From an uncultured Chloroflexia bacterium (lineage in GTDB: Bacteria; Chloroflexota; Limnocylindria; Limnocylindrales; CSP1-4), in NCBI GenBank assembly GCA_963763775.1, contig CAVXPZ010000003.1:480001-544000 (forward strand): a DNA stretch of 64,000 nucleotides, read 5' to 3'. Within the stretch, counting starts at the first letter, position 1; the number at the start of each line of letters is the position of its first letter. Position numbers and translations under genes: made by a program. The notes beneath the pieces were generated by a model. It was not told the origin of the DNA. It did no database searches and saw only the letters and a program-made list of their open reading frames with translations. This document shows, piece by piece, positions 1 to 64,000 of the stretch.

Positions 1-712
1 CGCGCTGGGTCTTGTCCATCTCGGACTTGACCTCGGACTGGATCCGACCCTTCAGCTCGAGGATCTCGATCTGGCGGTTGAGGAAGGTCGAGACGAGCTT
101 GAGTCGCTCGACGATGTCGATGGTCTCGAGCAGCTCCTGGCGCTGCTCGGTCGTCATGTCCGGGCTGTACGCGACCATGTCGGCGAGCAGCCCGGGCTCG
201 GTGATATTGCGAGCGGCCACGGCGGCTTCCGGCGGGACCGGCGCGCCGTTGGCGACGTACTGCTCGATCTGCGCCTGGACCGAGCGCATCAGCGCCTGGA
301 CCTCGACGCCCGTCGGGCTCTCGTCGGCCAGCTCGGAGACGGTCGCGGTGATGTACGGGCCGGTCGAGGTGAAGCCGTGGACGCGCAGGCGCGACTGGCC
401 CTGGACGATGGCCCGGACGGTCCCGTCCTGGAGCTGCACGACCTGGGCGATCTTGGCGAGCGTGCCGATCTCGTAGAGCTCGGACGGGTCGTCGATGTCT
501 TCCTGCTCGGCCTGTCGCTGGGTCACGAGCGCGATGGGTCCGCCGTCGGCGACGGCGGCGTTGAGCGCGGCGACGCTCTTCTCGCGGCCGACCTGGAGCG
601 GCACGATCATCTCCGGGAAGATGACCGTCTCCCGGAGGGCGACGAGGGGCAGCTCGCGCGGTCCGGCGGTGGTCGGCTGCTCGTCGACCGGGGTTGACGG
701 TCGCTTGGCCAT
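1..712 (-). CDS. lon: ATP-dependent Lon protease, N-terminal part (runs off window)
   Basis: Manual translation MAKRPS...LPLVALRETVIFPEMIVPLQVGREKS...ILELKGRIQSEVKSEMDKTQR, the Lon N-domain; AGGAG RBS upstream; follows hspR. Confidence 0.93.
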   Translation of the reverse strand, partial: MAKRPSTPVDEQPTTAGPRELPLVALRETVIFPEMIVPLQVGREKSVAALNAAVADGGPIALVTQRQAEQEDIDDPSELYEIGTLAKIAQVVQLQDGTVRAIVQGQSRLRVHGFTSTGPYITATVSELADESPTGVEVQALMRSVQAQIEQYVANGAPVPPEAAVAARNITEPGLLADMVAYSPDMTTEQRQELLETIDIVERLKLVSTFLNRQIEILELKGRIQSEVKSEMDKTQR

Positions 713-735
713 CAGATCTCTCCTAGTTCCTTGGT

Positions 736-1116
736 TCAGGCGGTCCGCGGGGTCGCGGAGGCGTCGGTCTCGTCGGGGTTGGTGTCCGCCGGGCTGGCGA
801 CGGCCTCGGCGGCCCCCGTCCCTTCGGCGTACAGGGCTTCGAGGATGCGCGCCCCGAGGCGCTCCTCGAGTTCGAACAGGATCCGGATGCCGGCGAGGTT
901 CACGCCGCGCTCCCGGGTGAGGTGGCGGATCCAGAGGATCCGTCGGATGTCGTTCTCGCTATAGAGGCGGATGTTCGTGGGTGTCCGTGCCGGGCAGAGG
1001 AGACCCTCGTCCTCGTAGATGCGCAGCGTCCTGGGGTGTGCGCTCACGAGCGTGGCCGCCACGCTGATCACGTAGACGGGCCGCGTCGGATCTCGATCCG
1101 GACGGGTGGCTGTCAT
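736..1116 (-). CDS. hspR: MerR-family heat-shock repressor, HspR-like
   Basis: VYVISVAATLVSAHPRTLRIYEDEGLLCPART...RLYSENDI...GVNLAGI; directly upstream of lon. Confidence 0.85.
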   Translation of the reverse strand: MTATRPDRDPTRPVYVISVAATLVSAHPRTLRIYEDEGLLCPARTPTNIRLYSENDIRRILWIRHLTRERGVNLAGIRILFELEERLGARILEALYAEGTGAAEAVASPADTNPDETDASATPRTA

Positions 1117-1122
1117 GCCGGG

Positions 1123-1153
1123 ATGCTAGAACGTTGACAATGACGTTGTCAAG
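1123..1153 (-). promoter_or_regulatory. Leaderless sigma70 promoter of hspR-lon with overlapping inverted-repeat operator
   Basis: Minus strand TTGACA(1152-1147)-18 nt-TAGCAT(1128-1123)-6 nt-ATG; palindrome TTGACAA-N5-TTGTCAA at 1134-1152. Confidence 0.8.
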
Positions 1154-1198
1154 AGTCCTGCGCGTTTCGCGATTCGAGATCGTCCGCCCCGGGGCGGA

Positions 1199-1882
1199 TC
1201 AGGCGTCGATCGGGCTCGGTTCCTCGTCGCCGATCAGCTGGCTGTGGAGCAGGTCCTGGCACTCCTGCTTGCCGATGGCGATGACCTTGTCGCCCTCGAG
1301 CATGATCGTGTCCGGCCGAAGCGGCGTCGCCACCCCGTCGCGGATGACGGCGAAGAGGGAGCAGCCTTCGGGGATCGCGAGGTCCTTCGGGGCGCGGCCG
1401 ATGGCCGGCGACCCGGACTGGAGATGGGCCTCGATGAGCTCGAGCTCTCCCTCGCCGAGCGCCGCCAGGTGGAGCAGCTCGTGGACCGGGATGTCCTGCT
1501 CGATCGAGCCAAGGATCATCCGGGTGGGACTGATGATCTCGTCGACGCCAAGGTGCCGGAACAGCGCCTCGTTCTTGGGGTTGTTGACGCGGGCGATCGT
1601 GCGCGGCACGTCGAAGTGGTGCTTGGCCATCTGGCAGATGACGAGGTTGTCCTCGTCGTCGCCGGTCACGGCCGCCACGACGTCCGCCCGGTTGCAGCCC
1701 GCCTCGCCGAGGTACTTGCCCTCGCAGCCGTCGTTGGCGATGACGATCGAGCCGATCTCGTCGGCGATCTGCCCGGCGCGAGCCGGGTCCTTCTCCATGA
1801 GGGCCACCTCGTGGCCCGATTCGACGAGTTCCTTGGCCAGGTAGTACCCGACCTTCCCGCCACCGACGACGAGGACGAACAT
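1199..1882 (-). CDS. trkA: TrkA-family K+ uptake NAD-binding subunit (RCK_N + RCK_C)
   Basis: VVGGGKVG Rossmann motif, VTGDDEDNL, IARVNNPKN, C-terminal TrkA_C. Confidence 0.9.
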   Translation of the reverse strand: MFVLVVGGGKVGYYLAKELVESGHEVALMEKDPARAGQIADEIGSIVIANDGCEGKYLGEAGCNRADVVAAVTGDDEDNLVICQMAKHHFDVPRTIARVNNPKNEALFRHLGVDEIISPTRMILGSIEQDIPVHELLHLAALGEGELELIEAHLQSGSPAIGRAPKDLAIPEGCSLFAVIRDGVATPLRPDTIMLEGDKVIAIGKQECQDLLHSQLIGDEEPSPIDA

Positions 1883-1885
1883 GGC

Positions 1886-2407
1886 TCAGGCCTCCCGGGC
1901 CGCGGCCGGGGCCGGGGCGCTCCCGTCGGCCGCGGCCGCCGGGTGATCGTGGTGGGTGCCGCCGGGGTGGGTGCCGGTCGGCCCGAGCATCCCGACGACG
2001 CCCGACGGGGCGAACCCGAGATACCCGTTGATGGCGTCGTGCATGAGGCCGGTCCGACAGAGCGTCGCGAGGCCGAGGGCCGCGTAGGCCTCGGCCCGGA
2101 CCGGGTCGTTCAGCTTGGCGACCACGCGCTCGATGCCGAGCGCCTCGGCGGCGACCTGGGCGGCCATCACGTTGCGGTTGTCGCCCTCGGTCATCGCGAG
2201 GAAGACGTCAGCCCCCTCGGCGCCGGCCCGTCGCAGCACGTCCTTGTCGGTGCCATCTCCGCGGATCGCCTTGCCGCCGAACGTCGAGGGGAGGCGGTCG
2301 AAGGCGCTGGTCCGGGTATCGACGATCAGGACCTCGTGACCGGCACGGTCATAGGAATCGGCGAGGGCGGCGCCGACACGGCCGCAGCCCACGATGACGA
2401 TCTTCAC
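1886..2407 (-). CDS. TrkA-family K+ uptake subunit (RCK_N only)
   Basis: GTG start after GGAGG; KIVIVGCGRVG, GDGTD, TEGDNRN; GTGA overlap with the usp stop. Confidence 0.88.
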   Translation of the reverse strand: MKIVIVGCGRVGAALADSYDRAGHEVLIVDTRTSAFDRLPSTFGGKAIRGDGTDKDVLRRAGAEGADVFLAMTEGDNRNVMAAQVAAEALGIERVVAKLNDPVRAEAYAALGLATLCRTGLMHDAINGYLGFAPSGVVGMLGPTGTHPGGTHHDHPAAAADGSAPAPAAAREA

Positions 2408-2862
2408 GATGCCTCCTCGGACATCGGCTCGCGCACCACCCAGACGGTGCACGGCGCGTTCTGCAGGACATACGGGATGGTTCGCCCGATCGCGAAGTCG
2501 CCGCCGAAGCGCGTCCGGAACGGCACGCCAAGGACGATCAGGTCCGCGTCGCGTTCGACGGCCTCGTCGACGATCGCCGCTCCGACGTCACGGGCCTGGA
2601 GGAGGACCGGTTCCATGGTCTGCTTCCACTCCTCGGCGACGGCCTCGGCGACGTCGAGGACCTGCTGGACCTCCTCGGACCGTCCGGCGATATCGGCGTC
2701 GAGCGGCAGCGTCCAGTCGATCTCGACGACATGGACCGCGACGAGCTCGGCTTTCGAGAACTTGGCATGCATCGCCGCGAGCCGGATGATCCGGGCATCG
2801 CTGGGGCCACCGTTGAGGGCGAGGACCGCGCGGCGAAAGGCAGGTAGGTGGTTATCTCCCAT
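2404..2862 (-). CDS. Universal stress protein
   Basis: AVHVVE...ADLIVLG...IGRTIPYVLQNAPCTVWVVR, Usp fold. Confidence 0.85.
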   Translation of the reverse strand: MGDNHLPAFRRAVLALNGGPSDARIIRLAAMHAKFSKAELVAVHVVEIDWTLPLDADIAGRSEEVQQVLDVAEAVAEEWKQTMEPVLLQARDVGAAIVDEAVERDADLIVLGVPFRTRFGGDFAIGRTIPYVLQNAPCTVWVVREPMSEEAS

Positions 2863-2891
2863 GGGCGGCGGTCACGATACCACCGTCCCGG

Positions 2892-4943
2892 TCACGACCG
2901 GTTCGCGCGGTCCGGTGCCTCGGGCGTCTCGTCGGGCTCGGGATCCTCACGCCGATACGGTACGCCGACCACGACCGTGTGTGGCCGCCCCAGCAGGACG
3001 GACCGCAGGCGCTTCGCCGCCTGGTTGTAGAGGATGCGCTCCCACCAGCTCCGGGCGACATACTCGGGGACGACGACGAAGGTGATCGGGTCAGGCTTGT
3101 CCGGTGGCCACGCGGCGTCGAGGACGTCGAGATAGGCCAGGAACGGACCGGCGAGCGACCGGTACGGCGACTCCACGACCACGAGCGGGATGCCGGGGAT
3201 CTGCCGCTCGAACTGCTCGCGAAGCTCGATCGCCGCCTCTGGGTCGTCCGAGATGTAGACCGCCCGGACGTCGTCGCTGATCGACCGCGCCACGTTCACG
3301 GCCTGGACGACCGCCCGGTTGAGACTCGGGATCGGGATGACGACCCGTTCCTCGCGATGCGGCGCGTCGACGATCAGGTCGGGCCGCACCGCCAGCTCGC
3401 GCCTGGAACGGGCGTACTGGTGGTTGATGAACAGCATCATCGCGACGAGGCTGGGGATGAGGATCACGATCAGGTAGGCGCCGTTGAAGAACTTCTCCGA
3501 GACGACGATGAGCAGGACCACCGCGGTCAGGACGGCCCCGGACGCGTTGATCCCGAGCCGCCAGTGCCACCCGGTGGATCGCTCGTCCCACCAATGGCGG
3601 ACCATGCCGATCTGGCTGAGCGTGAAGCAGACGAACACGCCGACGGAGTACAGCGGGATCAGGGAGTGCGTGTCGCCGCCGAACGCCCACAGCAGCCCGA
3701 ACGCGACGGCGGCCAACAGCACGATGCCCCACGAGTACGCGAGCCGGTCGCCGCGGAACGAGAACTGGCGGGGCATGTACCCGTCCTCGGCGAGGATCGC
3801 GGCCAGGCGCGGGAAGGCGTTGAAGCTGGTGTTCGCGGCGAGGAACAGGATGAGCGCCGTGCTCACCGCGAAGAGGACGAACAACGGCGAGCCCTCGCCA
3901 TAGATGGCCTGCGCGGCGAGCGCGACGACCGACGCGCCACCCTCCTGCGTCGGCAGGACGGCGAACTGGATCGCCACGAGGGTCAGGCCGATGAACAGGA
4001 TCGCCAGGAGGATCGACATCGCGGACATCGTGTTCGCGGCGTTCTTCGACTCGGGCGGTTGGAACGCCGGGACGCCGTTCGCGATCGCCTCGACGCCGGT
4101 CAGAGCCACCGAGCCGCCGGCGAACGCCTTCAGCAGGAGCAGGACGCCGAGCGCCTCGGTCCCGAACGGCACGGTGTCCGGCGGCGGCGGGAGCGGGGTC
4201 ACGTTCCCCGTGATGATCTGGCCGACACCGATCGCCACGATGCCGAGGGCGAGCACGAGGAACGCGTACGTCGGGATGGCGAAGATGTTCCCCGACTCAC
4301 GGAGACCGCGCAGGTTGGCGATCGTGATGAGCGAGATCGAGACGAACGCGATCTCGATCCGGAAGTCGTACGCGGCGGGGATGACGGACTGGATCTGGGC
4401 GATCGCGGCCGCGGTCGAGACCGAGACCGTCATGACGTAGTCGATGAGCAGGGCGGCCGCCGCGATCAGACCGAAGATCGGCGCGAGGTTCGTCTTCGCG
4501 ACGACATACGCGCCGCCGCCGTTGGGATAGGCGCGGCACACCTGCCGGTACGACAGGGAGACCACGGCCAGGAGCACGGAGATCGCGATCGCGACCTGGA
4601 GCGACAGGAGCACCGCGCTCGCCCCAGCGAGGACCAGGACCCGCAGGATCTCCTCGGTGGCGTACGCGGACGAGCTGATGGCGTCCGAGCTGAAGATCGC
4701 GAGGGCCTTCTTCTTCGACAGGCGTTCGCCGATCTCCTCCTCGGTGGAGAGCGGCCGCCCGAAGACGATCGACCGTGTGCGCTGGAGGAACCGTCGTGTC
4801 GGCGTCAATTCGACGTTCGTCGCCGCCTTGGCGACCATCTGCCCAGGTCCGGTGTAGCGGAAGTAGGGTGCGTGCGGACGCTCGACGCGGACGCGGCGGT
4901 CGGCGGGTTTGCGGCCCTTCAAGGGCCGCCGGCCTCCGATCAA
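2892..4943 (-). CDS. APC-family permease, KimA/YdaO-like K+ transporter
   Basis: ALAIFSSDAISSSAYATEE, YPNGGGAY, ALTGVEAIANG, many TM helices, C-terminal VVVESPYR...FVVVPEY domain; likely TTG start at 4943 after GGAG. Confidence 0.85.
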   Translation of the reverse strand: MIGGRRPLKGRKPADRRVRVERPHAPYFRYTGPGQMVAKAATNVELTPTRRFLQRTRSIVFGRPLSTEEEIGERLSKKKALAIFSSDAISSSAYATEEILRVLVLAGASAVLLSLQVAIAISVLLAVVSLSYRQVCRAYPNGGGAYVVAKTNLAPIFGLIAAAALLIDYVMTVSVSTAAAIAQIQSVIPAAYDFRIEIAFVSISLITIANLRGLRESGNIFAIPTYAFLVLALGIVAIGVGQIITGNVTPLPPPPDTVPFGTEALGVLLLLKAFAGGSVALTGVEAIANGVPAFQPPESKNAANTMSAMSILLAILFIGLTLVAIQFAVLPTQEGGASVVALAAQAIYGEGSPLFVLFAVSTALILFLAANTSFNAFPRLAAILAEDGYMPRQFSFRGDRLAYSWGIVLLAAVAFGLLWAFGGDTHSLIPLYSVGVFVCFTLSQIGMVRHWWDERSTGWHWRLGINASGAVLTAVVLLIVVSEKFFNGAYLIVILIPSLVAMMLFINHQYARSRRELAVRPDLIVDAPHREERVVIPIPSLNRAVVQAVNVARSISDDVRAVYISDDPEAAIELREQFERQIPGIPLVVVESPYRSLAGPFLAYLDVLDAAWPPDKPDPITFVVVPEYVARSWWERILYNQAAKRLRSVLLGRPHTVVVGVPYRREDPEPDETPEAPDRANRS

Positions 4944-5108
4944 CGGATCTCCATTCGCTGGTGGGCGGGCGCCGGGCCGACCTCCGCTCCCTCCCGGGGA
5001 CGGGACGCGGTCCAGGACCGTCGGCTCGCGTCGGACGAGTCCGGCCGGGCGTGGTGGCGCCGATTGGTTATACAGCAACCGGCCTGCCGGCGGCCGGTCG
5101 GACCATGG

Positions 5109-5831
5109 TCACACACCGTGGTAGAGCCGTTCCGCCAGTCGGGTGGGCAGCCCTGCAGCCCGCATCGCGACCGCCACCGGATCGATGTCGTAGGGGACGC
5201 GGTGCCACGTCGCGGACCGCGCGGCGACATCGAGGATCAGGTAGCTCGAACGCGGGTCGCCATCGCGAGGCTGGCCGACGCTCCCGGGGTTGAGGAAGGC
5301 CCGCCGTGTCTCGAAGGTCACGGTGTCGCGATCGCCGGGCATCTCGCCGTGGACTCGGTCGCCCGCCCCCAGCCACGCGATCGGGACGTGCGTGTGGCCG
5401 TGCAGGCCGTGTCGGGTCGTCAGCGCGGCGAAGCTGGCCCCAGCGATGCGTTCGCTCGTGACGTACTCCCACGTCGGGTCGCGCGGGCTGCCGTGCACGA
5501 GCGTCACGTCATCCTCGACGCGGCGCTCCGGCAGGGCTGCGAGCCACGCCGTGGTCGTCGCGGACAGGTGCCGTCGCGTCCAGAGCATGGCATCGCGCGC
5601 CTCGGGGTTGAACGCGTCGATCTCCTTGCCGCCGAGGGCCGCGGCGTCGTGGTTGCCGCGGACGCCGAGGGCCCCACGCTCCGAGAGACGTCCCACCACG
5701 CCGTCGGGGTCCGGGCCATAGCCGACGACGTCGCCCAGGTGCCAGATCGCGTCCACGCTCCCGGCGTGGGCGAGCACCGCGTCGAGGGCGACGAGATTGC
5801 TATGGATGTCCGAGAGCACGGCGATCCGCAT
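5109..5831 (-). CDS. Calcineurin-like metallophosphoesterase
   Basis: SDIHSN, LGDVVGYG, GNHD, HGSP, GHTH, NPGSVGQPRD motifs. Confidence 0.9.
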   Translation of the reverse strand: MRIAVLSDIHSNLVALDAVLAHAGSVDAIWHLGDVVGYGPDPDGVVGRLSERGALGVRGNHDAAALGGKEIDAFNPEARDAMLWTRRHLSATTTAWLAALPERRVEDDVTLVHGSPRDPTWEYVTSERIAGASFAALTTRHGLHGHTHVPIAWLGAGDRVHGEMPGDRDTVTFETRRAFLNPGSVGQPRDGDPRSSYLILDVAARSATWHRVPYDIDPVAVAMRAAGLPTRLAERLYHGV

Positions 5832-5858
5832 CGAACGGTCAGCCTAGCAGCGGGTCGG

Positions 5859-6635
5859 TCACCACGGACGACGCTTGCGTGCCGCGGGATCTCGCGGATA
5901 CGCCGCCGGCACGCGCCCGCGGCTCGTGACGATGACGAGCCGATGCCCGTCGAGGCCGGTGATCCGCGGCTCGACGGACGTGACGGTCCCGCCGCCGAGC
6001 GCGTCGATCGCGCGGCGCGCGGCCGCGACCTCGTCGACCAGGTCGCCGCGCTTCCAGGCGACGAGGACGCCGCCCGGCATCAGCAGCGGGAAGCTCAGCT
6101 CGACCAGTTCGGCGAGTGCCGCGACGGCCCGCGCGGTGACAGCGGGCCAGCGGCCGCGGTGCGCCCCATCCGCGGCGAGGGCTTCGGCGCGGACCGGCGC
6201 GACCTGCACGGCGCCGGCGTGGGTCGCCTCGACCGCCGTCTCGAGGAAGCGCGCCTTCTTGGCCGTCGGTTCCACGAGGAGCGCCTGGACAGCGGGCAGG
6301 GCCGCCGCGAGTGGGAGGCCGGGATACCCACCCCCCGAGCCGAGATCGAGGAAGGTGTCGATCCCACGCTCGCGCATCGGGGCGACCGCGGTCAGGCTGT
6401 CGAGGACGTGGGCTCGCGCGACATCGGCCGGGGCCCGGATCGCCGTGAGGTTGACGGCGACCGTCCACGCCAGGAGCAGGCGCACCTGGCCGTCGATGGC
6501 GCCACGCGCCTCGGGCGTGAGGGTCAGGCCGAGCTCGGCGAGCCCGGCGTCGACGACGTGGCCGTACTCGGGCGGGAGCTCGGGAAGGCCATCGACGCGC
6601 GTCGGGAGCGGCTCACGCGCGGGAAGGATGGGCAC
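5859..6635 (-). CDS. rsmG: 16S rRNA m7G527 methyltransferase (start uncertain: GTG 6635 or ATC 6629)
   Basis: NLTAIR, HVLDSL, LDLGSGGGYPGLPLA, VTARAVA, YPR motifs. Confidence 0.92.
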   Translation of the reverse strand: MPILPAREPLPTRVDGLPELPPEYGHVVDAGLAELGLTLTPEARGAIDGQVRLLLAWTVAVNLTAIRAPADVARAHVLDSLTAVAPMRERGIDTFLDLGSGGGYPGLPLAAALPAVQALLVEPTAKKARFLETAVEATHAGAVQVAPVRAEALAADGAHRGRWPAVTARAVAALAELVELSFPLLMPGGVLVAWKRGDLVDEVAAARRAIDALGGGTVTSVEPRITGLDGHRLVIVTSRGRVPAAYPRDPAARKRRPW

Positions 6636-6805
6636 GCCTCCTGTGGTCCACGTGCCGGCTCCTCGCGCGGCGCCGCTCCCGGCGTCGGCATCGTTTCGCA
6701 CCGCGGGAGCTGGTTCGGTCTTCCGCCATCCGTCCGGTTCGTGGTCGGGTCTCCCCGTACCCCTCGCGGACCGCGTTACCCTGCCGTCCCCAGTGCGGAT
6801 GCCGG

Positions 6806-6834
6806 ACGTTACGGCGGTGACGGCGGGGCGTCAA
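6806..6834 (-). promoter_or_regulatory. sigma70-type promoter ~170 nt upstream of rsmG
   Basis: TTGACG(6834-6829)-17 nt-TAACGT(6811-6806). Confidence 0.65.
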
Positions 6835-6839
6835 CGCGG

Positions 6840-6880
6840 TTATCCACCAACTGCCCGGGGTGTCCACGATTCGTGGATAA
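6840..6880. promoter_or_regulatory. Cluster of DnaA-box-like sites
   Basis: TTATCCACC (6840-6848), GTGTCCACG (6860-6868) and reverse TTATCCACG (6872-6880) versus consensus TTATCCACA. Confidence 0.6.
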
Positions 6881-6938
6881 CTCGGGCCGGGACGCGAGGC
6901 CGGGCGCCAGGTGGCGCCGCGCGGCGCTGGGCCGGATG

Positions 6939-7295
6939 CTAGGTGGCGCGGCCGCTCCCGCGGACCGGGCGGCCCAGCGTCCGCCGGACCACGTCGATGA
7001 CCTCGTCGACGTACTGGTCCGCCTCCCCGGCCTCCGCGGCGGTCCGGACACAGCCCTGGACGTGGTCCTCGAGCAAGAGGATCGAGAGCGAGTCGACCGC
7101 GGCCCGGAGCGCCGACGTCTGCTGGAGGATGTCGACGCAGTACTCCTCGCGCTCGATCATCCGCGCGATGCCGCGGACCTGGCCCTCCATCCGCGACAGG
7201 CGGCGGACGAGCTGGGCCTTGTCCTTGGAGTAGCTGTGCCGGAAGTGGCTCGGGTCCGGGGCGGGGGCCGGGCGGCGGCCGGAGGTGGCTGGCAT
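6939..7295 (-). CDS. csoR: CsoR/RcnR-family metal-sensing repressor
   Basis: RLSRMEGQVRGIARMIEREEYCVDILQQ...LLEDHVQGCV (C-H-C ligand set). Confidence 0.88.
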   Translation of the reverse strand: MPATSGRRPAPAPDPSHFRHSYSKDKAQLVRRLSRMEGQVRGIARMIEREEYCVDILQQTSALRAAVDSLSILLLEDHVQGCVRTAAEAGEADQYVDEVIDVVRRTLGRPVRGSGRAT

Positions 7296-7344
7296 CGGTG
7301 TGTCGTCCTCGAACGTGGCGGCCGCTCCACGCGACCGTCACCCG

Positions 7345-7369
7345 ATCGTACCATACCCCCAGGGGGTAT
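7345..7369 (-). promoter_or_regulatory. CsoR-type operator next to an extended -10 promoter
   Basis: Perfect palindrome ATACCCCC-A-GGGGGTAT (7353-7369); TGG-TACGAT on the minus strand (7353-7345). Confidence 0.8.
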
Positions 7370-7434
7370 CCATCGACGATGGCGCGACGACGTGGTGCCC
7401 GGCCGGACCGGCGCTTCGGATAGACTGTGGGCCG

Positions 7435-7931
7435 ATGGACCATCGACGCGCCGTGACGGCCTCGTTCGCCCACGCCAGCGAGGCGGAGATGGCACGGATC
7501 CTCGACTTCTACGAGGTCCGGTGGGAGTACGAGCCCCACACGTTCCCGATCCTCTGGAACCTCGACGGGGCCGTCGTCGAAAGCTTCTCGCCGGACTTCT
7601 ACCTCCCCGACCTCGACCTCTACCTCGAGATGACGACGCTCCGCCAGAAGCTCGTCCGCAAGAAGAACCGCAAGCTGCGCCGCCTGCGCGAGCTGTACCC
7701 CGACCTGTCGATCAAGCTCTTCTACGCGCGGGACTTCCGGGCGCTGATGCTCAAGTACGGCCGGCTCGCGCTGGTCGACGACCTCTCCGGGACGTCCGGC
7801 CAGGTCGTGCCGGTGCGTGACGTCGCGCCGTCGGCCCCCGGGCCCGAGCCGGTCCCGGCCGTCCGCCCGGCGCGCCGCCGACGTCCGACCACGGCCGTAC
7901 CCACCGTCACGGAGGGACCCGCGATCATCCG

Positions 7932-7935
<4 letters not shown>
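7435..7935 (+). CDS. Hypothetical protein, PD-(D/E)XK nuclease-like
   Basis: SEAEMA...WEYEP...FSPDFYLPDLDLYLEMTT; TAGACT -10 just upstream; ATGA overlap with hpt. Confidence 0.7.
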
Positions 7936-8504
<569 letters not shown>

Positions 8505-8506
8505 CG

Positions 8507-8947
8507 ATGCATCGGCGGCCCCTGGGTCACGGCCGGACGCTGGCGGCGATCGCCGGGGTCCTCATCGTCGTCGGGTGCGTCCTGCCGTGGTGGAAGGTCG
8601 GCGGCGGCGAGAGCGGCATCACGCCGCTGAGCGGCAACGGCTTCGACGGCGCCGGGATGCTCGTCTTCCTGGTCGGCATCGCGACGCTCGCGCTCGTCGC
8701 CCTCCCGTACGCCGCCGGCGACCGGCCACTCGGGATCGACCGCTGGCTCACCTTCCTGCTGCTCACCATCGTCGGCTGGATCGGCCTCGCGATCCGGGTG
8801 GTCAGCCTCCTGCTCGACGGCGCGTTCACATTCACGGAGCCCGCCCAGGTCTTCACGAACGGGCCCGGGCTATGGCTCACGGCGATCGGGCTCGTGGTGC
8901 TGTCGCGCGCCACGTACGACATGGCCCGCGAACCGTCCTGGCGCTGA
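8507..8947 (+). CDS. Hypothetical membrane protein (~4 TM)
   Basis: MHRRPLGHGRTLAAIAGVLIVVGCVLPWW...GPGLWL; coupled to hpt. Confidence 0.7.
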   Translation: MHRRPLGHGRTLAAIAGVLIVVGCVLPWWKVGGGESGITPLSGNGFDGAGMLVFLVGIATLALVALPYAAGDRPLGIDRWLTFLLLTIVGWIGLAIRVVSLLLDGAFTFTEPAQVFTNGPGLWLTAIGLVVLSRATYDMAREPSWR

Positions 8948-8970
8948 CCGACAGAGGCCGCCCGCCCGCC

Positions 8971-9642
8971 GTGCGCCGCATCGCGGCGGTGACGATCGGC
9001 GCCGCTCCGCGGCCCGACCTGACCGACGGGCTCCGCGCCGCCATCGACGACGCGGGCGTCGGCGAGATCGTCGTGCTCGAGGTCGGGGCGCTCGACGACC
9101 TGCCCGATGGCGTGTCGCCTCCGCCGCCCGGCCCGGGGAGCTACCCGCTCACGACGCGCCGGCGCGACGGCCGCCTGATCGTGGCCGAGGAAGCGTGGCT
9201 CTCGCCGCGCGTCGCGGCCGCCGTCCAGCGGGCCGGATCCGCCGGGGTGGAGCTCACCCTGCTCCTGTGCGCCGGCGGGTTCGCGTCGGTGCGTGCCACG
9301 GCGCCGCTCATCCGGCCGTTCGACGTCGCGGTCGCGCGCCTGCTCGAGCTTGGCGCCCGACGGCTCGGCGTCGTCGTGCCCATCGACGGGCAGGTGGAGC
9401 CCTCGCGGGGGAGATGGACGGCGGCCGGCTTCATCGCGGACGTGATGGCCGGTTCGCCCGGCGACGTCGGGCGGTTCGGTGGGTCCGATCGCACGTCAGG
9501 GGCCGTCGATGCCATCGTGCTGGACTTCGTCGGTCATCCGCCGCCGGCGGTGGCCGCGGCCGCGGCGATCGCGGACGGGACCCCGGTCGTCGACCTGCTC
9601 GCCGTTTCCATCGAGGCGGTGGTCGCTACGATGCGACGATGA
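8971..9642 (+). CDS. AroM-family protein
   Basis: VTIGAAPRPD, GALDDL, YPLTTRRRDG, LLLCAG, IVLDFVG pattern; start approximate. Confidence 0.7.
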   Translation: MRRIAAVTIGAAPRPDLTDGLRAAIDDAGVGEIVVLEVGALDDLPDGVSPPPPGPGSYPLTTRRRDGRLIVAEEAWLSPRVAAAVQRAGSAGVELTLLLCAGGFASVRATAPLIRPFDVAVARLLELGARRLGVVVPIDGQVEPSRGRWTAAGFIADVMAGSPGDVGRFGGSDRTSGAVDAIVLDFVGHPPPAVAAAAAIADGTPVVDLLAVSIEAVVATMRR

Positions 9643-10551
9643 CCGCGATCGAGCGCCTCGAGGGCGTCTGGAACATCGTCCCGACGCCGTTCGCCCCGGA
9701 CGGCACCCTCGACGCCGCGAGCCTCCCCGGGCTGACGCGGTTCGTGGCCGGCTGCGGGGTCGATGGGATGACGATCCTCGGCGTGCTCGGCGAGGCGGGC
9801 AAGCTGTCGGACGCTGAGCGCACCACGGTCATCGACGGCGTCATCGCGGCGGCCGGCGACCTGCCGGTGTGCGTGGGCGTGAGCCACGCCGCCACCGACC
9901 GGGCCGTCGCCTTCGCCCGCGAGGCCGCCGACCATGGGGGCGCACTCGGTGATGCTCGCGCCGCCGGCCCTCGCCCGGCCGAATGACGCGGCCATCCTGG
10001 CGCACTACCTCGCGGTCGCCGACGCGATCGGGCTGCCGATCGTCGTCCAGGACCATCCCGCGAGCAGCGGCGTCCACATGACCGTCGAGCTGCTCGCGAC
10101 GATCGCCGACCGGGCGCCGACCTGCCGGGTCGTCAAGCTCGAGGACGAGCCGAGCCCGCCCAAGGTGGCCCGGCTACGGGCCGCGGCGCCGGACGTCCGG
10201 ATCCTCGGTGGCCTCGGCGCCATCATGCTGCTCGAGGAGCTGCGCCGGGGCGCCGTCGGGACCATGACCGGCTTCGGGTTCCCCGAGGCGCTCGTGGACA
10301 TCGTGTCCCGCTTCCGCTCGGGCGACGAGGCGGGGGCGCAAGCCGCCTTCTTCCGGATCGTCCCGCTCATCCGCTTCGAGAACCAGCCCGGCCTGAATCT
10401 TGCGATCCGCAAGCACCTGTACCGGCGGCGCGGGGCGATCGCGTCGGAGCGGGTCCGCGCCCCCGGACCGGCGATGGACCCCGGCACGATCGCCGACCTC
10501 GACGCGATCCTGGTGGCGCTCGGCCTCGACGGTCGCGTCGGCCCGGCCTAG
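9639..10551 (+). CDS. Dihydrodipicolinate synthase/N-acetylneuraminate lyase family protein (frameshift at ~9935, at a G run)
   Basis: PTPF, LGVLGE in frame 1; VMLAPP, VVQDHP, VKLED in frame 2. Confidence 0.82.
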
Positions 10552-10568
10552 GGCCCCGCCCGCCGACG

Positions 10569-11945
10569 ATGGACGCCGAGCTCGTCATCACCGGCGGCAC
10601 GCTGGTCACGCCCGACGGCGTCCGACGCGGCGCGCTCGCCGTCGCGGAGGGCCGGATCGTCGCGGTCGGCACGGACGCCGAGATGCCCGAGGCGCGCGAG
10701 CGGGTCGACGCGACCGGCCGCATGGTCCTTCCGGGGCTCGTCGACACGCACGTCCACGCCCGCGACCCGAGCGTCGACGCGCGCGAGGACTTCGCGTCGG
10801 CCACGGCGGCGGCGGCCGTCGGCGGCATCACGACGATCATGGAGATGCCGATCTCGACGCCGTCGGTCCACGACCGGGCGACCTTCGAGGCCCGGGCGGC
10901 GATCGTCGGCCCCAAGGCCCACGTCGATTTCGCGCTCTACGGCGGGGCGGCCGGGGACAACCTCGACACGATCGAGGAACAGGCGGCGGCCGGCGCCGTG
11001 GCCTTCAAGACGTTCCGGACCTCGCCGCCGGCCGGCCGTGAGCGCGAGTTCACCGGGCTCTGTGCGCCGGACCCCGCCGACTACCGACGCGCCCTCGAGC
11101 GCGTCGCCCGGACCGGTCTGATCTCCGCCGTGCACGCCGAGGACGCCGTGATGCTCGCGGCCGCGGCGACCGCCCTCCAGGCGGCCGGCGACCGCGGACC
11201 GCTGAGTCATGCCCGCTGGCGTCCGGAGATCGTCGAGCTGACCTCGGCAGCCGAGTGCCTGGAACTCGCCCGCGTCACGGGCGCCCGCCTCGAGCTGGCC
11301 CACTGCTCGACCCCCCGGGCGATCGACCTCGCCACCCGTGCCCGCGACGCCGGGCAGGCGGTGACCGTCGAGACGTGCCCGCACTACCTGTTCCTCACCG
11401 AGGCCGACCTCGAGCGGCACGGCCCGTTCGCGAAGATCAACCCGGCGCTGCGCGCTGACGAGGCCGTGGCCGGGCTCTGGGACCGCCTCGCCCGCGGCGA
11501 GATCGATGTCATCGGCTCGGACCACTCGCCGTTCCTCGTCGAGGAGAAGGCTCCGTTCGCCGACGACCTGTGGGGCGCCCTCCCCGGCGCGCCGGGTCTG
11601 GAGGCGCTGCTCCCCCTCATGCTCACCGCCGTCGCCGACGGGCGGCTCGACTGGTCGCGCCTCGTGGCGGTGACCAGCGCGAACGCCGCGCGGATCTTCG
11701 GTCTCGGTTCGAAGGGGGCGCTGCGGGTCGGCGCGGACGCGGACGTCGTGATCGTCGACCCGGGCCGCCGATGGACGATCGATGTGACGCGCTGGCTGAC
11801 GCGATCCAAGGGGACCGCCGCGATCTGGCACGGGCGTGACGTCACGGGAGCCCCGGTCGCCACCTTCGTCCGTGGACGACCGGTCGCGGTGGACGGCGTG
11901 CTGGTCGGCGAGCGCGGGTCCGGCCGCCTGGTCCGCCCGGACTGA
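10569..11945 (+). CDS. Cyclic amidohydrolase (allantoinase/dihydroorotase/hydantoinase family)
   Basis: PGLVDTHVH, GGITT, VHAED, ETCPHYL, KINPALR, GSDHSP, GADAD. Confidence 0.9.
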   Translation: MDAELVITGGTLVTPDGVRRGALAVAEGRIVAVGTDAEMPEARERVDATGRMVLPGLVDTHVHARDPSVDAREDFASATAAAAVGGITTIMEMPISTPSVHDRATFEARAAIVGPKAHVDFALYGGAAGDNLDTIEEQAAAGAVAFKTFRTSPPAGREREFTGLCAPDPADYRRALERVARTGLISAVHAEDAVMLAAAATALQAAGDRGPLSHARWRPEIVELTSAAECLELARVTGARLELAHCSTPRAIDLATRARDAGQAVTVETCPHYLFLTEADLERHGPFAKINPALRADEAVAGLWDRLARGEIDVIGSDHSPFLVEEKAPFADDLWGALPGAPGLEALLPLMLTAVADGRLDWSRLVAVTSANAARIFGLGSKGALRVGADADVVIVDPGRRWTIDVTRWLTRSKGTAAIWHGRDVTGAPVATFVRGRPVAVDGVLVGERGSGRLVRPD

Positions 11946-11951
11946 CCGACC

Positions 11952-12719
11952 CTAGGGCAGGGCCCGGATCATGCCGCCGTCGACCGGGACGATCGCCCCG
12001 GTGACGAACGATGCGGCCGGTGAGAGCAGGAACGCCGCCACGCGGCCGAGTTCTGCCGGGTCGCCGTAGCGCCCGAGCGGGATCCGCTCGATGGTCCGGC
12101 GGGTGATCTCCTCGACCGTGACCCCGGTCGTCGCCGCCCGGTTGGCGTCCAGTTGCGCGATCCGGTCCGTCGAGAGGCGGCCCGGCGCCAGGCCGTTGAT
12201 CCGGATCGGGGCGATCTCCTCGACCATCGACTTGATGAGGCCGGCGAGACCCGGCCGGATGAGGTTCGACGTGGTCAGGCCGGGGATCGGCTCGCGGACC
12301 GAGCTCGAGAGGATCACGAGGATCGCCGGGTCGCGACCCTCGCGCAGGTGGGGGAGGGCGGCCCGCAACAGTCGCACGGCGCTCCACAGCGTGCCGTCGA
12401 TGGCGCGGGTCCAGGCGGCGTCGTCGAGGTCGTCGAATCGACCGGGCGGCGGGCCGCCGGAGTTGACCACGAGAAGGTCGAGCCCGCCGAACGCCGCCAC
12501 GCCCGCGGCGATCGCGGCAGCGGGTCCGTCCGGCGTCGAGAGGTCGGCCGGGACCGCGACCGCGTCGAGCTCCCGCGCGCGGGCGTCGAGTCGATCACTC
12601 GGTCGGGCGATGAGGCCCACACGGGCACCCTCGGCCCGCAAGGCGCCGGCGACGGCGCCGCCGAGGCCGCCGCTCCCGCCACCGACCAGGGCGCGGGCGC
12701 CCGTCAATCCCAGGTCCAT
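11952..12719 (-). CDS. SDR-family oxidoreductase
   Basis: GGSGGLG, VNSGGPPPG, RINGLAPG, PLGRYGDPAE, VDGG. Confidence 0.9.
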   Translation of the reverse strand: MDLGLTGARALVGGGSGGLGGAVAGALRAEGARVGLIARPSDRLDARARELDAVAVPADLSTPDGPAAAIAAGVAAFGGLDLLVVNSGGPPPGRFDDLDDAAWTRAIDGTLWSAVRLLRAALPHLREGRDPAILVILSSSVREPIPGLTTSNLIRPGLAGLIKSMVEEIAPIRINGLAPGRLSTDRIAQLDANRAATTGVTVEEITRRTIERIPLGRYGDPAELGRVAAFLLSPAASFVTGAIVPVDGGMIRALP

Positions 12720-12822
12720 CGGTCCCTCCTCATCGGACCGCGATGGTATCGGCTCGGACGATCGGGCGTCCGCCGCCGGGGCCCGATGCCGGCAGGTCCG
12801 GCTCAGGACACCGCGGACCGGA

Positions 12823-13629
12823 TCAGGACGCCGCGGATCGCCGGGACGACGCGGTCGCTCGGACCGCGGCCTGCTCGATCACCCTGATCGCGAACCAGTG
12901 CTCCTGGCCGTCGGCCGAGCGATGCCGGAAGACGTACGTGCCTTCCGGCCACACCGCCGAGCGGGAACCCAACGGCCGACGAGGGGCCACGTACATCGCG
13001 CCGAGCGGTGACGCGGCGCCGACGGGGCGGCTGCGGACCATCAGCTGCGGTCTCGTGCCGGTCTCGCTCCGTCGCCAGACATCGAGGGTCGCCGCCTGCG
13101 CCGACGCCGACCCGTCACCCGGCGGGGCGCACCAACCGATCTGGAGGACGCGTTCCGAGGCGACGCGGATCACCGGGATCGTGGGGTCGTCGGGCCCGGT
13201 CGCCGAGGTGGCCGGTTCGAGGGCGCGCCAGACCCGGACGGTCTGGTCCTGCCAGGTCTCGACCGAGGCGACGAGCCAGGTGCCTCGCTCGAGGCAGAAC
13301 GCGTCGACTGCGGCGGCCGGATCGGGTGATCCCGTCGGGGACGAGCCGGAGCTGGGCCTCGCGCCCTCCAGACCGGAGCCGGACGTCGCCGGCGTTGCGG
13401 GCGTCGCCGACGGCTCCGTGATCGCGGCGCCGCCTCCAGCCTCGTCGCCGGCCGTCGGGGCCGGACCGCTCAGTGCCCACGGCTTCACGATGACGACGAC
13501 GAGGACGATGGCCACCACGGCCGCCCAACGGCCGAGATGAGGGTGGTCCGGGGTCAGGGCGACCGGTTCGAAGACCCCGTCCGCTGGCGGGCGTCGTGGC
13601 GGGTCTGGCGAACGACCGGGGTCGTCCAT
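12823..13629 (-). CDS. Hypothetical membrane-anchored extracytoplasmic protein
   Basis: Single TM helix (WAAVVAIVLVVVIVKPW), Pro/Ser/Thr linker, globular C-terminal part; co-oriented with the liv operon. Confidence 0.6.
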   Translation of the reverse strand: MDDPGRSPDPPRRPPADGVFEPVALTPDHPHLGRWAAVVAIVLVVVIVKPWALSGPAPTAGDEAGGGAAITEPSATPATPATSGSGLEGARPSSGSSPTGSPDPAAAVDAFCLERGTWLVASVETWQDQTVRVWRALEPATSATGPDDPTIPVIRVASERVLQIGWCAPPGDGSASAQAATLDVWRRSETGTRPQLMVRSRPVGAASPLGAMYVAPRRPLGSRSAVWPEGTYVFRHRSADGQEHWFAIRVIEQAAVRATASSRRSAAS

Positions 13630-13641
13630 GCCGACCTGGGC

Positions 13642-14396
<755 letters not shown>

Positions 14397-14400
<4 letters not shown>

Positions 14401-15401
14401 ACCGCCGGCGCTCCGAGATAGGCCTCGATGACCTTGGGATCGCGCCGGACCTCTTCCGGCGTGCCCTCGGCGATCTTCTCGCCGTGGTCGAGGACGGTGA
14501 CCCGGTCGCTGATGCCCATGACCACCCGCATGTCATGCTCGATGAGGAGCACGGTCAGCCCGAGGTCGCGCCGCAGGCGGCCGATCAGGGCCGTCAGCTC
14601 CTGCGTCTCCTTCGGGTTCATGCCAGCGGTGGGCTCGTCGAGCAGCAGGAGGGTCGGGTCTGACCCGAGGGCTCGGGCGATCTCGAGCCGCCGCTGGTCG
14701 CCGTACGGCAGGTTCTTGGCCAGCTGGTCGCCCTCGCCCTTCAGGCCGACGAGTTCCAGCAGCTCTCCGGCGCGGATCCGCGAGCTCACTTCCTCGTGCC
14801 GGTCGCGCGGGGTGGAGAACATGGCGTCGATCCAGCTCGCCTTGAGGCGAGCGTGCATCCCGACGAGGACGTTCTCCTCGGCCGTCATGTTCGGGAACAG
14901 CCGGATGTTCTGGAAGGTCCGGCCGAGTCCGGCCACCACCATGTCGTTCGGGCGGGCGCTATGGAAGATCCCGAACCGCCTGAGGAACCGCTCGTACCGC
15001 GGCGATCGGGCGACCCCGGTGACCAGGATGATGAGCAGCAGGCCCACGGCCACGAAGATCCCCAGGATGACCGTGCCCTCCTTGGCGCCGGCGATCGCGA
15101 GGAGGGCTGTGATGAGGCCGGCGATCCCCGGGATCAGCAGCCAGATGAGCGGCTCCATCCAGACGCGCTTCGACCGGGCGATCATCGTGGTGCCGTGGAA
15201 ATCGATCTTGCCGGCGGTGGGGTCGTAGATCCCCGCGATGATGTTGAAGAACGTCGTCTTCCCGGCGCCGTTCGGCCCGATCAGGCTGACGATCGACTGC
15301 TTGGGGATCGTGAAGTCGACGCTGTTGACGGCGACGAGGCCGCCGAACCGCTTGGTGACCTTGTCGGCGTGCAGGATGTCCTCGGGCGCTTCGGTCGTCA
15401 T
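14397..15401 (-). CDS. livG: ABC ATPase LivG with inserted hydrophobic hairpin
   Basis: GPNGAGKT, RTFQNIRLF, LPYGDQRRLEIARAL, LLDEPTAG, VIEAYLG. Confidence 0.9.
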
Positions 15402-16663
15402 CGTGTCCCCTCACCCGAGTCTTCGCCGAACAGTTCCTCGGCGCCGGGGGTCTCCCCGAGCGCACCCGCGATGCCGGGTTCGGACTCGATGTCCTCGCCG
15501 AAGTCCTGCGCGAACTCGTCGGCGACGTGCAGCTCGCGTCGGCGCCGCTGGCTCGGGAAGAGGCCCTCGGGTCGGAACAGCATCATCAGCACGAGCGCGA
15601 CGCCGTAGAGCAGGAACTGGTAGTCGAGGAAGTTGATCTTGGCCAGGTCGATGTGCAGGTTGATGAGCGGCACGTCGAACGGCGGGAGGTGGAGGAACTC
15701 CTTGACGGTGTTGAGCTGCTTGAGGAACACGGCCTGGATCATGTACACGATGAAGGCGCCGGCGGCGACGCCCCAGATGTTGCCCATGCCGCCGAGGATG
15801 ACCATCGCGAGGACCGTGAACGACACCGTGAAGTAGAACTGGTCCGGCGAGACGATCGTGAGCTTCGAGGCGTTGAACACGCCCGCCAGGCCGGCGGTGG
15901 TCGCCCCCAGGGCGAACGCGAGGAGCTTCGTGGTGACGGTGTTGATGCCGTTCGCCGCCGCGGCGAGCTCGTCCTCGCGGATGGCGTTCCAGGCGCGGCC
16001 CACCCGCGAATCCTGCAACCGATACAGCAGGGCCATGGCGATCGTGATGATGAACGCCATCAGGATGAAGTACGCGAACGGCGTCAGCGCCGAGAACGTG
16101 CCGAGGAACGGCAGGGGCTCGGGACGGAAGATGCCGCCGATGCCGTTCGTGCCCTCGGTCCAGTTCTCGAGGTTCAGGAACACGATCGGGACGATCTCGC
16201 CGAACCCGAGGGTCATGATCGCGAGGTAGTCGCCGCGGAGGCGCAGCGTCGGCGCACCGAGCGCGATGCCGAAGACGGCCGCGACCCCGGCGCCGACCAC
16301 GAGCATGGGCAGGAACGGCAGGTCCATGTGCGAGTACGGCGAGTTCGAGTAGGCGTACGTGTACGCGCCGATGGCGAAGAACGCCGCGTAGCCGAGGTCG
16401 AGCAGGCCGGCGAGGCCGACGACGACGTTGAGTCCCATCGCCAGGAGCACGAACACGCCCGCGTTCGCGAACGAGTCGTACCAGGGTTGCGGGGCCTGGA
16501 GGAAGCTCAGGGGCGCGACCTGGGGCAGGAAGGCGAGCAGCGTCGTCGCGATCGCCATGCAGACGATGATCGTGGACGACCGATGGTGATCGGCGAAGTC
16601 GCTGATGCGGCCCTTCATCGACGGCGCGGCCGGGGCGGGCTGGGTCGTGGATGCGGCGGTCAT
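15398..16663 (-). CDS. livM: ABC permease LivM
   Basis: GLNVVVGLAGLLDLGYAAF, LRLRGDYLAIMTLGFGE, AIREDE, ILGGMG. Confidence 0.92.
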   Translation of the reverse strand: MTAASTTQPAPAAPSMKGRISDFADHHRSSTIIVCMAIATTLLAFLPQVAPLSFLQAPQPWYDSFANAGVFVLLAMGLNVVVGLAGLLDLGYAAFFAIGAYTYAYSNSPYSHMDLPFLPMLVVGAGVAAVFGIALGAPTLRLRGDYLAIMTLGFGEIVPIVFLNLENWTEGTNGIGGIFRPEPLPFLGTFSALTPFAYFILMAFIITIAMALLYRLQDSRVGRAWNAIREDELAAAANGINTVTTKLLAFALGATTAGLAGVFNASKLTIVSPDQFYFTVSFTVLAMVILGGMGNIWGVAAGAFIVYMIQAVFLKQLNTVKEFLHLPPFDVPLINLHIDLAKINFLDYQFLLYGVALVLMMLFRPEGLFPSQRRRRELHVADEFAQDFGEDIESEPGIAGALGETPGAEELFGEDSGEGTR

Positions 16664-17731
16664 GCTCGGTCTCCGGACGCCTGGCCGAGGATGCCGGTCG
16701 GCTTGAAGATCAGGACGAAGGTCAGGATCAGGAAGACGAGGAACTCGGACCAGCGCGAGTAGCCCAGGGCCGAGGCGGCGTTCTCGATGAACCCGATGAC
16801 GAAGCCGCCGAGCACGGCGCCGGTGATGTTCCCGATGCCGCCCAGGACGGCCGCGGTGAACGCCTTGAGGCCGGCGTTGAACCCGAGGTCGAACCGGACA
16901 TAGCCGAACCGCAGACCCCACACGACGCCGGCGGCGGCCGCGAGGGCGCCGCCGAGGAGGAACGTGAGGGAGATCGTCTGGTTCATGTCGACGCCCATGA
17001 GGGCGGACGCCTCGCGATCCTGCGCGGTGGCGCGCATCGCGCGTCCCATGCGTGTTCGCGTGATGAACAGCTGCAGGGCGGTCATCAGGACCATCGCGAG
17101 CGTGAAGATGAAGATCGACAGGACCGAGATCGACGGCCTGGCCGATGTGGATCTGCCAGCTCAGCGGGAAGATCTGCGGGGCCGAGCGGTCGCCGGAGCC
17201 GGCAAGGATGAGGGCGACGTTCTGCAGGATGAACGACACCCCGATGGCGGTGATCAGCGGCGCGAGCCGTGGCGCGTTCCGCAACGGCCGGTAGACGGAC
17301 CGTTCGATCGCCACGTTCAGCAGGCCGATGATCGGCATCGTGAAGGCGAGGGCACCCAGGAGCAGGAGCGTCAGCGGGAGCACCTGCTCGACCGCGCCGG
17401 TCTGTCCCATGATGCCGCCGAGGAAGACGACCGAGAGGAACGCCCCCAGCATGAAGATGTCGCCGTGGGCGAAGTTGATCAGCTCGATGATCCCGTAGAC
17501 CATCGTATAGCCGAGGGCGATCAGGGCGTAGATGGCCCCGATCGAGAGAGCGTTCACGGTCTGCTGGAGTGCGACCGGGAAGCCGGTGTCGAGTGGCAGC
17601 CCCACCACAAGGTAGAGCAGCAGCCACAGGATGATGCAGTACCCGGCGATGGCCACGATGGCCAGCCCGACGACGCGGAGCGTCCTCGAGAGCAATCCGG
17701 TGGTGGCGACCGGGGAGGCGATGGCTGTCAC
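16660..17731 (-). CDS. livH: ABC permease LivH (frameshift at ~17135)
   Basis: YALIALGYTMVYGIIELINFAHG in frame 1; GRAMRA, KAFTAAVLGGIG, KPTGILG in frame 2. Confidence 0.88.
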
Positions 17732-17780
17732 GGTTCGGACCTCAGGGACGGGGACCCAGGCCTGAAGCGGTGATAGAGAG

Positions 17781-17809
17781 CGGCCGGGGACCCGTTGGAT
17801 CCCCGGCCG
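17781..17809. terminator. GC-rich stem-loop between the binding-protein gene and livH (attenuating or mRNA-stabilising)
   Basis: CGGCCGGGGA...TCCCCGGCCG inverted repeat. Confidence 0.5.
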
Positions 17810-17824
17810 TTCAAGAACGGTCGA

Positions 17825-19147
17825 TTACGACGGCTTGTTCGCGTCGACCTGCGTGCCGAACTTCCAGTCACCCTTGCCGCTGGCGCCGGTGGCGTCATAG
17901 GTGTAGATCGAGACGATCTTCTGGTTCGTGTCCCCGTTCGCGTCGAACTGGACCGGACCGACGATCGTCTGATGGGTGGTGGTCGAGTCGGTGCCCGCGG
18001 CGCGGACAGCCTCGCGAAGGGCGGCCATGTCGGCCGGGTTGGTCGCGCCCGCGGCGTTGATCGCATCGATGACGATCTGCGCGCACGCGAAGCCCTGGCC
18101 GGCGTAGCCGGTGGCGTCGATCCCGTACTCAGCCTTGTAGTCGGCGTCGAACTTTTCCTTCCCATCGAAGGTGCCCGGGCCGGCCAGCGTGCTGTACGAG
18201 TTCTTGGCCGCAGCAGCGGCGAGGTTCAGGAACGAGTCCTTCGTCGCGCCGGAGCCGTCGTTGATGCCGTCAGGACCGACGTACGGGACATCGCCGAGGC
18301 CGACCTGCTGGGCAGCCAGGAGGATGCGCGCGCCGCCGGTGGCCGTGACGCCACCGAAGTAGATCGACTCGGGATTGAGCGCCTTGGCGGCGGTCATGAT
18401 CGAGACGTAGTCCTGCGTGGTCTTGGGGGCCGCGTCGTGCTTGACGACGGTGCCGCCGAGCTTCTTGAACTCGCCCTCGAAGGCATCGGCGACGCCCTTA
18501 CCGAAGGTCTCGGTGTCGTCGATGATGTAGACGGACTTCTTGCCGAGCTCGTTGTAGATGTACTGCGCCGCGGCCGGACCCTGGATGTTGTCCGTGGTGA
18601 CGACGCGGATGTAGTTGTTCGGCTTGCCCGACGGGCGAAGCTGCTTGGCCGGATCGCCCTGGGTCAGGTCCGGGTTCGTGTTGGCCGGCGAGCACTGAAG
18701 CAGGCCGCCCTCGTTCGAGATCGGGATCTGCGCCTTGGCGACGCTCGAGTTGAGCGGGCCGATGACCGCGATGGTGTCCCCATCGGACACGATCTTGGTC
18801 ATGTTGGCGGCACCGGTCTGCGGGTCATGCGCGCCGTTGAGGGCATCGTCGTAGATCGACGAGTCCGGCACGGTCAGCGCATAGCCACCGGCAGCGCCAC
18901 CGGCCTGCTTGATGGCGAGCTTGATGCCGTTGATGATCGGGTCCGACGCCGCCTTCTCGCTACCCTGGAGCGGGAGCTCGATCGCGATCTTCGCCGTGCC
19001 CTTGCTGGTGTCGCCAGCGGGTGCGGCACTCGAGCCGCTCCCAGAACTGGCCGCCGCGCTCGGTGCGGCGCTGCCGCCCGAGCTGCTGCACGCCGCGAAC
19101 GCCAGAATGCTGACGGCCGCGAGCGCACCGATCCTGTGCAGTTTCAT
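17825..19147 (-). CDS. Branched-chain amino acid-type ABC substrate-binding lipoprotein
   Basis: Lipobox FAAC, IGPLNSSVAKA, RVVTTD, GGAGG RBS. Confidence 0.9.
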   Translation of the reverse strand: MKLHRIGALAAVSILAFAACSSSGGSAAPSAAASSGSGSSAAPAGDTSKGTAKIAIELPLQGSEKAASDPIINGIKLAIKQAGGAAGGYALTVPDSSIYDDALNGAHDPQTGAANMTKIVSDGDTIAVIGPLNSSVAKAQIPISNEGGLLQCSPANTNPDLTQGDPAKQLRPSGKPNNYIRVVTTDNIQGPAAAQYIYNELGKKSVYIIDDTETFGKGVADAFEGEFKKLGGTVVKHDAAPKTTQDYVSIMTAAKALNPESIYFGGVTATGGARILLAAQQVGLGDVPYVGPDGINDGSGATKDSFLNLAAAAAKNSYSTLAGPGTFDGKEKFDADYKAEYGIDATGYAGQGFACAQIVIDAINAAGATNPADMAALREAVRAAGTDSTTTHQTIVGPVQFDANGDTNQKIVSIYTYDATGASGKGDWKFGTQVDANKPS

Positions 19148-19512
19148 CCAGACTCCTCCAAATCACCGGTCGTAACCGACCTGCCGGCGGCCCGAAGCCG
19201 AACCGCAGCGGCCTCCCGTGGCCCTCCCCTGTTCGCCGTTCCGCTCCCTGATCGGGTGGCGAGACGGGGACAGATGCCAGACGGGTGGTGGCTGCTAGCC
19301 CGCATCCGGGCGGCGCGCAGGTGGCCGCCGAAGCGATGCCGTATCATAGCCACCGGCGTACCGATTGCAATACCGGTCGGCCGCACCCGTCAGCCCGTGC
19401 CGAGCGCCCATCGCTCGCCGCCGACGAGGGGAGCGCCAGCCCGGTACGACCTCACGGTCGAGCCCCGGTCGGGGGCGACGGTCGCCGAAACCCTGCGAGG
19501 AACGCATCCGGC

Positions 19513-19977
19513 GTGGAGTACCAGGTCCGAGCGGCCCGTGTCACGGATATCGAGCGGCTCGTCGCGTTGAGCGACGATGCCCTCGGTGCTGCCCGTGCCG
19601 ACAGCCCGCTCGTCGCCGCGGACCTCATGCGCCAGCTCGTGTACCTGCCGCAGGCCAGCATCGTCGTCGCGGAGACGCAACGCGTGGTGGTCGGTGGCGG
19701 TGTCCTCGCGCTTCGTCCGTCGGTCCGCTCCGGCGGATATGTCGGGACGATCGATCTCCTGGTCATCGACCCGGACCATGACGCTGACCGGATCACGGAG
19801 GTCCTCCTCGAGGAGCTCCTGCGTTCCGCCAGCAACAAGGGCTGCACCGTCGTGGAGACGGCCAGGCCCGAAGATCACGCGGCTCTGGCCCGCCTTCAGG
19901 GGATGGGCTTCGGCGAGGCTGGACCGCGCCTCCAACGAATCGTGGCCGCGGCAGGAGCTGCCGCGCGTCGCGCCTGA
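19513..19977 (+). CDS. GNAT-fold protein
   Basis: YQVRAARVTDIERL, IDLLVIDP, ASNKGC, LQGMGF; the acetyl-CoA loop is degenerate. Confidence 0.65.
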   Translation: MEYQVRAARVTDIERLVALSDDALGAARADSPLVAADLMRQLVYLPQASIVVAETQRVVVGGGVLALRPSVRSGGYVGTIDLLVIDPDHDADRITEVLLEELLRSASNKGCTVVETARPEDHAALARLQGMGFGEAGPRLQRIVAAAGAAARRA

Positions 19978-20041
19978 TGATCACCACCGCCGTGCTGCGC
20001 GATCGCGCCGGCGGGGTGACCCCCTAGACCAAGGAGTCACT

Positions 20042-21920
20042 GTGGGCAAGAACGTCGCCGTCTTCGTGGACGTCGCGAACATCTTCTATGCGGCCAAGGC
20101 GGCCGGGGTGGACATCGACTACGTCACCCTGCTGAAGTCCGCCACGGCTGGCCGTGACCTCGTCCGGGCGTACGCCTACACCGGGCTGGACCCCGACAAC
20201 GAGAACCAGCGCAATTTCCACGACTTCCTGCGCCGGAGCAACTACAAGGTCGTCAGCAAGGACATCCGCAAGTACGGCGACGGCAAGGTCAAGGCGAACC
20301 TCGACATCGAGCTGGTCGTCGACATGATGAAGACGGCTCGGAACCTCGACATCGCGATCGTCGTGTCCGGCGACGGGGACTTCGCCCCGGCGATCCGCGC
20401 CGTCCAGGAGATGGGCGTCCGCTGCGAGGTCATCAGCTTCCGCGGCAACACCAGCTCCGACCTGATCGAGGTCGCGGACCTCTTCACCGACATCATCCAG
20501 CTCGCCCGCGTCGAGAAGGGCTCGCGATCGGGCCGCCGCGTCTCCGACGACGATGCGGACCTGTCGATGACCGAGGTGCCCGACAAGCAGACCGAGGGGA
20601 CCGGTGCGGGCCGCGGCCGAGGTCGTGGCCGTGGCCGCGGCCGGACGGAAGCGGAACCCGTGGCCGCGTCCGCGGGTCGAGGCCGCGATCGAGGGCGAGC
20701 CGTCGCCCGGCCGGCGGCGGCTGCTGCTGCCGCATCGGGCGGGACCGTCGTCGCCATGCCCGGGGAGCGCCTGTCGCGAGCCGGCGGCCTGACGGAAGCC
20801 GATCTCGCCGCTGCCGAAGTGTTCACCCTCGACGATCTCGAGGTCACGAGTGCCGATGACGGCACCGCGGCTGACGCCGACGTCGAGCTCGATGCCGACG
20901 GCACCCCGCGTCGCCGACGCCGTCGCGGTGGTCGCGGCCGTGGTCGCGGCCGTGGTCGCGGCGAAGGCGAGTTCGCGGAGAGCGCTCCGGCCTCGGAGGC
21001 CGGCGCCGTCGAGAGCACGAACGGCGCCGCGCCGGTCGAGTTCGACGAGGACGAGGACGACGAGGACATCGAGGTGGTCGAGACCGCGCCCAAGGGGCCG
21101 CGAACGACCCCGTTCGGCTCGGTCTGGGACTCCCAGCTCGGGACGCCCGCTCCGCGCAGCGCCGCACCGCTCCCGCCGATCACGGACGACGAGGACTTCG
21201 ACGAGCCGGAGATCCCGGAGTACCTCATCGCGGAGCAGCGTCGCGGCAACAGCGGCGGCAACGCCGGTCGCGGTGGCAGCCGTGGCGGCCCTCGTGGCGG
21301 CCGGGCCGCCTACCAGTCCGCGGTGTCGCGCGAGCGGTACGGCGGTCGTGGCGGCGGCGGTGGGATCAACCGGTACCCCGACGTGAGCGGCCGGACGGCC
21401 GCGCCACGCGAGGACCGTTCCTATGACCGTGGGGATCGCCCCGCCGCCAGTCCCGCGCCGCGTCGCAGCAGCGGGGAGTGGAGCGAGGTCCCGCCGGAGC
21501 TCGAAGCCCAGCTTCGGGCCCAGATCGCGCAGAAGCCGGCCGGCCGGTCCGCGCCGGAGCCCGTCGCCGAGCCGGAGGCCGCGGCTGCGGTGTCCGCGAC
21601 CGACGACCGGCGCCGAGGCCGCCGCGCCGAAGCGCCGGACCACCCGGAAGCCGGCGGCTTCGGCCGACGCTCCCGCGGACGGTGCCGCGGACACGACCGA
21701 GACGGCGGCGCCGAAGCGCCGGACCACCACCCGGAAGCCGGCGGCATCGGCCGCCTCGGCCGCTGGGTCCGCGACCGACGACGCCGTCAAGGCGGCGCCG
21801 AAGCCTCGGACCACCCGCAAGGCGGCGGCCTCGGCCGACGCTCCCGCGGACGGTTCGGCCGACGCGACCGAGACGGCGGCGCCGAAGCGCCGGACCACCC
21901 GCAAGACCACCGCTTCCTGA
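20042..21920 (+). CDS. NYN/LabA (DUF88) domain protein with long low-complexity C-terminus (frameshift at ~21605)
   Basis: VFVDVANI, KANLDIELVVD, VSGDGDF, ADLFTD; AAGGAG RBS; R/G-rich, acidic and APKRRTTRK segments. Confidence 0.85.
21625..21910 (+). repeat. Imperfect intragenic repeats encoding APK(R/P)RTTRK...ADAPADG...TETAAPKRRTT
   Basis: Two near-identical ~100-nt blocks and four APKxRTT units. Confidence 0.75.
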
Positions 21921-21928
21921 GCGACGCC

Positions 21929-23189
21929 GTGGATGGGGCCCGGACCCGGGGTCACGCGTCGGCGCTCGTCGCCATCGGCGCGATGCTCCGGTCCGGGGCG
22001 CCGCACGCGGTACTGCTCAGTGGGCCGTCGGGGATCGGCAAGACGACCCTCGCCCTCGACCTGGCGGCCGGTCTGCTCTGCCAGGATCCGGACGTGGCCG
22101 CTCGGCCGTGCCGGGACTGCCGCGGCTGCCGCCTGGTCGCTGCCGGGTCCCACCCGGACCTGCACTGGCTCCGGCCGACCGGGGCGGGTGGCCAGGTCAT
22201 CGTCGGGAAGCCGGAAGACGTGCCCGACACGCCCCCTCGCGGCGTCCGCCATCTGCTGCACGACCTGTCCCGACTGCCGCTCGAGGGCGGGCAGCGCGTG
22301 GCCATCGTCGAATCGGCGCACCGCATGGCCGACCCCGCGCAGGGCGCCCTGCTCAAGACGCTCGAGGAGCCGCCGGCCGGGGTCACGATCATCCTCTGCG
22401 CCGACGAGGAGGCGATGCTCCTGCCGACCATCCGGTCACGGTGTGCCCGGATCCGTCTTGGGCCGGTCGGGCCGCGCGACATCGAGGCGATCCTCGCCGA
22501 TCAGGGGGTCGACGACGCGCCTCTGGCCGCGCGCCTGGCGCGACTCGCGGCCGGACGGCCGGGCCTGGCCCTCGCCTGGGCGAGGGCGCCCGAGGCGCTG
22601 CGCCTTCGCGGTGAGCTCGCCCGGACCCTGCTCGACCTGCTCGACCGCGGTCCCGCGGCCCGCCTGACCGCCATGCGGGAGGCGATCCCCATCGCCATGA
22701 AGCTCGTGGCGGGCCTCGATGCCGGGTCCGCGGCGGCGACGGCGGACGCCGGGGGCGCGGCCAAAGCCGGACCCAAGGGGCGACGCCGACCGGCCTCGGG
22801 TGCGGCCGCGTCCGTCGACACCGACACCGGCGCCACGGCGCCGATCGCTGACGCGGACGGCGACGACCCTGAAGCGGTGGACGCGGACGCTCCGGTGAAG
22901 GCGGCGCCGGTGTCCCAGCGGCGCCGCGCGGCGGAGGTCATCGTGACCATCTGGATCGATATCGCGCGCGATCTCGCCCTCGCCCAGGTCGGGGCCACCC
23001 GGTCCGTCCACGACCCGGCGCTCCTCGAGGAGACGACACGGGCCGCGGCCGGGCTGGCCCCGGGCGCGGCCGCGACCGCACTCGGCGAGCCTCGAACAGG
23101 GGGCCAATCTCATCGCATCGAACCTGTCACCGGAGCTGGTCCTCGACGACCTCGCGATGCGCTGGCCGCACCGCCGCGCGGCCGCCTGA
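21929..23189 (+). CDS. holB: DNA polymerase III delta' subunit (frameshift at ~23090)
   Basis: PHAVLLSGPSGIGKT, C...PCRDCRGC, HPDLH, ALLKTLEEPP, LLPTIRSRC; C-terminus NLSPELVLDDL in shifted frame. Confidence 0.87.
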
Positions 23190-23210
23190 TGACCGAGCGC
23201 GGGGGGCTCG

Positions 23211-23528
23211 ATGCGGCCGCGGACGAGGCGACCGATCCCGGCGCGCGTCGAGGCCGTGGTGCGGGGGGTCGTGCAAGGGGTCGGTTACCGATACTTCGCG
23301 TGGCGTGAAGCGATGGACCTCGACCTGCGGGGCTGGGTCTCGAACGAGGCCGACGGGTCCGTCCGCTGCCTTGCGGAAGGACGGCGGGCCGACCTCGACA
23401 CCTTCGTCGAGCGCCTCCGGGCCGGTCCGCCGGCGGCCCTCGTGGAGCGTGTCGACGTCCGCTGGATGCCGCCGACCGGTGGCCTCGGCCCGTTCGCGGT
23501 CCGCAGCGGCGCCCATCGGGGCGACTGA
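23211..23528 (+). CDS. acyP: Acylphosphatase
   Basis: VRGVVQGVGYR, GWVSNEADGSV, GPPAALV; true start may be ATG 23189 with a frameshift. Confidence 0.9.
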   Translation: MRPRTRRPIPARVEAVVRGVVQGVGYRYFAWREAMDLDLRGWVSNEADGSVRCLAEGRRADLDTFVERLRAGPPAALVERVDVRWMPPTGGLGPFAVRSGAHRGD

Positions 23529-23640
23529 GCCGGCACCGATCGCCGCCGGACGCCGGGACGGGTACAACACCATCAGCCACCGCCGGACGGGACCGCTGGG
23601 CTATTCCCGCCGGGACCATCGGAGGCGCATCGTGACCACG

Positions 23641-23901
23641 ATGGAGCAGAACTCGCCCGCCGAAGAACTGCCTGCGCTCTATCGCGCCATCCTCGACCGA
23701 GTCGCGGAACTCGAGGCCGGGGGCGACCGAGCGGAGGCCGCGCGCGTGCGCGCCACCGCCACCCGGATCTACTCGCGAGCCTGGGACGAGCGGGCGCGGC
23801 GCGGGCTGACCGCCCTGCTCCGCGATGCCGCCGCGCCACCGCCGACCGGCGAGACCGCGCACACCCACGGCGTGCGCAGCGGGAGCGTCGCCACCTCCTG
23901 A
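23641..23901 (+). CDS. Small hypothetical helical protein
   Basis: MEQNSPAEELPALYRAILDRVAELE...YSRAWDE; GGAGG upstream. Confidence 0.6.
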   Translation: MEQNSPAEELPALYRAILDRVAELEAGGDRAEAARVRATATRIYSRAWDERARRGLTALLRDAAAPPPTGETAHTHGVRSGSVATS

Positions 23902-23929
23902 CCCCGTCCGAGGTCGTAGGCTGTCCCCG

Positions 23930-24232
23930 ATGGCCGATCCGACCCTGCATGACGTGTTGACCCGCGCGCTCGACGCCTACGCCGCCCTCGAGCTCCTCGG
24001 CGAGGACATCGAGGACGAGTGGACGTACGTCACCGACCTCGAGGCAGCCTGGCGCGAGCGCCTGTCGGAGGTGGACGCGGCCCGCGGCTCCGAGCCGCTG
24101 GACCCGACGACCGAAGCCGCCATCGACCGCGCGATCGACGAGATCGGGCGGATCGAGGATCCGCACCGGGCGATCGACTGGCTCTCGACGTTCCCGCAGG
24201 TCGTCCTCGTGGCGCTCGGCGCCTCGCTGTGA
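23930..24232 (+). CDS. Small acidic hypothetical protein
   Basis: MADPTLHD...EDIEDEWTYV...IEDPHRAIDWLSTFPQ; TAGGCT -10 is 7 nt upstream. Confidence 0.7.
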   Translation: MADPTLHDVLTRALDAYAALELLGEDIEDEWTYVTDLEAAWRERLSEVDAARGSEPLDPTTEAAIDRAIDEIGRIEDPHRAIDWLSTFPQVVLVALGASL

Positions 24233-24903
24233 GGTTCCAGGATGCCGCGCGCGATGCGCGGGCCGTGGTCTATGCCGGGATCCAGGCCGACCCCCTCGTC
24301 GCGCGGATCGCCGGCCGGTTGGCCGATGCGAGCGTGCCGCAGCGGGTGCTGGCTCGTGCCGTGATGAATGGTGAGACGACGGACGCCGGTGCGTGGCGTG
24401 CGATGTTCCCGACGCTGTTCGACGCCGCGGCCGAGGCGGCCGACCTCGAGCGGAGCGAGGCCGTCCTGGCCGCGTCCCTCGAGGTCGCCGAGCGCGGCGA
24501 GCAGGTCCGAAGCCAGTTCCGAGGCGCCATCGTGGAGGCCGTCACGGCCGAGTTGCTCGCGCGGCGGGTCGGTGCGGACGCGGTCCGCCGCGAACGGCGG
24601 ATCCTCTTCGACGGTGTCACCGCCGAGATCCACCCATACGACGTCACGGTGGAACGTACCGGATCCGCCGAGGCCTACGACTGCAAGTGGGGCGCACGCG
24701 GCATCAACGCCGACGTGCTGTACCAGCTCGACGACGCGCGGACGCACGCGGCCGACGAGGAGGAGCCGCTGTCGGTCGCGCTCGTCGTGTTCGATGCGGA
24801 GCGCTCCTGCCGCGTCCGCCTCGAGCGCCAGACGGCCCCGACCACGGACACCGCGCTCGTCTCGCTCGAGTCGCTCGATCGGCTCGCCGGGGCGGATCGG
24901 TGA
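24229..24903 (+). CDS. Hypothetical protein with C-terminal PD-(D/E)XK nuclease-like motif
   Basis: GAIVE...HPYDVTV...AEAYDCKWG; GTGA overlaps on both sides. Confidence 0.65.
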   Translation: MRFQDAARDARAVVYAGIQADPLVARIAGRLADASVPQRVLARAVMNGETTDAGAWRAMFPTLFDAAAEAADLERSEAVLAASLEVAERGEQVRSQFRGAIVEAVTAELLARRVGADAVRRERRILFDGVTAEIHPYDVTVERTGSAEAYDCKWGARGINADVLYQLDDARTHAADEEEPLSVALVVFDAERSCRVRLERQTAPTTDTALVSLESLDRLAGADR

Positions 24904-25643
24904 GCGATCGCGAGCCCGACCGCTGCTCGCAGCCCTACCGCGTGCGCTTCGACGAAGCCGGGCCGGACAGCCGGGTCCGCACGTCGGTCCTGCTCCGCTA
25001 CACGCAGGACCTCGCCTCGTACCACTCCGCGGTCCGTGGCTTCGACCGCGCCTGGTATCGGGAGCGCGGACTCGTCTGGCTGGTCCGAGCGGCCGAAGTG
25101 GCGGTGCTGGCACCGATCGCCTACGGCGATGACATGGTCGGCACGACCCAGGTGGTCGGGTGGCGGCGGGTCTGGGCACGCCGGCGGACGGAGTTCCACG
25201 ACGCCGCCGGATCGCTGCTCGCGTGGGTCCACATCGACTGGGTCCTTCTCGACGCGCGGTTCCGGCCGACGCGGATCCCGCCCGAGTTCGACGGGGCGTT
25301 CGGGGCGCCCGAGGCCACGTTCCCGCTGGGTCGCGTCGAGCTCGGCGCGGCGCCGGCCGACGTCGTAGTTCGGTCCTTCTCCGTCCGGCCGCAGGAGCTC
25401 GACCCGATGGACCACGCGAACAACGCCGTCTACGCGGACTGGCTCGACGAGTCTGTGATCGAGGCCGGGGACGTCGCCGCGACCAGGGCCGTGCCCCGCC
25501 GAGTCCGGCTCGAGTACGCCCAGTCGGCGGAACGCGGCGCCGCGGTGGATGCCGTCACGTGGCGGGCCGACGGCGGGTGGTCGTGCCGATGCTCCGACGC
25601 CACCGGGACCGAGCTGCTCCGCGCCACCTTGGTGCCCGCGTGA
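24900..25643 (+). CDS. Acyl-ACP thioesterase (double hot-dog fold)
   Basis: YRVRFDE, LLRYTQD, VRPQELDPMDHANNAVYADW. Confidence 0.85.
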   Translation: MSDREPDRCSQPYRVRFDEAGPDSRVRTSVLLRYTQDLASYHSAVRGFDRAWYRERGLVWLVRAAEVAVLAPIAYGDDMVGTTQVVGWRRVWARRRTEFHDAAGSLLAWVHIDWVLLDARFRPTRIPPEFDGAFGAPEATFPLGRVELGAAPADVVVRSFSVRPQELDPMDHANNAVYADWLDESVIEAGDVAATRAVPRRVRLEYAQSAERGAAVDAVTWRADGGWSCRCSDATGTELLRATLVPA

Positions 25644-26158
25644 GCGATCCGGCCCCGACGCTTCGCGGCGACCGCGTGATCCTGCGGCCGGTGACGCCGG
25701 GCGATCGCCCGAGATTGCGCGAGGTCCTCGCCGAACCGTCCGTCGCGCGCTGGTGGACGTACGGGTCGCCCGACGAGCGCGTCGCCGACTGGCTCGACGA
25801 CGCCGACTCGGTGATCCTCGCGATCGAGGTCGACGGCGAGGTCGTCGGGAGCATCCAGTTCTTCGAGGAGCCCGGCGCCGACTACCGGCATGCCTCGATC
25901 GACCTGTTCCTCGCGACGGCCTTCCAGGACCAGGGACTCGGACCGGAGGCGATCCGACTGGTGGCGCGCCACCTCATCGAGGCGCGCGGCCACCATCGAC
26001 TGACGATCGACCCGTCGGCCGCGAACGCCCGCGCGATCCGCGCCTATGCGCGCGTCGGGTTCCGCCCGGTCGGGGTCATGCGGTCCTACGAGCGCGGCCC
26101 GGACGGGACGTGGCACGACGGCCTGCTCATGGACATGCTCGCCGGCGAGCTGCGATAG
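25640..26158 (+). CDS. GNAT N-acetyltransferase
   Basis: EPSVARWW, QDQGLG, HRLTIDPSAANARAIRAYARVGF. Confidence 0.88.
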   Translation: MSDPAPTLRGDRVILRPVTPGDRPRLREVLAEPSVARWWTYGSPDERVADWLDDADSVILAIEVDGEVVGSIQFFEEPGADYRHASIDLFLATAFQDQGLGPEAIRLVARHLIEARGHHRLTIDPSAANARAIRAYARVGFRPVGVMRSYERGPDGTWHDGLLMDMLAGELR

Positions 26159-26266
26159 CCCGCTCGCGACGGCCGGGCAGGCCTTCGACCGTTCCGACGC
26201 ACGGACGCACCGGCCGGATCCGCACGAGACGGACCCGGCCGGCGGGAGACGAGCGCCCCCGGCTCC

Positions 26267-27070
26267 CTAGAGCTCCTGGCGGTCGAAGACCAGCTTCGCC
26301 CCGACGACGATGACGACCATCGACACCAGCCAGCCGGCGAGGGTCAGGACCGAGGCCGGATCGCCCTTGGCGGTCGCCATGGCCCACACGCCGATCGAGG
26401 TCGGGGAGAGGTCTCCGACGATCGGCAGGAGACCGCCGAGGATCTGCGGGATGAACATCACGGCGAAGGCGGCACCGGCCACCCCGGCGGTCGACTTGAT
26501 GGCCGTCCCGAGGCCGATGGTCAACGCGATGTAGAAGGCCGGCAGCGTGAGGAACAGCAGGCCGAAGGTCGCCACGGTGGCGAGGTCCGGCAGGCCGCCG
26601 TACACGACGGTCGCGAGCGCCGAGGCCACCATGAGCGGCACGATGACCGCCGCGGCGCTGAACACGAGGAACGCGGCGAGGAACTTGGCGGCGATGATGC
26701 TGGTCGGCGCGACCGGGTTGGTGAGGCTCCACGCGAGCGTCCCGCGGTCGCGCTCGGTCGAGACCAGGGCCATCGTGGCCACGACCGCGATCAGTGCGAC
26801 GGTCTGACCTGTCCAGCCGAGCAGCACGTTCGTGGTCGGGTCCATCGTCTTGAGACCGGCGGCCTCCGCCTCATGGGTGGCCTCGGCGATGAACGGGATG
26901 AGGGTCATGAACACCGCTCCGGCGATCGAGACGCCGGCGATGATCAGGGCCTTGGGCCCGCGCAGCCACTCGGTCAGCTCCTTGCGGAACACGGTGCCGA
27001 AGCCGAGGAACATGTCGCCGCGGGGGCGGGATGTGACGGCCGGATCGATGGTCACGGACTGGGCGGTCAT
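26267..27070 (-). CDS. ABC-2 type permease
   Basis: RKELTEW, ERDRGTLAW, AAKF, ~6 TM, FDRQEL end. Confidence 0.85.
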   Translation of the reverse strand: MTAQSVTIDPAVTSRPRGDMFLGFGTVFRKELTEWLRGPKALIIAGVSIAGAVFMTLIPFIAEATHEAEAAGLKTMDPTTNVLLGWTGQTVALIAVVATMALVSTERDRGTLAWSLTNPVAPTSIIAAKFLAAFLVFSAAAVIVPLMVASALATVVYGGLPDLATVATFGLLFLTLPAFYIALTIGLGTAIKSTAGVAGAAFAVMFIPQILGGLLPIVGDLSPTSIGVWAMATAKGDPASVLTLAGWLVSMVVIVVGAKLVFDRQEL

Positions 27071-27852
27071 GCCGCCACCTCCTTCTGTGCCGATGGACGC
27101 ACGCTTGCCTGCGTGCTGTAGGACCTGGATCGGACGATGAGCGCGACCGCGATCACCAGGTAGATGGACCCGGTGGCCAGCAGTGCCGACGTGCGGTCGA
27201 CGCCCGGAAGCAGGATCGGGATCGAGATGTTGGCGGCGCCGTGCATCACGGTGGCGACGACGACGCTATATCGGGCCCGCTCGGCGACGAAGCCGATGAC
27301 GACGGCGAACGGCACCACCCACCACGCGAAGACCGCGAAGGCGGCGAGGCCCTGGTCTGGCTGGAGATAGATGGGCAGGTGCCAGAGCGTCCAGACGATG
27401 CCGGTCACGAGGCCCGCCGCCGGGAGGCTCATCCGCGTCCGAAGCCGCGGCATGAGGAACCCGCGCCAGCCGATCTCCTCGCCGATGACGAGGACGAAGA
27501 TCAGCATCTCGACGGCGCTGACCGAGCCGACGCCTGGAGCGGCATGGCCGACGAGCGTGTAGGCCGCGACCGCCCCGGCGGCGACCGCGAACGGGATCCC
27601 GAGCGCGGCGGCGTACGAGGACGGCGCTTCGCGCCAGTCGGCGATCCGCCGCCGAAGGTCGCCGATCGAGCCATCGGCCCAGGTCACCACGAGCGCGCCG
27701 AGCGCCGGGCCGAACAGCGCCAGGAGCCCGAACATGACCGACACCGAGAGCAGCCCGGTCATGGCCCACGACGAGCCGAAGGCGATGACGAGGAAGGACG
27801 GGATCGGATGGCGGGCGATGACGCCCCGGACCGGCCCGGCCACGGCGGTCAT
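27067..27852 (-). CDS. CPBP (Abi/CAAX) intramembrane metalloprotease
   Basis: GEEIGWRG, WTLWHLP, HGAAN motifs. Confidence 0.88.
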   Translation of the reverse strand: MTAVAGPVRGVIARHPIPSFLVIAFGSSWAMTGLLSVSVMFGLLALFGPALGALVVTWADGSIGDLRRRIADWREAPSSYAAALGIPFAVAAGAVAAYTLVGHAAPGVGSVSAVEMLIFVLVIGEEIGWRGFLMPRLRTRMSLPAAGLVTGIVWTLWHLPIYLQPDQGLAAFAVFAWWVVPFAVVIGFVAERARYSVVVATVMHGAANISIPILLPGVDRTSALLATGSIYLVIAVALIVRSRSYSTQASVRPSAQKEVAA

Positions 27853-28799
27853 GCCGCCACCTCCTGCTGGTCGATGAGGCGCAGGAAGACGGTCTCGAGG
27901 TCGAGGGTCTCCTCCGCGTTGCTGATGAGCGTCAGCCCGGCGTCCACCGCGAAGCGCGTGATCGAGCGCTGGACGGTCGCCGAGGCCCCGTCGAGGCTGG
28001 TCACGTCGAAGGTCGTGACGTCGGACGTCCGCTGCACGAGGGTCACCTGGGCCACGCCCGGGAGACCGCGCAGTCCGGCGGCCGTGTCGTCCGTCGCGCC
28101 GCCGAGGACGACGCGGAGCATGTTGCGGGTGAACGAGCCCAGCAGGTCCTGGGTCGGGGCCGCCTTGACGAGCCGCCCGTGGTCGAGGATCGCGACGTGG
28201 TCGCTCACCCGCTGGACGTCGTCGAGGATGTGCGTCGAGTAGAAGACCGTCGTCTCGCCCTTGAGCTCGCGCATCAGGTCGAGCACGTCCTTGCGGCCGA
28301 TGGGGTCCAGGGCCGAGACCGGCTCGTCGAGCAGGAGCACCGCCGGTCGGCCGACGAGGGCCTGGGCGATGCCCAACCGCTGACGCATCCCGCCGGAGTA
28401 CGTGGCGGTCCGACGATCGCCGGCCTCGGCGATGCCGACGCGACCCAGGAGGGTCGTGATCCGGCGCTCGCGATCCGGGTCGGCGCCACGGAAGCGCGCC
28501 GCGTACCGGAGGGTCTCGCGTCCGGTCATCCAGCCGTAGAACCTGGGGTCCTGGGCGAGGTACCCGAGCTGCCGCCGATGATCGCCGGCGGCCGATACCG
28601 GGACGCCGTTGATCGTCGCGCCGCCGGCCGTGCTCCGGGCGAGACCGGCGAGGACCTTGAGGGTGGTGGTCTTGCCCGCTCCGTTCGGGCCGAGAAAGCC
28701 GAACACGGTGCCGGATGGCACGTCCAGCGTGAGGTCGGTGAGGGCCTGGACACCCTGGTAGTGCTTCGTCAGGCCGACCATCGAGATGGCGTTCGTCAT
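27849..28799 (-). CDS. ABC-2 type ATP-binding protein
   Basis: GPNGAGKT, YSGGMRQR, LLDEP, STHIL. Confidence 0.92.
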   Translation of the reverse strand: MTNAISMVGLTKHYQGVQALTDLTLDVPSGTVFGFLGPNGAGKTTTLKVLAGLARSTAGGATINGVPVSAAGDHRRQLGYLAQDPRFYGWMTGRETLRYAARFRGADPDRERRITTLLGRVGIAEAGDRRTATYSGGMRQRLGIAQALVGRPAVLLLDEPVSALDPIGRKDVLDLMRELKGETTVFYSTHILDDVQRVSDHVAILDHGRLVKAAPTQDLLGSFTRNMLRVVLGGATDDTAAGLRGLPGVAQVTLVQRTSDVTTFDVTSLDGASATVQRSITRFAVDAGLTLISNAEETLDLETVFLRLIDQQEVAA

Positions 28800-28893
28800 G
28801 CGTCTGCTCCCTTCCGAGCGCGGCGGTCGCCTCGCTGACCCGAGCCTGGGAGCCGTCGCCCCGGGTGCCATCCGGGCTCCCCCGACAACCGGG

Positions 28894-28936
28894 GCAGGGT
28901 CAGCCCTCCGGGCCATTCGCGGGCCTGCCCCGATGG
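28894..28936 (+). promoter_or_regulatory. 43-bp regulatory element, copy 1
   Basis: GCAGGGTCAGCCCT-N9-TCGCGGGCCTGCCCCGATGG; same length and pattern as 32943-32985. Confidence 0.6.
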
Positions 28937-29006
28937 GGCTGATGCCGGCCGGCGCGAGTCTCACTCCACGGGCGATATGGACCTGCCCGACCAAGGAGAT
29001 CGACCG

Positions 29007-30112
29007 ATGACCGCGACGACTGACCCCCGGCCTCGCCGGACCGCCCGGAAGTACATCCGACGAGCCGCCACCGCCTTCCTGCTGGTCGTGGTGGTCGGCC
29101 TCGGGCTCGGATTCGGGTACGAGACGGTCAGCGCGTGGAGTGACGCGCGGGACCATCCCGCGCCCGGGACGCTGGTGGATGTCGGTGGCGTTCGGATGCA
29201 CCTCCGCTGTGTCGGCGAGGGCAGCCCGACGGTGGTGCTGGACGCTGGCCTCGGCGGGTGGTCGCTGGACTGGGCACTGGTCCAGCCGTCGATCGGCGCG
29301 ATGACGCGCGTCTGTTCGTACGACCGGCCCGGGATGGGCTGGAGCGAGCGCTCGCGACGAGCCCCGGGACGCCGAGCATGCCGTCGCCGAGCTGCACGCG
29401 TTGCTGGCCGACGGCGGTGTGACGGGACCCTTGCTCCTCGTCGGGCACTCGAACGGCGGGCTTCGGACCGTCCTGTACGCAGCGACGCTACCCCGAAGAC
29501 GTGGCTGGCCTCGTCCTCGTCGATCCGACGCCGATCGCGTCCGATGACGACCAGCTGGCCTTCCTGACCCCGGCCGAGCAGGACGAGCTGCGTTCCCTCG
29601 ACGCCTCGTCGGCGACGGCACCATCGGGCGGCGGAGTGTCGCTCCTCGACGTGATCGCGACGCTGCGGCCGTTCGGGATCGCCCGGCTCCTGTCGGGCGG
29701 TTTCACGCACGGCACGGTCTACGACTACCTGGACCCGGCGGCACAGGCCGACTACCGCGCCGGCATCAACGGGTCGTCCTTCCTCGAGACCCTCATGGCC
29801 GAGACCGCGACGCGCGACGCGAGCATCGAGCAGGTCCGCCGGGCCACCGCCGGGGCGACGCCCCTTGGCGACACCCCGCTCGCGGTCCTGGCCTCGACGG
29901 GTCTGACGGCATTCGCCGCCGATCCCGTGCCGGCGAGACTCGCCGGTCGGAAGGGCGAGCTGCTGACGAAGCTCCGCGTGGCGGCGGTCGCGGACCTCGC
30001 CCGGCTGTCAGCTCGTGGCAGCGCGACCACGATCACGGGATCCGGCCACTACGTCCAGATCGACCGACCCGACGCCGTGATCGCGGCGATCAGGACGATG
30101 CTCGGGAGATGA
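29007..30112 (+). CDS. Membrane-anchored alpha/beta hydrolase (frameshifts at ~29365 and ~29490)
   Basis: GEGSPTVVL, YDRPGMGWS, GHSNGG nucleophile elbow, GLVLVD, SGHYVQIDRPD. Confidence 0.8.
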
Positions 30113-30143
30113 CCGGTGGCGGCGAGGCCTCCGCGGTCACCGA

Positions 30144-31833
30144 TCAGGCGATCGGGATCTCGGCGACGACGCGGGTCCCGCCGCCGGCCGGACTCTCGAC
30201 GGTCAGACGTCCGCCGAGGGCCGCGACACGGTCCTGCAGACCACGGATGCCCGACCCCCTGTCGCGATCCGCGCCGCCGACGCCGTCGTCGCCGACCTCC
30301 ACGATGGAGGATCGGGCCTCGGCACGCAGCGTCGATGCTGACTCGCGTCGCCGACGCGTACTTGGCCACGTTGGCCAGCGACTCGGAGACGACGAAATAG
30401 GCCGTGGCCTCGACCGGCGGCGACAGGCGCCGGTCAGGGATGGCGGTGACGTCGGCGGGCACGGTCGATCGGTCGGCCAGGGCCATGATCGCGGCGCCGA
30501 GTCCGGCTTCCGTCAGGATCGCCGGGTGGATGCCACGAGCGAGCTCCCGGAGCTCCCGGATCGCGATCCGGAGTTCGGCCGCCGCGTCGTCCGCGGCGGC
30601 GATCGCTTCGTCATTCGGCGCCACCGGGCGGACCAAGGTGGGATCGCAGCAGTCGCAGGGCGAGGGAGAGCGAGACGAGACGCTGCTGCGCACCGTCGTG
30701 AAGGTCGCGCTCGAGCCGGCGACGCTCCGCGTCGGTCGCCTCGACGATCCTCGCCCGAGACCGGCGGACCTCGGCCTCGGCCGCCCGTTGGTCCGTGAAG
30801 TCCCGGACGATCGCCGTCACCTCCTCGGGGCCGCTCGGGGCGATCCGCGCCTCGTACTGGCGACGCTCCGAACCGACGTCGAGCGAGAAGTCGTACGCCT
30901 GCAGTTCTCCGGCGTCGAGCGCACGATCGGCCGCCTGGAGGGCCGCGCTCGACGCCACCTCGAACATCCGATCATGGAGCCGTCGTCCGGCCAGCTCGGT
31001 GCCGGCGGGCGGCCCGTCGCCGCCACGCCCGACGCGCCGTCGTCCGATCGCTCGTCGACGTACCGGCCGTCGCGGGCGAAGCGGAACATGCGGTCCGGGA
31101 TCGCATCGACGATCGCCTGGAGCCGATGCTCGCTCTGCCGATAGAAGCCGATCAGAAGCGCGATCGGGATCGCCGCGGGCGCCAGGTCCTTGGCCGCCAC
31201 GAGGATCGCCCCGACATCGTCGGGCACGTCGGCGATCCGCCGGACGATGTTGATCATGAGCGTCGCGAGGAAGACGAGGCCGGCGACCAGGACCGGCAGG
31301 AGGTCGCGCCGCGCGCGCGCCGGGGCGATCAGCCACCGTCGGAGCACGACGACGCTCGTCATCACGGCCAGGGCCAGGCCGCCGTACAGGCCGCTCGACT
31401 TGTCGGCGATGAGGGTCAGGCTCGTGGAGTAGAGGACGTTGAGGGCCGTGACGCCGACCGCGAGGATCGCGACGGCCGCCCGGTCGACCGCGGTCTCGAG
31501 ACGCCCGCTCGGGTAGGCGAGGACGAGCGCCAGCAGGATGATGGCCGATGTGTCCTCGAACGCCAGCGCGAGCTCGTTGACGATCGGGACGCTGGCGCCG
31601 ATCAGGGTGCCGATGAACCAGGTCAGGCCGACCAGGGTCATCAGCAGCCCGGTGCGGTTGTCGGGGGCGTGACCCCAGATCACGAGCCCGCCGTACAGAT
31701 AGGTCAGGCCGATGGCGAGCTGGAGCATGCCGGCCTCGGGCGGCGTCCCCTGGCTCACGGCGAACGCCTCTCCGGCGACGGCCGCGACCGTCCCCGCCAC
31801 GCCGATCGCGACCCGGAGCGAACGTGCGCTCAT
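30144..31833 (-). CDS. Membrane sensor histidine kinase, HisKA_3 type with PAS-like domain (~3 frameshifts)
   Basis: Multi-TM N-terminus; ERRRLERDLHDGAQQRL, GIHPAIL, ESLANVAK, DDGVGGA, GSGIRGL across four reading-frame segments. Confidence 0.82.
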
Positions 31834-31869
31834 GCCGCGGACTCTGCCACACGACCCCGATGCTGCAAG

Positions 31870-31900
31870 CAGGGATAACCCTGAGTCCGGGATAACCCTG
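31870..31900. promoter_or_regulatory. Tandem pseudo-palindromes between the divergent kinase and response-regulator genes
   Basis: CAGGGATAACCCTG (31870-31883) and CCGGGATAACCCTG (31887-31900). Confidence 0.65.
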
Positions 31901-31935
31901 TAGGTGGACGGGCGATCGCGTGCCACGATGGCGGC

Positions 31936-32292
31936 ATGAGCACCATCCTCATCGTCGACGACCATGCCGGCTTCCGAGCCCAGGCTCGGGCGCTGCTGCA
32001 GGCCGACGGGTTCGAGGTCGTCGGCGACGCCTCGGACGGCAGCACCGGGCTCGCGGCCGCGCGCGCCCTGCGGCCGGACCTCGTGCTGCTCGACATCGGC
32101 CTGCCGGACGTCGAGGGCTTCGACGTGGCCCGCGAGCTCGCCGTCGACGGTCCGCCGCCGCTCGTCGTCCTGACGTCCAGCCGCGAAGCCAGCGCCTACG
32201 GCCCGCGCCTCGCCGATAGCCGGGCCCTCGGCTTCATCCCCAAGGACGAGCTCTCCGGCGCGGCGATCCGGGCCCTCGTTGACGGCCGATGA
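31936..32292 (+). CDS. Stand-alone response-regulator receiver protein
   Basis: ILIVDDH, PDLVLLDIGLPD, FIPK. Confidence 0.9.
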   Translation: MSTILIVDDHAGFRAQARALLQADGFEVVGDASDGSTGLAAARALRPDLVLLDIGLPDVEGFDVARELAVDGPPPLVVLTSSREASAYGPRLADSRALGFIPKDELSGAAIRALVDGR

Positions 32293-32942
32293 CCCTTCGC
32301 CTGGTCCTCGCGGACGACTCGCTCCTCCTCCGCGAGGGGATCGCGAGGCTGCTCGCCGATGCCGGTTTCGACGTGGTCGGCCGGGCCGGCGACGCCACCG
32401 AGCTGTTGGCCGCGGTCCGCGAGCAGCGGCCGGACGTGGCCATCGTCGATATCCGCATGCCGCCGACGCACACCGATGAGGGCCTGCGCGCCGCCGAGGC
32501 GATCCGCGCCGAGCACGGGACGGCCGTCGGGATCCTGGTCCTCTCGCAGTACGTCGAGACCACCTTCGCGCTCCGGCTCGTCGCCGACGGAGCGGGCGGC
32601 GTCGGCTACCTGCTCAAGGACCGGGTCGACGACCTCGACGACTTCGCCGACGCCGTCCGTCGCATCGCCCGCGGTGGATCGGTCATCGACCCCGAGGTGG
32701 TCGCCCAGCTGGTCGGGCGCCGTCGGTCGCGGGTGCCCCTGGACGACCTCAGCGAGCGCGAGCGCGAGGTCCTCGCCCTGATGGCCGAGGGCCGATCCAA
32801 CCAGGCGATCTGCGATCGGCTGTTCCTCGCCCCGAAGACCGTCGAGGCGCACATCGCCAACATCTTCTCGAAGCTGGAGCTCCTGCCGGCCCCCGATGAC
32901 CATCGCCGGGTCCTGGCGGTCCTGGCGCACCTCCGCGGCTGA
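32289..32942 (+). CDS. NarL/LuxR-family response regulator
   Basis: LADD, DIRMPP, GYLLK, LSEREREVLALMAEGRSN HTH. Confidence 0.93.
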   Translation: MTLRLVLADDSLLLREGIARLLADAGFDVVGRAGDATELLAAVREQRPDVAIVDIRMPPTHTDEGLRAAEAIRAEHGTAVGILVLSQYVETTFALRLVADGAGGVGYLLKDRVDDLDDFADAVRRIARGGSVIDPEVVAQLVGRRRSRVPLDDLSEREREVLALMAEGRSNQAICDRLFLAPKTVEAHIANIFSKLELLPAPDDHRRVLAVLAHLRG

Positions 32943-32985
32943 GCAGGGTCTGCCCCGACCCGCGGTCGCGGGACTCCCCCGATGG
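32943..32985 (+). promoter_or_regulatory. 43-bp regulatory element, copy 2
   Basis: GCAGGGTCTGCCCC-N9-TCGCGGGACTCCCCCGATGG. Confidence 0.6.
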
Positions 32986-33062
32986 CACGGCGCCGCACGG
33001 TCGCGATCGTGGTCGCAGGCCTCCGAACCCCGGGGCACGCATCACCGAAGGGAGCACCCACC

Positions 33063-33689
33063 ATGTCCACGCAGCCGATCTCCCGGATCGCCGGCCCGGT
33101 CGCCCTCGGCGTCGGCGCCGTGCTGCTGGTCCAGCAGCTCGTCATGGCGTCGATCCTCGACCGGACGCAGATCGAGACGACGATGGCGAACCCCCTCTAC
33201 CTCCCGAGCGCGATCGCCTACTTCTTCGCGTTCTGCGGGCTGCTCGTGTCGCTCGTCGCGGCGTACAGCTGGGAGTCCGAGGCCGCCGGCAAGGTCGGCG
33301 TGGTCGGGTTCGTCGCCGCGCTGGTCGGCACGATGTTCCTCACCGGCGACCTGTGGTTCGAGGCGTTCGCCGTGCCGTGGCTGGGCGATGTGGCGCCGGC
33401 GTCCCTCCACCTCGCCGGCGGGACCCTGATGGTCGGTGCGTTCATGAGTTACGTGCTGTTCGCTGCCGGTTGGGTCCTCTTCGGTCTCGCGAGCTTCCGG
33501 GCTCGAGTCTTCCCGCGGCCGATCTCCGTCGCGATCGTGGTCGGCGGGGCCATCGGGTTCCAGGCGGCGATGCCGCCGTTCGCGATCCCGCTGGCGATCG
33601 CGGTCGGATGTCTCGGGGCCTGGATGGTCCGGACCACGTCGACCGCGCGCGAGCCGGGCCCTGCCGCCGCGCTCGTGCCGGCCGCCTAG
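33063..33689 (+). CDS. Hypothetical multi-pass membrane protein
   Basis: ~6 hydrophobic helices, WFEAFAVPW motif; GGGAG RBS. Confidence 0.75.
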   Translation: MSTQPISRIAGPVALGVGAVLLVQQLVMASILDRTQIETTMANPLYLPSAIAYFFAFCGLLVSLVAAYSWESEAAGKVGVVGFVAALVGTMFLTGDLWFEAFAVPWLGDVAPASLHLAGGTLMVGAFMSYVLFAAGWVLFGLASFRARVFPRPISVAIVVGGAIGFQAAMPPFAIPLAIAVGCLGAWMVRTTSTAREPGPAAALVPAA

Positions 33690-33911
33690 CTCCAGGAGGA
33701 TCCCGACGGCGGGGTCCGGTCGCGGCGAGGGCCGCATCGACCGGGCCCCGTCGTCGCACGTTCGGCCCTCGGACGGGTCCGCGACTTTAGGTGATGTCCG
33801 GTGGGGTCGTTGGGTCGATCGACCGATGCCCGGGCAGCCGCCCCAGGCGAGAGTCGTAGGCAACGGCCTCACCCCCGATGACGGCCGAAATCGACCAGGA
33901 GGGATCGAGAC

Positions 33912-34231
33912 ATGACCGCACAGATGACCACCCAGCCGGCCGGTTCCGGGATCCGCGTCGCCCCGGCGATCGTGGCGATGATCGCCGTCCTTGCCTTCGC
34001 CGCCGGACTCGCGCTCGCCCACATCGATCGCCCCGGGCGCAGCGACCACCGCGCGCGGACCGGCGGCAGCCCGCTGCGGTGACGGCCGTCGACGCCGCGG
34101 TGCCCGCCGCGCGCGCCGGCGCCCTGACGGTCGCCCCGGCCTACGAGGCCGCGCACCGGGCGCTCCCGAACAAGCTCGACAGCCTACTCGTCGCTCACGG
34201 GCGACACCAAGGTCACGCTCGACAGCCGTGA
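33912..34231 (+). CDS. Small hypothetical exported protein, probably frameshifted
   Basis: AGGAGG RBS; signal/TM segment VAPAIVAMIAVLAFAAGLALA; the continuation is in another frame. Confidence 0.35.
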
Positions 34232-34377
34232 GCTCGCCGCGGGCCGCGCTCGCTGAGGATCGCCTGGCGGCCGTCGAGCCGCGCCGGAACCTTTCGAGGC
34301 CGATCGTGGTGACCCACGGTCGGCCTCGTCGTCTGTTCGGCCGCCCGTCTCGTCAGGCGCCCGCCCGCGCGACGCGT

Positions 34378-34944
34378 CTACCCGGCGACGGGCTTGAGCA
34401 ACGCGTACTCGCCGTCGTAGCGGACCTGGAGGCTGTTGTTGAACAGGTTGAGCATGTTGATGTAGCCGACCAGGAACGTCAGCTCGACGAGTTCCGGGTC
34501 GCTGAAATGCTCGTGGACCTGCTGGACGAGCGACTCGGGGAGCCGGTTCGAGTCGGCCATCACGGCCCTCGTGTACTCGATCGCGAGCCGCTCGCGGGGC
34601 ACGAGCGCGTCCGTGTGCTCGATGACGTGGAGCGGGTCCTGGACGATGTCCGCGATGTCGACCAGGTCGCAGTGCGAGAACGTGCAGAACTGGCACTCGT
34701 TGGTCTTGGAGGCCGTGATGATCACGAGCTCCTTGACCCGGCGTTCGAGCAGGCCGCCCGGGTAGACGCTGTTCCCGAATCCGGCGAAGGCGCGCAGGAT
34801 CTCGGGCCGCAGGCACATCGCCTGGATCATCTCGACCGGCGGCCGGCCGCGCTCCCAGAGGCCCCGACTCTCGTCGAAGGACGGGTCGTCCTTGACGGCC
34901 TCGAACGCGGACTGGATCTGCTCCGGCGTGACGGTGACGCGCAT
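34378..34944 (-). CDS. AhpD/carboxymuconolactone decarboxylase-family protein
   Basis: RPEIL, KELVI, NECQFCTFSH (CxxCxxxH), ELTFLVGYINMLN; AGGAGG RBS. Confidence 0.85.
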   Translation of the reverse strand: MRVTVTPEQIQSAFEAVKDDPSFDESRGLWERGRPPVEMIQAMCLRPEILRAFAGFGNSVYPGGLLERRVKELVIITASKTNECQFCTFSHCDLVDIADIVQDPLHVIEHTDALVPRERLAIEYTRAVMADSNRLPESLVQQVHEHFSDPELVELTFLVGYINMLNLFNNSLQVRYDGEYALLKPVAG

Positions 34945-35185
34945 CGATGGACCTCCTGCAAGGGACGGCAGGGTACCGCGGGAGCGATGTGGTGGGCGCG
35001 GTGTCGTCACCGGGGACCGAGGGGTACTAGCAGTAGCCGTTCTGACGACGCGTTCCTCGTGGACGGAGGCGAATCCGACGTCGGAACGTCGAGTTCGCTC
35101 GAGCACCACGCTGGAATATCCAAGGATCGGTCACTGATGGTACCCGGGCACGGGGGCACGACCTGAGCGACGCCGACGCTTCCGC

Positions 35186-35207
35186 TAAGCTGGTTGTGTG
35201 CACAACC
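35186..35207 (+). promoter_or_regulatory. -10 box with palindromic operator upstream of the DsbA/FrnE gene
   Basis: TAAGCT followed by GGTTGTG-TG-CACAACC. Confidence 0.5.
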
Positions 35208-35250
35208 ATGCGGCCCGACCCGGTCGATCCCGATCCCGACAGCGACGTTC

Positions 35251-35896
35251 GTGATCGTCGAGATCTGGTCCGACGTGGCTTGTCCGTGGTGCTACATCGG
35301 CAAACGGCGCTTCGAGCGCGCACTGGCCGACTTCGATGGCGCCGAGGACGTCGAGGTCACGTGGCGGAGCTACCAGCTCGACCCGACGATCCCGCGCGGC
35401 ATCGCGGACGCCGCATGACGAGTCGCTCGCCGCGAAGTTCGGCGCGACCCCCGACCAGATCCGGGTCATGAACGAGCGGGTCGTGACGCTCGCCGCCGAG
35501 GAAGGCCTCGAGTACCACTTCGAGCGCTACATCACGGTCAACACCTTCGACGCGCACCGGATGACGCACCTGGCGGCAGCGCATGGCCTCGGGGCGGCGA
35601 TGCACGAGCGGCTCTTCCGGGCGCAGTTCGTCGAGGGCGAGGTCCTCGACGACCCGGACACGCTCGTCCGTCTGGCGGGCGAGGTCGGCGTCCCCGCCGA
35701 CGAGGCTCGACGCGCGATCGAGACCGACGCGTTCGCCAGCGAGGTCGCCGAGGACATCGATGAGGCTCGGCGCATCGGCGTGAGCGGCGTCCCGTTCTAC
35801 GTCCTCGACCGCCGGTACGGGATCTCCGGCGCCCAGCCGACCGAGCTGTTCCTCGAGGCCCTTCGACAGGCCCGGGCGACCGCCATCATCCCGTGA
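35251..35896 (+). CDS. DsbA/FrnE-family dithiol oxidoreductase (frameshift at ~35412)
   Basis: EIWSDVACPWCYIG, NTFDAHR, GVSGVPF, SGAQP. Confidence 0.87.
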
Positions 35897-35994
35897 TGGA
35901 CGACTGGGCGACCTTCGACGACGCCCGGTCGGCGACGATCGCGCTCATCGACTGAGTCGGCCGACGCGGCCGAAGTCGCTGGATCGCCGGACCC

Positions 35995-36436
35995 TCAGCT
36001 CGCGGCTTGCTTCACCAGATGCCGCGATCCGCTCCTCGACCTCGGGGGTCAGCTCGAGCACGGCGTAGGCATTCGGCCACATACGGCCGTCGTCCAGCCG
36101 AGCGTCCGGCTGGAACCCGAGGGTCGCGTAGCGCACCTTGAACTTGGACGCCGGCTGGAAGAAGCAGATCGACTTGCCGTCCTTCGCGTAGGCGGGCATC
36201 CCGTACCAGGTCTTCGACGTCAGCTCCGGCGCGGCCGCCTTGACGATCTCGTGGATGCGTGCGGCCATGCTGCGGTCCGGCTCCGACAGCTCGGCGATCT
36301 TGGCGAGCACGTCGGCCTCGCCGGCCGCATCGTCGGCGCCGCGCTTCGCGTCCCGTTTGGCTTCCGCCGCGGCCTCCCGCATCGCGGCCTTCTCCTCGGC
36401 GGTCCAGATCTGGGTCTTCGCGGGCTTCGTTGCCAT
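35995..36436 (-). CDS. DUF1801/YdhG-like protein (frameshift near the 3' end)
   Basis: [20 protein letters not shown]...CFFQ...RYATLGF. Confidence 0.8.
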
Positions 36437-36542
36437 GGGTGGTTCCTCGCTTCCGGCAGTCGTGGTGACAACGATGCTAGTCGCCACTCGGCCCTCGGGC
36501 TTCTCGAAACGTGACCGAGTCGCCTGGCGCCGCCGTGGCAGA

Positions 36543-36927
36543 TCAGCTCGACATCGGCTCGGGCTGCCAGAGCTCGATCTTCGTGCCCTCCGGGTCGACG
36601 ATGTGCGCGAAGCGGCCGTTCGGCTGGTCAGGGAACACGGTCGCCTCCACGCCGTGCGTGGCGCAGCTGGCCAGGATGCCGTCCAGATCGTCGACGGCGA
36701 GGTTGAGCATGAAGTCCTTCGCCGATGGCTCGAAGTAGGTCGTGTCGGCCTCGAACGCGCTGAAGACCGTCCCGGCGCCCGGCTGGGCGGCCATCGCCTC
36801 CGGTCGGAAGACGACACCGCCCCAATCCTCGACCTCGAGGCCGAGGACATCGCGGTACCAGGCGATGAGGGCGGCCGGGTCCGTCGCCTTGAAGAACACG
36901 CCGCCGATCGCCGAGGACCCTGGCCAT
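36543..36927 (-). CDS. VOC/glyoxalase-family protein (frameshift at ~36910)
   Basis: MARVLG / GGVFFK...WYRDVLG...NLAVDDLD...[12 protein letters not shown]; AAGGAGG RBS. Confidence 0.82.
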
Positions 36928-36953
36928 CCGAACCTCCTTGACCTCGATGCTGT

Positions 36954-37783
36954 TCAGGCGACGCCGTCGCGGTCTCGCCGTCTGGCGAGGCCCTCGAGCT
37001 GCCCGGCGTGCACGTCGCTCACCCACTCCCAGCCGGGCGCGGCCGATGGCCCGATCCGCGGGTCGCTTGGGACCGTCGCGTCGCGCAACGCGCACACGTA
37101 CGCCCGATCCAGGTCGATCCGCGCTTGGAGCTGCCCAGCGTCGCCGATGGACCCGTGGCCCGGGACGAGCGACATCGACGTCGCCCGCCACGCCCTCGAG
37201 CAGTCGCAGCGCGGCGAGGTAGTCCTCGATCGGGTCAGTCGGCGCTCAGGTCGAGCATCGGGATCAGGACATCGGAGAGCATGTCGCCCGCGACGAGCAC
37301 CCGGCGCGCCTCGATCACCAGCGCCGCATGGCCGGGGGCGTGCGCTCGATGCTCGATGATCCGGACGAGCGGGCCATCCCACGGGATCCGTGCCGCCTCG
37401 GCGGGCAAGCCGGTGACGAGACCGAGCAGGTCCAGGGGGACGTCGTCGGCGATCTCCGGCGGCAGCTCCTCGGCCTCGCGGGCCTTCCAGTCCGGGTCCG
37501 ACATCTGATCGCGGACCGACGCCGCGCAGCGGGCGGTGGCGTACCGGGGGGCGACGCCGAGCCTGGCGTGCCAGAGCAGGTGATCCCAATGCGGATGCGT
37601 CGAGAAACCCGCCACGACGGTCTGGCCCGCATCGGCGAGGTCGTTCGCGAGGCAGTCCATCTCGGCGCCGGTCACGCCCGGGTCGATGAGCAACGTGCCG
37701 GCGCGGCCCTGCACGACCACGGCGTTGCTCTGGAGGAACTCGCTCTGGTGGACCAGCACGCCGTCCGCGACCTGCGTCAGCAC
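36954..37783 (-). CDS. MBL-fold metallo-hydrolase (frameshift at ~37230)
   Basis: LIDPG, THPHWDH, HAPGH, AGD, VPGHG. Confidence 0.82.
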
Positions 37784-37861
37784 GGGTGGCTCCTTCCGCT
37801 GGTGGTTGGCATCCGATCCACGTGCGGATGGTCGTCGCGGGCGCTACCCACGACGTCGGTG

Positions 37862-37960
37862 ATGGCGCGCCCGACAGGTGTTGGAGCGCGATCTGCAACC
37901 TACACCATCCCGATCGAGGGTCGCGATGAGTGGCTGGCCGCGGCGAGGCGCCTAGCGTGA
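37862..37960 (+). other. att-spanning peptide module, copy 1 (MARPTGVGARSATYTIPIEGRDEWLAAARRLA)
   Basis: Homologous to 43150-43248 with mostly synonymous differences. Confidence 0.7.
37863..37878 (-). repeat. att-like duplication of the tRNA-Arg 3' end (distal copy)
   Basis: TGGCGCGCCCGACAGG identical to 48118-48133 and 43151-43166. Confidence 0.9.
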
Positions 37961-38328
37961 GGCATCGCCCCGCCGTGTGCGCGACCGACCGGGAGGTCGT
38001 CGTCGTGGCCGCGGTCCTCGAGTCCGGGTCGGAGAAGGCGGCCGCCCATCGCCTCGGCCTGTCACATTCCACGGTCAAGCACCACCTGGCGAATGCGTGG
38101 TCGGAGGTCGGAACAGAGACGACGACGCAGCTCGTATGGATCCTGGTTCCTGGCCTGCCGGAACCGGAGGGCGGGAGTCGACGGAACGTGTCGCGGTCGG
38201 AATCGGGTGTCGCAATATGGAACGATGCCGCGCGACCTGCCCTCATAGTGTCGAATGCGGCCGCCGGCCGCGACACAGTGGGACATCGCAATGCAGCGCG
38301 ACCTCGTCCTCCGCGCGGCGACCGGTGA
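37957..38328 (+). CDS. Small LuxR-type HTH protein (3' end uncertain, possibly degenerate)
   Basis: TDREVVVV...SEKAAAHRLGLSHSTVKHHLANA; GTGA-coupled to the tail peptide. Confidence 0.6.
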   Translation: MRHRPAVCATDREVVVVAAVLESGSEKAAAHRLGLSHSTVKHHLANAWSEVGTETTTQLVWILVPGLPEPEGGSRRNVSRSESGVAIWNDAARPALIVSNAAAGRDTVGHRNAARPRPPRGDR

Positions 38329-38846
38329 CCACGACGCGTTCGCGTCGCTGGCGACCGGTGCCTACGAGCGGCTCCACCGAACCGCGCAGCTGATCCTCCG
38401 CCGCGAGGACCTTGCGTCGGACGCCGTCCAGGAGGCGCTCACCTCGGCGTGGCTGCACATCCGGGCCGTCCGTGACCCAGACCGCTTCGACGCCTGGCTC
38501 AACCGCCTGGTCGTGCGCGCCTGCTACGAGGAGCTCCGTCGAGCGAAGCGAAGGCCGATCCAGGTCCGCGTGGACTTGCTCGAGGGACCGGGGGTCGAGG
38601 ATTTCGACCGTGGCTCTCGCGGATCGGGACCAGCTGGAGCGCGGCTTCCAGCACGTCTCCGTCGACCATCGAGCGGTCCTCGTGGTCCACCACTACTTGG
38701 GACTGGCGGACGCTGATGCCGCGGTAGTCCTGGGCATCCCCATCGGCACCTACAAGTCCCGTCTCAATCGCGCCCACCTCTCGCTGCGCGCGGCCCTCGA
38801 GGCCGACGCCCGCGTGGCCGGGATCGGCCAGGAGTCCATCGCATGA
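38291..38846 (+). CDS. ECF sigma factor (frameshift at ~38605)
   Basis: GDHDAF, DAVQEA, FDAWL (region 2); LGIPIGTYKSRLNRA (region 4); GGAAC-N18-CTCA upstream. Confidence 0.87.
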
Positions 38847-40090
38847 CTGCCCAGAACGACCTCGACCGGGCCCTCGGCGCGTGGCTCCACGGGGACGCCA
38901 CGACCGCGCCACCGCCCGAGCCCCTGGCTCGAGCGATCGAGTCGACCCGCCACCTCCGCCCACGGCCCGCCCCCGTCGCGCGGATCGGCAGCTCCTGGGT
39001 CGGGTCGGGCGAGAGCAACCGCGTCCTCAGCGGTATCCGCGGCCTTCGGCCCGCTCTTCTCGTCGCGCTCGTCGCGCTGCTCGCCCTGGCACTCGTCGGC
39101 GGGGCCCTTCTGGTCGGGGGCCGGCTACTGCCTCGCCCGCCCGCGCCGCACGCGTACGCGGACCGGTTCGCGTCGTTGCCCGATCTGCCGACGCCGGTTG
39201 GCTCGCCGATCGTCGTCGAGCTCCAGGACGGCCGCGTCCTGGTCGTCGGGAGCATCTTCGGGCTGACGCCGTTCGTGTACGACCCGACGACGAGCACGTC
39301 GGTGGCGACCGGCCCGGTGCTGTCGGCGGACGGCATCCTCGGCAATGCGGTCCGCCTTCGCGACGGGCGCGTCCTCCTCACGGGGGACGGGGTCTCCCAA
39401 GTGTTCGACCCCGCGACGATGTCGTTCGCACCGACCGGGCCGATGGTGACGGCGCGCTCGTTCCCGATGCTCGCGACGCTGCCCGACGGACGGGTGCTCG
39501 TTGCCGGAGGCGTTCAGCCCGGGACCGACACGCGGATCCACTCGGCGGAGCTGTTCGACCCCAAGACGCTGACGTTCTCACCGACGGGCTCGATGGCCTA
39601 CGACGCCGGCGACCTCGTCACGTTGCCAGACGGCCGGGTCTTCGTCGCCTCCAGCCCCAACGCCGAGATCTACGACCCTCGGTCCGGGACGTTCGCCTTC
39701 GCCGGTGTCCTCCCGAACGGTGTCACGGGCGCGACCGCCCTCCCCGATGGCCGCGTCGTGCTCGTCGGGGTCTTGAGCGTCACGGGGATGCAGTCCAACG
39801 GCTTCGTCGGGGTCTGGGACCCGGCGGGATCGACGTACCGGGAGCTGTGGGGCGGATCTCAGTCGCATCCGCTCTGGAGCGCGAGCACCCTCGACGACGG
39901 CCGAGTCCTCGTGACCGGTGGGCGCCCAGCCGCCTGGGCCGGTGTCCTCGATCCGGCGACCGGGCAGATGAAGCCGGTCACGCCGCCAGCCTGGAGCCGG
40001 CCCACGGTCACGCGACTCTCCGATGGCAGGGTGCTGATCGTCGGCGGGATGGACGACGGCGCCGGATCGACCGTGCAGGTCTTCCAGTGA
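38843..40090 (+). CDS. Single-TM protein with Kelch/beta-propeller repeats, putative anti-sigma factor
   Basis: Repeated LxDGRVL(V)xGG...AE(L/I)(F/Y)DP units; ATGA-coupled to the ECF sigma. Confidence 0.8.
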   Translation: MTAQNDLDRALGAWLHGDATTAPPPEPLARAIESTRHLRPRPAPVARIGSSWVGSGESNRVLSGIRGLRPALLVALVALLALALVGGALLVGGRLLPRPPAPHAYADRFASLPDLPTPVGSPIVVELQDGRVLVVGSIFGLTPFVYDPTTSTSVATGPVLSADGILGNAVRLRDGRVLLTGDGVSQVFDPATMSFAPTGPMVTARSFPMLATLPDGRVLVAGGVQPGTDTRIHSAELFDPKTLTFSPTGSMAYDAGDLVTLPDGRVFVASSPNAEIYDPRSGTFAFAGVLPNGVTGATALPDGRVVLVGVLSVTGMQSNGFVGVWDPAGSTYRELWGGSQSHPLWSASTLDDGRVLVTGGRPAAWAGVLDPATGQMKPVTPPAWSRPTVTRLSDGRVLIVGGMDDGAGSTVQVFQ

Positions 40091-40148
40091 ACCTGCTCGG
40101 TCACTGTCGCGACTACGAGCGGATCGCCGCGGCCTCGCGGCTCCGCGC

Positions 40149-40325
40149 ATGAGGGACGGTCACTTGCGGGGCTCGCTGACCCGACCCGCAACGCAGTCCC
40201 AGATGGATGTGCTCGCGGCCTTCGTCGCTGCAGGAGGATCGGTCCAGGGCGCCGGCGAGCTCGTGGGCATTCAACCAGGCGGCCGTGCACAGACCCACGA
40301 CGCAACTGGCACTCGGCCGAGGTAG
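40149..40325 (+). pseudogene. Truncated copy of the small HTH gene at 43245
   Basis: MRDGHLRG...QMDVLAAFVAAGGSVQGAGELVGIQP versus MRDGYQRG...QMDVLAAYVAAGGSVHDAADLVGIRP; similarity ends before the recognition helix. Confidence 0.75.
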
Positions 40326-40353
40326 GAACGACAAGGCGCAGCTCGTACGTGGG

Positions 40354-40785
40354 TCAGTCGGAACGGTTTGTCTGCTTCGTCATCGCGTCCCTAACGCGAG
40401 CGGTGTCCACGAACTGCTCGAACCGGACGATGCGCCCGGCTCGCACGACGAAGTGATGGGCGACCCGGCATGCCAGAGTGTTGCCCGTGACACGGTGGGT
40501 CGCGGTATATCGAGCAAGAACGACGACGTCCTCTCCATCGACCACGTAGGTGTCGTCATGCGCGGTCCACTCGTCCCACTCCCGCCCAAGCGCTTCCATG
40601 ACGTTCGTGGTGACACCCTCCGGAGTCCGATACGTCCCGCCGAGCGGGAAGCCGGACATCTCGGTCCACTCCACGTCGGGTGCCAGGGTCTCCCGGAGCG
40701 CTGCCAGATCACCCGCGGCGGACGCGAGGTACTGCCGGCGGACGACGTCCGCGGGTGAGGATCCGTCGGCCTCGATCAGCCCCAC
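40354..40785 (-). CDS. SnoaL/NTF2-like protein
   Basis: LAPDVEWTEMSGFPLGGTY, IVRFEQFVDT. Confidence 0.85.
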   Translation of the reverse strand: MGLIEADGSSPADVVRRQYLASAAGDLAALRETLAPDVEWTEMSGFPLGGTYRTPEGVTTNVMEALGREWDEWTAHDDTYVVDGEDVVVLARYTATHRVTGNTLACRVAHHFVVRAGRIVRFEQFVDTARVRDAMTKQTNRSD

Positions 40786-41582
40786 GTCATCTCTCCCTTC
40801 GCCACCTTGGATCCAAGGCCGGCGGCGACCACCAGGCCGGCATTCGGGTAGGCGGCGATCAGCGCCGCCTCGAGCGCCGCACCGTCGCGCGACTCCGACA
40901 CGAGGGCTTCAAAGCTCTCGAGATACGCGCGGGTGTGGCTGATCGCCGTCGTGTCGGTGGGCGCGCCGGCCGCGCGGTGGCCGGCGACGACGAACGCCGG
41001 CGACAGCGCCAGCAGGTCCTCCAGTACGCGGATCCACTCGGCGCGGAGCTCGGTCGTCGCGGAATCAGCAGTCCAGACGTGCAGGCCCTCGAACAGGAGC
41101 ACCCCGCCGAAGAGCGAGCGGCTTCCCGGCTCCCAGAGGAACCACGCGCGATCGCCGAGCTGGTCGCTCCCGCGCCGGACCTGGATCGTGGTCCCGTCGA
41201 CCGTGAGGGTCGTCCCGCCGAGCTCCTCGATCTCGACGAGCCGTGTCGGCAGGTTGGCGCCGAGGTGCGCCCAGGCCTTCAGCTTTCCCTCGTAGCTGGC
41301 GCGGATATGGTCGATCACGTCGGCAGGGGCGACGAATCGGGCCTCGGGGAAGGCGTCGGCGATGACCTCGGCGCCGAAGTAGAAGTCCGGGTCGCCGGCG
41401 CTGATGACGACGGTGTGGAGCGTCCTGCCCGAGTCGAGGACGGCGGCTGCGATGCGGTGGCCGTCGGCGCGGGTGAAGGCGGCATCGACGACGAGGGCCT
41501 CGGTGTCACCGGCCACGAGGACGCTCGTCTTGTGGAGTGACGTCGGGGCGCTGTCGAGAATGGAATAGGTCAGTGCGGTCAT
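40776..41582 (-). CDS. MBL-fold protein (degenerate metal site)
   Basis: LVVDAAFT, ISAGDPDFYFG, LHVWTAD, VVAGH. Confidence 0.8.
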   Translation of the reverse strand: MTALTYSILDSAPTSLHKTSVLVAGDTEALVVDAAFTRADGHRIAAAVLDSGRTLHTVVISAGDPDFYFGAEVIADAFPEARFVAPADVIDHIRASYEGKLKAWAHLGANLPTRLVEIEELGGTTLTVDGTTIQVRRGSDQLGDRAWFLWEPGSRSLFGGVLLFEGLHVWTADSATTELRAEWIRVLEDLLALSPAFVVAGHRAAGAPTDTTAISHTRAYLESFEALVSESRDGAALEAALIAAYPNAGLVVAAGLGSKVAKGEMTWG

Positions 41583-41669
41583 GGTGTCCTTCACGGTGCA
41601 AGCGGCTGGAACGGCACGGTCAGCGTAAGACCGCAGGTCTTGTGGGTCACGGTCGGGACAGGGCGTACG

Positions 41670-42563
41670 ATGGTGAAAATGCGACAGACAGATCGACCCG
41701 GCATCCGCCCCGTCCAGTTCGCCTCGGGGCAGGAGGTCGTGGCCGGGATCGAGGTGATGACCCTGGCGACCATGCGTCGGCGCGCGGGCCTCTTGGAGTT
41801 CCGCGACCCTCAGCGCCTTGGGTTCGACCTCCTCATCCGAATCGACAGCGGCACGGCCGTCCACACGGTCGACCTCGTGGCCTACGACCTTGCCCCAGGC
41901 GACACGATGTGGATCCACGCGGGCCAGGTCCAGCAGTGGGGAGACATCGCCGCGATCGATGGGCCGGTGGTGCTGTTCACGCCCCAGGCTCTCGATGCGG
42001 ACACGCTCCTGCGGATCCGCGCCACGGGAATGGCGCTTCGAAGCGACTTTCCGATGGGATCTGCGGGGTCAGGCCAGGACCTCGCCTGGTCGTACTTGCG
42101 CCACTGTGCGTCGCTCGCCGCTGGGGTGCCGCAGGCCCTCGGGATCGCCCTCGTGGCCCGGTCGCTCGCGGCGCTGCTCTTGGAGCTAGTGGCTGGGGCG
42201 GTCGGCCCCGGAACGGCCCGTCGCCAACCCGCCGAGGACTTCCTCCGGCTGCGTGACGCGATCGAGGATGGCTTCACCACCGAGCACCGGGTCGCGGCGT
42301 ACGCGCGACGTCTCGGCTACTCGACCCGCACCGTCGACCGCCTCGCACGGGCCAACGCGGGCCTGACGGCGAAGGCCCTGATCGACGAGCGCGTGGTCCT
42401 CGAGGCGCAGCGGATGCTCGCTCACGGAGACGACTCGATCGCCGCGATCGGGGGTGCTCTGGGGTTCGACGATCCGTCCAACTTCTCGAAGTACTTCACC
42501 AAGCGTGTCGGCACCACGCCGGCGGCCTCCCGCCGGCGCGCCAGGGGAGAAGAGGCGACCTGA
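41670..42563 (+). CDS. AraC-family transcriptional regulator
   Basis: Cupin N-terminus; VAAYARRLGYSTRT, LGFDDPSNFSKYF; start approximate. Confidence 0.9.
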   Translation: MVKMRQTDRPGIRPVQFASGQEVVAGIEVMTLATMRRRAGLLEFRDPQRLGFDLLIRIDSGTAVHTVDLVAYDLAPGDTMWIHAGQVQQWGDIAAIDGPVVLFTPQALDADTLLRIRATGMALRSDFPMGSAGSGQDLAWSYLRHCASLAAGVPQALGIALVARSLAALLLELVAGAVGPGTARRQPAEDFLRLRDAIEDGFTTEHRVAAYARRLGYSTRTVDRLARANAGLTAKALIDERVVLEAQRMLAHGDDSIAAIGGALGFDDPSNFSKYFTKRVGTTPAASRRRARGEEAT

Positions 42564-42584
42564 TCCGCGTGGGCTGCGCGAGGC

Positions 42585-42998
42585 TCAAGCCCCGATGCGA
42601 ACGTTGAGTTGGAGCCCGAGGGCAACCCCCAGGACGATCCAGCCAAGTGCGCCGCCGACGAGCAGCAGGATCCGGGCAAGGTTCCGGTCGGTCGGCGAAG
42701 CATCGGCCGCGATCTGCTCCGAGAAGACGGCGAGGGCGGCGACCAGAAAGGCGATGATGCCGCCGACGAACGCGCCCGCGACGAACATCGCCAGGACGCC
42801 ACCGGTCACGGCGACGACGCGGACGAACCGCGTGGAGCGTGACGCGGTCTGGCCGTGACGCTTCTCGACGTCGGCTGTGCCGATGACGATCCCGGTTGCG
42901 ATGGCGAACGGCCACGCCCACAGCGTGAACGGGGCGAGCACTCCGATCGCGACTGCGACGACCAGGTGTCGTCCGATCTGGAATCCCGTGGTCTCCAT
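42585..42998 (-). CDS. Hypothetical membrane protein
   Basis: Several hydrophobic helices; no family recognised. Confidence 0.55.
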   Translation of the reverse strand: METTGFQIGRHLVVAVAIGVLAPFTLWAWPFAIATGIVIGTADVEKRHGQTASRSTRFVRVVAVTGGVLAMFVAGAFVGGIIAFLVAALAVFSEQIAADASPTDRNLARILLLVGGALGWIVLGVALGLQLNVRIGA

Positions 42999-43149
42999 TG
43001 GGCGCCTCGGCCGGACGGGTCCGCCGAACGGCGGACGGCATTGCCATGATGACGCGGCGGGCGCCCGGTCGTGACTTGCCTGCTCGACGGTGTTCGCTTT
43101 GCTGGCGAGGTCAGGGACATCCCAATGAAGCGAACGAATGCAAGTGTTC

Positions 43150-43248
43150 GTGGCGCGCCCGACAGGTGTTGGACGCGCGATTTCAACCTACACCATCCCG
43201 ATCGAGGGGCACGACGAGTGGCTGGCCGCTGCTAGGCGGCTGGCATGA
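43150..43248 (+). other. att-spanning peptide module, copy 2 (VARPTGVGRAISTYTIPIEGHDEWLAAARRLA)
   Basis: Homologous to 37862-37960; stop overlaps the ATG of the HTH gene (ATGA). Confidence 0.7.
43151..43166 (-). repeat. att-like duplication of the tRNA-Arg 3' end (middle copy)
   Basis: TGGCGCGCCCGACAGG. Confidence 0.9.
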
Positions 43249-43493
43249 GGGACGGGTACCAGCGCGGGGTGCTTCCGCCGCAGGCGACGCGGCGCCAGAT
43301 GGACGTGCTTGCCGCCTACGTCGCCGCCGGCGGGTCGGTCCACGACGCGGCCGATCTCGTGGGTATCAGGCCCAGCACCGTCAAGCGGCACCTCGCCGAC
43401 CTACGAGCGCGGTCGGGACTGACGACCGAGCAGCTGATCTATTCGGGCCGCGCCCTTGGTTGGCTCGTCGTCCCGAGCCTGGAGCCAGCGTGA
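43245..43493 (+). CDS. Small LuxR/sigma-region-4-type HTH protein
   Basis: TRRQMDVL...AADLVGIRPSTVKRHLADLRARSG. Confidence 0.75.
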   Translation: MRDGYQRGVLPPQATRRQMDVLAAYVAAGGSVHDAADLVGIRPSTVKRHLADLRARSGLTTEQLIYSGRALGWLVVPSLEPA

Positions 43494-43585
43494 TCTCTTG
43501 GATGCAGGCTGAGCCCCCGCGCGCGACCCCGAGTGCCCATCGCTCGCTCAAGCCGGACTATGCGCCAACCACTCTCGCTCCGCAG

Positions 43586-44293
43586 TCAGGCCGTGCCGAT
43601 GGGATCGGCACGGTCGGGCGACGCCCGGAGGCTGTCCAGACCGGCGAGGATCAGATCGAGACCGAAGTCGAACTCGCTGGCGAAGTCGTAGCCGGCCTTG
43701 CCCACGTGCTCGGCAACGGACTCGGCGAGGTAGGGATAGTCGTCAGCGGGGAACTGGCTGAGGATCTCGATCGCCAACTTGTCGACCTGGTCCGTGCTTT
43801 CGAAGGGCAGGGTCTGCTCTTGCAGCGCGAAGCCGAAGATGAAGCTGTCGAGCAGGGTGAAGGCGTGAACGGCCATCGCGACGGAGAAGCCAGCCTGCCG
43901 CAACGCCCCTATCACCATGTCGTGGTATCGCATGTTGCCCGGGCCTGGATGGACGCGGGACTGGATCACCCCCAGCGCCCAGCGGTGACGCGCGAGCACT
44001 TCGCGGATCGAGTTGGCTTGCTGACGCATCGCCCCTTTCCAGTCTGACCCTCCGGCGGTGACGTCGATCTCCTCGTACATCACGTCGACCATCGCGTCGA
44101 GCAGATCGTCCTTGTTCGCGAAGTGGTTGTAGAGCGCCATGGGGTATACCCCCAGCTCCTGGGCGACGTTCCGCATGCTGAGCGACTCGATCCCGCCTTC
44201 ATCAGCGAGCTTGATGGCCGTTCGGAGCACTCGCTGCCGGCTGAGTGGGACTCGTCGTCTGGTCCTCGATCGTTGCTTGACAGACATTTGCAT
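43586..44293 (-). CDS. TetR-family regulator (TetR_C type)
   Basis: LSRQRVL...LSMRNVAQELGVYPMALYNHFANKDDL; FDFGLDLIL. Confidence 0.92.
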   Translation of the reverse strand: MQMSVKQRSRTRRRVPLSRQRVLRTAIKLADEGGIESLSMRNVAQELGVYPMALYNHFANKDDLLDAMVDVMYEEIDVTAGGSDWKGAMRQQANSIREVLARHRWALGVIQSRVHPGPGNMRYHDMVIGALRQAGFSVAMAVHAFTLLDSFIFGFALQEQTLPFESTDQVDKLAIEILSQFPADDYPYLAESVAEHVGKAGYDFASEFDFGLDLILAGLDSLRASPDRADPIGTA

Positions 44294-44312
44294 CCCTCTC
44301 GGCACCTGGGTC

Positions 44313-44370
44313 TTGACGTATGTACGCTGTACATCTAATGTACGCCGTATTGGCGATGTACGCCGTACAT
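44313..44370. promoter_or_regulatory. Three tandem palindromic operators (18-bp period) with TTGACG -35
   Basis: ATGTACGCTGTACAT (44320), ATGTACGCCGTATTG (44338), ATGTACGCCGTACAT (44356). Confidence 0.8.
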
Positions 44371-44385
44371 TAGCAGGAGACCACC

Positions 44386-45414
44386 ATGAAGGCAATCGTT
44401 CAACCAACCTATGGCTCACCCGATGACCTGCAGCTGCGCGACATCGACCAGCCCACGATCGGCGACCACGACGTGCTGGTGCGCGTGCATGCCGCGTCGG
44501 TCAACACCGCCGACCGGCTCATCCTGCGCGGCCGCCCCTATCTGATGCGCGCCGCGGGCTCCGGACTCGGCTTTAGCCCGCGTCGACCCCAGTTCGCCGT
44601 CGCGGGCACGGACCTCGCCGGTCGTGTGGCGGCGGTAGGCAGTCTGGTGACCGCCTTCCGCCCCGGCGACGAGGTGTACGGGAGCGTCCCCGGCGCGATC
44701 GCGGAGTACGTCGCGGCGCCGGACACCGCCCTGGCGGCCAAGCCGTCGAGCCTCAGCTTCCAACAGGCCGCCGCGATGCCGCTGGCCGCGCTCACCGCAC
44801 TCCAGGGGCTTCGCGATGCCGGACAGGTCCAGCCCGGGCAGCGGGTTCTGATCAATGGGGCCTCGGGCGGCGTCGGCACCTATGCGGTGCAGATCGCCAA
44901 GGTCCTGGGCGCCGAGGTGACCGCGGTGACCAGCGGCCCGAACGTCGAGATGGTTCGATCACTCGGCGCCGACCACGTCATCGACTACACCAGCGAGGAC
45001 TTCACGGAGTCAGCCAGTCGGTATGACGTCATCCTGGACCTTGTGGGCAACCACTCACTGTCGGCTCGACGACGCGCGCTGACCGCGACGGGCACGCTGT
45101 TGCTGTCATACGTCGGTACCAACCGCTGGGTGGGGCCGTTCGGTCACATCCTGGCTGCCGTGGTGCTGACGCGGTTCACGAGCCACAGGATCGTCTCGTT
45201 CACGACCGCTCCGAGCAGTGCCGACCTGCTCGTCCTTGCGCAGCTGACAGACGACGGAAAGATCGTGCCGGTCATCGACCGGACCTACCGCCTCGACCAA
45301 GCAGCCGAGGCGATCCGCTACCTGGAACTCGGACGTGCCCGGGGCAAGGTCATCATCAGCATCAGCGACCGCGGCGCGCTGGCCGCGCTGACGCCGGCGA
45401 GTGTGGCGTCGTGA
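44386..45414 (+). CDS. NAD(P)-dependent MDR oxidoreductase (quinone reductase-like)
   Basis: VRVHAASVN, GTDLAG, INGASGGVG, GADHVIDY, GKVII. Confidence 0.9.
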   Translation: MKAIVQPTYGSPDDLQLRDIDQPTIGDHDVLVRVHAASVNTADRLILRGRPYLMRAAGSGLGFSPRRPQFAVAGTDLAGRVAAVGSLVTAFRPGDEVYGSVPGAIAEYVAAPDTALAAKPSSLSFQQAAAMPLAALTALQGLRDAGQVQPGQRVLINGASGGVGTYAVQIAKVLGAEVTAVTSGPNVEMVRSLGADHVIDYTSEDFTESASRYDVILDLVGNHSLSARRRALTATGTLLLSYVGTNRWVGPFGHILAAVVLTRFTSHRIVSFTTAPSSADLLVLAQLTDDGKIVPVIDRTYRLDQAAEAIRYLELGRARGKVIISISDRGALAALTPASVAS

Positions 45415-46067
45415 CGGCGCCAGCGATGCCAGTGGGGCCGTACGCGGCTCGTCTGACCATTGACTACCCCGAACGCCTTGATCGGGTCACGACCTTCTTT
45501 CGCCTGATCTGGGTCATACCGATCGCCATCGTGCTCGGAGTGATCACGGGGAGCGGGACCCAGATGATGGTCACCGCAGCCGGTGAGCAGATCGTCGGAG
45601 CCGGCGGTGGACTGCTCGCTGGCTTGGCTTTCGCCACGGCGCTGATGATCGTCATCCGCATGCGCTACCCGCGCTGGTGGTTCGACTTCGCACGGGAGCT
45701 GACCCGCTTCGGCGCCCGCGTCGGTGCCTACGTGGCCCTGCTCACGGACCGATATCCGTCCACTGTCGAGGAGCAATCGGTGCACCTCGAGATCGAGTAT
45801 CCAGAGGTCGATCGCGACCTGAACCGCTGGCTTCCACTGGTCAAGTGGTTCCTGGCGATCCCCCATTACGTCGCGCTGATCGTCCTGATCATCGGAGCGG
45901 CCCTCGCCATCGTGATCGCCTGGTTCGCGATCCTCATGACCGGGCGTTATCCCCAGCCGCTCTTCGACTACGTGGTCGGCGTCGGGCGGTGGAGCCTGCG
46001 CGTGAACGCCTACGCGTTCCTGCTCGTGACCGACCGCTATCCCCCCTTCAGCCTGAAAGCAGGGTAG
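45411..46067 (+). CDS. DUF4389-type membrane protein
   Basis: Internal duplication RYPxxxFD...R...AY..LLTDRYP. Confidence 0.8.
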   Translation: MTAPAMPVGPYAARLTIDYPERLDRVTTFFRLIWVIPIAIVLGVITGSGTQMMVTAAGEQIVGAGGGLLAGLAFATALMIVIRMRYPRWWFDFARELTRFGARVGAYVALLTDRYPSTVEEQSVHLEIEYPEVDRDLNRWLPLVKWFLAIPHYVALIVLIIGAALAIVIAWFAILMTGRYPQPLFDYVVGVGRWSLRVNAYAFLLVTDRYPPFSLKAG

Positions 46068-46069
46068 TC

Positions 46070-47227
46070 ATGCGAATCCTCCGAGAGCTCTCGCGGCGCA
46101 AGCTGCGCACGAGCCTGACCATCACCGGCATCACCATCGGCATCTGGGCACTCGTGGTGTTCAGTTCGCTGGCCAACCAGATCAACGGCCTCGTCGGCAT
46201 GGGCAGCGAATACTTCGCCGACAAGATCGTCGTCACCGACGGCGTGGCCTTCGGCTCGTCGCCGATGCGCCTCGACGACGTCGAGATCATCGCCGGCCTC
46301 GACGGCGTCGGTGCCGTCCAGCCCAAGGTCGAGATCCCGTGGGACCCCGATCCCGCTATCGGGTTCGGCGCGCCGGACTTCCTGGTCGGGACCATCCCGG
46401 GCGCCGACGCCGGGTTCGAGACGTTCACACCCGAGCTGGCCACGGGACGCCAGCTCATCGCCGAGGACACCGGCAACGTCGTGGTCCTGGGGTCGACCAT
46501 CGCCCGCAAGTACGGCGTCGTCGCCGGCGGGACGGTCGACATCCGAGGCGAGTCCTTCGAGGTCCTTGGGACCCTGCAACCCACCCTCAGCACGCCCGAC
46601 ACGAACGGCTTCATCCCGCTCTCGACGGCCCAGGCGCTGTACCTGGGCGACCTGCCCCCACTCGTCGCCGAGTCGCTCCAGGCGGACGAGCTGGCCAACC
46701 AGATCGTCGTCTTCCCCGAAGTCGGTGCCGACCCGACGACGGTGGCCGCGGCGATCGAGGCCGCGGTCGAGAACAGCGCGACCATGACCGGCGCCGAGTT
46801 CTCCAAGACGGTCGGCGCCACGACCGTGATCTTCAACGCGATCATCATCGGGGTGGCCGCCATCAGCCTCATCGTGGGCGGCCTGTCGGTGATCAACACG
46901 ATGGCCATGAGCGTGGCCGAGCGGACCCGCGAGATCGGCATCCGGCGGGCCATCGGCGGCTCCCGGCGACGCATCGTCCGCGAGCTCGTCGCCGAGGCCG
47001 GGGTCATCGGGCTGCTGGGCGGCCTGATCGGGCTCGGCCTGGGCGCTGCGGTCGTCGTCCTGGTCAACGAGGCCGGCCGATCGAGCGGCACCGTCCTCTT
47101 CGACCTCACCGCACAGACCGCGGCGTTCGCGGTCGGCTTCAGCACGATCCTCGGGATGGTGGCCGGGATCATCCCGGCCTGGACTGCCGCACGGCTCGAC
47201 CCGGTGTCGGCCCTGCGCTACGAATGA
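46070..47227 (+). CDS. MacB/FtsX-family ABC permease
   Basis: RKLRTSLT, NTMAMSVAERTREIGIRRAIG, LDPVSALRYE. Confidence 0.9.
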   Translation: MRILRELSRRKLRTSLTITGITIGIWALVVFSSLANQINGLVGMGSEYFADKIVVTDGVAFGSSPMRLDDVEIIAGLDGVGAVQPKVEIPWDPDPAIGFGAPDFLVGTIPGADAGFETFTPELATGRQLIAEDTGNVVVLGSTIARKYGVVAGGTVDIRGESFEVLGTLQPTLSTPDTNGFIPLSTAQALYLGDLPPLVAESLQADELANQIVVFPEVGADPTTVAAAIEAAVENSATMTGAEFSKTVGATTVIFNAIIIGVAAISLIVGGLSVINTMAMSVAERTREIGIRRAIGGSRRRIVRELVAEAGVIGLLGGLIGLGLGAAVVVLVNEAGRSSGTVLFDLTAQTAAFAVGFSTILGMVAGIIPAWTAARLDPVSALRYE

Positions 47228-47256
47228 CCAACGACCGAACGACGAAGGAGCGAACG

Positions 47257-47979
47257 ATGAACCTGATCGAAGCGACCGACCTGCGCAAGACCTACCGGCT
47301 GTCGCGCCGGACCAGCATCGATGCCCTGCAGGGTGTTGACGTCAGCATCGCCGCCGGCGAGATGGTGGCGATCATGGGGCCGTCAGGCTCCGGCAAGAGC
47401 ACGCTCATGCACCTGCTCGGGCTGCTCCACGCGCCGGATACCGACGACGGCCCGGCCCCGACCCTGCGCATCGATGGGGTCGATGCGACGACCCTCTCGG
47501 ACGGCGAGCGAACGTCCATCCGGGCTCGATCGATGGGCTTCGTGTTCCAGTCCTTCAACCTGGTCCCGACGCTCACCGCCGAGGAGAACGTGGCCCTCGC
47601 CGCCGAGTATGCCGGGACGTCCGGTTCGGCAGCCCGTGTGGCTGCGCGCGCCTCGCTGGCGTCGGTCGGCCTTGCCGAGCGAGCGGGGCACCGGCCGATG
47701 GAGTTGTCAGGGGGCGAGCAGCAGCGCGTGGCCATCGCCCGTGCCCTCGTGAACGACCCGAAGCTGATCCTCGGTGATGAGCCGACGGGCAACCTGGATT
47801 CATCCCGGGCCGCGGAAGTCCTGGGCCTGCTCCGTCGCTTCAACCGTGAGCGCGGGCAGACCGTGCTCATCGTCACGCACGACCAGGAGGTTGGCGCCGC
47901 CTGCGACCGGATCATCCGGATGCGTGACGGGCGGATCATCGCCGACGAGCGCGTGGCGGACCTGCAGGTTGCCGCATGA
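47257..47979 (+). CDS. MacB/LolD-family ABC ATP-binding protein
   Basis: GPSGSGKST, GFVFQSFNL, LSGGEQQR, DEPTGNLD. Confidence 0.92.
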   Translation: MNLIEATDLRKTYRLSRRTSIDALQGVDVSIAAGEMVAIMGPSGSGKSTLMHLLGLLHAPDTDDGPAPTLRIDGVDATTLSDGERTSIRARSMGFVFQSFNLVPTLTAEENVALAAEYAGTSGSAARVAARASLASVGLAERAGHRPMELSGGEQQRVAIARALVNDPKLILGDEPTGNLDSSRAAEVLGLLRRFNRERGQTVLIVTHDQEVGAACDRIIRMRDGRIIADERVADLQVAA

Positions 47980-48182
47980 CGGCCGGAACGATGCGCGATC
48001 TGATGCACGCCATCTACGACCGGATCACGGTCGCCGGCCCGGTGATCGTGGGTGTCCGGCTGACCCAGGCGGCCTACGCGCACGGATTGGCGCTGGCTCT
48101 GCCCGAAAGGGTTGAAATGGCGCGCCCGACAGGACTCGAACCTGCGACCTTTGGGTCCGGAACCCAACGCTCTATCCACTGA
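47976..48182 (+). pseudogene. Short ORF reading through att into the tRNA antisense; probable C-terminal remnant of the element recombinase
   Basis: DLMHAIYDRITVAGP...LALALPERVE-MARPTG-LEPATFGSGTQRSIH; in frame with the att-spanning MARPTG; recombinase identity is inferred, not shown. Confidence 0.5.
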
Positions 48183-48193
48183 GCTACAGGCGC
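48118..48193 (-). tRNA. tRNA-Arg(CCG)
   Basis: GCGCCTG acceptor stem, TAGCTCAGTGGATAGAGC D-arm, TTGGG-TTCCGGA-CCCAA anticodon arm, GGTTCGAGTCC T-arm, encoded CCA. Confidence 0.97.
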
Positions 48194-48245
48194 GCGAGCG
48201 CCAAGGATACGACGCCGGCAGGCGATCCGGCCCTGATCACCCGGA

Positions 48246-48424
48246 CAAAAGCCGAGGCCGGCTCCCGAAGGAACCGGCCTCGATGCTGTCCCGGTGAAGG
48301 AGTCCGCTTGAACGGACACTTCTGCCACGCGTCAAAGGCATCTATCACGTCGGCTGCACCGACTACCCTGACCCTACCTACCCATGACCTTGACGCTGGG
48401 GCAGCTTGGCTGACTGAGCAGCAT
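48246..48424 (-). ncRNA. Candidate ~180-nt small RNA (6S-like size, family not identified)
   Basis: TTGGAA-17-TAGGAT promoter (48457-48429); ends pair (ATGCTG/CAGCAT); internal stem CTGCC..GCGTCAAGG/CCTTTGACGC..GGCAG; intrinsic terminator; no convincing ORF. Confidence 0.65.
48247..48282 (-). terminator. Intrinsic terminator
   Basis: CGAGGCCGGTTCC-TTCG-GGAGCCGGCCTCG followed by GCTTTTGT. Confidence 0.8.
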
Positions 48425-48558
48425 CGATATCCTATCTCGTCAGGGGCCTTTTTCCAAGGGTTTTGTCAGGTTCGTCGGTATAAATTCCTTAACCTTTGTC
48501 GCGTCACACGTCGCGGTGACGACGTGCGCCGGTCATTGACGGCTCGGTCGGGCCCGGC

Positions 48559-49053
48559 TCAGGCCTCGTCGTGGATGGTCACCGACACCATCGCGACCGG
48601 CTCGTTCGGCAGGTCCCGGCCGTCGCGCGGGGCCGACACGATCTTGTCGACCACGTCGAGCCCCTTGGTGACCTGACCGAAGAGCGTGTAGTTCTTCGGC
48701 AGCTTGCCGGTCAGGTCGTCGGTGCAGATGAAGAACTGGCTGCCGTTGGTGTTCGGGCCCGCGTTGGCCATGGCCAGCGCGCCGCGAACGTAGTCGCCCT
48801 GGACCGGCTCGTCGGCGAACTTGTAGCCCGGGCCACCGGTGCCGACCCGGCTGCGCTCGAGCGCCGACTTCTTGCCGAACTGGCCGTCGCCGCCCTGGAT
48901 GACGAACCCGGGGATGACGCGATGGAAGATCACGTCGTCGTAGTAGCCCTTGCGCGCGAGGTCCGCGAAGTTCGCGGCCGCCTTCGGCGCGCTCTCGTCG
49001 TAGAGCTGGACCTCGATGTCGCCGATCTCCGTGGCGATGGTGGCCGTGGTCAT
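48559..49053 (-). CDS. Cyclophilin-type peptidyl-prolyl isomerase (cytoplasmic)
   Basis: FHRVIPGFVIQGGD, LAMANAGPNTNGSQFFI, YTLFGQV. Confidence 0.95.
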   Translation of the reverse strand: MTTATIATEIGDIEVQLYDESAPKAAANFADLARKGYYDDVIFHRVIPGFVIQGGDGQFGKKSALERSRVGTGGPGYKFADEPVQGDYVRGALAMANAGPNTNGSQFFICTDDLTGKLPKNYTLFGQVTKGLDVVDKIVSAPRDGRDLPNEPVAMVSVTIHDEA

Positions 49054-49110
49054 GGGCGTGACTCCTTCTTCGACTCGATGGCTTCGGGCTCGGGACCGCC
49101 TGGCGGCCGA

Positions 49111-49763
49111 TCACGGGTTGGTGACGGTCACCTTGTTCATGATGACCGGCTGGGCGGGGTTCTCCTGACCGGCCGCGGCCGCGGTGATCGCGTCGACCGT
49201 CTCCATGCCGGATGTGACCTCGCCGATGATCTGGTAGGTGTTGTACGACGAGAGGGCGCCGGCCGCGGCATCGTCGCTGACGATGAAGAACTGCGACCCG
49301 ACGGAGTCCGGCGCCGACGTCCGGGCCATCGCGACCGTGCCGCGGTGGTACTTGCCCGTGACCGGCTCGTCCTTGATCGTGTAGCCGGGGCCGCCCGTGC
49401 CGGTGCCGGTGGGGTCGCCGCCCTGGATGACGAACTGCTCGACCACGCGATGGAAGCCCACGCCGTCGTAGTAGCCGCACTCGGCGAGGGCGACGAAGTT
49501 GCCGACCGCGATCGGCGACAGGTCGGCGCTCAGCTTCATCGTGATGTCGCCCTTGTCCGTGGAGATCGTGACGGTCCGCGACTCGCCGGCCGGCAGGGCC
49601 GGGGGCTGGCTCGTCGGGCAGGCTCCGCCGCCCGAAGCTGCGGCGCTCGCGCCCGCACTCGCCGACGAGCTCCGCTCGACGAGGAGCACGCGGTCACCAG
49701 GAGCGCGGCCATCGCCGCGACGAGCAGGGATCCCGCCACGCGGCGGGTCGGGAACGTGGTCAT
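49111..49763 (-). CDS. Cyclophilin-type PPIase, lipoprotein (frameshift at ~49678)
   Basis: Lipobox LVTAC in frame 1; FHRVVEQFVIQGGDP, VAMART, GSQFFI in frame 2. Confidence 0.85.
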
Positions 49764-50461
49764 GCGGCGGCCTCCAGGGCTGCGGGATAGTCGATCGCCC
49801 CCGAGAGGAGCGCCTCCCCGAGGATGACGCCGGCGACACCGGCGTCTCGGACTCGCCGGAGCGCGTCGAGATCTCGGACGCCACCGGCCATCAGGATGTC
49901 CGCATCGTACGACCGAACGAGCGATCGCACCCGGTCGAGGTCCGGATCGGCGCCGCCATGCGAGAGGACGAACCGCCCGACACCGGCCCCGACCAGCTCG
50001 GCGACCAGCGCGTCGACGGTCGGCGGGACCGCCCGTCGCCACGGGAAGGCCGCCAGTCGCTCGGGCCGCGGGTCCAGGCCGACGGCCAGCCAGTCGCCGG
50101 CGACCTCCAGGCACGCCCGCAGGTCATCCGGGCGGTCGGCGATGTCCGTGGTCAGCACGACGCGCGTCGCGCCGGCGGCGAACACGAGCCGGATCCCGTC
50201 GGCGGACTCGAGGCCGCCGGCCACCTGGAGCGGGACGGCGATCCGGGCTGCGATGGCCCCGATGACGTCGGTCGCCACGGGCGACCCGGCCCGGGCGCCG
50301 GCGAAGTCGACCAGATGGATGAGCCTGGCGCCCATCGCGACGAAGGTCTCCGCGATCCGGTCCGGGCGGTCCGTGGGTGCCCCGACGCCCGATGCCGCGC
50401 CGGGCCAGTACACCGTCCGCGACCGACCGTCCTCGAGGTCGATGGCCGGGATGACCAGCAC
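49760..50461 (-). CDS. HisA/HisF-family TIM-barrel protein (divergent)
   Basis: VIPAIDLEDG, IHLVD, LQVAGG, MAGGV, GVILGEAL. Confidence 0.8.
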   Translation of the reverse strand: MLVIPAIDLEDGRSRTVYWPGAASGVGAPTDRPDRIAETFVAMGARLIHLVDFAGARAGSPVATDVIGAIAARIAVPLQVAGGLESADGIRLVFAAGATRVVLTTDIADRPDDLRACLEVAGDWLAVGLDPRPERLAAFPWRRAVPPTVDALVAELVGAGVGRFVLSHGGADPDLDRVRSLVRSYDADILMAGGVRDLDALRRVRDAGVAGVILGEALLSGAIDYPAALEAAA

Positions 50462-50467
50462 GCCCGA

Positions 50468-52144
50468 TCAGCCCTCGCCCGCGAGGAGGCGGCGATGGAA
50501 GCTCACCGGCAGCGAGCCGTTGCGCAGGAGCGTGTCGTGGAAGCCCTTGAGCGAGAAGGCGTCGCCGAGACGGCGCTGCTCGTCCGCGCGGAGCGACAGC
50601 AGCAGGGTCCGCCCGAGCAGGTACGAGAGCGGGTACGTCGGCCGGTACGTGTACCAGCCCACCTCCGCGGCGGCGTTGCTGCGCTGGAACCCGGACTGCG
50701 CCACGAGGAAGTCGGTCGCCTCCTCCACGCCGATCTCGCCGCGATGCATCCGGACGTCCAGGATGATCCGGCAGGCGCGCCAGATGGCGTCCGTGTGGAG
50801 CATCACCCGGAAACGCGGGCCGTCGTCGAAGCCGTGCTCGCGGAGCATCAGCTCGCTGTACATCCCCCAGCCTTCCTCGAATTCGGCGGCGTCGGTGAGG
50901 AGCCGCGTCAGCGACGGGTTCCGCCGGGCCGCGTCGAGCTGCAGGTGGTGGCCGGGGTAGGCCTCGTGGATGCTCGTGTTGCTGATCGAGGCCCAGTTGT
51001 GCTCGCGCATGGCCGCCGGGTCCCCGCCGACGGACGGCGTGACCACGTAGATCCCCTTCGGGTCCGGGTCGAACGGGGCCGGGGAGAAGTACGCGGCGAA
51101 GGGGAGCACCTCGCGCAGGTACTCGGGCGTCTCGATGACGTCGATCCGCTCGTCCGACGGGACCGTGACGAGGTCGCGGTCGATGAGGTGCTGGCGCGCT
51201 CGGACCATCGCCGTCCGATATCCCTCGAGCGCGCCCGCGAAGTCGGCCGGGCCGTCGGCCTTGATCGAGGCGAGGACCGTCGCCTCGTCGGCGTCCGGGT
51301 CCACCTCGCGCGCGGCCGCGACCCGGGCGGCCTTCTCCTCGGCCAGCTTCGACCAGCCGAGCTCGAGGATGTCGTCCGCGTCGAGGCCGTCGAAGGCGCG
51401 ATGGGCGACGAGGGCGTCGTGGCGCTCGCGCCCGATCGCCCAGTCGTCGGTGCCGTCCACGAGGGTGTCGTCGAGCCACGCGGCGTACATCTCGAGGGCG
51501 ACCTTGGCCGAGTCGGCGGCCCGGGTCAGCCGGCGCGCGTCGGCGGGGGCCAGCACCCCCTCGCCGGCCGCGATCATCTCGTCGAAGAGCCCCGGCAATT
51601 CCGCGGCCGTGGTGAGCTCCATCTTCTGCCAGATCCGTGTCTGGGGGACCGTGGCGCGGGTCTTCGACGCTTCGAGGAAGGCCGGGACGTCCTCCAGTCG
51701 GCCCGCGACCGCGTCCAGCCGCTCGGCGAGCGGCGCGTGGTCCCGCGTGAACAGCAGGAACAGGCCGTCCCCGAGCCCGTCGAGCGCGAAGGAGCGTCGT
51801 TCCCAGAGGCGCAGGACCTCCGTGTCGAAGATCGCCCGGCGGACGTTGTGGATCTCGAGTTCGCGGTCGAAGCGGGCGCCCGGGGAGAGGTCCGCGGGGC
51901 GCAGCGCCTCGATCGTCGAGAGGTGTGCCTGCTCGTCGGCGAGCTCGGCCAGGACCTGCTCACGGCTCGCGTCCCCGAGGCGGTCGTCGCCGTCGTGCAG
52001 GCCCAGCCACGTCCCGACGATCGGGTTGTCGCGGACGATGCGCCGGAAGCGTGCCTCGACGAGATCGTGGAACCGCGTATCAGCGGGTCCTGCCGGGTCG
52101 GGTCGGGGCAACGGTCGGTCGTCGATCAGTCGGGCGTGGGTCAC
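50468..52144 (-). CDS. DUF885-family protein (putative metallopeptidase)
   Basis: HEAYPGHHLQ, FEEGWGMYSE, RACRIILD, SYLLG. Confidence 0.88.
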   Translation of the reverse strand: MTHARLIDDRPLPRPDPAGPADTRFHDLVEARFRRIVRDNPIVGTWLGLHDGDDRLGDASREQVLAELADEQAHLSTIEALRPADLSPGARFDRELEIHNVRRAIFDTEVLRLWERRSFALDGLGDGLFLLFTRDHAPLAERLDAVAGRLEDVPAFLEASKTRATVPQTRIWQKMELTTAAELPGLFDEMIAAGEGVLAPADARRLTRAADSAKVALEMYAAWLDDTLVDGTDDWAIGRERHDALVAHRAFDGLDADDILELGWSKLAEEKAARVAAAREVDPDADEATVLASIKADGPADFAGALEGYRTAMVRARQHLIDRDLVTVPSDERIDVIETPEYLREVLPFAAYFSPAPFDPDPKGIYVVTPSVGGDPAAMREHNWASISNTSIHEAYPGHHLQLDAARRNPSLTRLLTDAAEFEEGWGMYSELMLREHGFDDGPRFRVMLHTDAIWRACRIILDVRMHRGEIGVEEATDFLVAQSGFQRSNAAAEVGWYTYRPTYPLSYLLGRTLLLSLRADEQRRLGDAFSLKGFHDTLLRNGSLPVSFHRRLLAGEG

Positions 52145-52259
52145 GTCGGTCCTCTCTGGGCGCCGCGCGCGCCCTTGACGCGGCGGGGGTCGGGCAGGTC
52201 GGGGTCGGGCGCTGTCCGCTCGGTGGCCGGGCGAGTATCCCGCCCGCCGCTCGTGCCGG

Positions 52260-53393
<1,134 letters not shown>

Positions 53394-53503
53394 GGGGGCC
53401 GAGTATACGGTGAGGCTCCGGCGCTCGGACGGCGGCCGCCGCTCGGACGCCGGACCCGGCGACAGACCCGGATGCACCTGCTATGCTCCGCCATCGCCGC
53501 ACT

Positions 53504-53580
53504 GGACCCGTGGTGTAGCGGCCCAACATGCCAGCCTGTCACGCTGGAGATCGCCGGTTCGAATCCGGTCGGGTCCGCCA
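53504..53580 (+). tRNA. tRNA-Asp(GTC)
   Basis: GGACCCG acceptor stem, CCAGC-CTGTCAC-GCTGG anticodon arm, GGTTCGAATCC, CCA end. Confidence 0.97.
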
Positions 53581-53595
53581 TCGACGCTTTTCCCT

Positions 53596-53632
53596 ACGCC
53601 CCGTCCGCCCGCCCGGACGGGGCGTTCCTTTT
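53596..53632 (+). terminator. Intrinsic terminator after tRNA-Asp
   Basis: ACGCCCCGTCCG/CGGACGGGGCGT stem then TCCTTTT. Confidence 0.75.
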
Positions 53633-53656
53633 CCCGCCGCTGGTACGATCGCTCCC

Positions 53657-55312
53657 GTGACCCGACGCCCGGCCATCGTCGTCCTGTGCCTGATCGCCCT
53701 TGCCATCGCCGTGCCCGTGACCGGCGGCGAGCTCGGCTTCGGGAAGGCCAGCCCCTCGCCCGCCGCCGTCGGCGGCGCGAGCTCGCCTGGCACGTCCGAC
53801 GCCCCGCCCACCCTTCCGTCGTCAGGTTCCACGGGCAGCGGCACGACGCCGGACCCGACGCCCACGCCGACGCCCGGAGCGGTGACCGCCGCAGACGGCG
53901 AGCCGGCGGACGTCCCCATCGTGCCGGTGACGCAGTTCCGAACCACCCGGACCGCCGCGACGATCAACGAGGTCAAGGCCGCGCTCGCCGGCACGTCGTC
54001 GCGCTACGCGGCGCTCGAACTCGTCGCGAGCGAGGCCGATGCCGTGCTGGCCGCGCTCGGCGTCGACCGTCCGAAGGCCGCGGCGCGGCTCGTGGAGGCC
54101 AAGGACGCGGCGACGCTCCAGAAGGACCTCGCGAAGCATCGCGACCGGCTGGGGTTCGTCCGCGCCGATGCGGTCGGCCCGGGCGTGCGTGCCCTGAGCT
54201 GGCGCGGCAAGACGCTGTTCGGGAACGACCGGGTCACGTCGCTCGCGGCGTGGCCGCTGACCGCGACGCTGCCCGCGGCGTCGGCGAAGACGGCCTTCGA
54301 CCCTTCGGCCACCTGGACCCTCGTGGCCGGCGGCGACATCATGCTCGACCGCGGCGTCTACGAGCAGCTCCGGGTCAAGGGCAAGGGCGCGAACTTCCCG
54401 TTCGACGGCGGAACGGCCGAGATCACGAGCCGCTACTGCTGCTCCGCGTTCGGCTGGAAGGTCCCGCGGACGAAGCGCACCGGCGACAAGGGCGCGATGC
54501 GGGCACTCATCAAGGGCGCCGACATCGCCCTGGCCAACTTCGAGAACCCCGCCCCGAACCGGTTCACCTGGCACAAGAGCGGCACGATCTTCTCGGCCGA
54601 CCCGACGCTCATCGACGGCATCAAGAACGCCGGCTTCGACGTCATGGGCACCGCCAACAATCACATCCGCGACCAGGGCGGGGCCGGCCTCCTGCAGACG
54701 CTCCAGAACCTGCACAAGCGCGGGCTCAAGACCGCCGGGTCGGGCAAGAACCTCGCGGCCGCGCGGAAGCCCGCGATCATCGAGACGCACGGCGTCAAGG
54801 TCGCGATCCTCGCGTACGACGCGATCGCCGCGTCGTACCACGCGACGGCGTCCAGGATCGGGAGCGCCCCGATGACGGCGAAGGTCGTCATCGCCGATGT
54901 CAAGAAGGCCAAGGCCGACGGCGCGGACGTCGTCATCGTGTTCCCGCACTGGGGCACCGAGTACCACGCGAAGCCGAACCCAGGGCAGGTCACGCTCGCC
55001 CATCGGATCCTGGACGCGGGCGCCGACATGATCATCGGCAACCACCCGCACTGGACGCAGGCGATGGAGGTCTACAAGGGCAAGCCGATCTGGTACGCGC
55101 TCGGCAACCTCGTCTTCGACCAGACCTGGTCGGAGGAGACGATGGAGGGCATGACGCTCGAGTTGACCTTCGACGGCTCGAAGCTCGACCAGGTCCGCAT
55201 CCGGCCGCATGTCCTGCTCGACAAGTCGCAGTCGAACTTCCTCGACCCGGCCGGTTCCGGCAAGATCGTCATGGACCGAGTCTTCAAGAACTCGACCCAG
55301 CTGCCCTGGTAG
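53657..55312 (+). CDS. Exported CapA/PGA_cap-family metallophosphoesterase-like protein
   Basis: Signal/TM segment, [34 protein letters not shown]. Confidence 0.88.
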
Positions 55313-55649
55313 GCGCCGGTCGGGCGCTGACGCGCCGGGCGGGGCCGAATGCCGTTCACCCGGCCATCCTGGCCTGATCCGCGCCCGCTCACGGGCTGTT
55401 CGATCGGCGCCTAAGACTCACGTTCTTACCCTCGGCCTATCGGACGGCAATTCGCGCCCGACATCCTCGCGATCGGCGTGCCCTGACGAGGCGTCCGCAT
55501 CTGTACGAGCTCGGCCGCGTTCGCTTTCGCCGGCCGCGAGGTCGGATGGGAGCGTCATACCCGCGATGTAAGACTGGGAGTCCTGCGGTGCGCGCCAGCG
55601 CGGGTCCGCGGGCCGTTTCGCATCGGGCCTGCCGTGACGGCGTCAGCCG

Positions 55650-56612
55650 CTACACGATCCCGGCGAACAGATCGGTCTCGGGAAGGGTCGTCTCGACGCG
55701 GGACTCGCGCAGGATGTACGCCTCCTGCGCCCAGCTCTCCCGCCAGCCGTCGACGCCCATGAGCATGAACGGGCTCTGATCGCTGATCTGCGTGACGTGC
55801 TCGTGGATCGCCCGCCACTTGCGGTCGATCGGGTCGCCCGAGATGTCGAGCCAGGTCGTGATGCGCTCGTCGGGGACGAGCATCTTCGCCGCGAAGGCCT
55901 CGAACTCGGCGATCTGCTCCGGCGTGGCGTCCTCGGGCGGCTCCCAGAACGACTTCTGGCCGAGCTCCTTGAGCCGCTCGGCCATCTTGGCGCGGACCGA
56001 GGCAGGGATCGCCTGCTCGTAGAGTTTCGAGGGCGTCCAGACCTCGACGCCGCCATCCGCGAGCTGCTCGGGATACCACGCCGGGTCGCCGGCGCGGTCG
56101 AAGGCGCGGATCGACACGTCGTGGACGCGGATGTGGTCCGGGTGCCCGTAGCCGCCGAAGTCGTTGTAGGTCGTCATGACGTCGGGCTGGTAGCGACGGA
56201 CGAGCCACGTCAACCGGCCGGCGGCCGCATCGATGTCCGCCGTCCAGAAGTTGCGCGGGTCGAGGTTCCCCGGCCGGCCCATCATGTCGCTGTCGCGATA
56301 GCCGAGGTTCTCCCACTCGGTCACGCCAAGCACGGCCATCGCCCGCTCGAGCTCGACCGCGCGCAACTCGCCCAGGCGGCGATGGTTCTCGGGCGTGTCC
56401 ATCTCGGGCACGACGATCTCGCCCTGCTCGCCGCGCGTGCCGGTGACGAGGACGACCCGGTGCCCGTCGGCGACGGCCTTCGCCATCGCGCCACCCGTGC
56501 CGATGGTCTCGTCGTCGGGGTGGGCGTGGACCGTCATCAGCGTCGGCCGATGGGGGGTGGGCTCGGGGTCGTCCGCCTCTGAGTCGTTGCCGGTGGTTGC
56601 GTCGTCGATCAT
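55650..56612 (-). CDS. PIG-L/LmbE-family deacetylase (MshB/Mca-like)
   Basis: VHAHPDDE, TRGEQGE, YRDSDM, GGYGHPDH, HVTQ. Confidence 0.9.
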   Translation of the reverse strand: MIDDATTGNDSEADDPEPTPHRPTLMTVHAHPDDETIGTGGAMAKAVADGHRVVLVTGTRGEQGEIVVPEMDTPENHRRLGELRAVELERAMAVLGVTEWENLGYRDSDMMGRPGNLDPRNFWTADIDAAAGRLTWLVRRYQPDVMTTYNDFGGYGHPDHIRVHDVSIRAFDRAGDPAWYPEQLADGGVEVWTPSKLYEQAIPASVRAKMAERLKELGQKSFWEPPEDATPEQIAEFEAFAAKMLVPDERITTWLDISGDPIDRKWRAIHEHVTQISDQSPFMLMGVDGWRESWAQEAYILRESRVETTLPETDLFAGIV

Positions 56613-56679
56613 CGGTGGATGCTACCGCGGCTCGCCGATGATCACCGGACTCGTCCGACCGGGCGCTACCATCGCGCCC

Positions 56680-58020
56680 ATGCCGTGGCCCGCCCCCACC
56701 GAACCGAGCGCGCCGCCTCCGACGGGCCCGCTGGCCGGGCTGCGCGTCGTCGACTGTTCGACGGTCCTCGCCGGCCCGTATTGCACGATGCTCCTCGGCG
56801 ACCTGGGCGCCGACGTCGTCAAGGTCGAGCCGCCGGAGGGCGACGCGACGCGCGGCTGGGGCCCGCCGTGGGTCGGTGGCGACGGGAGCACGGACGGGGA
56901 CGCCGACACGGACGGGGACGCCGGCACGGACGGGGAGCGCACGGCGGCCTACTACCTCGCGATCAACCGGAACAAGCGCAGCATCCGGCTCGACCTGCGG
57001 CAGGCGCGGGGTGCCGAGGTCCTCCGCCGGCTGCTCGTCGACGCCGACGTCCTGGTGGAGAACTTCCGGGTTGGTGGCTTCGCGCGTCTCGGGTTCGACG
57101 ACGCGACCCTCGAGGCGCTGAACCCGCGCCTCGTCCACCTCGCCATCTCCGGCTATGGGCCGGACGGGCCGGCGGCCACGCGACCCGGCTACGACTTCGT
57201 GGTGCAGGCCGCGAGCGGACTGATGAGCATCACCGGGGGCGCCGACGAGGACGGCGGGGCGCCGACCAAGGTGGGCGTCGCCATCAGCGACGTGGTCACC
57301 GGGATGCTGGGCGCGGTCAGCGTCCTGGCCGCGCTCCTCGGGCGTGCCGGGGAGACCGGCGGATCGCCCGCGAGCACCCAGGCCGCGTCCGACGCCGCGG
57401 CGGGTCGCGGCCAGCGGATCGACGTGTCGCTGCTCGGCTCGACGCTGGCCTCGCTCGTCAACCAGGCCCAGAACGCGTTCGTGACCGGGGCGGCGCCCGG
57501 CCGCCGAGGCAACGCCCACCCGAACATCGTGCCGTACGAGACGTTCGAGACCGCCGACGGCGCGATCGCGGTCGCGGTCGGCTCGGCGTCGCAGTGGCCG
57601 CGTTTCTGTGCGGCCCTCGGGCTGCCGGCGTTGGCCACGGACGCCCGGTTCGCCACGAACGGCGACCGCGTCGACGGGCGCGGCGTCCTGCGGCCGATCC
57701 TGGCCGAGCGGTTCCTGGAGCGCGATTCGGCGTCCTGGCTGGCCGCACTCGAGGCGGCCGACGTGCCGTGCGGACCGATCCGCGACATCGCGCAGGCGTT
57801 CGCGTCGCCGGAGGCCGTGGCGCTCGGGATGACGGTCGAGATGACGCACCCGGCATGGGGTGCGATCCGCCAGGTCGGCGTCCCGTTCCGGTTCGCCGCG
57901 ACCCCGGCCTCGATCCGCCTGCCACCGCCGCCGCTCGGCGCCGACACGGATGCCGTGCTCACCGGTCTGGGCTACGCCCGCCAGGACATCGACGCCCTGC
58001 GCCGCGATTCGGTGATCTGA
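56680..58020 (+). CDS. CaiB/BaiF family III CoA-transferase
   Basis: GPLAGLRV, LAGP, LGADVVKVE, NRNKRS, ENFR, GYD. Confidence 0.93.
   Translation: MPWPAPTEPSAPPPTGPLAGLRVVDCSTVLAGPYCTMLLGDLGADVVKVEPPEGDATRGWGPPWVGGDGSTDGDADTDGDAGTDGERTAAYYLAINRNKRSIRLDLRQARGAEVLRRLLVDADVLVENFRVGGFARLGFDDATLEALNPRLVHLAISGYGPDGPAATRPGYDFVVQAASGLMSITGGADEDGGAPTKVGVAISDVVTGMLGAVSVLAALLGRAGETGGSPASTQAASDAAAGRGQRIDVSLLGSTLASLVNQAQNAFVTGAAPGRRGNAHPNIVPYETFETADGAIAVAVGSASQWPRFCAALGLPALATDARFATNGDRVDGRGVLRPILAERFLERDSASWLAALEAADVPCGPIRDIAQAFASPEAVALGMTVEMTHPAWGAIRQVGVPFRFAATPASIRLPPPPLGADTDAVLTGLGYARQDIDALRRDSVI
56893..56937 (+). repeat. 18-nt in-frame tandem repeat (DGDADT/DGDAGT)
   Basis: GACGGGGACGCCG(A/G)CACG twice plus a partial third unit. 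Confidence 0.7.
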
Positions 58021-58031
58021 CCGCCCGGCTG

Positions 58032-58803
58032 CTAGAGCTCCTGGCGCCGGAACGACCACGCCGCCGCCCCGAGGGCGAGCCCGATGAGCACGAGCGTCGA
58101 GACGACCGGGACCAGGACGTCGCCGACGTCCACGGATGCGCCGGTCGCGAGCGCGATCGCCGGGGCCGCGAGGCCGCCGGGGGTGTACGGCGCGACGCTC
58201 GGGATCGCCGAGACGATCGACAGGACGAGCAGCGCCATGAACCCGATGCCGGCAGCCGCGGCCGTCGAGCCGGTCACGGTGCTGCCGAGGAACGTGATCG
58301 CGGCCCACGCGCCGAGGCTCAGCCAGCCCAGGATCGCCAGCCCGACCCACCCCGCGACGGACGGCGGCTCGAACAGGATCGCGGTGTAGATCCAGCCGAC
58401 GACCACCGCGAGGATCGTCGAGACGCCGAGCACGAGCGCGATCGCGACGACCTTGGCGCCGAGGAACCCGCCTCGCGACGCCGTCTTCGAGAGGACGAAC
58501 GCCGCGGTCCCACGGTCCTTCTCACCGGCGACCGACCCCATGGCGAGGATGATCGCGGCGAACGCGCCGAACTGGGCCAGATTCTTCCAGAGCTGGTCGA
58601 CCGCGTCGACGGGGGTCGGCGTCGGGATCGCGAGTGCCCCGAGCTGGTCGCCGCCGGCCGCCTTGAGGATCTCCGGCAGGTACTTGGCCAGCAGCGGCGA
58701 GCTCAGTCCCACGAACAGGAATAGGCCCGCGACGACCGGCAGCCGATACGTCCGCCACGATTTCGAGCAGCTCCTTGCGCAGGAGCACGGCGAGGCCGGC
58801 CAT
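58032..58803 (-). CDS. ABC-2 type permease (frameshift at ~58760)
   Basis: LLRKELLE / WRTYRL, GEKDRGTAA, FRRQEL end. Confidence 0.85.
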
Positions 58804-59753
58804 CACGCTGCCCGCCCGACGAGCCGGAGGAACACGTCCTCGAGCGACGGCCGGACGCGCTCGTAGGCCGCCAGCCTGACCCCGGTCTCGACCACGATGG
58901 GCAGGAGGCCTTCGGCCGCCAGCCCCGCATCCGAGACCGACACCATCAGCCCGCTCTCGCTCTCGGTGACACGATCGATCCACGGCGTGGCGCGGAGCCG
59001 CTCGGTCAGCGCCGCCACCCCGGCGGCCTGCCCCGGCTCGGGGTCCAGCCGGTAGAGGGGGAGGGCGTAGCGCGCGAGCAGCTCGTCCAGCGGACCCTCG
59101 GTGACGAGCCGGCCGTGATCGAGGATCCCGACTCGGTCGCAGATCCGTTCGACGTCCGACAGCACGTGCGTCGAGAAGATGATCGTCGACCGCTCGCGGA
59201 GGTCCGCGATGAGCGCCAGCAGGTCGCGCCGACCCTCGGGGTCCAGTGAGCTGACCGGCTCGTCGAGGATGAGCAGGCTGGGCTCGGAGACGAGGGCCTG
59301 CGCGATCCCGAGTCGCTGCCGCATCCCGCCCGAGTACCCGCCGATCCGGCGGTCGCCGGCGTCGGCCAGGCCGACACGTTCGAGCGAGGACGTCGCGCGC
59401 CGGCTCGCCTCGGCTGCCGCGAGGCCCTGCAGGCGGCCCGCCAGCACGACGAGCTCGCGCCCGGTCATCCAGGCGTAGTACCGCGGGTCCTGGTCGAGCA
59501 CGCCGATCGACCGACGGGTGCCAGGGTCGCGCGGGTCCACCCGGACGCCGTCGATCGTGGCCGCGCCATCGGTCGGCGTGGCGAGGCCGGTGAGGAGCCG
59601 AAGGGTCGTGGTCTTGCCGGCGCCGTTGGGCCCGAGCAGGCCGAACACGGACCCGGCCGGGACGTCGAGGTCCAGGCCGTCGACGGCGAGGACGCCCGCC
59701 CGCCCGCCGAACCGCTTCGTCAGGCCGCGGCAGGTCACCGCCACGCCGCTCAT
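58803..59753 (-). CDS. ABC-2 type ATP-binding protein
   Basis: GPNGAGKT, YSGGMRQR, ILDEP, STHVL. Confidence 0.92.
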   Translation of the reverse strand: MSGVAVTCRGLTKRFGGRAGVLAVDGLDLDVPAGSVFGLLGPNGAGKTTTLRLLTGLATPTDGAATIDGVRVDPRDPGTRRSIGVLDQDPRYYAWMTGRELVVLAGRLQGLAAAEASRRATSSLERVGLADAGDRRIGGYSGGMRQRLGIAQALVSEPSLLILDEPVSSLDPEGRRDLLALIADLRERSTIIFSTHVLSDVERICDRVGILDHGRLVTEGPLDELLARYALPLYRLDPEPGQAAGVAALTERLRATPWIDRVTESESGLMVSVSDAGLAAEGLLPIVVETGVRLAAYERVRPSLEDVFLRLVGRAA

Positions 59754-59763
59754 CGACCGCGCC

Positions 59764-59964
59764 TCACCGCTCGTCGCGCCCCACGACCAGGTAGAGGATC
59801 GGCCCGACCATGCTGACGAGGCAGATGATCAGCCCCCACATCAGCTTGCTGTCGCCGCGGACCTTGCGCTCCGGGCGGATGAGGTCGCGCAGCGCGAAGA
59901 GCAGCAGCCCGATCTCGATGACGATCAGCGGGAGCAGCAGCAGGATCAGGGTCGAGTCGGTCAT
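59764..59964 (-). CDS. Small PLDc_N-type membrane protein
   Basis: FALRDL...KLMWGLII...GPILYLVVGR. Confidence 0.8.
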   Translation of the reverse strand: MTDSTLILLLLPLIVIEIGLLLFALRDLIRPERKVRGDSKLMWGLIICLVSMVGPILYLVVGRDER

Positions 59965-60257
59965 GGCTGGCACTTTCCCGGGTCGGACTTCCAGACCCGA
60001 TATGGATGGACGGACGGCATGACGGCGAGCAGCACCACGATGGCACCGACGATGGCCACGAACAGGGCCTCCGGACCCTCTCGGAGTGGGCCGAGCAGCA
60101 CGAAGACGATGTCACGTTGAGCGGGGGTCCGGTCCGTCGTCAAGCCGCTGGGATGCCTGCATCGATGCATGGACCGCGGTCGAGTCCGACGGCCTCGCTG
60201 CTAGACTCGGCCCACTTCGACCGACCGCGAGCCGCGACCACCCTGGAGGCGACCCCG

Positions 60258-61079
60258 ATGACCGACGACCGCGAGCGCTGGGCGCTGATCCTGGGCGCCT
60301 CGTCCGGGATGGGGGAGGCGACCGCCATCACGCTCGCGAAGGCCGGCTACAACATCGCCGGCATCCACCTCGACTTCCGGGCGGCGCTCGCCCACGTCGA
60401 GGAGGTCAAGGCAGCGATCGAGGCGGCGGGCTCCGAGGCCATCTACATCAACATGAACGCGGCCGACGACGAGAAGCGGGCGGCGGCGCTCGAGAGGCTC
60501 CGCGAACGGTTCGAGCGGTCGCGCGCGGCGGGCCGCGAGCCGTACGTCCGTGTCGTGATGCACTCCCTCGCGTTCGGGTCGCTGGTCCCGTTCCTCAGCG
60601 AGGACCCCAAGGGCGGCGTCGACCGCAAGAAGATGGAGATGACCCAGGACGTCATGGCGAACAGCCTCGTCTACTGGGTGCAGGACCTCTGGCGCGGCGG
60701 GTTCCTCGGGCAGGGCTCGAAGATCTACGCCATGACGTCCGAAGGCTCGACCCGTGTCGTGCCGTCCTATGGCGTCGTGTCATCCGCGAAGGCCGCGCTC
60801 GAGTCGCACATCCGTCAGCTGGCGATGGAGCTCGCGCGCCAGGGGACCGGTGCGACGGCGAACTGCATCCGGGCCGGGGTCACGATCACGCCCGCGCTCC
60901 TCAAGATCCCGGAGTCGCAGACCATGATCGACATCACGATGAAGCGGAATCCGACCGGCCGCATGACGACGCCCCAGGACGTGGCGAACGCGATCCTCGC
61001 CCTGTCCGGCGAGGGGACCGACTTCATCAACGGCGACATCATCAGCGTCGACGGCGGCGAATTCGTCACGGGGTCCTGA
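60258..61079 (+). CDS. SDR-family oxidoreductase, enoyl-ACP reductase (FabL)-like
   Basis: LGASSGMG, YGVVSSAKAALE, GVTITPAL, VDGG. Confidence 0.82.
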   Translation: MTDDRERWALILGASSGMGEATAITLAKAGYNIAGIHLDFRAALAHVEEVKAAIEAAGSEAIYINMNAADDEKRAAALERLRERFERSRAAGREPYVRVVMHSLAFGSLVPFLSEDPKGGVDRKKMEMTQDVMANSLVYWVQDLWRGGFLGQGSKIYAMTSEGSTRVVPSYGVVSSAKAALESHIRQLAMELARQGTGATANCIRAGVTITPALLKIPESQTMIDITMKRNPTGRMTTPQDVANAILALSGEGTDFINGDIISVDGGEFVTGS

Positions 61080-61095
61080 TGGGAGCGACCGCGCG

Positions 61096-62010
61096 ATGAG
61101 CGGCCGCGTCATCGTCGTGGGCTCGGTCAACCTGGACGAGGTCGTGACCGTCGCACGCCTGCCGGGCCCCGGCGAGACGGTCATCGGCGGGCGGTACGAG
61201 CGCCACCACGGCGGGAAGGGCGCGAACCAGGCGGTGGCCGCGGCCCGCCTCGGCGCCGAGGTGGCGTTCGTCGGTGCCGTCGGCGCGGATGCGTTCGGCG
61301 GCGAGGCCCGCGCGGCGCTGGCCGCCGAGGGCATCGACCTGTCCGGCCTCATCGAGTTGGCGGGCCAGTCGACGGGCGTGGCCGTGATCCTCGTCGACCG
61401 GGACGGCGAGAACCTCATCGCGGTCGCGAGCGGCGCGAATGCCGCGATGACGTCGGTGGCCGTCAGAGCGGCGCTCAAACGGCTGGCGCCGACGCCGGCG
61501 GACGTGATCCTCGTCGGCCACGAGATCCGCACCGGAGCCGCGCACGAGGCGCTTCGGCTCGGCCGGCTTGCCGGCGCGACGACGATCCTGAATCCCGCCC
61601 CGGCCGACGGATTGCCCCGGCCCACGCTGGACCTCGCGGACATCCTGACACCCAACCGCAGCGAGCTCGAGCGTCTCGGTGGTGCCGGCAAGCCGGCCGC
61701 GGCCGCGAAGTCGCTGTTGGGTCCGGGCGGGAAGCGAGCGGTCGTGGTGAGCCTCGGCGCGGAGGGGGCGTTGCTCGTCCAGGGGCGCCGGGCGACGCCG
61801 ATCCGGGCGCCGCACGTCGAGGCCGTCGACACGGTGGGAGCCGGCGACACGCTCAACGGCGCGCTCGCGACGGGGCTCGCCGCCGGGCTGGGCCTGGCGG
61901 AGGCCGTCGGCCGCGCCGTGGTCGCGGCGAGCCTCGCCGTCACGCGGCCCGGGGCTCGCGAAGGCATGCCCACCGCGGCCGCGCTCGAGGCCGCGCTCGC
62001 GCATCACTAG
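61096..62010 (+). CDS. rbsK: Ribokinase / PfkB-family kinase
   Basis: VGSVNLD, GGKGANQA, LNPAP, TPNRSE, DTVGAGD. Confidence 0.88.
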   Translation: MSGRVIVVGSVNLDEVVTVARLPGPGETVIGGRYERHHGGKGANQAVAAARLGAEVAFVGAVGADAFGGEARAALAAEGIDLSGLIELAGQSTGVAVILVDRDGENLIAVASGANAAMTSVAVRAALKRLAPTPADVILVGHEIRTGAAHEALRLGRLAGATTILNPAPADGLPRPTLDLADILTPNRSELERLGGAGKPAAAAKSLLGPGGKRAVVVSLGAEGALLVQGRRATPIRAPHVEAVDTVGAGDTLNGALATGLAAGLGLAEAVGRAVVAASLAVTRPGAREGMPTAAALEAALAHH

Positions 62011-62017
62011 GGCGTCG

Positions 62018-62951
62018 CTAGGTCTCGGCCGCGACCCAGGCCGTGGCGGCTCGGGCCGCCGACGTCATCTCGAGATCGCCCGCGTCGGTGACCCACCAGG
62101 CGGCGAACCCTCGCCGACGCGCGTCGTCCGTGATCCGCTGGTGCCCGCCGATGAACAGCGTCTTCGACCAGACCTCGGCCCAGGCGGGATCCGGACCGAG
62201 CACGGTCACGGCCCGGAGTCCGCCCTCGGCCGGTTCGCCGGTCCGCGGGATCGAGCAGGTGGTGGACCGCCCGGCCCTCGTGGACCCAGGAGCGGATGCG
62301 GACCGACGACGTCGCGACGGCGCCGGTGCCCACCGCGATCGCGGCCAGGGCCTCGCCGCCGGCCGGGTCCTCGATGCCCACGAGCCACGGCGCATCGCCC
62401 GGGCCAGGACCGCGGACGACGAGGTCGCCGCCGGCCTCGAGCAGGTAGGGGCCGATCCCGCGGGCCTCGGCACGGGCTGCGGCCCAGCGCAGGGCGAGCC
62501 CCTTCCCGATGCCGCCGAGGTCGACCGGCCGTTCCACGGTCATCCGCCCTCGACCGGCACGCCGCACGACGGGCCCGTCCGACGACGCGACGGCGGCGAC
62601 GGGTCCGGTCGTCGCGCCGTCCTCTGCCCGAGTCGGCGGTCCCAGCGCTGCGCCGGCGTATCCGAGCCGATCGAGCGCCCGCGCCAGGCGCGGATCGAAC
62701 CGCCCGCCGGTCACGCGATGGGCGCGGTCGGCCGCCACGAGGGCCCGCTCGAGTCGGCGCGGCACCGTGACGGGACGACCGGTGCCGGCCTCGCGGTCCA
62801 GGCGCATCAGGTCGCTGGTGTCGCGGAACCGCGACATGGCCTGCTCCGACGCCTCGAACTCGTCGATGACCTCCGCCCACGCACCTTCGGCCGCGCGGTC
62901 CGCGTCTCGGGCGCCGTCGTCGACGACGGTCAGCCGCAGCGGCGAGGCCAT
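62018..62951 (-). CDS. apbE: FAD:protein FMN transferase ApbE (frameshift at ~62245; start may be further upstream)
   Basis: MSRFRDTSDL, TGGRFDP, DLGGIGKG, EAGGD, VATSS, HHLLDP / RTGEP. Confidence 0.88.
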
Positions 62952-63043
62952 CGCGCGCGCCTCGAATCGGAAGACGCGCTCGCCCGTCCCGTCGGGCGCC
63001 GTCGCGGCACCGGCCTCGCGGCCGATGCCCGGTCCCAGCGCCG

Positions 63044-63470
63044 TCAGCCGGACGCTCCCGTCGTCGCGTGGACGGTCCTGGTCCTCGTGACGGTCCGGGT
63101 CGTCGTCGACGCGTGGATCGTCGGGAGACTCACTCGGCCGGGCAGGGCGTTCGCGGCGCCGGTGACCTTCTGGACCTGCTTCCCGAACGCATCGAGCGAC
63201 GTCTCCATGTCGGCCAGCCGTGGGGCGAGCCGCGCATACCGCCCCGCGGCCGTGGCGTAGGTCCGGGTCGCGTCGTCGAGTCGAATCCTCGAGCTCGTCG
63301 TGGCCGCGCGCCATGACGTCGGCCGCGTGGTCGGCCGGCGCTCGCTCGGCGATGAGGCGCGCGTCGGTCGCGGACTGGAGCGCGGTGACCCCGGCGAGCG
63401 AGATCGCGTACACGCTCGCTGAGGCGCCCACGAGGACCGCGAGGTGGACGGGTCGACGCGAGTCGCTCAT
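63044..63470 (-). CDS. Membrane-anchored coiled-coil protein ending in HATTGASG (frameshift at ~63280)
   Basis: N-terminal hydrophobic segment, helical stalk, Thr-rich linker, terminal TGAS motif. Confidence 0.65.
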
Positions 63471-63946
63471 CCGCCGTCCTCCGGGCCTTCGCCGTCGTCG
63501 TCCCCATGATGCGTCGGGGCCGGCGTGCTGGTCACGGTCTTCGTCTTGACCACCGTGACCTGACGCTGCTGCGCGGTCTGCCTCGCCTTGGCGATGGATG
63601 CCTCGAGCTTGGCGAGCTTCGCCTTGGCCGCCTTGAGCTCCTTGGCCAGGGCCTTGGCATTCGCGGCATCCGCCACGATCCTGGCTTGCGCGGCCTCGAG
63701 CGCCGCGGTCATCTGGATCGACTGCTCCGCGAGCGACCGGAGCTGCGTGGACATGTCGACCGATCGACCCTGCTCGGCCTCCAGGCGGTCCTGGATCGAC
63801 GAGACGGCGACCGGGGCGACGGGCAGAGGGGCCGCGGCGGCGGTCCATGCCGCGGCGGCCTTGATCGATCCGAACCCGAGGACGAGCGCGGCGACGACGC
63901 CGACGGTCGTGAGCAGGCGTCGGAGTCGGAGGGACGTGATGTTCAT
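63467..63946 (-). CDS. Exported coiled-coil hypothetical protein
   Basis: Signal/TM segment, Ala/Lys heptads, acidic HHGDDDGEG tail; GGAGG RBS; ATGA-coupled to the next gene. Confidence 0.7.
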   Translation of the reverse strand: MNITSLRLRRLLTTVGVVAALVLGFGSIKAAAAWTAAAAPLPVAPVAVSSIQDRLEAEQGRSVDMSTQLRSLAEQSIQMTAALEAAQARIVADAANAKALAKELKAAKAKLAKLEASIAKARQTAQQRQVTVVKTKTVTSTPAPTHHGDDDGEGPEDGG

Positions 63947-64000
63947 CCCGCAGGGACCTCCTCTCGTGAAGTGGAGAACGTCGGCTTCTTCTTGCGGCTG

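Follow-up and report, generated by a model that had tools for sequence, protein, structure and literature searches.

Small elements of one large serine recombinase family probably make up a tandem array at tRNA-Arg(CCG) in a soil Chloroflexota bacterium

Serine-recombinase cassettes lying in tandem at the 3′ end of a conserved gene are known from the SCC elements of staphylococci, which carry CcrAB or CcrC, insert at rlmH/orfX and have short direct repeats between them; some SCC members lack ccr and depend on a recombinase supplied in trans. The Int protein of myxophage Mx8 is a phage tyrosine recombinase that targets tRNA-Asp, and the CIME/ICE system of Streptococcus thermophilus combines a tyrosine recombinase with conjugative helpers. 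In the CIME/ICE accretion attributed to Pavlovic and co-workers (2004), att-flanked elements devoid of recombination genes reportedly persist in tandem and are mobilised by the recombinase of a neighbour. Mx8 is described as carrying attP within int, and integration gives this gene a new 3′ end that alters the properties of the enzyme (PMC6070905). The tycheposons of Prochlorococcus are described as cargo elements at tRNA genes whose neighbours are separated only by a partial tRNA; their islands contain fragmented integrases and extra partial tRNAs, and 910 of 937 tycheposons use tyrosine recombinases (bioRxiv 10.1101/2020.12.28.424599). The closest known system, however, is that of the Dehalococcoides ssrA islands (ssrA-GIs), for which McMurdie et al. 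(2011, PMC3146451) describe an element-borne, CcrB-type large serine recombinase (LSR) and islands that follow one another behind a small-RNA gene; a direct repeat of about 20 bp from the ssrA 3′ end marks their limits. In that account, the 3′ end of the recombinase gene always overlaps att, the authors suggest that a complete recombinase may exist only on the circle or beside another island, and 15 ssrA-GIs without an integration module are read as cis-mobilizable elements (PMC3146451).

The array analysed here belongs to the tRNA-proximal part of a variable island in a soil Chloroflexota bacterium, with its features at positions 37862-48193 of the window (the whole stretch of DNA that was analysed, 64,000 nucleotides). 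As the ssrA-GIs are described, they have in common with this array the phylum, an int gene whose 3′ end overlaps att, islands arrayed in tandem and flanked by direct repeats, and members lacking the integration module. The two systems differ in their target (tRNA-Arg(CCG) here, the 3′ end of ssrA, a tmRNA gene, there) and in their module, which comprises Int plus one GerE-like HTH gene here, whereas six genes including the small serine recombinase DsiA are reported for the ssrA-GIs. Moreover, the read-through end of the recombinase is presented as divergent in the ssrA-GIs (PMC3146451), whereas a conserved tail with a coding pattern was found here, and the units here, at 1.3-8.7 kb, are smaller than the described ssrA-GIs. 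SCC is further removed, with its protein-gene target, usually two recombinases and a recombinase gene that is not split by attP. The location of attP in int is common to Mx8, as described, and this array, but here a serine recombinase is involved, and it belongs to small cargo elements. The description of tycheposons does not present their integrase gene as split and concerns another host phylum and habitat, and the CIME/ICE concept matches the array, although no conjugation genes were seen here. We consider it likely that the array consists of small LSR-bearing elements of one family in which attP lies within int and integration splits this gene, unit 2 being a non-autonomous member.

ARAGORN placed tRNA-Arg(CCG) on the minus strand, so that the 16-nt core repeat corresponds to the tRNA 3′ end in reverse complement. 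Exact plus-strand copies of this core start at 37863, 43151 and 48118, with no other copy in the window even when two mismatches were allowed; about 0.0006 exact matches are expected from base composition. The att-related features are as follows.

37796..37862, plus strand: possible decayed 3′ end (P arm) of an older LSR gene left of core 1, from weak similarity to the Int C-end
37862..37960, plus strand: tail ORF 1, read as displaced last LSR codons (6 core-encoded and 26 of the tail)
37863..37878, plus strand: core copy 1, exact match, followed by a P′-type arm
37957..38325, plus strand: HTH1, small GerE/LuxR-like gene with a GTGA overlap with the tail stop (Pfam and alignment)
43133..43150, plus strand: native-type attB left arm ending in CAAGTGTTCG, from comparison with unoccupied sites
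43150..43247, plus strand: tail ORF 2, the 32-codon frame at core 2
43151..43166, plus strand: core copy 2, forming the left end of unit 2 (B-P′ type junction)
43245..43493, plus strand: HTH2, 82-aa GerE/LuxR-like gene with an ATGA overlap onto the tail stop
47976..48133, plus strand: LSR stub (P arm), roughly the final 50 codons ahead of the crossover, from identity to the Int C-end
48118..48193, minus strand: tRNA-Arg(CCG) (ARAGORN), whose last 16 nt are core copy 3

The cores at 37863 and 43151 are each followed by about 100 bp that are 89% identical to each other, and this repeat contains a 32-codon frame (MARPTGVGARSATYTIPIEGRDEWLAAARRLA and VARPTGVGRAISTYTIPIEGHDEWLAAARRLA). Thus, the original prediction of three 16-mer copies at the tRNA-Arg 3′ end, and of a module of att site, 32-codon ORF and small HTH gene repeated at 37863 and 43151, was borne out, and its reading of the repeats as att-type duplications of the tRNA 3′ end that delimit tandem mobile units is supported. 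The island probably extends outward beyond position 37863. The similarity of 37796..37862 to the Int C-end (PLVVGIRST..ALPTTSV against PEIVGVRLT..ALALPEKVA) is weak, its score being inflated by the core-encoded MARPTG, and is only suggestive of a decayed P arm.

No intact recombinase was found in the window, in line with what had been predicted. The label "integrase-less" is not strictly correct, as it missed the stub of about 50 LSR codons adjoining the tRNA. The frame of this stub continues into the tRNA complement as far as 48182 (68 aa, 47976-48182), showing 94-73% identity to the C-ends of open frames of 500-660 aa in relatives; the stub itself is 85% identical to Int residues 438-499 of one related locus (L019). 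In related Limnocylindrales genomes, an Int of about 500 aa is intact at tRNA-Arg(CCG). These proteins match Pfam Resolvase PF00239 (7.6e-12 and 3.2e-10) and the PHROG 95 integrase (3.8e-40, spanning residues 11-456), and the triplet R21-E22-S23 (RES, with its serine) is the same in all 17 aligned Ints, as are C292, C294 and C317. For the long C-terminal DNA-binding part expected of an LSR (recombinase domain, zinc ribbon and coiled coil), PF07508 reached E-values of only 0.003-0.005, which is under the cut-off, and the Int fold model was too poor for use (pLDDT 48). The match to NCBIfam CcrB was weak (9.7e-7); at 27.8 bits it lies far under the 900-bit cut-off, so Int is not a Ccr orthologue. 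The Resolvase match and the RES triplet place the enzyme of the array among the large serine recombinases, with a resolvase-type catalytic domain at the N-terminus.

The nature and position of this enzyme also bear on the suggestion of an integron-like platform, in which a resident recombinase would capture promoterless cassettes at a fixed site. The serial small cassettes with regulator and effector cargo behind a fixed site do resemble such a platform. However, no promoter-like site was found in 37600-48300, the recombinase is a serine enzyme borne by the elements themselves, the cassettes have their own regulators and carry genes in both orientations, and all six Phage_integrase (PF00589) matches lie on contig C1, with none on C3, the contig of the window. 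With no resident platform integrase, no attI/attC logic and an element-borne LSR whose gene is split by integration, this part of the original prediction is not supported, and we regard it as highly improbable.

What had been called a 32-aa peptide is, judging from its homologues, the displaced C-terminal tail of the LSR, whose gene crosses attP. Homologous tails terminate full-length Int ORFs in two related loci, in which internal junctions show uninterrupted frames of 512 aa (L058) and 515 aa (L056) that pass through the core and continue as the tail; the earlier guess, which traced the peptide to the C-terminus of a recombinase intact elsewhere, was therefore right. In the alignment, two kinds of Int C-end diverge immediately after ARPTG. 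The conserved tail has 26 residues (VGRA..TY.IPIEGRDEWLAAARRLA), and a spaced variant retains PIEG..W. For codons 15-32 of 19 distinct tails, the summed entropy was 4.89, 5.18 and 14.39 at codon positions 1, 2 and 3, respectively; because the variation is mostly at third positions, the tail is coding. The start of the HTH gene overlaps the tail stop as ATGA or GTGA in 23 of 29 tails. HTH1 has 123 aa versus 83-88 aa in relatives, and its Pfam matches (GerE 1.4e-4, HTH_1 1.7e-5) are both under the cut-off.

This element family is widespread in Candidatus Limnocylindrales (Chloroflexota), and tandem arrays of its units are common in the order. Among 79 related loci, which were collected by Int similarity so that all counts are biased towards occupied sites, 54 have a tRNA junction, adjoined in 21 by a full-length Int match in one piece, and 12 have at least two cores, with core-to-core distances of 1.3-8.7 kb. 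At least one tail occurs in 20 of the 79 loci and at least one HTH match in 27. Each unit gave a single Int-like match with an Int query, most internal Int copies being frameshifted or truncated, and Pfam searches of 44 cargo ORFs in relatives returned no second resolvase; one locus (L043) has PrimPol and AAA_25. The attP site is an imperfect inverted repeat of about 23 bp around GG, and its inner palindrome is perfect in L133; both consensus arms have AGGTTG at about -23..-18 and GCGCGCCC(G/A)ACA beside GG, and the B arms differ from the P arms. The crossover therein probably lies at the GG of 48132-48133, where the attP dyad is centred. Unoccupied sites were found in four genomes, where the native left arm meets the tRNA directly: the 10 nt that end the arm at 43133..43150 adjoin the core of the unoccupied tRNA-Arg in three of them and differ by one base in the fourth. 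None of the five unoccupied loci checked (these four genomes and G160) contained tail, HTH or Int matches. Gene content thus varies among relatives and empty sites exist, as a mobile origin of the array had led the first reading to expect.

The region 37863-43150, called unit 1, carries the following genes.

38291..38846, plus strand: ECF sigma factor, frameshifted, with regions 2 and 4 in different frames (Pfam)
38843..40090, plus strand: Kelch-repeat protein, cargo (Pfam Kelch_6 2.8e-12; GC3 0.90)
40112..40283, plus strand: core-less remnant comprising the end of a tail frame and codons 1-45 of an HTH2-type gene (repeat)
40354..40785, minus strand: SnoaL-like protein, cargo (Pfam SnoaL_2 2.8e-15)
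40776..41918, minus strand: metallo-beta-lactamase-fold protein, cargo (Pfam Lactamase_B 2.5e-5)
41640..42563, plus strand: AraC-family regulator, cargo (Pfam HTH_18 5e-21)
42585..42998, minus strand: gene X, a 137-aa hydrophobic protein (GC3 0.85, coding-type)

The remnant at 40112..40283 contains a 124-nt repeat with 73% identity to 43243-43366 and shows 64% amino acid identity to HTH2 residues 1-45. This third, core-less copy of tail and HTH makes unit 1 composite: 37863-43150 consists of what is left of three or more older units. Hence, of the two units of about 5 kb proposed originally, unit 2 stands as one discrete element, but unit 1 does not and the two are unequal. Gene X had no Pfam match; it accompanies unit 2 in a second genome (G175), where its product is 94% identical. 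Unit 2 (43151-48133) comprises, between its arms, the genes below.

43586..44419, minus strand: TetR-family regulator, cargo (Pfam TetR_C_1 2.9e-24)
44386..45414, plus strand: MDR or zinc-type dehydrogenase, cargo (Pfam ADH_zinc_N_2 4.2e-28)
45411..46067, plus strand: DUF4389 protein, cargo (Pfam 6.5e-20)
46064..47227 (start approximate), plus strand: MacB-type FtsX permease (MacB_PCD 3.6e-18 and FtsX 3e-17 in ORF 45677-47227)
47224..47979 (start approximate), plus strand: ABC ATPase (ABC_tran 1.1e-28, residues 330-483 of ORF 46339-47979)

Pfam thus agrees with all the cargo calls made beforehand, namely ECF sigma, Kelch, SnoaL, MBL fold and AraC in unit 1, and TetR, MDR dehydrogenase, DUF4389, MacB-type permease and ABC ATPase in unit 2, except that the sigma factor gene is split over two frames. 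Both att arms are present in unit 2 (P′ tail 43151-43250, P stub 47976-48133), each near the family consensus. Pfam searches of the unit-2 ORFs found no recombinase or transfer genes of its own, and only Int residues 438-499 were matched. The description of the units as decayed or non-autonomous is supported, the int genes of the window being lost except for the stub.

Core to core, unit 2 is 99.2% identical to a copy in G175, a different species (L135:3903-8881, copy A), that has a different left neighbour, and window 42578-48210 is 98.8% identical to L135:8979-14610 of the same genome; the flanks right of the tRNA share only 76% identity. A further copy lies in the genome of the window (G000:C3:1-4912, 99.0% identity), so that the two genomes contain four copies in all, with 98.8-99.2% identity and at least three left contexts. 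The contig C3 begins inside a core and its unit-2 copy there has frameshift-like breaks in the ABC genes, as might be seen if the repeats were artefacts of metagenome assembly; however, dozens of assemblies made independently, and contigs from four public runs, show the same architecture, which makes an artefact scarcely credible. Soil metagenomes from about 15 studies contain near-identical unit-2 sequence, their contigs breaking at the cores: among the runs listed, 21 of 24 (about 15 studies) hold at least half of the words of window 42500-48300, contigs start exactly at 43151 in three of four runs examined, one contig ends at 48134, and a 4592-nt contig has 16 differences. Contig depth, summed over every organism in a run, was 12-50 over unit 2 versus 0-5.7 over 37401-43004. 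The contig joints listed, which derive from contigs only, include no circular junction.

These copies weigh on the possibility that all units, including unit 2, are inert fossils and that a single recent transfer of a chromosome segment explains the high identity to G175. The frameshifted sigma factor, the truncated HTH gene, the missing cores and int genes and the failure to find a helper recombinase in the assembly fit such decay, but four copies in at least three left contexts, and near-identical sequence in runs of about 15 studies at a depth well over that of the G000 flanks, do not, and we judge this reading quite unlikely. Unit 2 seems, from sequence comparison, still to spread between species although it has lost its integrase.

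No serine-recombinase domain was found in the 3.30-Mb assembly G000 (87% complete) and no full Int in G175 (85% complete), so that no helper is in view in either unit-2-bearing genome. In addition, the block common to the window and G175 reaches 572 bp past the left core, including gene X and the native-type attB arm, and therefore fits strictly core-bounded transfer poorly. Both observations speak for a route in which unit 2 is no longer moved site-specifically: its copies would have been taken up as DNA and exchanged by homologous recombination, or have spread through unequal crossing-over involving the conserved tail/HTH and stub sequences, with the cores marking old events only; the conserved 100-250 bp or so around each core would provide the homology. 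On the other hand, copy A matches exactly from core to core beside a different left neighbour, metagenome contigs break at core edges in three of four runs, and flanks with about 76% identity between species are a poor substrate for homologous exchange. Such a route is accordingly given a minor chance, and mobilisation of unit 2 in trans by a related Int appears likely from the copies and the soil runs.

According to the preferred model of LSR-bearing elements, a complete element would encode an Int of about 500 aa, a small GerE-like HTH protein and a few cargo proteins, with attP within the 3′ end of int. On the excised circle, or at an internal tandem junction, int would cross attP and end with the 26-residue tail, its stop overlapping the HTH start. 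Upon integration at the GG in tRNA-Arg(CCG), the P arm of the element would rebuild the tRNA 3′ end; int would then adjoin the tRNA and take about 15 tRNA-antisense codons as its new end, while the tail and the HTH gene would come to lie at the element's far end. In the window, every int would have been lost but for the stub of about 50 codons at the tRNA, and unit 2, keeping P stub and P′ tail, would move when a related Int is supplied in trans. To our knowledge, LSRs as known from phiC31 and Bxb1 do not recombine attP with attL or attR, so the tandem growth of arrays is not accounted for by this model. Likewise, the native-type left arm inside arrays is not predicted by simple serial attP x attB insertion.

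The tail swap and the HTH gene may also have functional roles. Tentatively, and with more doubt than confidence, integration could act as a built-in switch, in which tailed Int and the coupled HTH protein are made only from the circle or a tandem junction, whereas the integrated copy yields a tRNA-tailed Int of altered activity or stability. If so, the switch would give minimal elements without a classical excisionase a means of directionality or copy control, and would explain stub-plus-tail cassettes that parasitise full elements and spread across soil Limnocylindrales.

Overall, a compact integrase system is defined here from sequence alone in an abundant uncultured soil lineage, with its attB in tRNA-Arg(CCG), its enzyme family identified, and a predicted site in which attP is a dyad of about 46 bp and the GG dinucleotide the likely crossover; serine integrases with short sites are of practical interest as genome-engineering tools. 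The remark on Dehalococcoides that the integrase is perhaps complete only on the circle becomes a testable case, the far-side tail being conserved with a coding pattern. Furthermore, the 5-kb integrase-less cassette with TetR, dehydrogenase, DUF4389 and a MacB-type ABC pump, near-identical in two species and many soils, shows in a concrete case how accessory genes move about in Chloroflexota.

The region analysed here is a tandem array, now decayed, of cassettes with element-borne serine integrases. The 16-mer TGGCGCGCCCGACAGG of the tRNA-Arg(CCG) 3′ end (the core) has three exact copies in the whole window, at 37863, 43151 and 48118, and no further copy was found in the window when up to two mismatches were allowed; the chance expectation for exact matches, given the base composition, is about 0.0006. 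The original prediction had described these copies accurately, including the third as the tRNA 3′ end. The stretches of about 100 bp downstream of the cores at 37863 and 43151 are 89% identical to each other; each holds a 32-codon frame, and its stop codon shares bases with the start codon of a small HTH gene (HTH1 and HTH2, respectively), which bears out the proposed repeated module of core, 32-codon frame and small HTH gene; the cargo named at that stage was confirmed by Pfam. The features referred to below are as follows.

37796-37862: weak, probable remnant of the end of an integrase (Int) gene
38291-38846: ECF sigma factor of unit 1a, with region 2 and region 4 in different frames
40112-40283: third copy of a tail end and HTH start, without a core, identified as a repeat of 43243-43366 and by similarity to HTH2
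48118-48193, minus strand: tRNA-Arg(CCG), whose last 16 nt are the third core copy

The copy at 40112-40283 shows 73% identity to 43243-43366 over 124 nt and 64% protein identity to residues 1-45 of HTH2. With this third, core-less copy inside it, unit 1 (37863-43150) is composite; of the two units of about 5 kb originally delimited, unit 2 (43151-48133) stands as a discrete one, whereas the first does not. Region 2 of the ECF sigma factor is read in the 38291 frame and region 4 in that of 38412-38846; the frameshift near 38600 marks a pseudogene or else an indel error of long-read sequencing. For gene X, the coding frame lies at 42585-42998 on the minus strand; another minus-strand candidate, at 42588-43047, was dropped as arginine-rich and non-coding. 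A scan of 37600-48300 gave no sigma-70-like promoter sites.

The ABC ATPase gene and the frame at 47976-48182 overlap at the stop of the former; the latter crosses the third core into the tRNA complement and, as read from the sequence, is in the same frame as both 32-codon ORFs. Its 68 aa show 73-94% identity to the C-terminal ends of longer open frames (about 500-660 aa) from related genomes. Two such ORFs (499-500 aa) end at the tRNA, beside the tandem cyclophilin genes that also adjoin it in the window, and both carry a Pfam Resolvase domain (7.6e-12 and 3.2e-10) as well as a weak match to the Recombinase domain. In addition, one of these two, the Int protein of locus L019, matched PHROG 95 'integrase' (3.8e-40) and, weakly, the CcrB model, and the residues R21-E22-S23 were invariant in all 17 aligned Int sequences. 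These ORFs of the relatives are large serine recombinases (LSRs), and their carriers are recorded as soil and groundwater Chloroflexota, for the most part Candidatus Limnocylindrales. A fold predicted for full-length Int with its native tail had a mean pLDDT of 48 and a pTM of 0.33, and the tail is not interpretable in it.

The match of the window to Int is restricted to residues 438-499. No Resolvase domain was detected in the 3.30-Mb assembly of the source genome (G000, 87% complete), and full Int was found neither there nor in the related genome G175, both assemblies being incomplete. The statement that no intact recombinase is present holds for the window, but it had overlooked the Int stub (47976-48133). 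The original interpretation is right in part; the idea of an integron-like platform fails, since the cassettes carry their own serine integrase and the six tyrosine-recombinase matches of the source genome all lie off the window contig (C3), on another contig. An integron and a tyrosine-recombinase island were rejected on these grounds, the enzyme being an LSR. An assembly artefact was also considered and rejected, as dozens of independent assemblies, along with contigs of four public runs, show this architecture too.

To describe the element family, Int, tail (the displaced last Int codons), HTH gene, tRNA and core were mapped in 79 loci found via Int similarity, a sample biased to occupied sites. 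The tRNA junction was present in 54 loci, a full-length single-piece Int match adjoined the tRNA in 21, at least two cores occurred in 12 and at least one HTH match in 27, with a core-to-core spacing of 1.3-8.7 kb. The recurrent order was core, tail, HTH, cargo, Int, core. The tail peptide, a search for which in relatives had been proposed, was found at least once in 20 of the 79 loci; at internal junctions the Int frame continues via the core into the tail, and Int plus tail form uninterrupted ORFs in L058 (512 aa) and L056 (515 aa). Two kinds of Int C-terminal end split immediately past ARPTG (alignment A3), namely the native tail and the tRNA-encoded FEPATFGSGGRRSI(H/R). Over tail codons 15-32 of 19 distinct tails, the summed entropy was 4.89, 5.18 and 14.39 at codon positions 1, 2 and 3, respectively; the greatest variability at third positions suggests that the tail acts as coding sequence, which is a pattern rather than a test because the 19 tails are mutually related and some are remnants. 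A tail variant with four additional residues retains PIEG..W, and 23 of 29 tails end in an ATGA or GTGA overlap between their stop codon and the HTH gene start. The HTH proteins fall into two types, which align as stand-alone GerE/LuxR-like domains.

The cargo of the relatives resembles that of the window, comprising sigma factors, LuxR/MalT and MarR regulators, dehydrogenases, hydrolases and ABC transporters. A larger family member, at locus L043 (300-11454, about 11 kb), encodes PrimPol plus AAA_25, a PD-(D/E)XK nuclease, an Lnt-like CN hydrolase and a nucleotidyltransferase (Pfam Adenyl_transf), so that replication after excision is possible for some members. In the related genomes G033, G052, G131 and G086, no exact 16-mer was detected at the far ends of the elements. 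At the far end of the element of about 8 kb in G033, a tail fragment (..PIEG..) and a core-like piece, both inverted, precede a broken HTH gene (L035:11340-11390), which hints at inversion by the same recombinase. In the source genome, a tRNA-Arg(GCG) at C4:7262-7413 (L014) is flanked by a weak match to the Int C-terminal end (49% identity, one TAA), possibly what is left of a related element that used a different tRNA-Arg.

In LSRs of the phiC31/Bxb1 type, attP is a dyad around a non-palindromic central dinucleotide. At the internal junctions of this family, the arms are imperfect inverted copies of each other over about 23 bp, centred on the GG with which the 16-mer closes; AGGTTG lies at about -23 to -18 and GCGCGCCC(G/A)ACA adjoins the dyad centre in both arms, and the inner palindrome is perfect in one locus. 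Because this layout fits the attP expected of an LSR, we infer that crossover would take place at the GG (window 48132-48133). The 14 bp to its left are common to attP and attB, since the element arm must restore the tRNA 3′ end.

Copies of unit 2 were found beyond this locus. Window 43151-48133 is 99.2% identical, core to core, to positions 3903-8881 of L135 in G175, and a further copy in G175, in tandem with the first, matches window 42578-48210 at 98.8% identity; the flank to the right of the tRNA shows only 76% identity between the two genomes. A second copy in the source genome lies at the start of C3 (99.0% identity over 4913 bp). In this locus (L011, C3:1-6729) the copy is in a different context, preceded by genes for cupin and SnoaL proteins, by a degenerate spaced tail and by a further core at 6714-6729, which adjoins a gene for a 971-aa AAA/TPR/LuxR regulator; C3 begins inside a core, and near the contig end the MacB/ABC genes of the copy are broken as if by frameshifts, which may be assembly errors. 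All unit-2 copies carry the same Int stub of about 50 codons, indicating that Int was lost before unit 2 spread. At least half of the sampled words of window 42500-48300 were present in 21 of the 24 public runs listed (about 15 studies, mostly soil). Among contigs from four runs of four studies aligned to window 36000-50000, some start exactly at 43151 in three of the four runs, one ends at 48134, and one of 4592 nt has 16 differences. The summed contig depth was 12-50 over bins 43005-47674 versus 0-5.7 over bins 37401-43004; as this depth sums all organisms, it shows only that unit 2 is far commoner than the neighbouring DNA of this genome. The joint 48133 to 43151 was absent among the contig joints listed for 36000-50000; contigs break at repeats, and this result is neutral with regard to a circle. 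Overall, unit 2 is a discrete, integrase-less element that moved recently.

Empty-site alleles, which the original prediction had raised, do exist. In four genomes a sequence ending in ATAGAACAAGTGTTCG, in one case with a single change, directly abuts an intact tRNA-Arg; there were no tail, HTH or Int matches in 1.5 kb at these four sites or in 20 kb of the related genome G160, and hence these tRNA-Arg sites are unoccupied. The left flanks of the four sites contain almost no clear ORFs. The same ten ATAGAACAAGTGTTCG bases stand left of the core at 43151, and this junction therefore looks like the product of integration into a virgin site. To the right of the tRNA, two tandem cyclophilin-type PPIase genes (window 48533-49884) have internal direct repeats of 72-84%, and the pair is kept beside tRNA-Arg in relatives as a stable flank. 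On the left, synteny between the source genome and G160 stops at about window 26167, and 26167-37800 is not syntenic within the genus. This stretch carries accessory-type genes (ABC-2 transporter, CAAX protease, histidine kinase with two response regulators, CMD, DsbA, DUF1801 and MBL-fold). It may be older, fully decayed island DNA, and the island probably reaches left of the boundary first set at 37863.

A native-type attB left arm is also found inside arrays (window 43141-43150; 9541-9550 of the reoriented L135 in G175; about 13553-13569 of L067), and the block common to the window and G175 extends past the core-bounded unit to include gene X together with this arm. Serial attP × attB insertion predicts neither the internal arm nor the sharing of gene X. 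Since classical LSRs are not known to recombine attP with attL or attR, the arrays may have grown by homologous recombination, composite excision or relaxed site choice.

Among known systems, SCC composite islands share one feature with this array, the stacking of serine-recombinase cassettes. The closest described system is the ssrA-specific islands of Dehalococcoides, which have a CcrB-type serine integrase whose gene always overlaps att at its 3′ end and is suggested to be complete perhaps only on the circle, and include 15 islands without an integration module, interpreted as cis-mobilizable elements (PMC3146451). The two groups have in common the serine integrase, the integrase/att overlap and the module-less members; unlike those islands, the present family targets a tRNA, has a minimal conserved module (Int plus HTH), conserves the far-side tail and offers direct evidence of a spreading integrase-less unit. 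It also resembles Mx8 in having attP inside int (PMC6070905) and tycheposons in stacking at tRNA genes (bioRxiv 10.1101/2020.12.28.424599). Literature searches returned no account of this integrase family in Limnocylindrales and, besides Dehalococcoides, no serine integrase with attP in its own gene.

We propose that Int catalyses attP × attB recombination at the GG and that integration would part the tail and HTH gene from int. Only the circle or a tandem junction would then yield complete Int and the coupled HTH protein, and the latter might act as a directionality factor or as a regulator that is switched on upon excision. Unit 2, which retains both arms, would be excised and integrated in trans by the Int of a related element. 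Unit 2 is a non-autonomous element that is still successful.

Follow-up and report, generated by a model that had tools for sequence, protein, structure and literature searches.

A tRNA-Arg(CCG) gene as a probable hot spot for elements whose large serine recombinase gene contains its own attachment core

What does an attachment site do inside a protein reading frame? The question arises at a tRNA-Arg(CCG) gene on the minus strand (48118-48193) of the window, by which we mean the whole 64,000-nucleotide stretch of DNA analysed. The 16-nt 3' end of this integration target, TGGCGCGCCCGACAGG, is a core with exact copies at 37863, 43151 and 48118. ORF 47976-48182 passes through the core in frame, and its translation ends ...MARPTG-LEPATFGSGTQRSIH before the stop codon. 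Kept in the same register with the core, the frame at the 43150 end reads VARPTG-VGRAISTYTIPIEGHDEWLAAARRLA and a stop, giving a 26-residue tail past the core whose TGA overlaps the ATG of a helix-turn-helix (HTH) gene at 43245-43493 (ATGA; GTGA at the 37863 copy). The features of the locus are listed here with the assignments reached below, where LSR stands for large serine recombinase:

37863..37878, plus strand: outermost core copy, a displaced tRNA 3' end and attR-type junction of the oldest island
37879..37960, plus strand: decaying right half-site and copy 1 of the LSR tail (VGARSATYTIPIEGRDEWLAAARRLA, then a stop that overlaps a GTG start)
37957..38328, plus strand: LuxR/GerE-like HTH gene of a second sequence type, coupled to tail copy 1
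40112..40283, plus strand: third junction, badly decayed and coreless, consisting of a tail end and the first 45 codons of a type-1 HTH gene
43151..43166, plus strand: core copy 2, marking the left edge of the 5-kb island, central GG at 43165-43166
43167..43188, plus strand: right (P') half-site of the LSR attachment site, the inverted image of 48096-48131 (19/26 positions match around the central GG)
43150..43248, plus strand: native LSR C-terminal tail, in frame with the core
43245..43493, plus strand: type-1 HTH gene, 82 aa, ATG overlapping the tail stop (ATGA)
47976..48182, plus strand: 68-codon ORF whose codons 8-47 (47997-48117) are the last codons of an LSR, followed by the core and 15 tRNA-antisense codons
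48096..48117, plus strand: left (P) half-site excluding the core, located where the LSR remnant has its 3' end
48118..48133, plus strand: core copy 3, functional 3' end of the tRNA, central GG at 48132-48133
48118..48193, minus strand: tRNA-Arg(CCG), the integration target

Eight of the final 20 codons differ between the two tail copies, seven by synonymous third-position changes and one by a non-synonymous change (H/R). The first codons past the core read VGARSAT in the 37863 copy vs VGRAIST, by way of two compensating frame slips, and this copy is evidently already in decay.

We identified the protein behind these frames from its relatives. When the 53-aa peptide of ORF 47976 was searched against 1.84 billion representatives, it returned 384 protein matches at E<=0.001, 107 of them at E<=1e-10, and the full-length relatives, about 500 aa long, read through the same core in frame. 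One of these, a 500-aa protein from genome G098, matches Resolvase (PF00239, E 1.6e-11) and phrog_95 'integrase' (E 2.4e-40 over residues 10-456), and a 407-aa protein among the peptide matches (P0142) reaches 23.4 bits for Resolvase against a cut-off of 23.3. A stretch R-E-S-T-x-G-Q near residue 23 is invariant in 41 sequences. The resolvase-type catalytic domain with its serine nucleophile is thus present in the full-length relatives, whereas the window keeps only the last ~41 codons. The Recombinase domain (PF07508) scores 18.1-20.5 bits in the relatives, just below its cut-off of 21.1, and no zinc-ribbon family of Pfam matches them. An AlphaFold2 model of a full-length relative, built with a 65-row alignment in place of a 22-row one that gave an unusable model (mean pLDDT 46), has a mean pLDDT of 81.3 and long paired helices at residues 371-417. 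Its Foldseek matches are full-length serine integrases (9y66, 9dxh, PhiC31, Bxb1 and 4kis, E 7e-15 to 1e-7), with alignments of 508-520 columns at E 7e-15 to 2e-14; when solved structures were searched by sequence, the TP901-1 N-domain was the only match. Together, these results establish the family and identify ORF 47976 as the last ~41 codons of an LSR. The first-pass annotation had taken this ORF for a site-specific recombinase remnant adjoining a tRNA gene and had proposed a homologue search with its peptide; the full-length relatives are indeed recombinases, many of them ending in tRNA-antisense codons.

These endings reveal how the core divides the gene. Among the best 120 full-length relatives, 75 end in tRNA-antisense codons, the integrated form, and 19 in a PIEG tail, the free or tandem form; the remainder comprises 8 with other ends and 18 without ARPTG. 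Core and tail DNA is matched in 82/131 genomes of the genus. Five distinct loci of the genus keep at least 481 codons open ahead of the core (G111, G061, G098, G007 and G100), and every one of them crosses it and ends in ...RSIH and a stop. The intact 13.3-kb element of G098 has the order tRNA, LSR, ..., HTH, tail, core, and the LSR is the only recombinase found in it. The attachment core therefore lies within the gene frame, as had been proposed, and since it does, integration exchanges the C-terminus of the LSR.

The opposite arrangement, an unbroken passage from LSR through core to tail, was sought in metagenomes. Native-tail junctions occur 69 times among 80 metagenome loci, 60 of them with LSR sequence directly upstream and 8 with at least 470 open codons, and one 19-kb locus (L100) carries a single site and no tRNA. 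A terminal overlap of at least 15 nt was found in none of the 80 loci, so a closed circle was not seen, and unbroken junctions of this kind can stem either from free forms or from tandem arrays, as in genome G044. Four soil and rhizosphere runs, in which internal joints with sides shorter than 30 letters were left out, included a contig (X7) where 14 letters of the left half-site precede 43151; X7 reads as the LSR remnant end joined straight to the tail, which fits either a circle or a tandem array. Pfam found no virion genes among 10 proteins neighbouring native-tail LSRs on two IMG/VR contigs; its matches there were a methylase, a tyrosine integrase and a peptidase.

The site itself is symmetric. 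Around the central GG, 19/26 positions match as a dyad in the window and 18/26 in G098, compared with 10-11/26 for the next best centre, which gives the short attachment site with inverted half-sites around a 2-bp centre that is expected of an LSR. Read from this symmetry alone, the crossover would fall at the central GG.

We therefore propose the following explanation, which we consider very probably correct: the tRNA-Arg(CCG) gene is a hot spot for LSR-family elements that carry the core in the last codons of their own LSR, and the 5-kb island is a non-autonomous member. At the hot spot, at least three integrative elements from a single family, all decayed, are stacked. The attachment site lies 26-27 codons before the LSR stop and consists of two inverted half-sites of ~22 nt around the central GG, the left one largely equal to the final 14 nt of the tRNA. 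When free, the element encodes an LSR that ends in the conserved tail, with a stop overlapping the start of the small HTH gene. Integration, if placed at this GG within the T-stem of the tRNA, would regenerate the tRNA, leave the LSR at one element end, finishing in 15 tRNA-antisense codons, and place the tail and the HTH gene at the opposite end. The 5-kb island would behave as a non-autonomous element moved by an LSR from a related element. Excision, according to the first-pass annotation, would fuse ORF 47976 to the tail; here, the product would be a fused fragment with ~41 LSR codons and no functional recombinase.

Other copies show that the peptide sequence of the tail is conserved. Across 19 distinct tails, 16/19 third codon positions vary, compared with 7/19 first and 7/19 second positions; pN/pS is 0.24 in the LSR frame and 0.37 to 3.17 in the other five frames, and length variants differ by whole codons. 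This pattern indicates that the tail is under purifying selection, in agreement with the earlier claim that it is selected as a peptide. The coupling of tail and HTH gene, also noted in the first pass, holds widely: the HTH start overlaps the tail stop in 23/24 distinct genus junctions and 63/69 metagenome junctions. The HTH proteins and a 62-aa ORF upstream of the G098 LSR have only generic, below-cut-off HTH matches in Pfam, and PHROGs and NCBIfam contain nothing specific for either.

Does the exchange of C-termini act as a working switch? It would do so if the new C-terminus altered the stability or directionality of the enzyme and the separation of the HTH gene altered regulation, so that the integration state feeds back. 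We give this reading only a small chance. The degron or directionality role for the tail and the excision or maintenance role for the HTH gene that the first-pass annotation suggested are speculative. Selection on the tail and the maintained start-stop overlap speak for it, and the 75 integrated-form genes among the best 120 relatives are intact, which means that the tail-swapped enzyme is kept intact. Tyrosine enzymes provide precedents in Mx8 (PMC6070905) and in integration-dependent immunity (PMC3694055), as far as these accounts describe them. The terminal residue is Ala in 102/106 distinct tails, with an LA or SA end in 82/106, and from this near-invariance a degron is possible; however, the codon of this Ala is bound up with the overlapping start of the HTH gene, which makes the invariance ambiguous. 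Against a free degron, AlphaFold2 models the tail as a strand at residues 497-501 (block pLDDT 84) and a helix at 507-517 (block pLDDT 69), preceded by a core-encoded linker of low confidence; this model, of fair confidence, fits a folded element of the enzyme better. Separate accessory proteins are generally held responsible for the directionality of serine integrases. A built-in state sensor, to which we give a similarly small chance, would combine a native-tail LSR, present only in the free element and co-translated with the HTH gene, that integrates, with a tRNA-tailed LSR, present only when integrated, whose stability or synapsis preference is altered. Because the tail exchange is tied to the state of the DNA, directionality would then be set partly by that state and not only by a separate directionality factor. 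The window lacks the catalytic part of the LSR, so a switch is at most a property of the family. Moreover, a profile search found neither PF00239 nor PF07508, and no resolvase or recombinase domain, in this assembly; with only ~41 codons left, no switch operates in this genome.

The conservation past the core could also be that of DNA, a recombinase binding arm or an HTH promoter, crossed by a fortuitous frame. The first 22 nt past the core form a half-site, are constrained as DNA and show no third-position bias (of 7 sites each, 5 are variable at the first, 3 at the second and 5 at the third codon position). Past the half-site, however, third positions vary most, and no frame has a lower pN/pS than that of the LSR; the antisense one with shared wobble positions is at 0.37. 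Length variants stay in frame, and full-length proteins with the tail exist in nature. This explanation is largely refuted, and we consider it highly improbable. Equally hard to credit are ordinary tyrosine-integrase islands, or a vertically inherited chromosome with duplicated tRNA fragments unrelated to the LSR remnant: most tRNA islands do use tyrosine integrases, according to the accessible text of PMC4383910, and the genome carries PF00589 genes, but the six PF00589 matches are confined to contig C1, with none near the window, the LSR 3' end directly abuts the tRNA, the only recombinase found in the intact G098 element is an LSR, and vertical inheritance does not agree with a near-identical island between unrelated flanks in other species.

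That island, the LSR-family element between core copies 2 and 3, spans 43151-48117 and keeps both complete half-sites (43167-43188 and 48096-48117). In addition to the junction features above, it carries only cargo:

43586..44293, minus strand: TetR-family regulator
44386..45414, plus strand: zinc-type dehydrogenase/oxidoreductase
45411..46067, plus strand: DUF4389 membrane protein
46070..47227, plus strand: putative ABC transporter permease, judged by position and the look of the sequence
47257..47979, plus strand: ABC transporter ATPase, its stop overlapping the ATG of ORF 47976

Six genomes of other species that show both junctions contain the island at 98.6-99.5% identity, and their flanks, compared over 300 nt per side, are unrelated except in G044 on the left. 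Every genome is a metagenome bin, and in such bins a repeat common to co-occurring species can yield chimeric joins. In a seventh genome (G119), the contig contains 4.9 kb of the island at 99.5% identity, and in G022 the island abuts a tRNA body that differs at 6/60 positions. The genome studied here has a second, inverted copy (99%) at the start of contig C3, and identity to the island begins at 43151 in 4/4 metagenome runs. A near-identical 5-kb island between unrelated flanks suggests mobilisation in trans, and we infer an LSR from a related element as the mobilising enzyme. No full-length LSR was found in the island-bearing genomes included in the LSR search (assemblies 59-87% complete), and the helper is therefore hypothetical. 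Both islands are decayed, and the 5-kb island, its recombinase lost, seems still to move between soil bacteria.

The Mx8 phage targets a tRNA gene, and classical LSRs target protein genes or intergenic DNA, with attP outside the int gene. Like PhiC31, Bxb1, Listeria LI/A118 and TP901-1, the enzyme described here has an N-terminal resolvase domain, a fold match over its whole length, and a short site with imperfect inverted half-sites and a non-palindromic central dinucleotide. It differs from the classical LSRs in its target, a tRNA 3' end, in the position of the site in its own last codons, and in its sub-threshold Recombinase domain and unmatched zinc-ribbon family. The Mx8 intP gene contains attP within its coding sequence, so that integration creates a new 3' end and the free and integrated C-termini differ (PMC6070905), and Mx8 and SSV are named as integrases that extend across attP (PMC4383910). 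An integrase frame that crosses the attachment core, with a C-terminus changed by integration, is likewise found here. However, Mx8 Int is a tyrosine recombinase with another mechanism and site structure, whereas our enzyme belongs to the serine recombinases, has a short dyad site and exchanges only 26-27 residues; the layout is thus analogous, not homologous. Serine recombinases at tRNA genes have been called rare, the examples described being phiRSM1 at tRNA-Ser and eight Mycobacterium AICEs at tRNA-Leu (PMC3218068), and tRNA genes are not known as targets of serine integrases according to the accessible text of PMC4383910. By these descriptions, integration of a serine recombinase element into a tRNA gene is shared with our family, although the phiRSM1 enzyme is resolvase-like and the text consulted does not mention an attachment site within the recombinase gene (PMC3218068). 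As far as its text was accessible, the literature searched contained no description of a serine integrase gene that spans its own attP.

Two further systems resemble parts of the locus. BPs and Brujita, which use a tyrosine integrase, have attP within the repressor frame, and integration removes a C-terminal segment that is a proven degradation tag (PMC3694055). Here too, attP lies inside a reading frame and integration removes a C-terminal segment, but the split gene is a recombinase, the HTH gene stays intact on one side of the site, and the tag is proven only in the phages. CIMEs are defined by loss of integration genes with attL and attR kept, and lie in tandem with other decayed elements at a target gene (PMC5704250). 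The 5-kb island, among decayed elements at a tRNA, has kept both attachment sites and lost its recombinase and transfer genes (its genes are only the TetR, dehydrogenase, DUF4389 and ABC transporter genes) and so resembles them; the cases described in the accessible text, in contrast, rely on tyrosine integrases of ICEs in Firmicutes, and mobilisation here is putative, suggested by near-identity in other species.

Serine integrases are major genome-engineering tools. A large family of LSRs whose integration into a tRNA gene alters their own C-terminus may provide a simple, testable case of self-sensing recombination, and it also offers new short, tRNA-based landing sites. In this window, the small ORF is a relic, and the 5-kb island appears to spread without a recombinase of its own.

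The window has a G+C content of ~70% and lies on C3 (contig CAVXPZ010000003.1), one of four contigs in a 3.3-Mb assembly rated 87% complete. The final 16 nt of its tRNA-Arg(CCG) gene, TGGCGCGCCCGACAGG in plus-strand spelling and here called the core, occur as exact copies at 37863, 43151 and 48118.

Features around the core copies (tail, the conserved C-terminal end encoded after the core)
37863: junction remnant 1, whose tail has undergone two compensating frame slips, with an HTH gene of a second type
~40112: junction remnant 2, lacking the core, with the end of a tail and an incomplete HTH gene
43151: junction remnant 3, intact
43151-48117: island cargo, comprising TetR, dehydrogenase, DUF4389 and ABC transporter
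48118-48193, minus strand: tRNA-Arg(CCG) (ARAGORN)

The start of ORF 47976-48182 overlaps the stop of the ABC ATPase gene, and the ORF crosses the core in frame to reach a tRNA-antisense end (...LALALPERVE-MARPTG-LEPATFGSGTQRSIH). Continued past the 43151 core, the same frame reads VGRAISTYTIPIEGHDEWLAAARRLA, and its stop and the ATG start of an 82-aa HTH gene overlap; the same holds for the tail at the 37863 copy, where the overlapping start codon is GTG. The first-pass annotation had recognized an att site within this reading frame and had counted 7 synonymous changes and 1 non-synonymous change over the last 20 codons of the two tail copies. That count is exact, the synonymous changes being at third positions; our analysis bears out the observation, together with the structural side of the interpretation given to it.

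A 53-residue query from the ORF gave 384 matches (E<=0.001) among 1.84 billion representative proteins, the majority of which are short proteins with the matching stretch near the C-terminus. Of its protein relatives, P0142 (407 aa) contains a Resolvase domain, and P0067 is uninterrupted from the ORF-like stretch via ARPTG to a ...PIEGRDERLAAARRLA end. With P0142 as the query, matches are found in 70 of 121 searched genomes of the genus. At five distinct loci (in genomes G111, G061, G098, G007 and G100), 481-530 open codons precede the core, and at all five the frame runs through the core and ends ...RSIH* within the tRNA. For the 500-aa G098 protein, Pfam reports Resolvase (PF00239, E 1.6e-11) and PHROG reports phrog_95 'integrase' over residues 10-456 (E 2.4e-40), while the NCBIfam matches to CcrB, XisF and CcrA are weak. 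Pfam Recombinase (PF07508) reaches 18.1-20.5 bits, below the cut-off of 21.1, and no zinc-ribbon family was matched in Pfam. Using a 65-row alignment, we modeled P0199, a member with the native tail, in AlphaFold2 (mean pLDDT 81.3). The top Foldseek ranks are full-length serine integrase structures (9y66, 9dxh, 9dxd, PhiC31, Bxb1 and 4kis; E 7e-15 to 1e-7, with 508-520 columns aligned for the best three). The Pfam and PHROG matches and the Foldseek ranking of these relatives therefore identify ORF 47976-48182 as what remains of the 3' end of a gene for a large serine recombinase (LSR), with homology beginning at codon 8 (47997).

A query with the G098 LSR returned 540 proteins (E<=1e-10). Some homologues of the recombinase are named 'recombinase family protein [Candidatus Limnocylindrales bacterium]'. 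Among the best 120 of these 540, tRNA-antisense ends (FEPATFGSGGRRSIH/R or LEPATFGSGTQRSIH) are found in 75, a PIEG-tail end in 19 and other ends in 8; the final 60 residues are without ARPTG in 18, several of which run into other tRNA-like ends. Both ends are visible in the intact 13.3-kb G098 element.

Gene order of the G098 element
First part: tRNA, LSR, 62-aa ORF, PD-(D/E)XK nuclease
Second part: primase-polymerase/AAA_25 protein, ParB-like protein, HNH endonuclease, cargo genes
Third part: amidase, HTH, tail, core

At locus L052 of G098, a streptomycin adenylyltransferase family gene (10268-11161; PF04439, E 2.6e-38) adjoins an Lnt-like gene.

A pattern scan of metagenome contigs yielded at least 600 stretches, at least 525 of them encoding relatives, and 80 loci were kept. 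These contain 69 native-tail junctions; LSR sequence lies directly 5' of the core in 60 of them, and in 8 the upstream reading frame is open for at least 470 codons. In the 19-kb locus L100, a single native-tail junction is crossed by a full-length LSR gene, without a tRNA. This fits a non-integrated form, but tandem arrays such as that of G044 give the same junction; there is no closed contig among the 80 loci. Two loci contain attP-like inverted site pairs ~7.2 kb apart (L103, 6470 and 13707; L095, 11440 and 18677), with a full-length LSR gene over one site and a remnant over the other, and the LSR could invert the segment between them. At 2509 in L034 (contig C6 of G078), the LSR 3' end leads via the core into 70 residues that do not resemble the tail (VGRATQGPEARESS...); P0091 has the same continuation, which would be a second kind of partner arm.

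For each trial centre, the 26 nt to its left at the tRNA junction were matched against the reverse-complemented 26 nt to its right at the 43151 junction. With GG (core positions 15-16) as the centre, 19 of 26 positions match in the window and 18 of 26 in G098, while all other trial centres give at most 11 of 26. Judged from its sequence, the site has the anatomy of a serine-integrase attP, and the 14 core nt left of GG double as the half-site common to both and as the segment from which the tRNA is restored. We infer that the cut falls at GG (48132-48133 in the window).

To describe the tail as a protein feature, we collected 30 distinct sequences that lie after cores with no tRNA following. 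The analysis set consists of the 19 with an IEG motif and a length of exactly 32 codons; the other 11 are six length variants (33-34 codons) and five continuations that are either frameshifted or unrelated. Past the 22-nt half-site, variable positions number 7/19 at first, 7/19 at second and 16/19 at third codon positions. In the LSR frame pN/pS is 0.24, which is a description and not a test statistic since the sequences are related; in the five other frames it is 1.14, 2.37, 1.51, 0.37 and 3.17, equally descriptive for these 19 related tails. Among 106 distinct tails, 102 have Ala as the final residue and 66 are 26 residues long, with the blocks VGRA, TY and PIEGRDEW-AAA conserved at 80-95% in these 66. 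In the P0199 model, residues 490-496, encoded by the core end and the start of the right half-site, have pLDDT <50, and the strand (497-501) and helix (507-517) that follow have block pLDDT of 84 and 69. The pLDDT and secondary structure suggest that the tail is a folded terminal element on a flexible linker, and a role as a C-terminal degron, as proposed in the first-pass annotation, would be compatible with this model.

ATGA or GTGA is present at the tail stop in 23 of 24 distinct tail junctions of the genus and in 63 of the 69 metagenome junctions, and at 45 of these 63 overlaps the overlapping ORF contains one of two HTH motifs. The HTH proteins gave solely below-cut-off matches, to LuxR/GerE, LysR and PucR HTH families.

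In the window, the att-spanning layout survives solely as a relic. A search of the assembly for Resolvase and Recombinase domains found neither, its six tyrosine-recombinase matches are all on contig C1, and the right end of segment 37863-43150 is without an LSR remnant. At 38255-38846, an ECF-type sigma factor is split over two frames (38255-38716 and 38412-38846), which looks like a frameshift or sequencing error; the next reading frame (38843-40090) encodes a 415-aa protein containing 'DGRVL' repeats. Outside the window, on the minus strand at C3:6729, a further core copy with 8 more tRNA nt (a 'ATTCGAAC' variant) is followed by a divergent tail-like stretch (...PIEGAGEW...) in another frame; this copy may be left over from a related element whose tail is of another type.

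The 5-kb island (43151-48117) keeps both half-sites. It is 98.6-99.5% identical in G022, G135, G091, G044, G141 and G060, and the 300 nt flanking it on each side align at 54-61%, no better than unrelated sequence would, except on the left side in G044, where the tandem duplication takes in part of the adjacent segment as well as the island. Farther out, the chromosomal flank in G060 is 75-79% identical. In G022 the island adjoins a tRNA-Arg(CCG) whose body has 6 differences in 60 positions, and in G119 identity is 99.5% over 4.9 kb on a contig that stops short of the tRNA. The G044 locus (L091, contig C4, 6002-16709) contains two island copies in tandem, and at the junction between them a mutated LSR remnant continues across the core into a different type of tail. 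The genome under study has a second copy outside the window (C3:1-4912), inverted and 99.0% identical, with frame breaks in its ABC permease and ATPase genes. C3 begins within the att core, so this repeat is probably where the assembly broke.

At least half of the sampled words of the island were present in 20 runs, most of which bear soil or rhizosphere metagenome labels, and 22 runs from 14 studies have an island stretch. In all four metagenome runs compared, contig identity starts at 43151 and the preceding sequence is different. These comparisons suggest that the island moves or moved recently. Since no full-length LSR was found in the island-bearing genomes covered by the LSR search, we infer that the island would be mobilised in trans or as part of a composite, following the accretion and CIME model as outlined in PMC5704250.

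In the literature, known tRNA-gene-targeting integrases are given as of the tyrosine type only, and those of Mx8 and SSV reach across attP (PMC4383910); in Mx8, attP lies within int and integration makes a new 3' end (PMC6070905). Serine-recombinase integration at tRNA genes is described as rare, with phiRSM1 and eight Mycobacterium elements named (PMC3218068), and integration-dependent immunity is described as well (PMC3694055). The literature covered, main texts in part, yielded no account of a serine integrase gene that extends across its own attP. The layout with att inside the LSR gene is widespread, and it represents a variation on known kinds of system.
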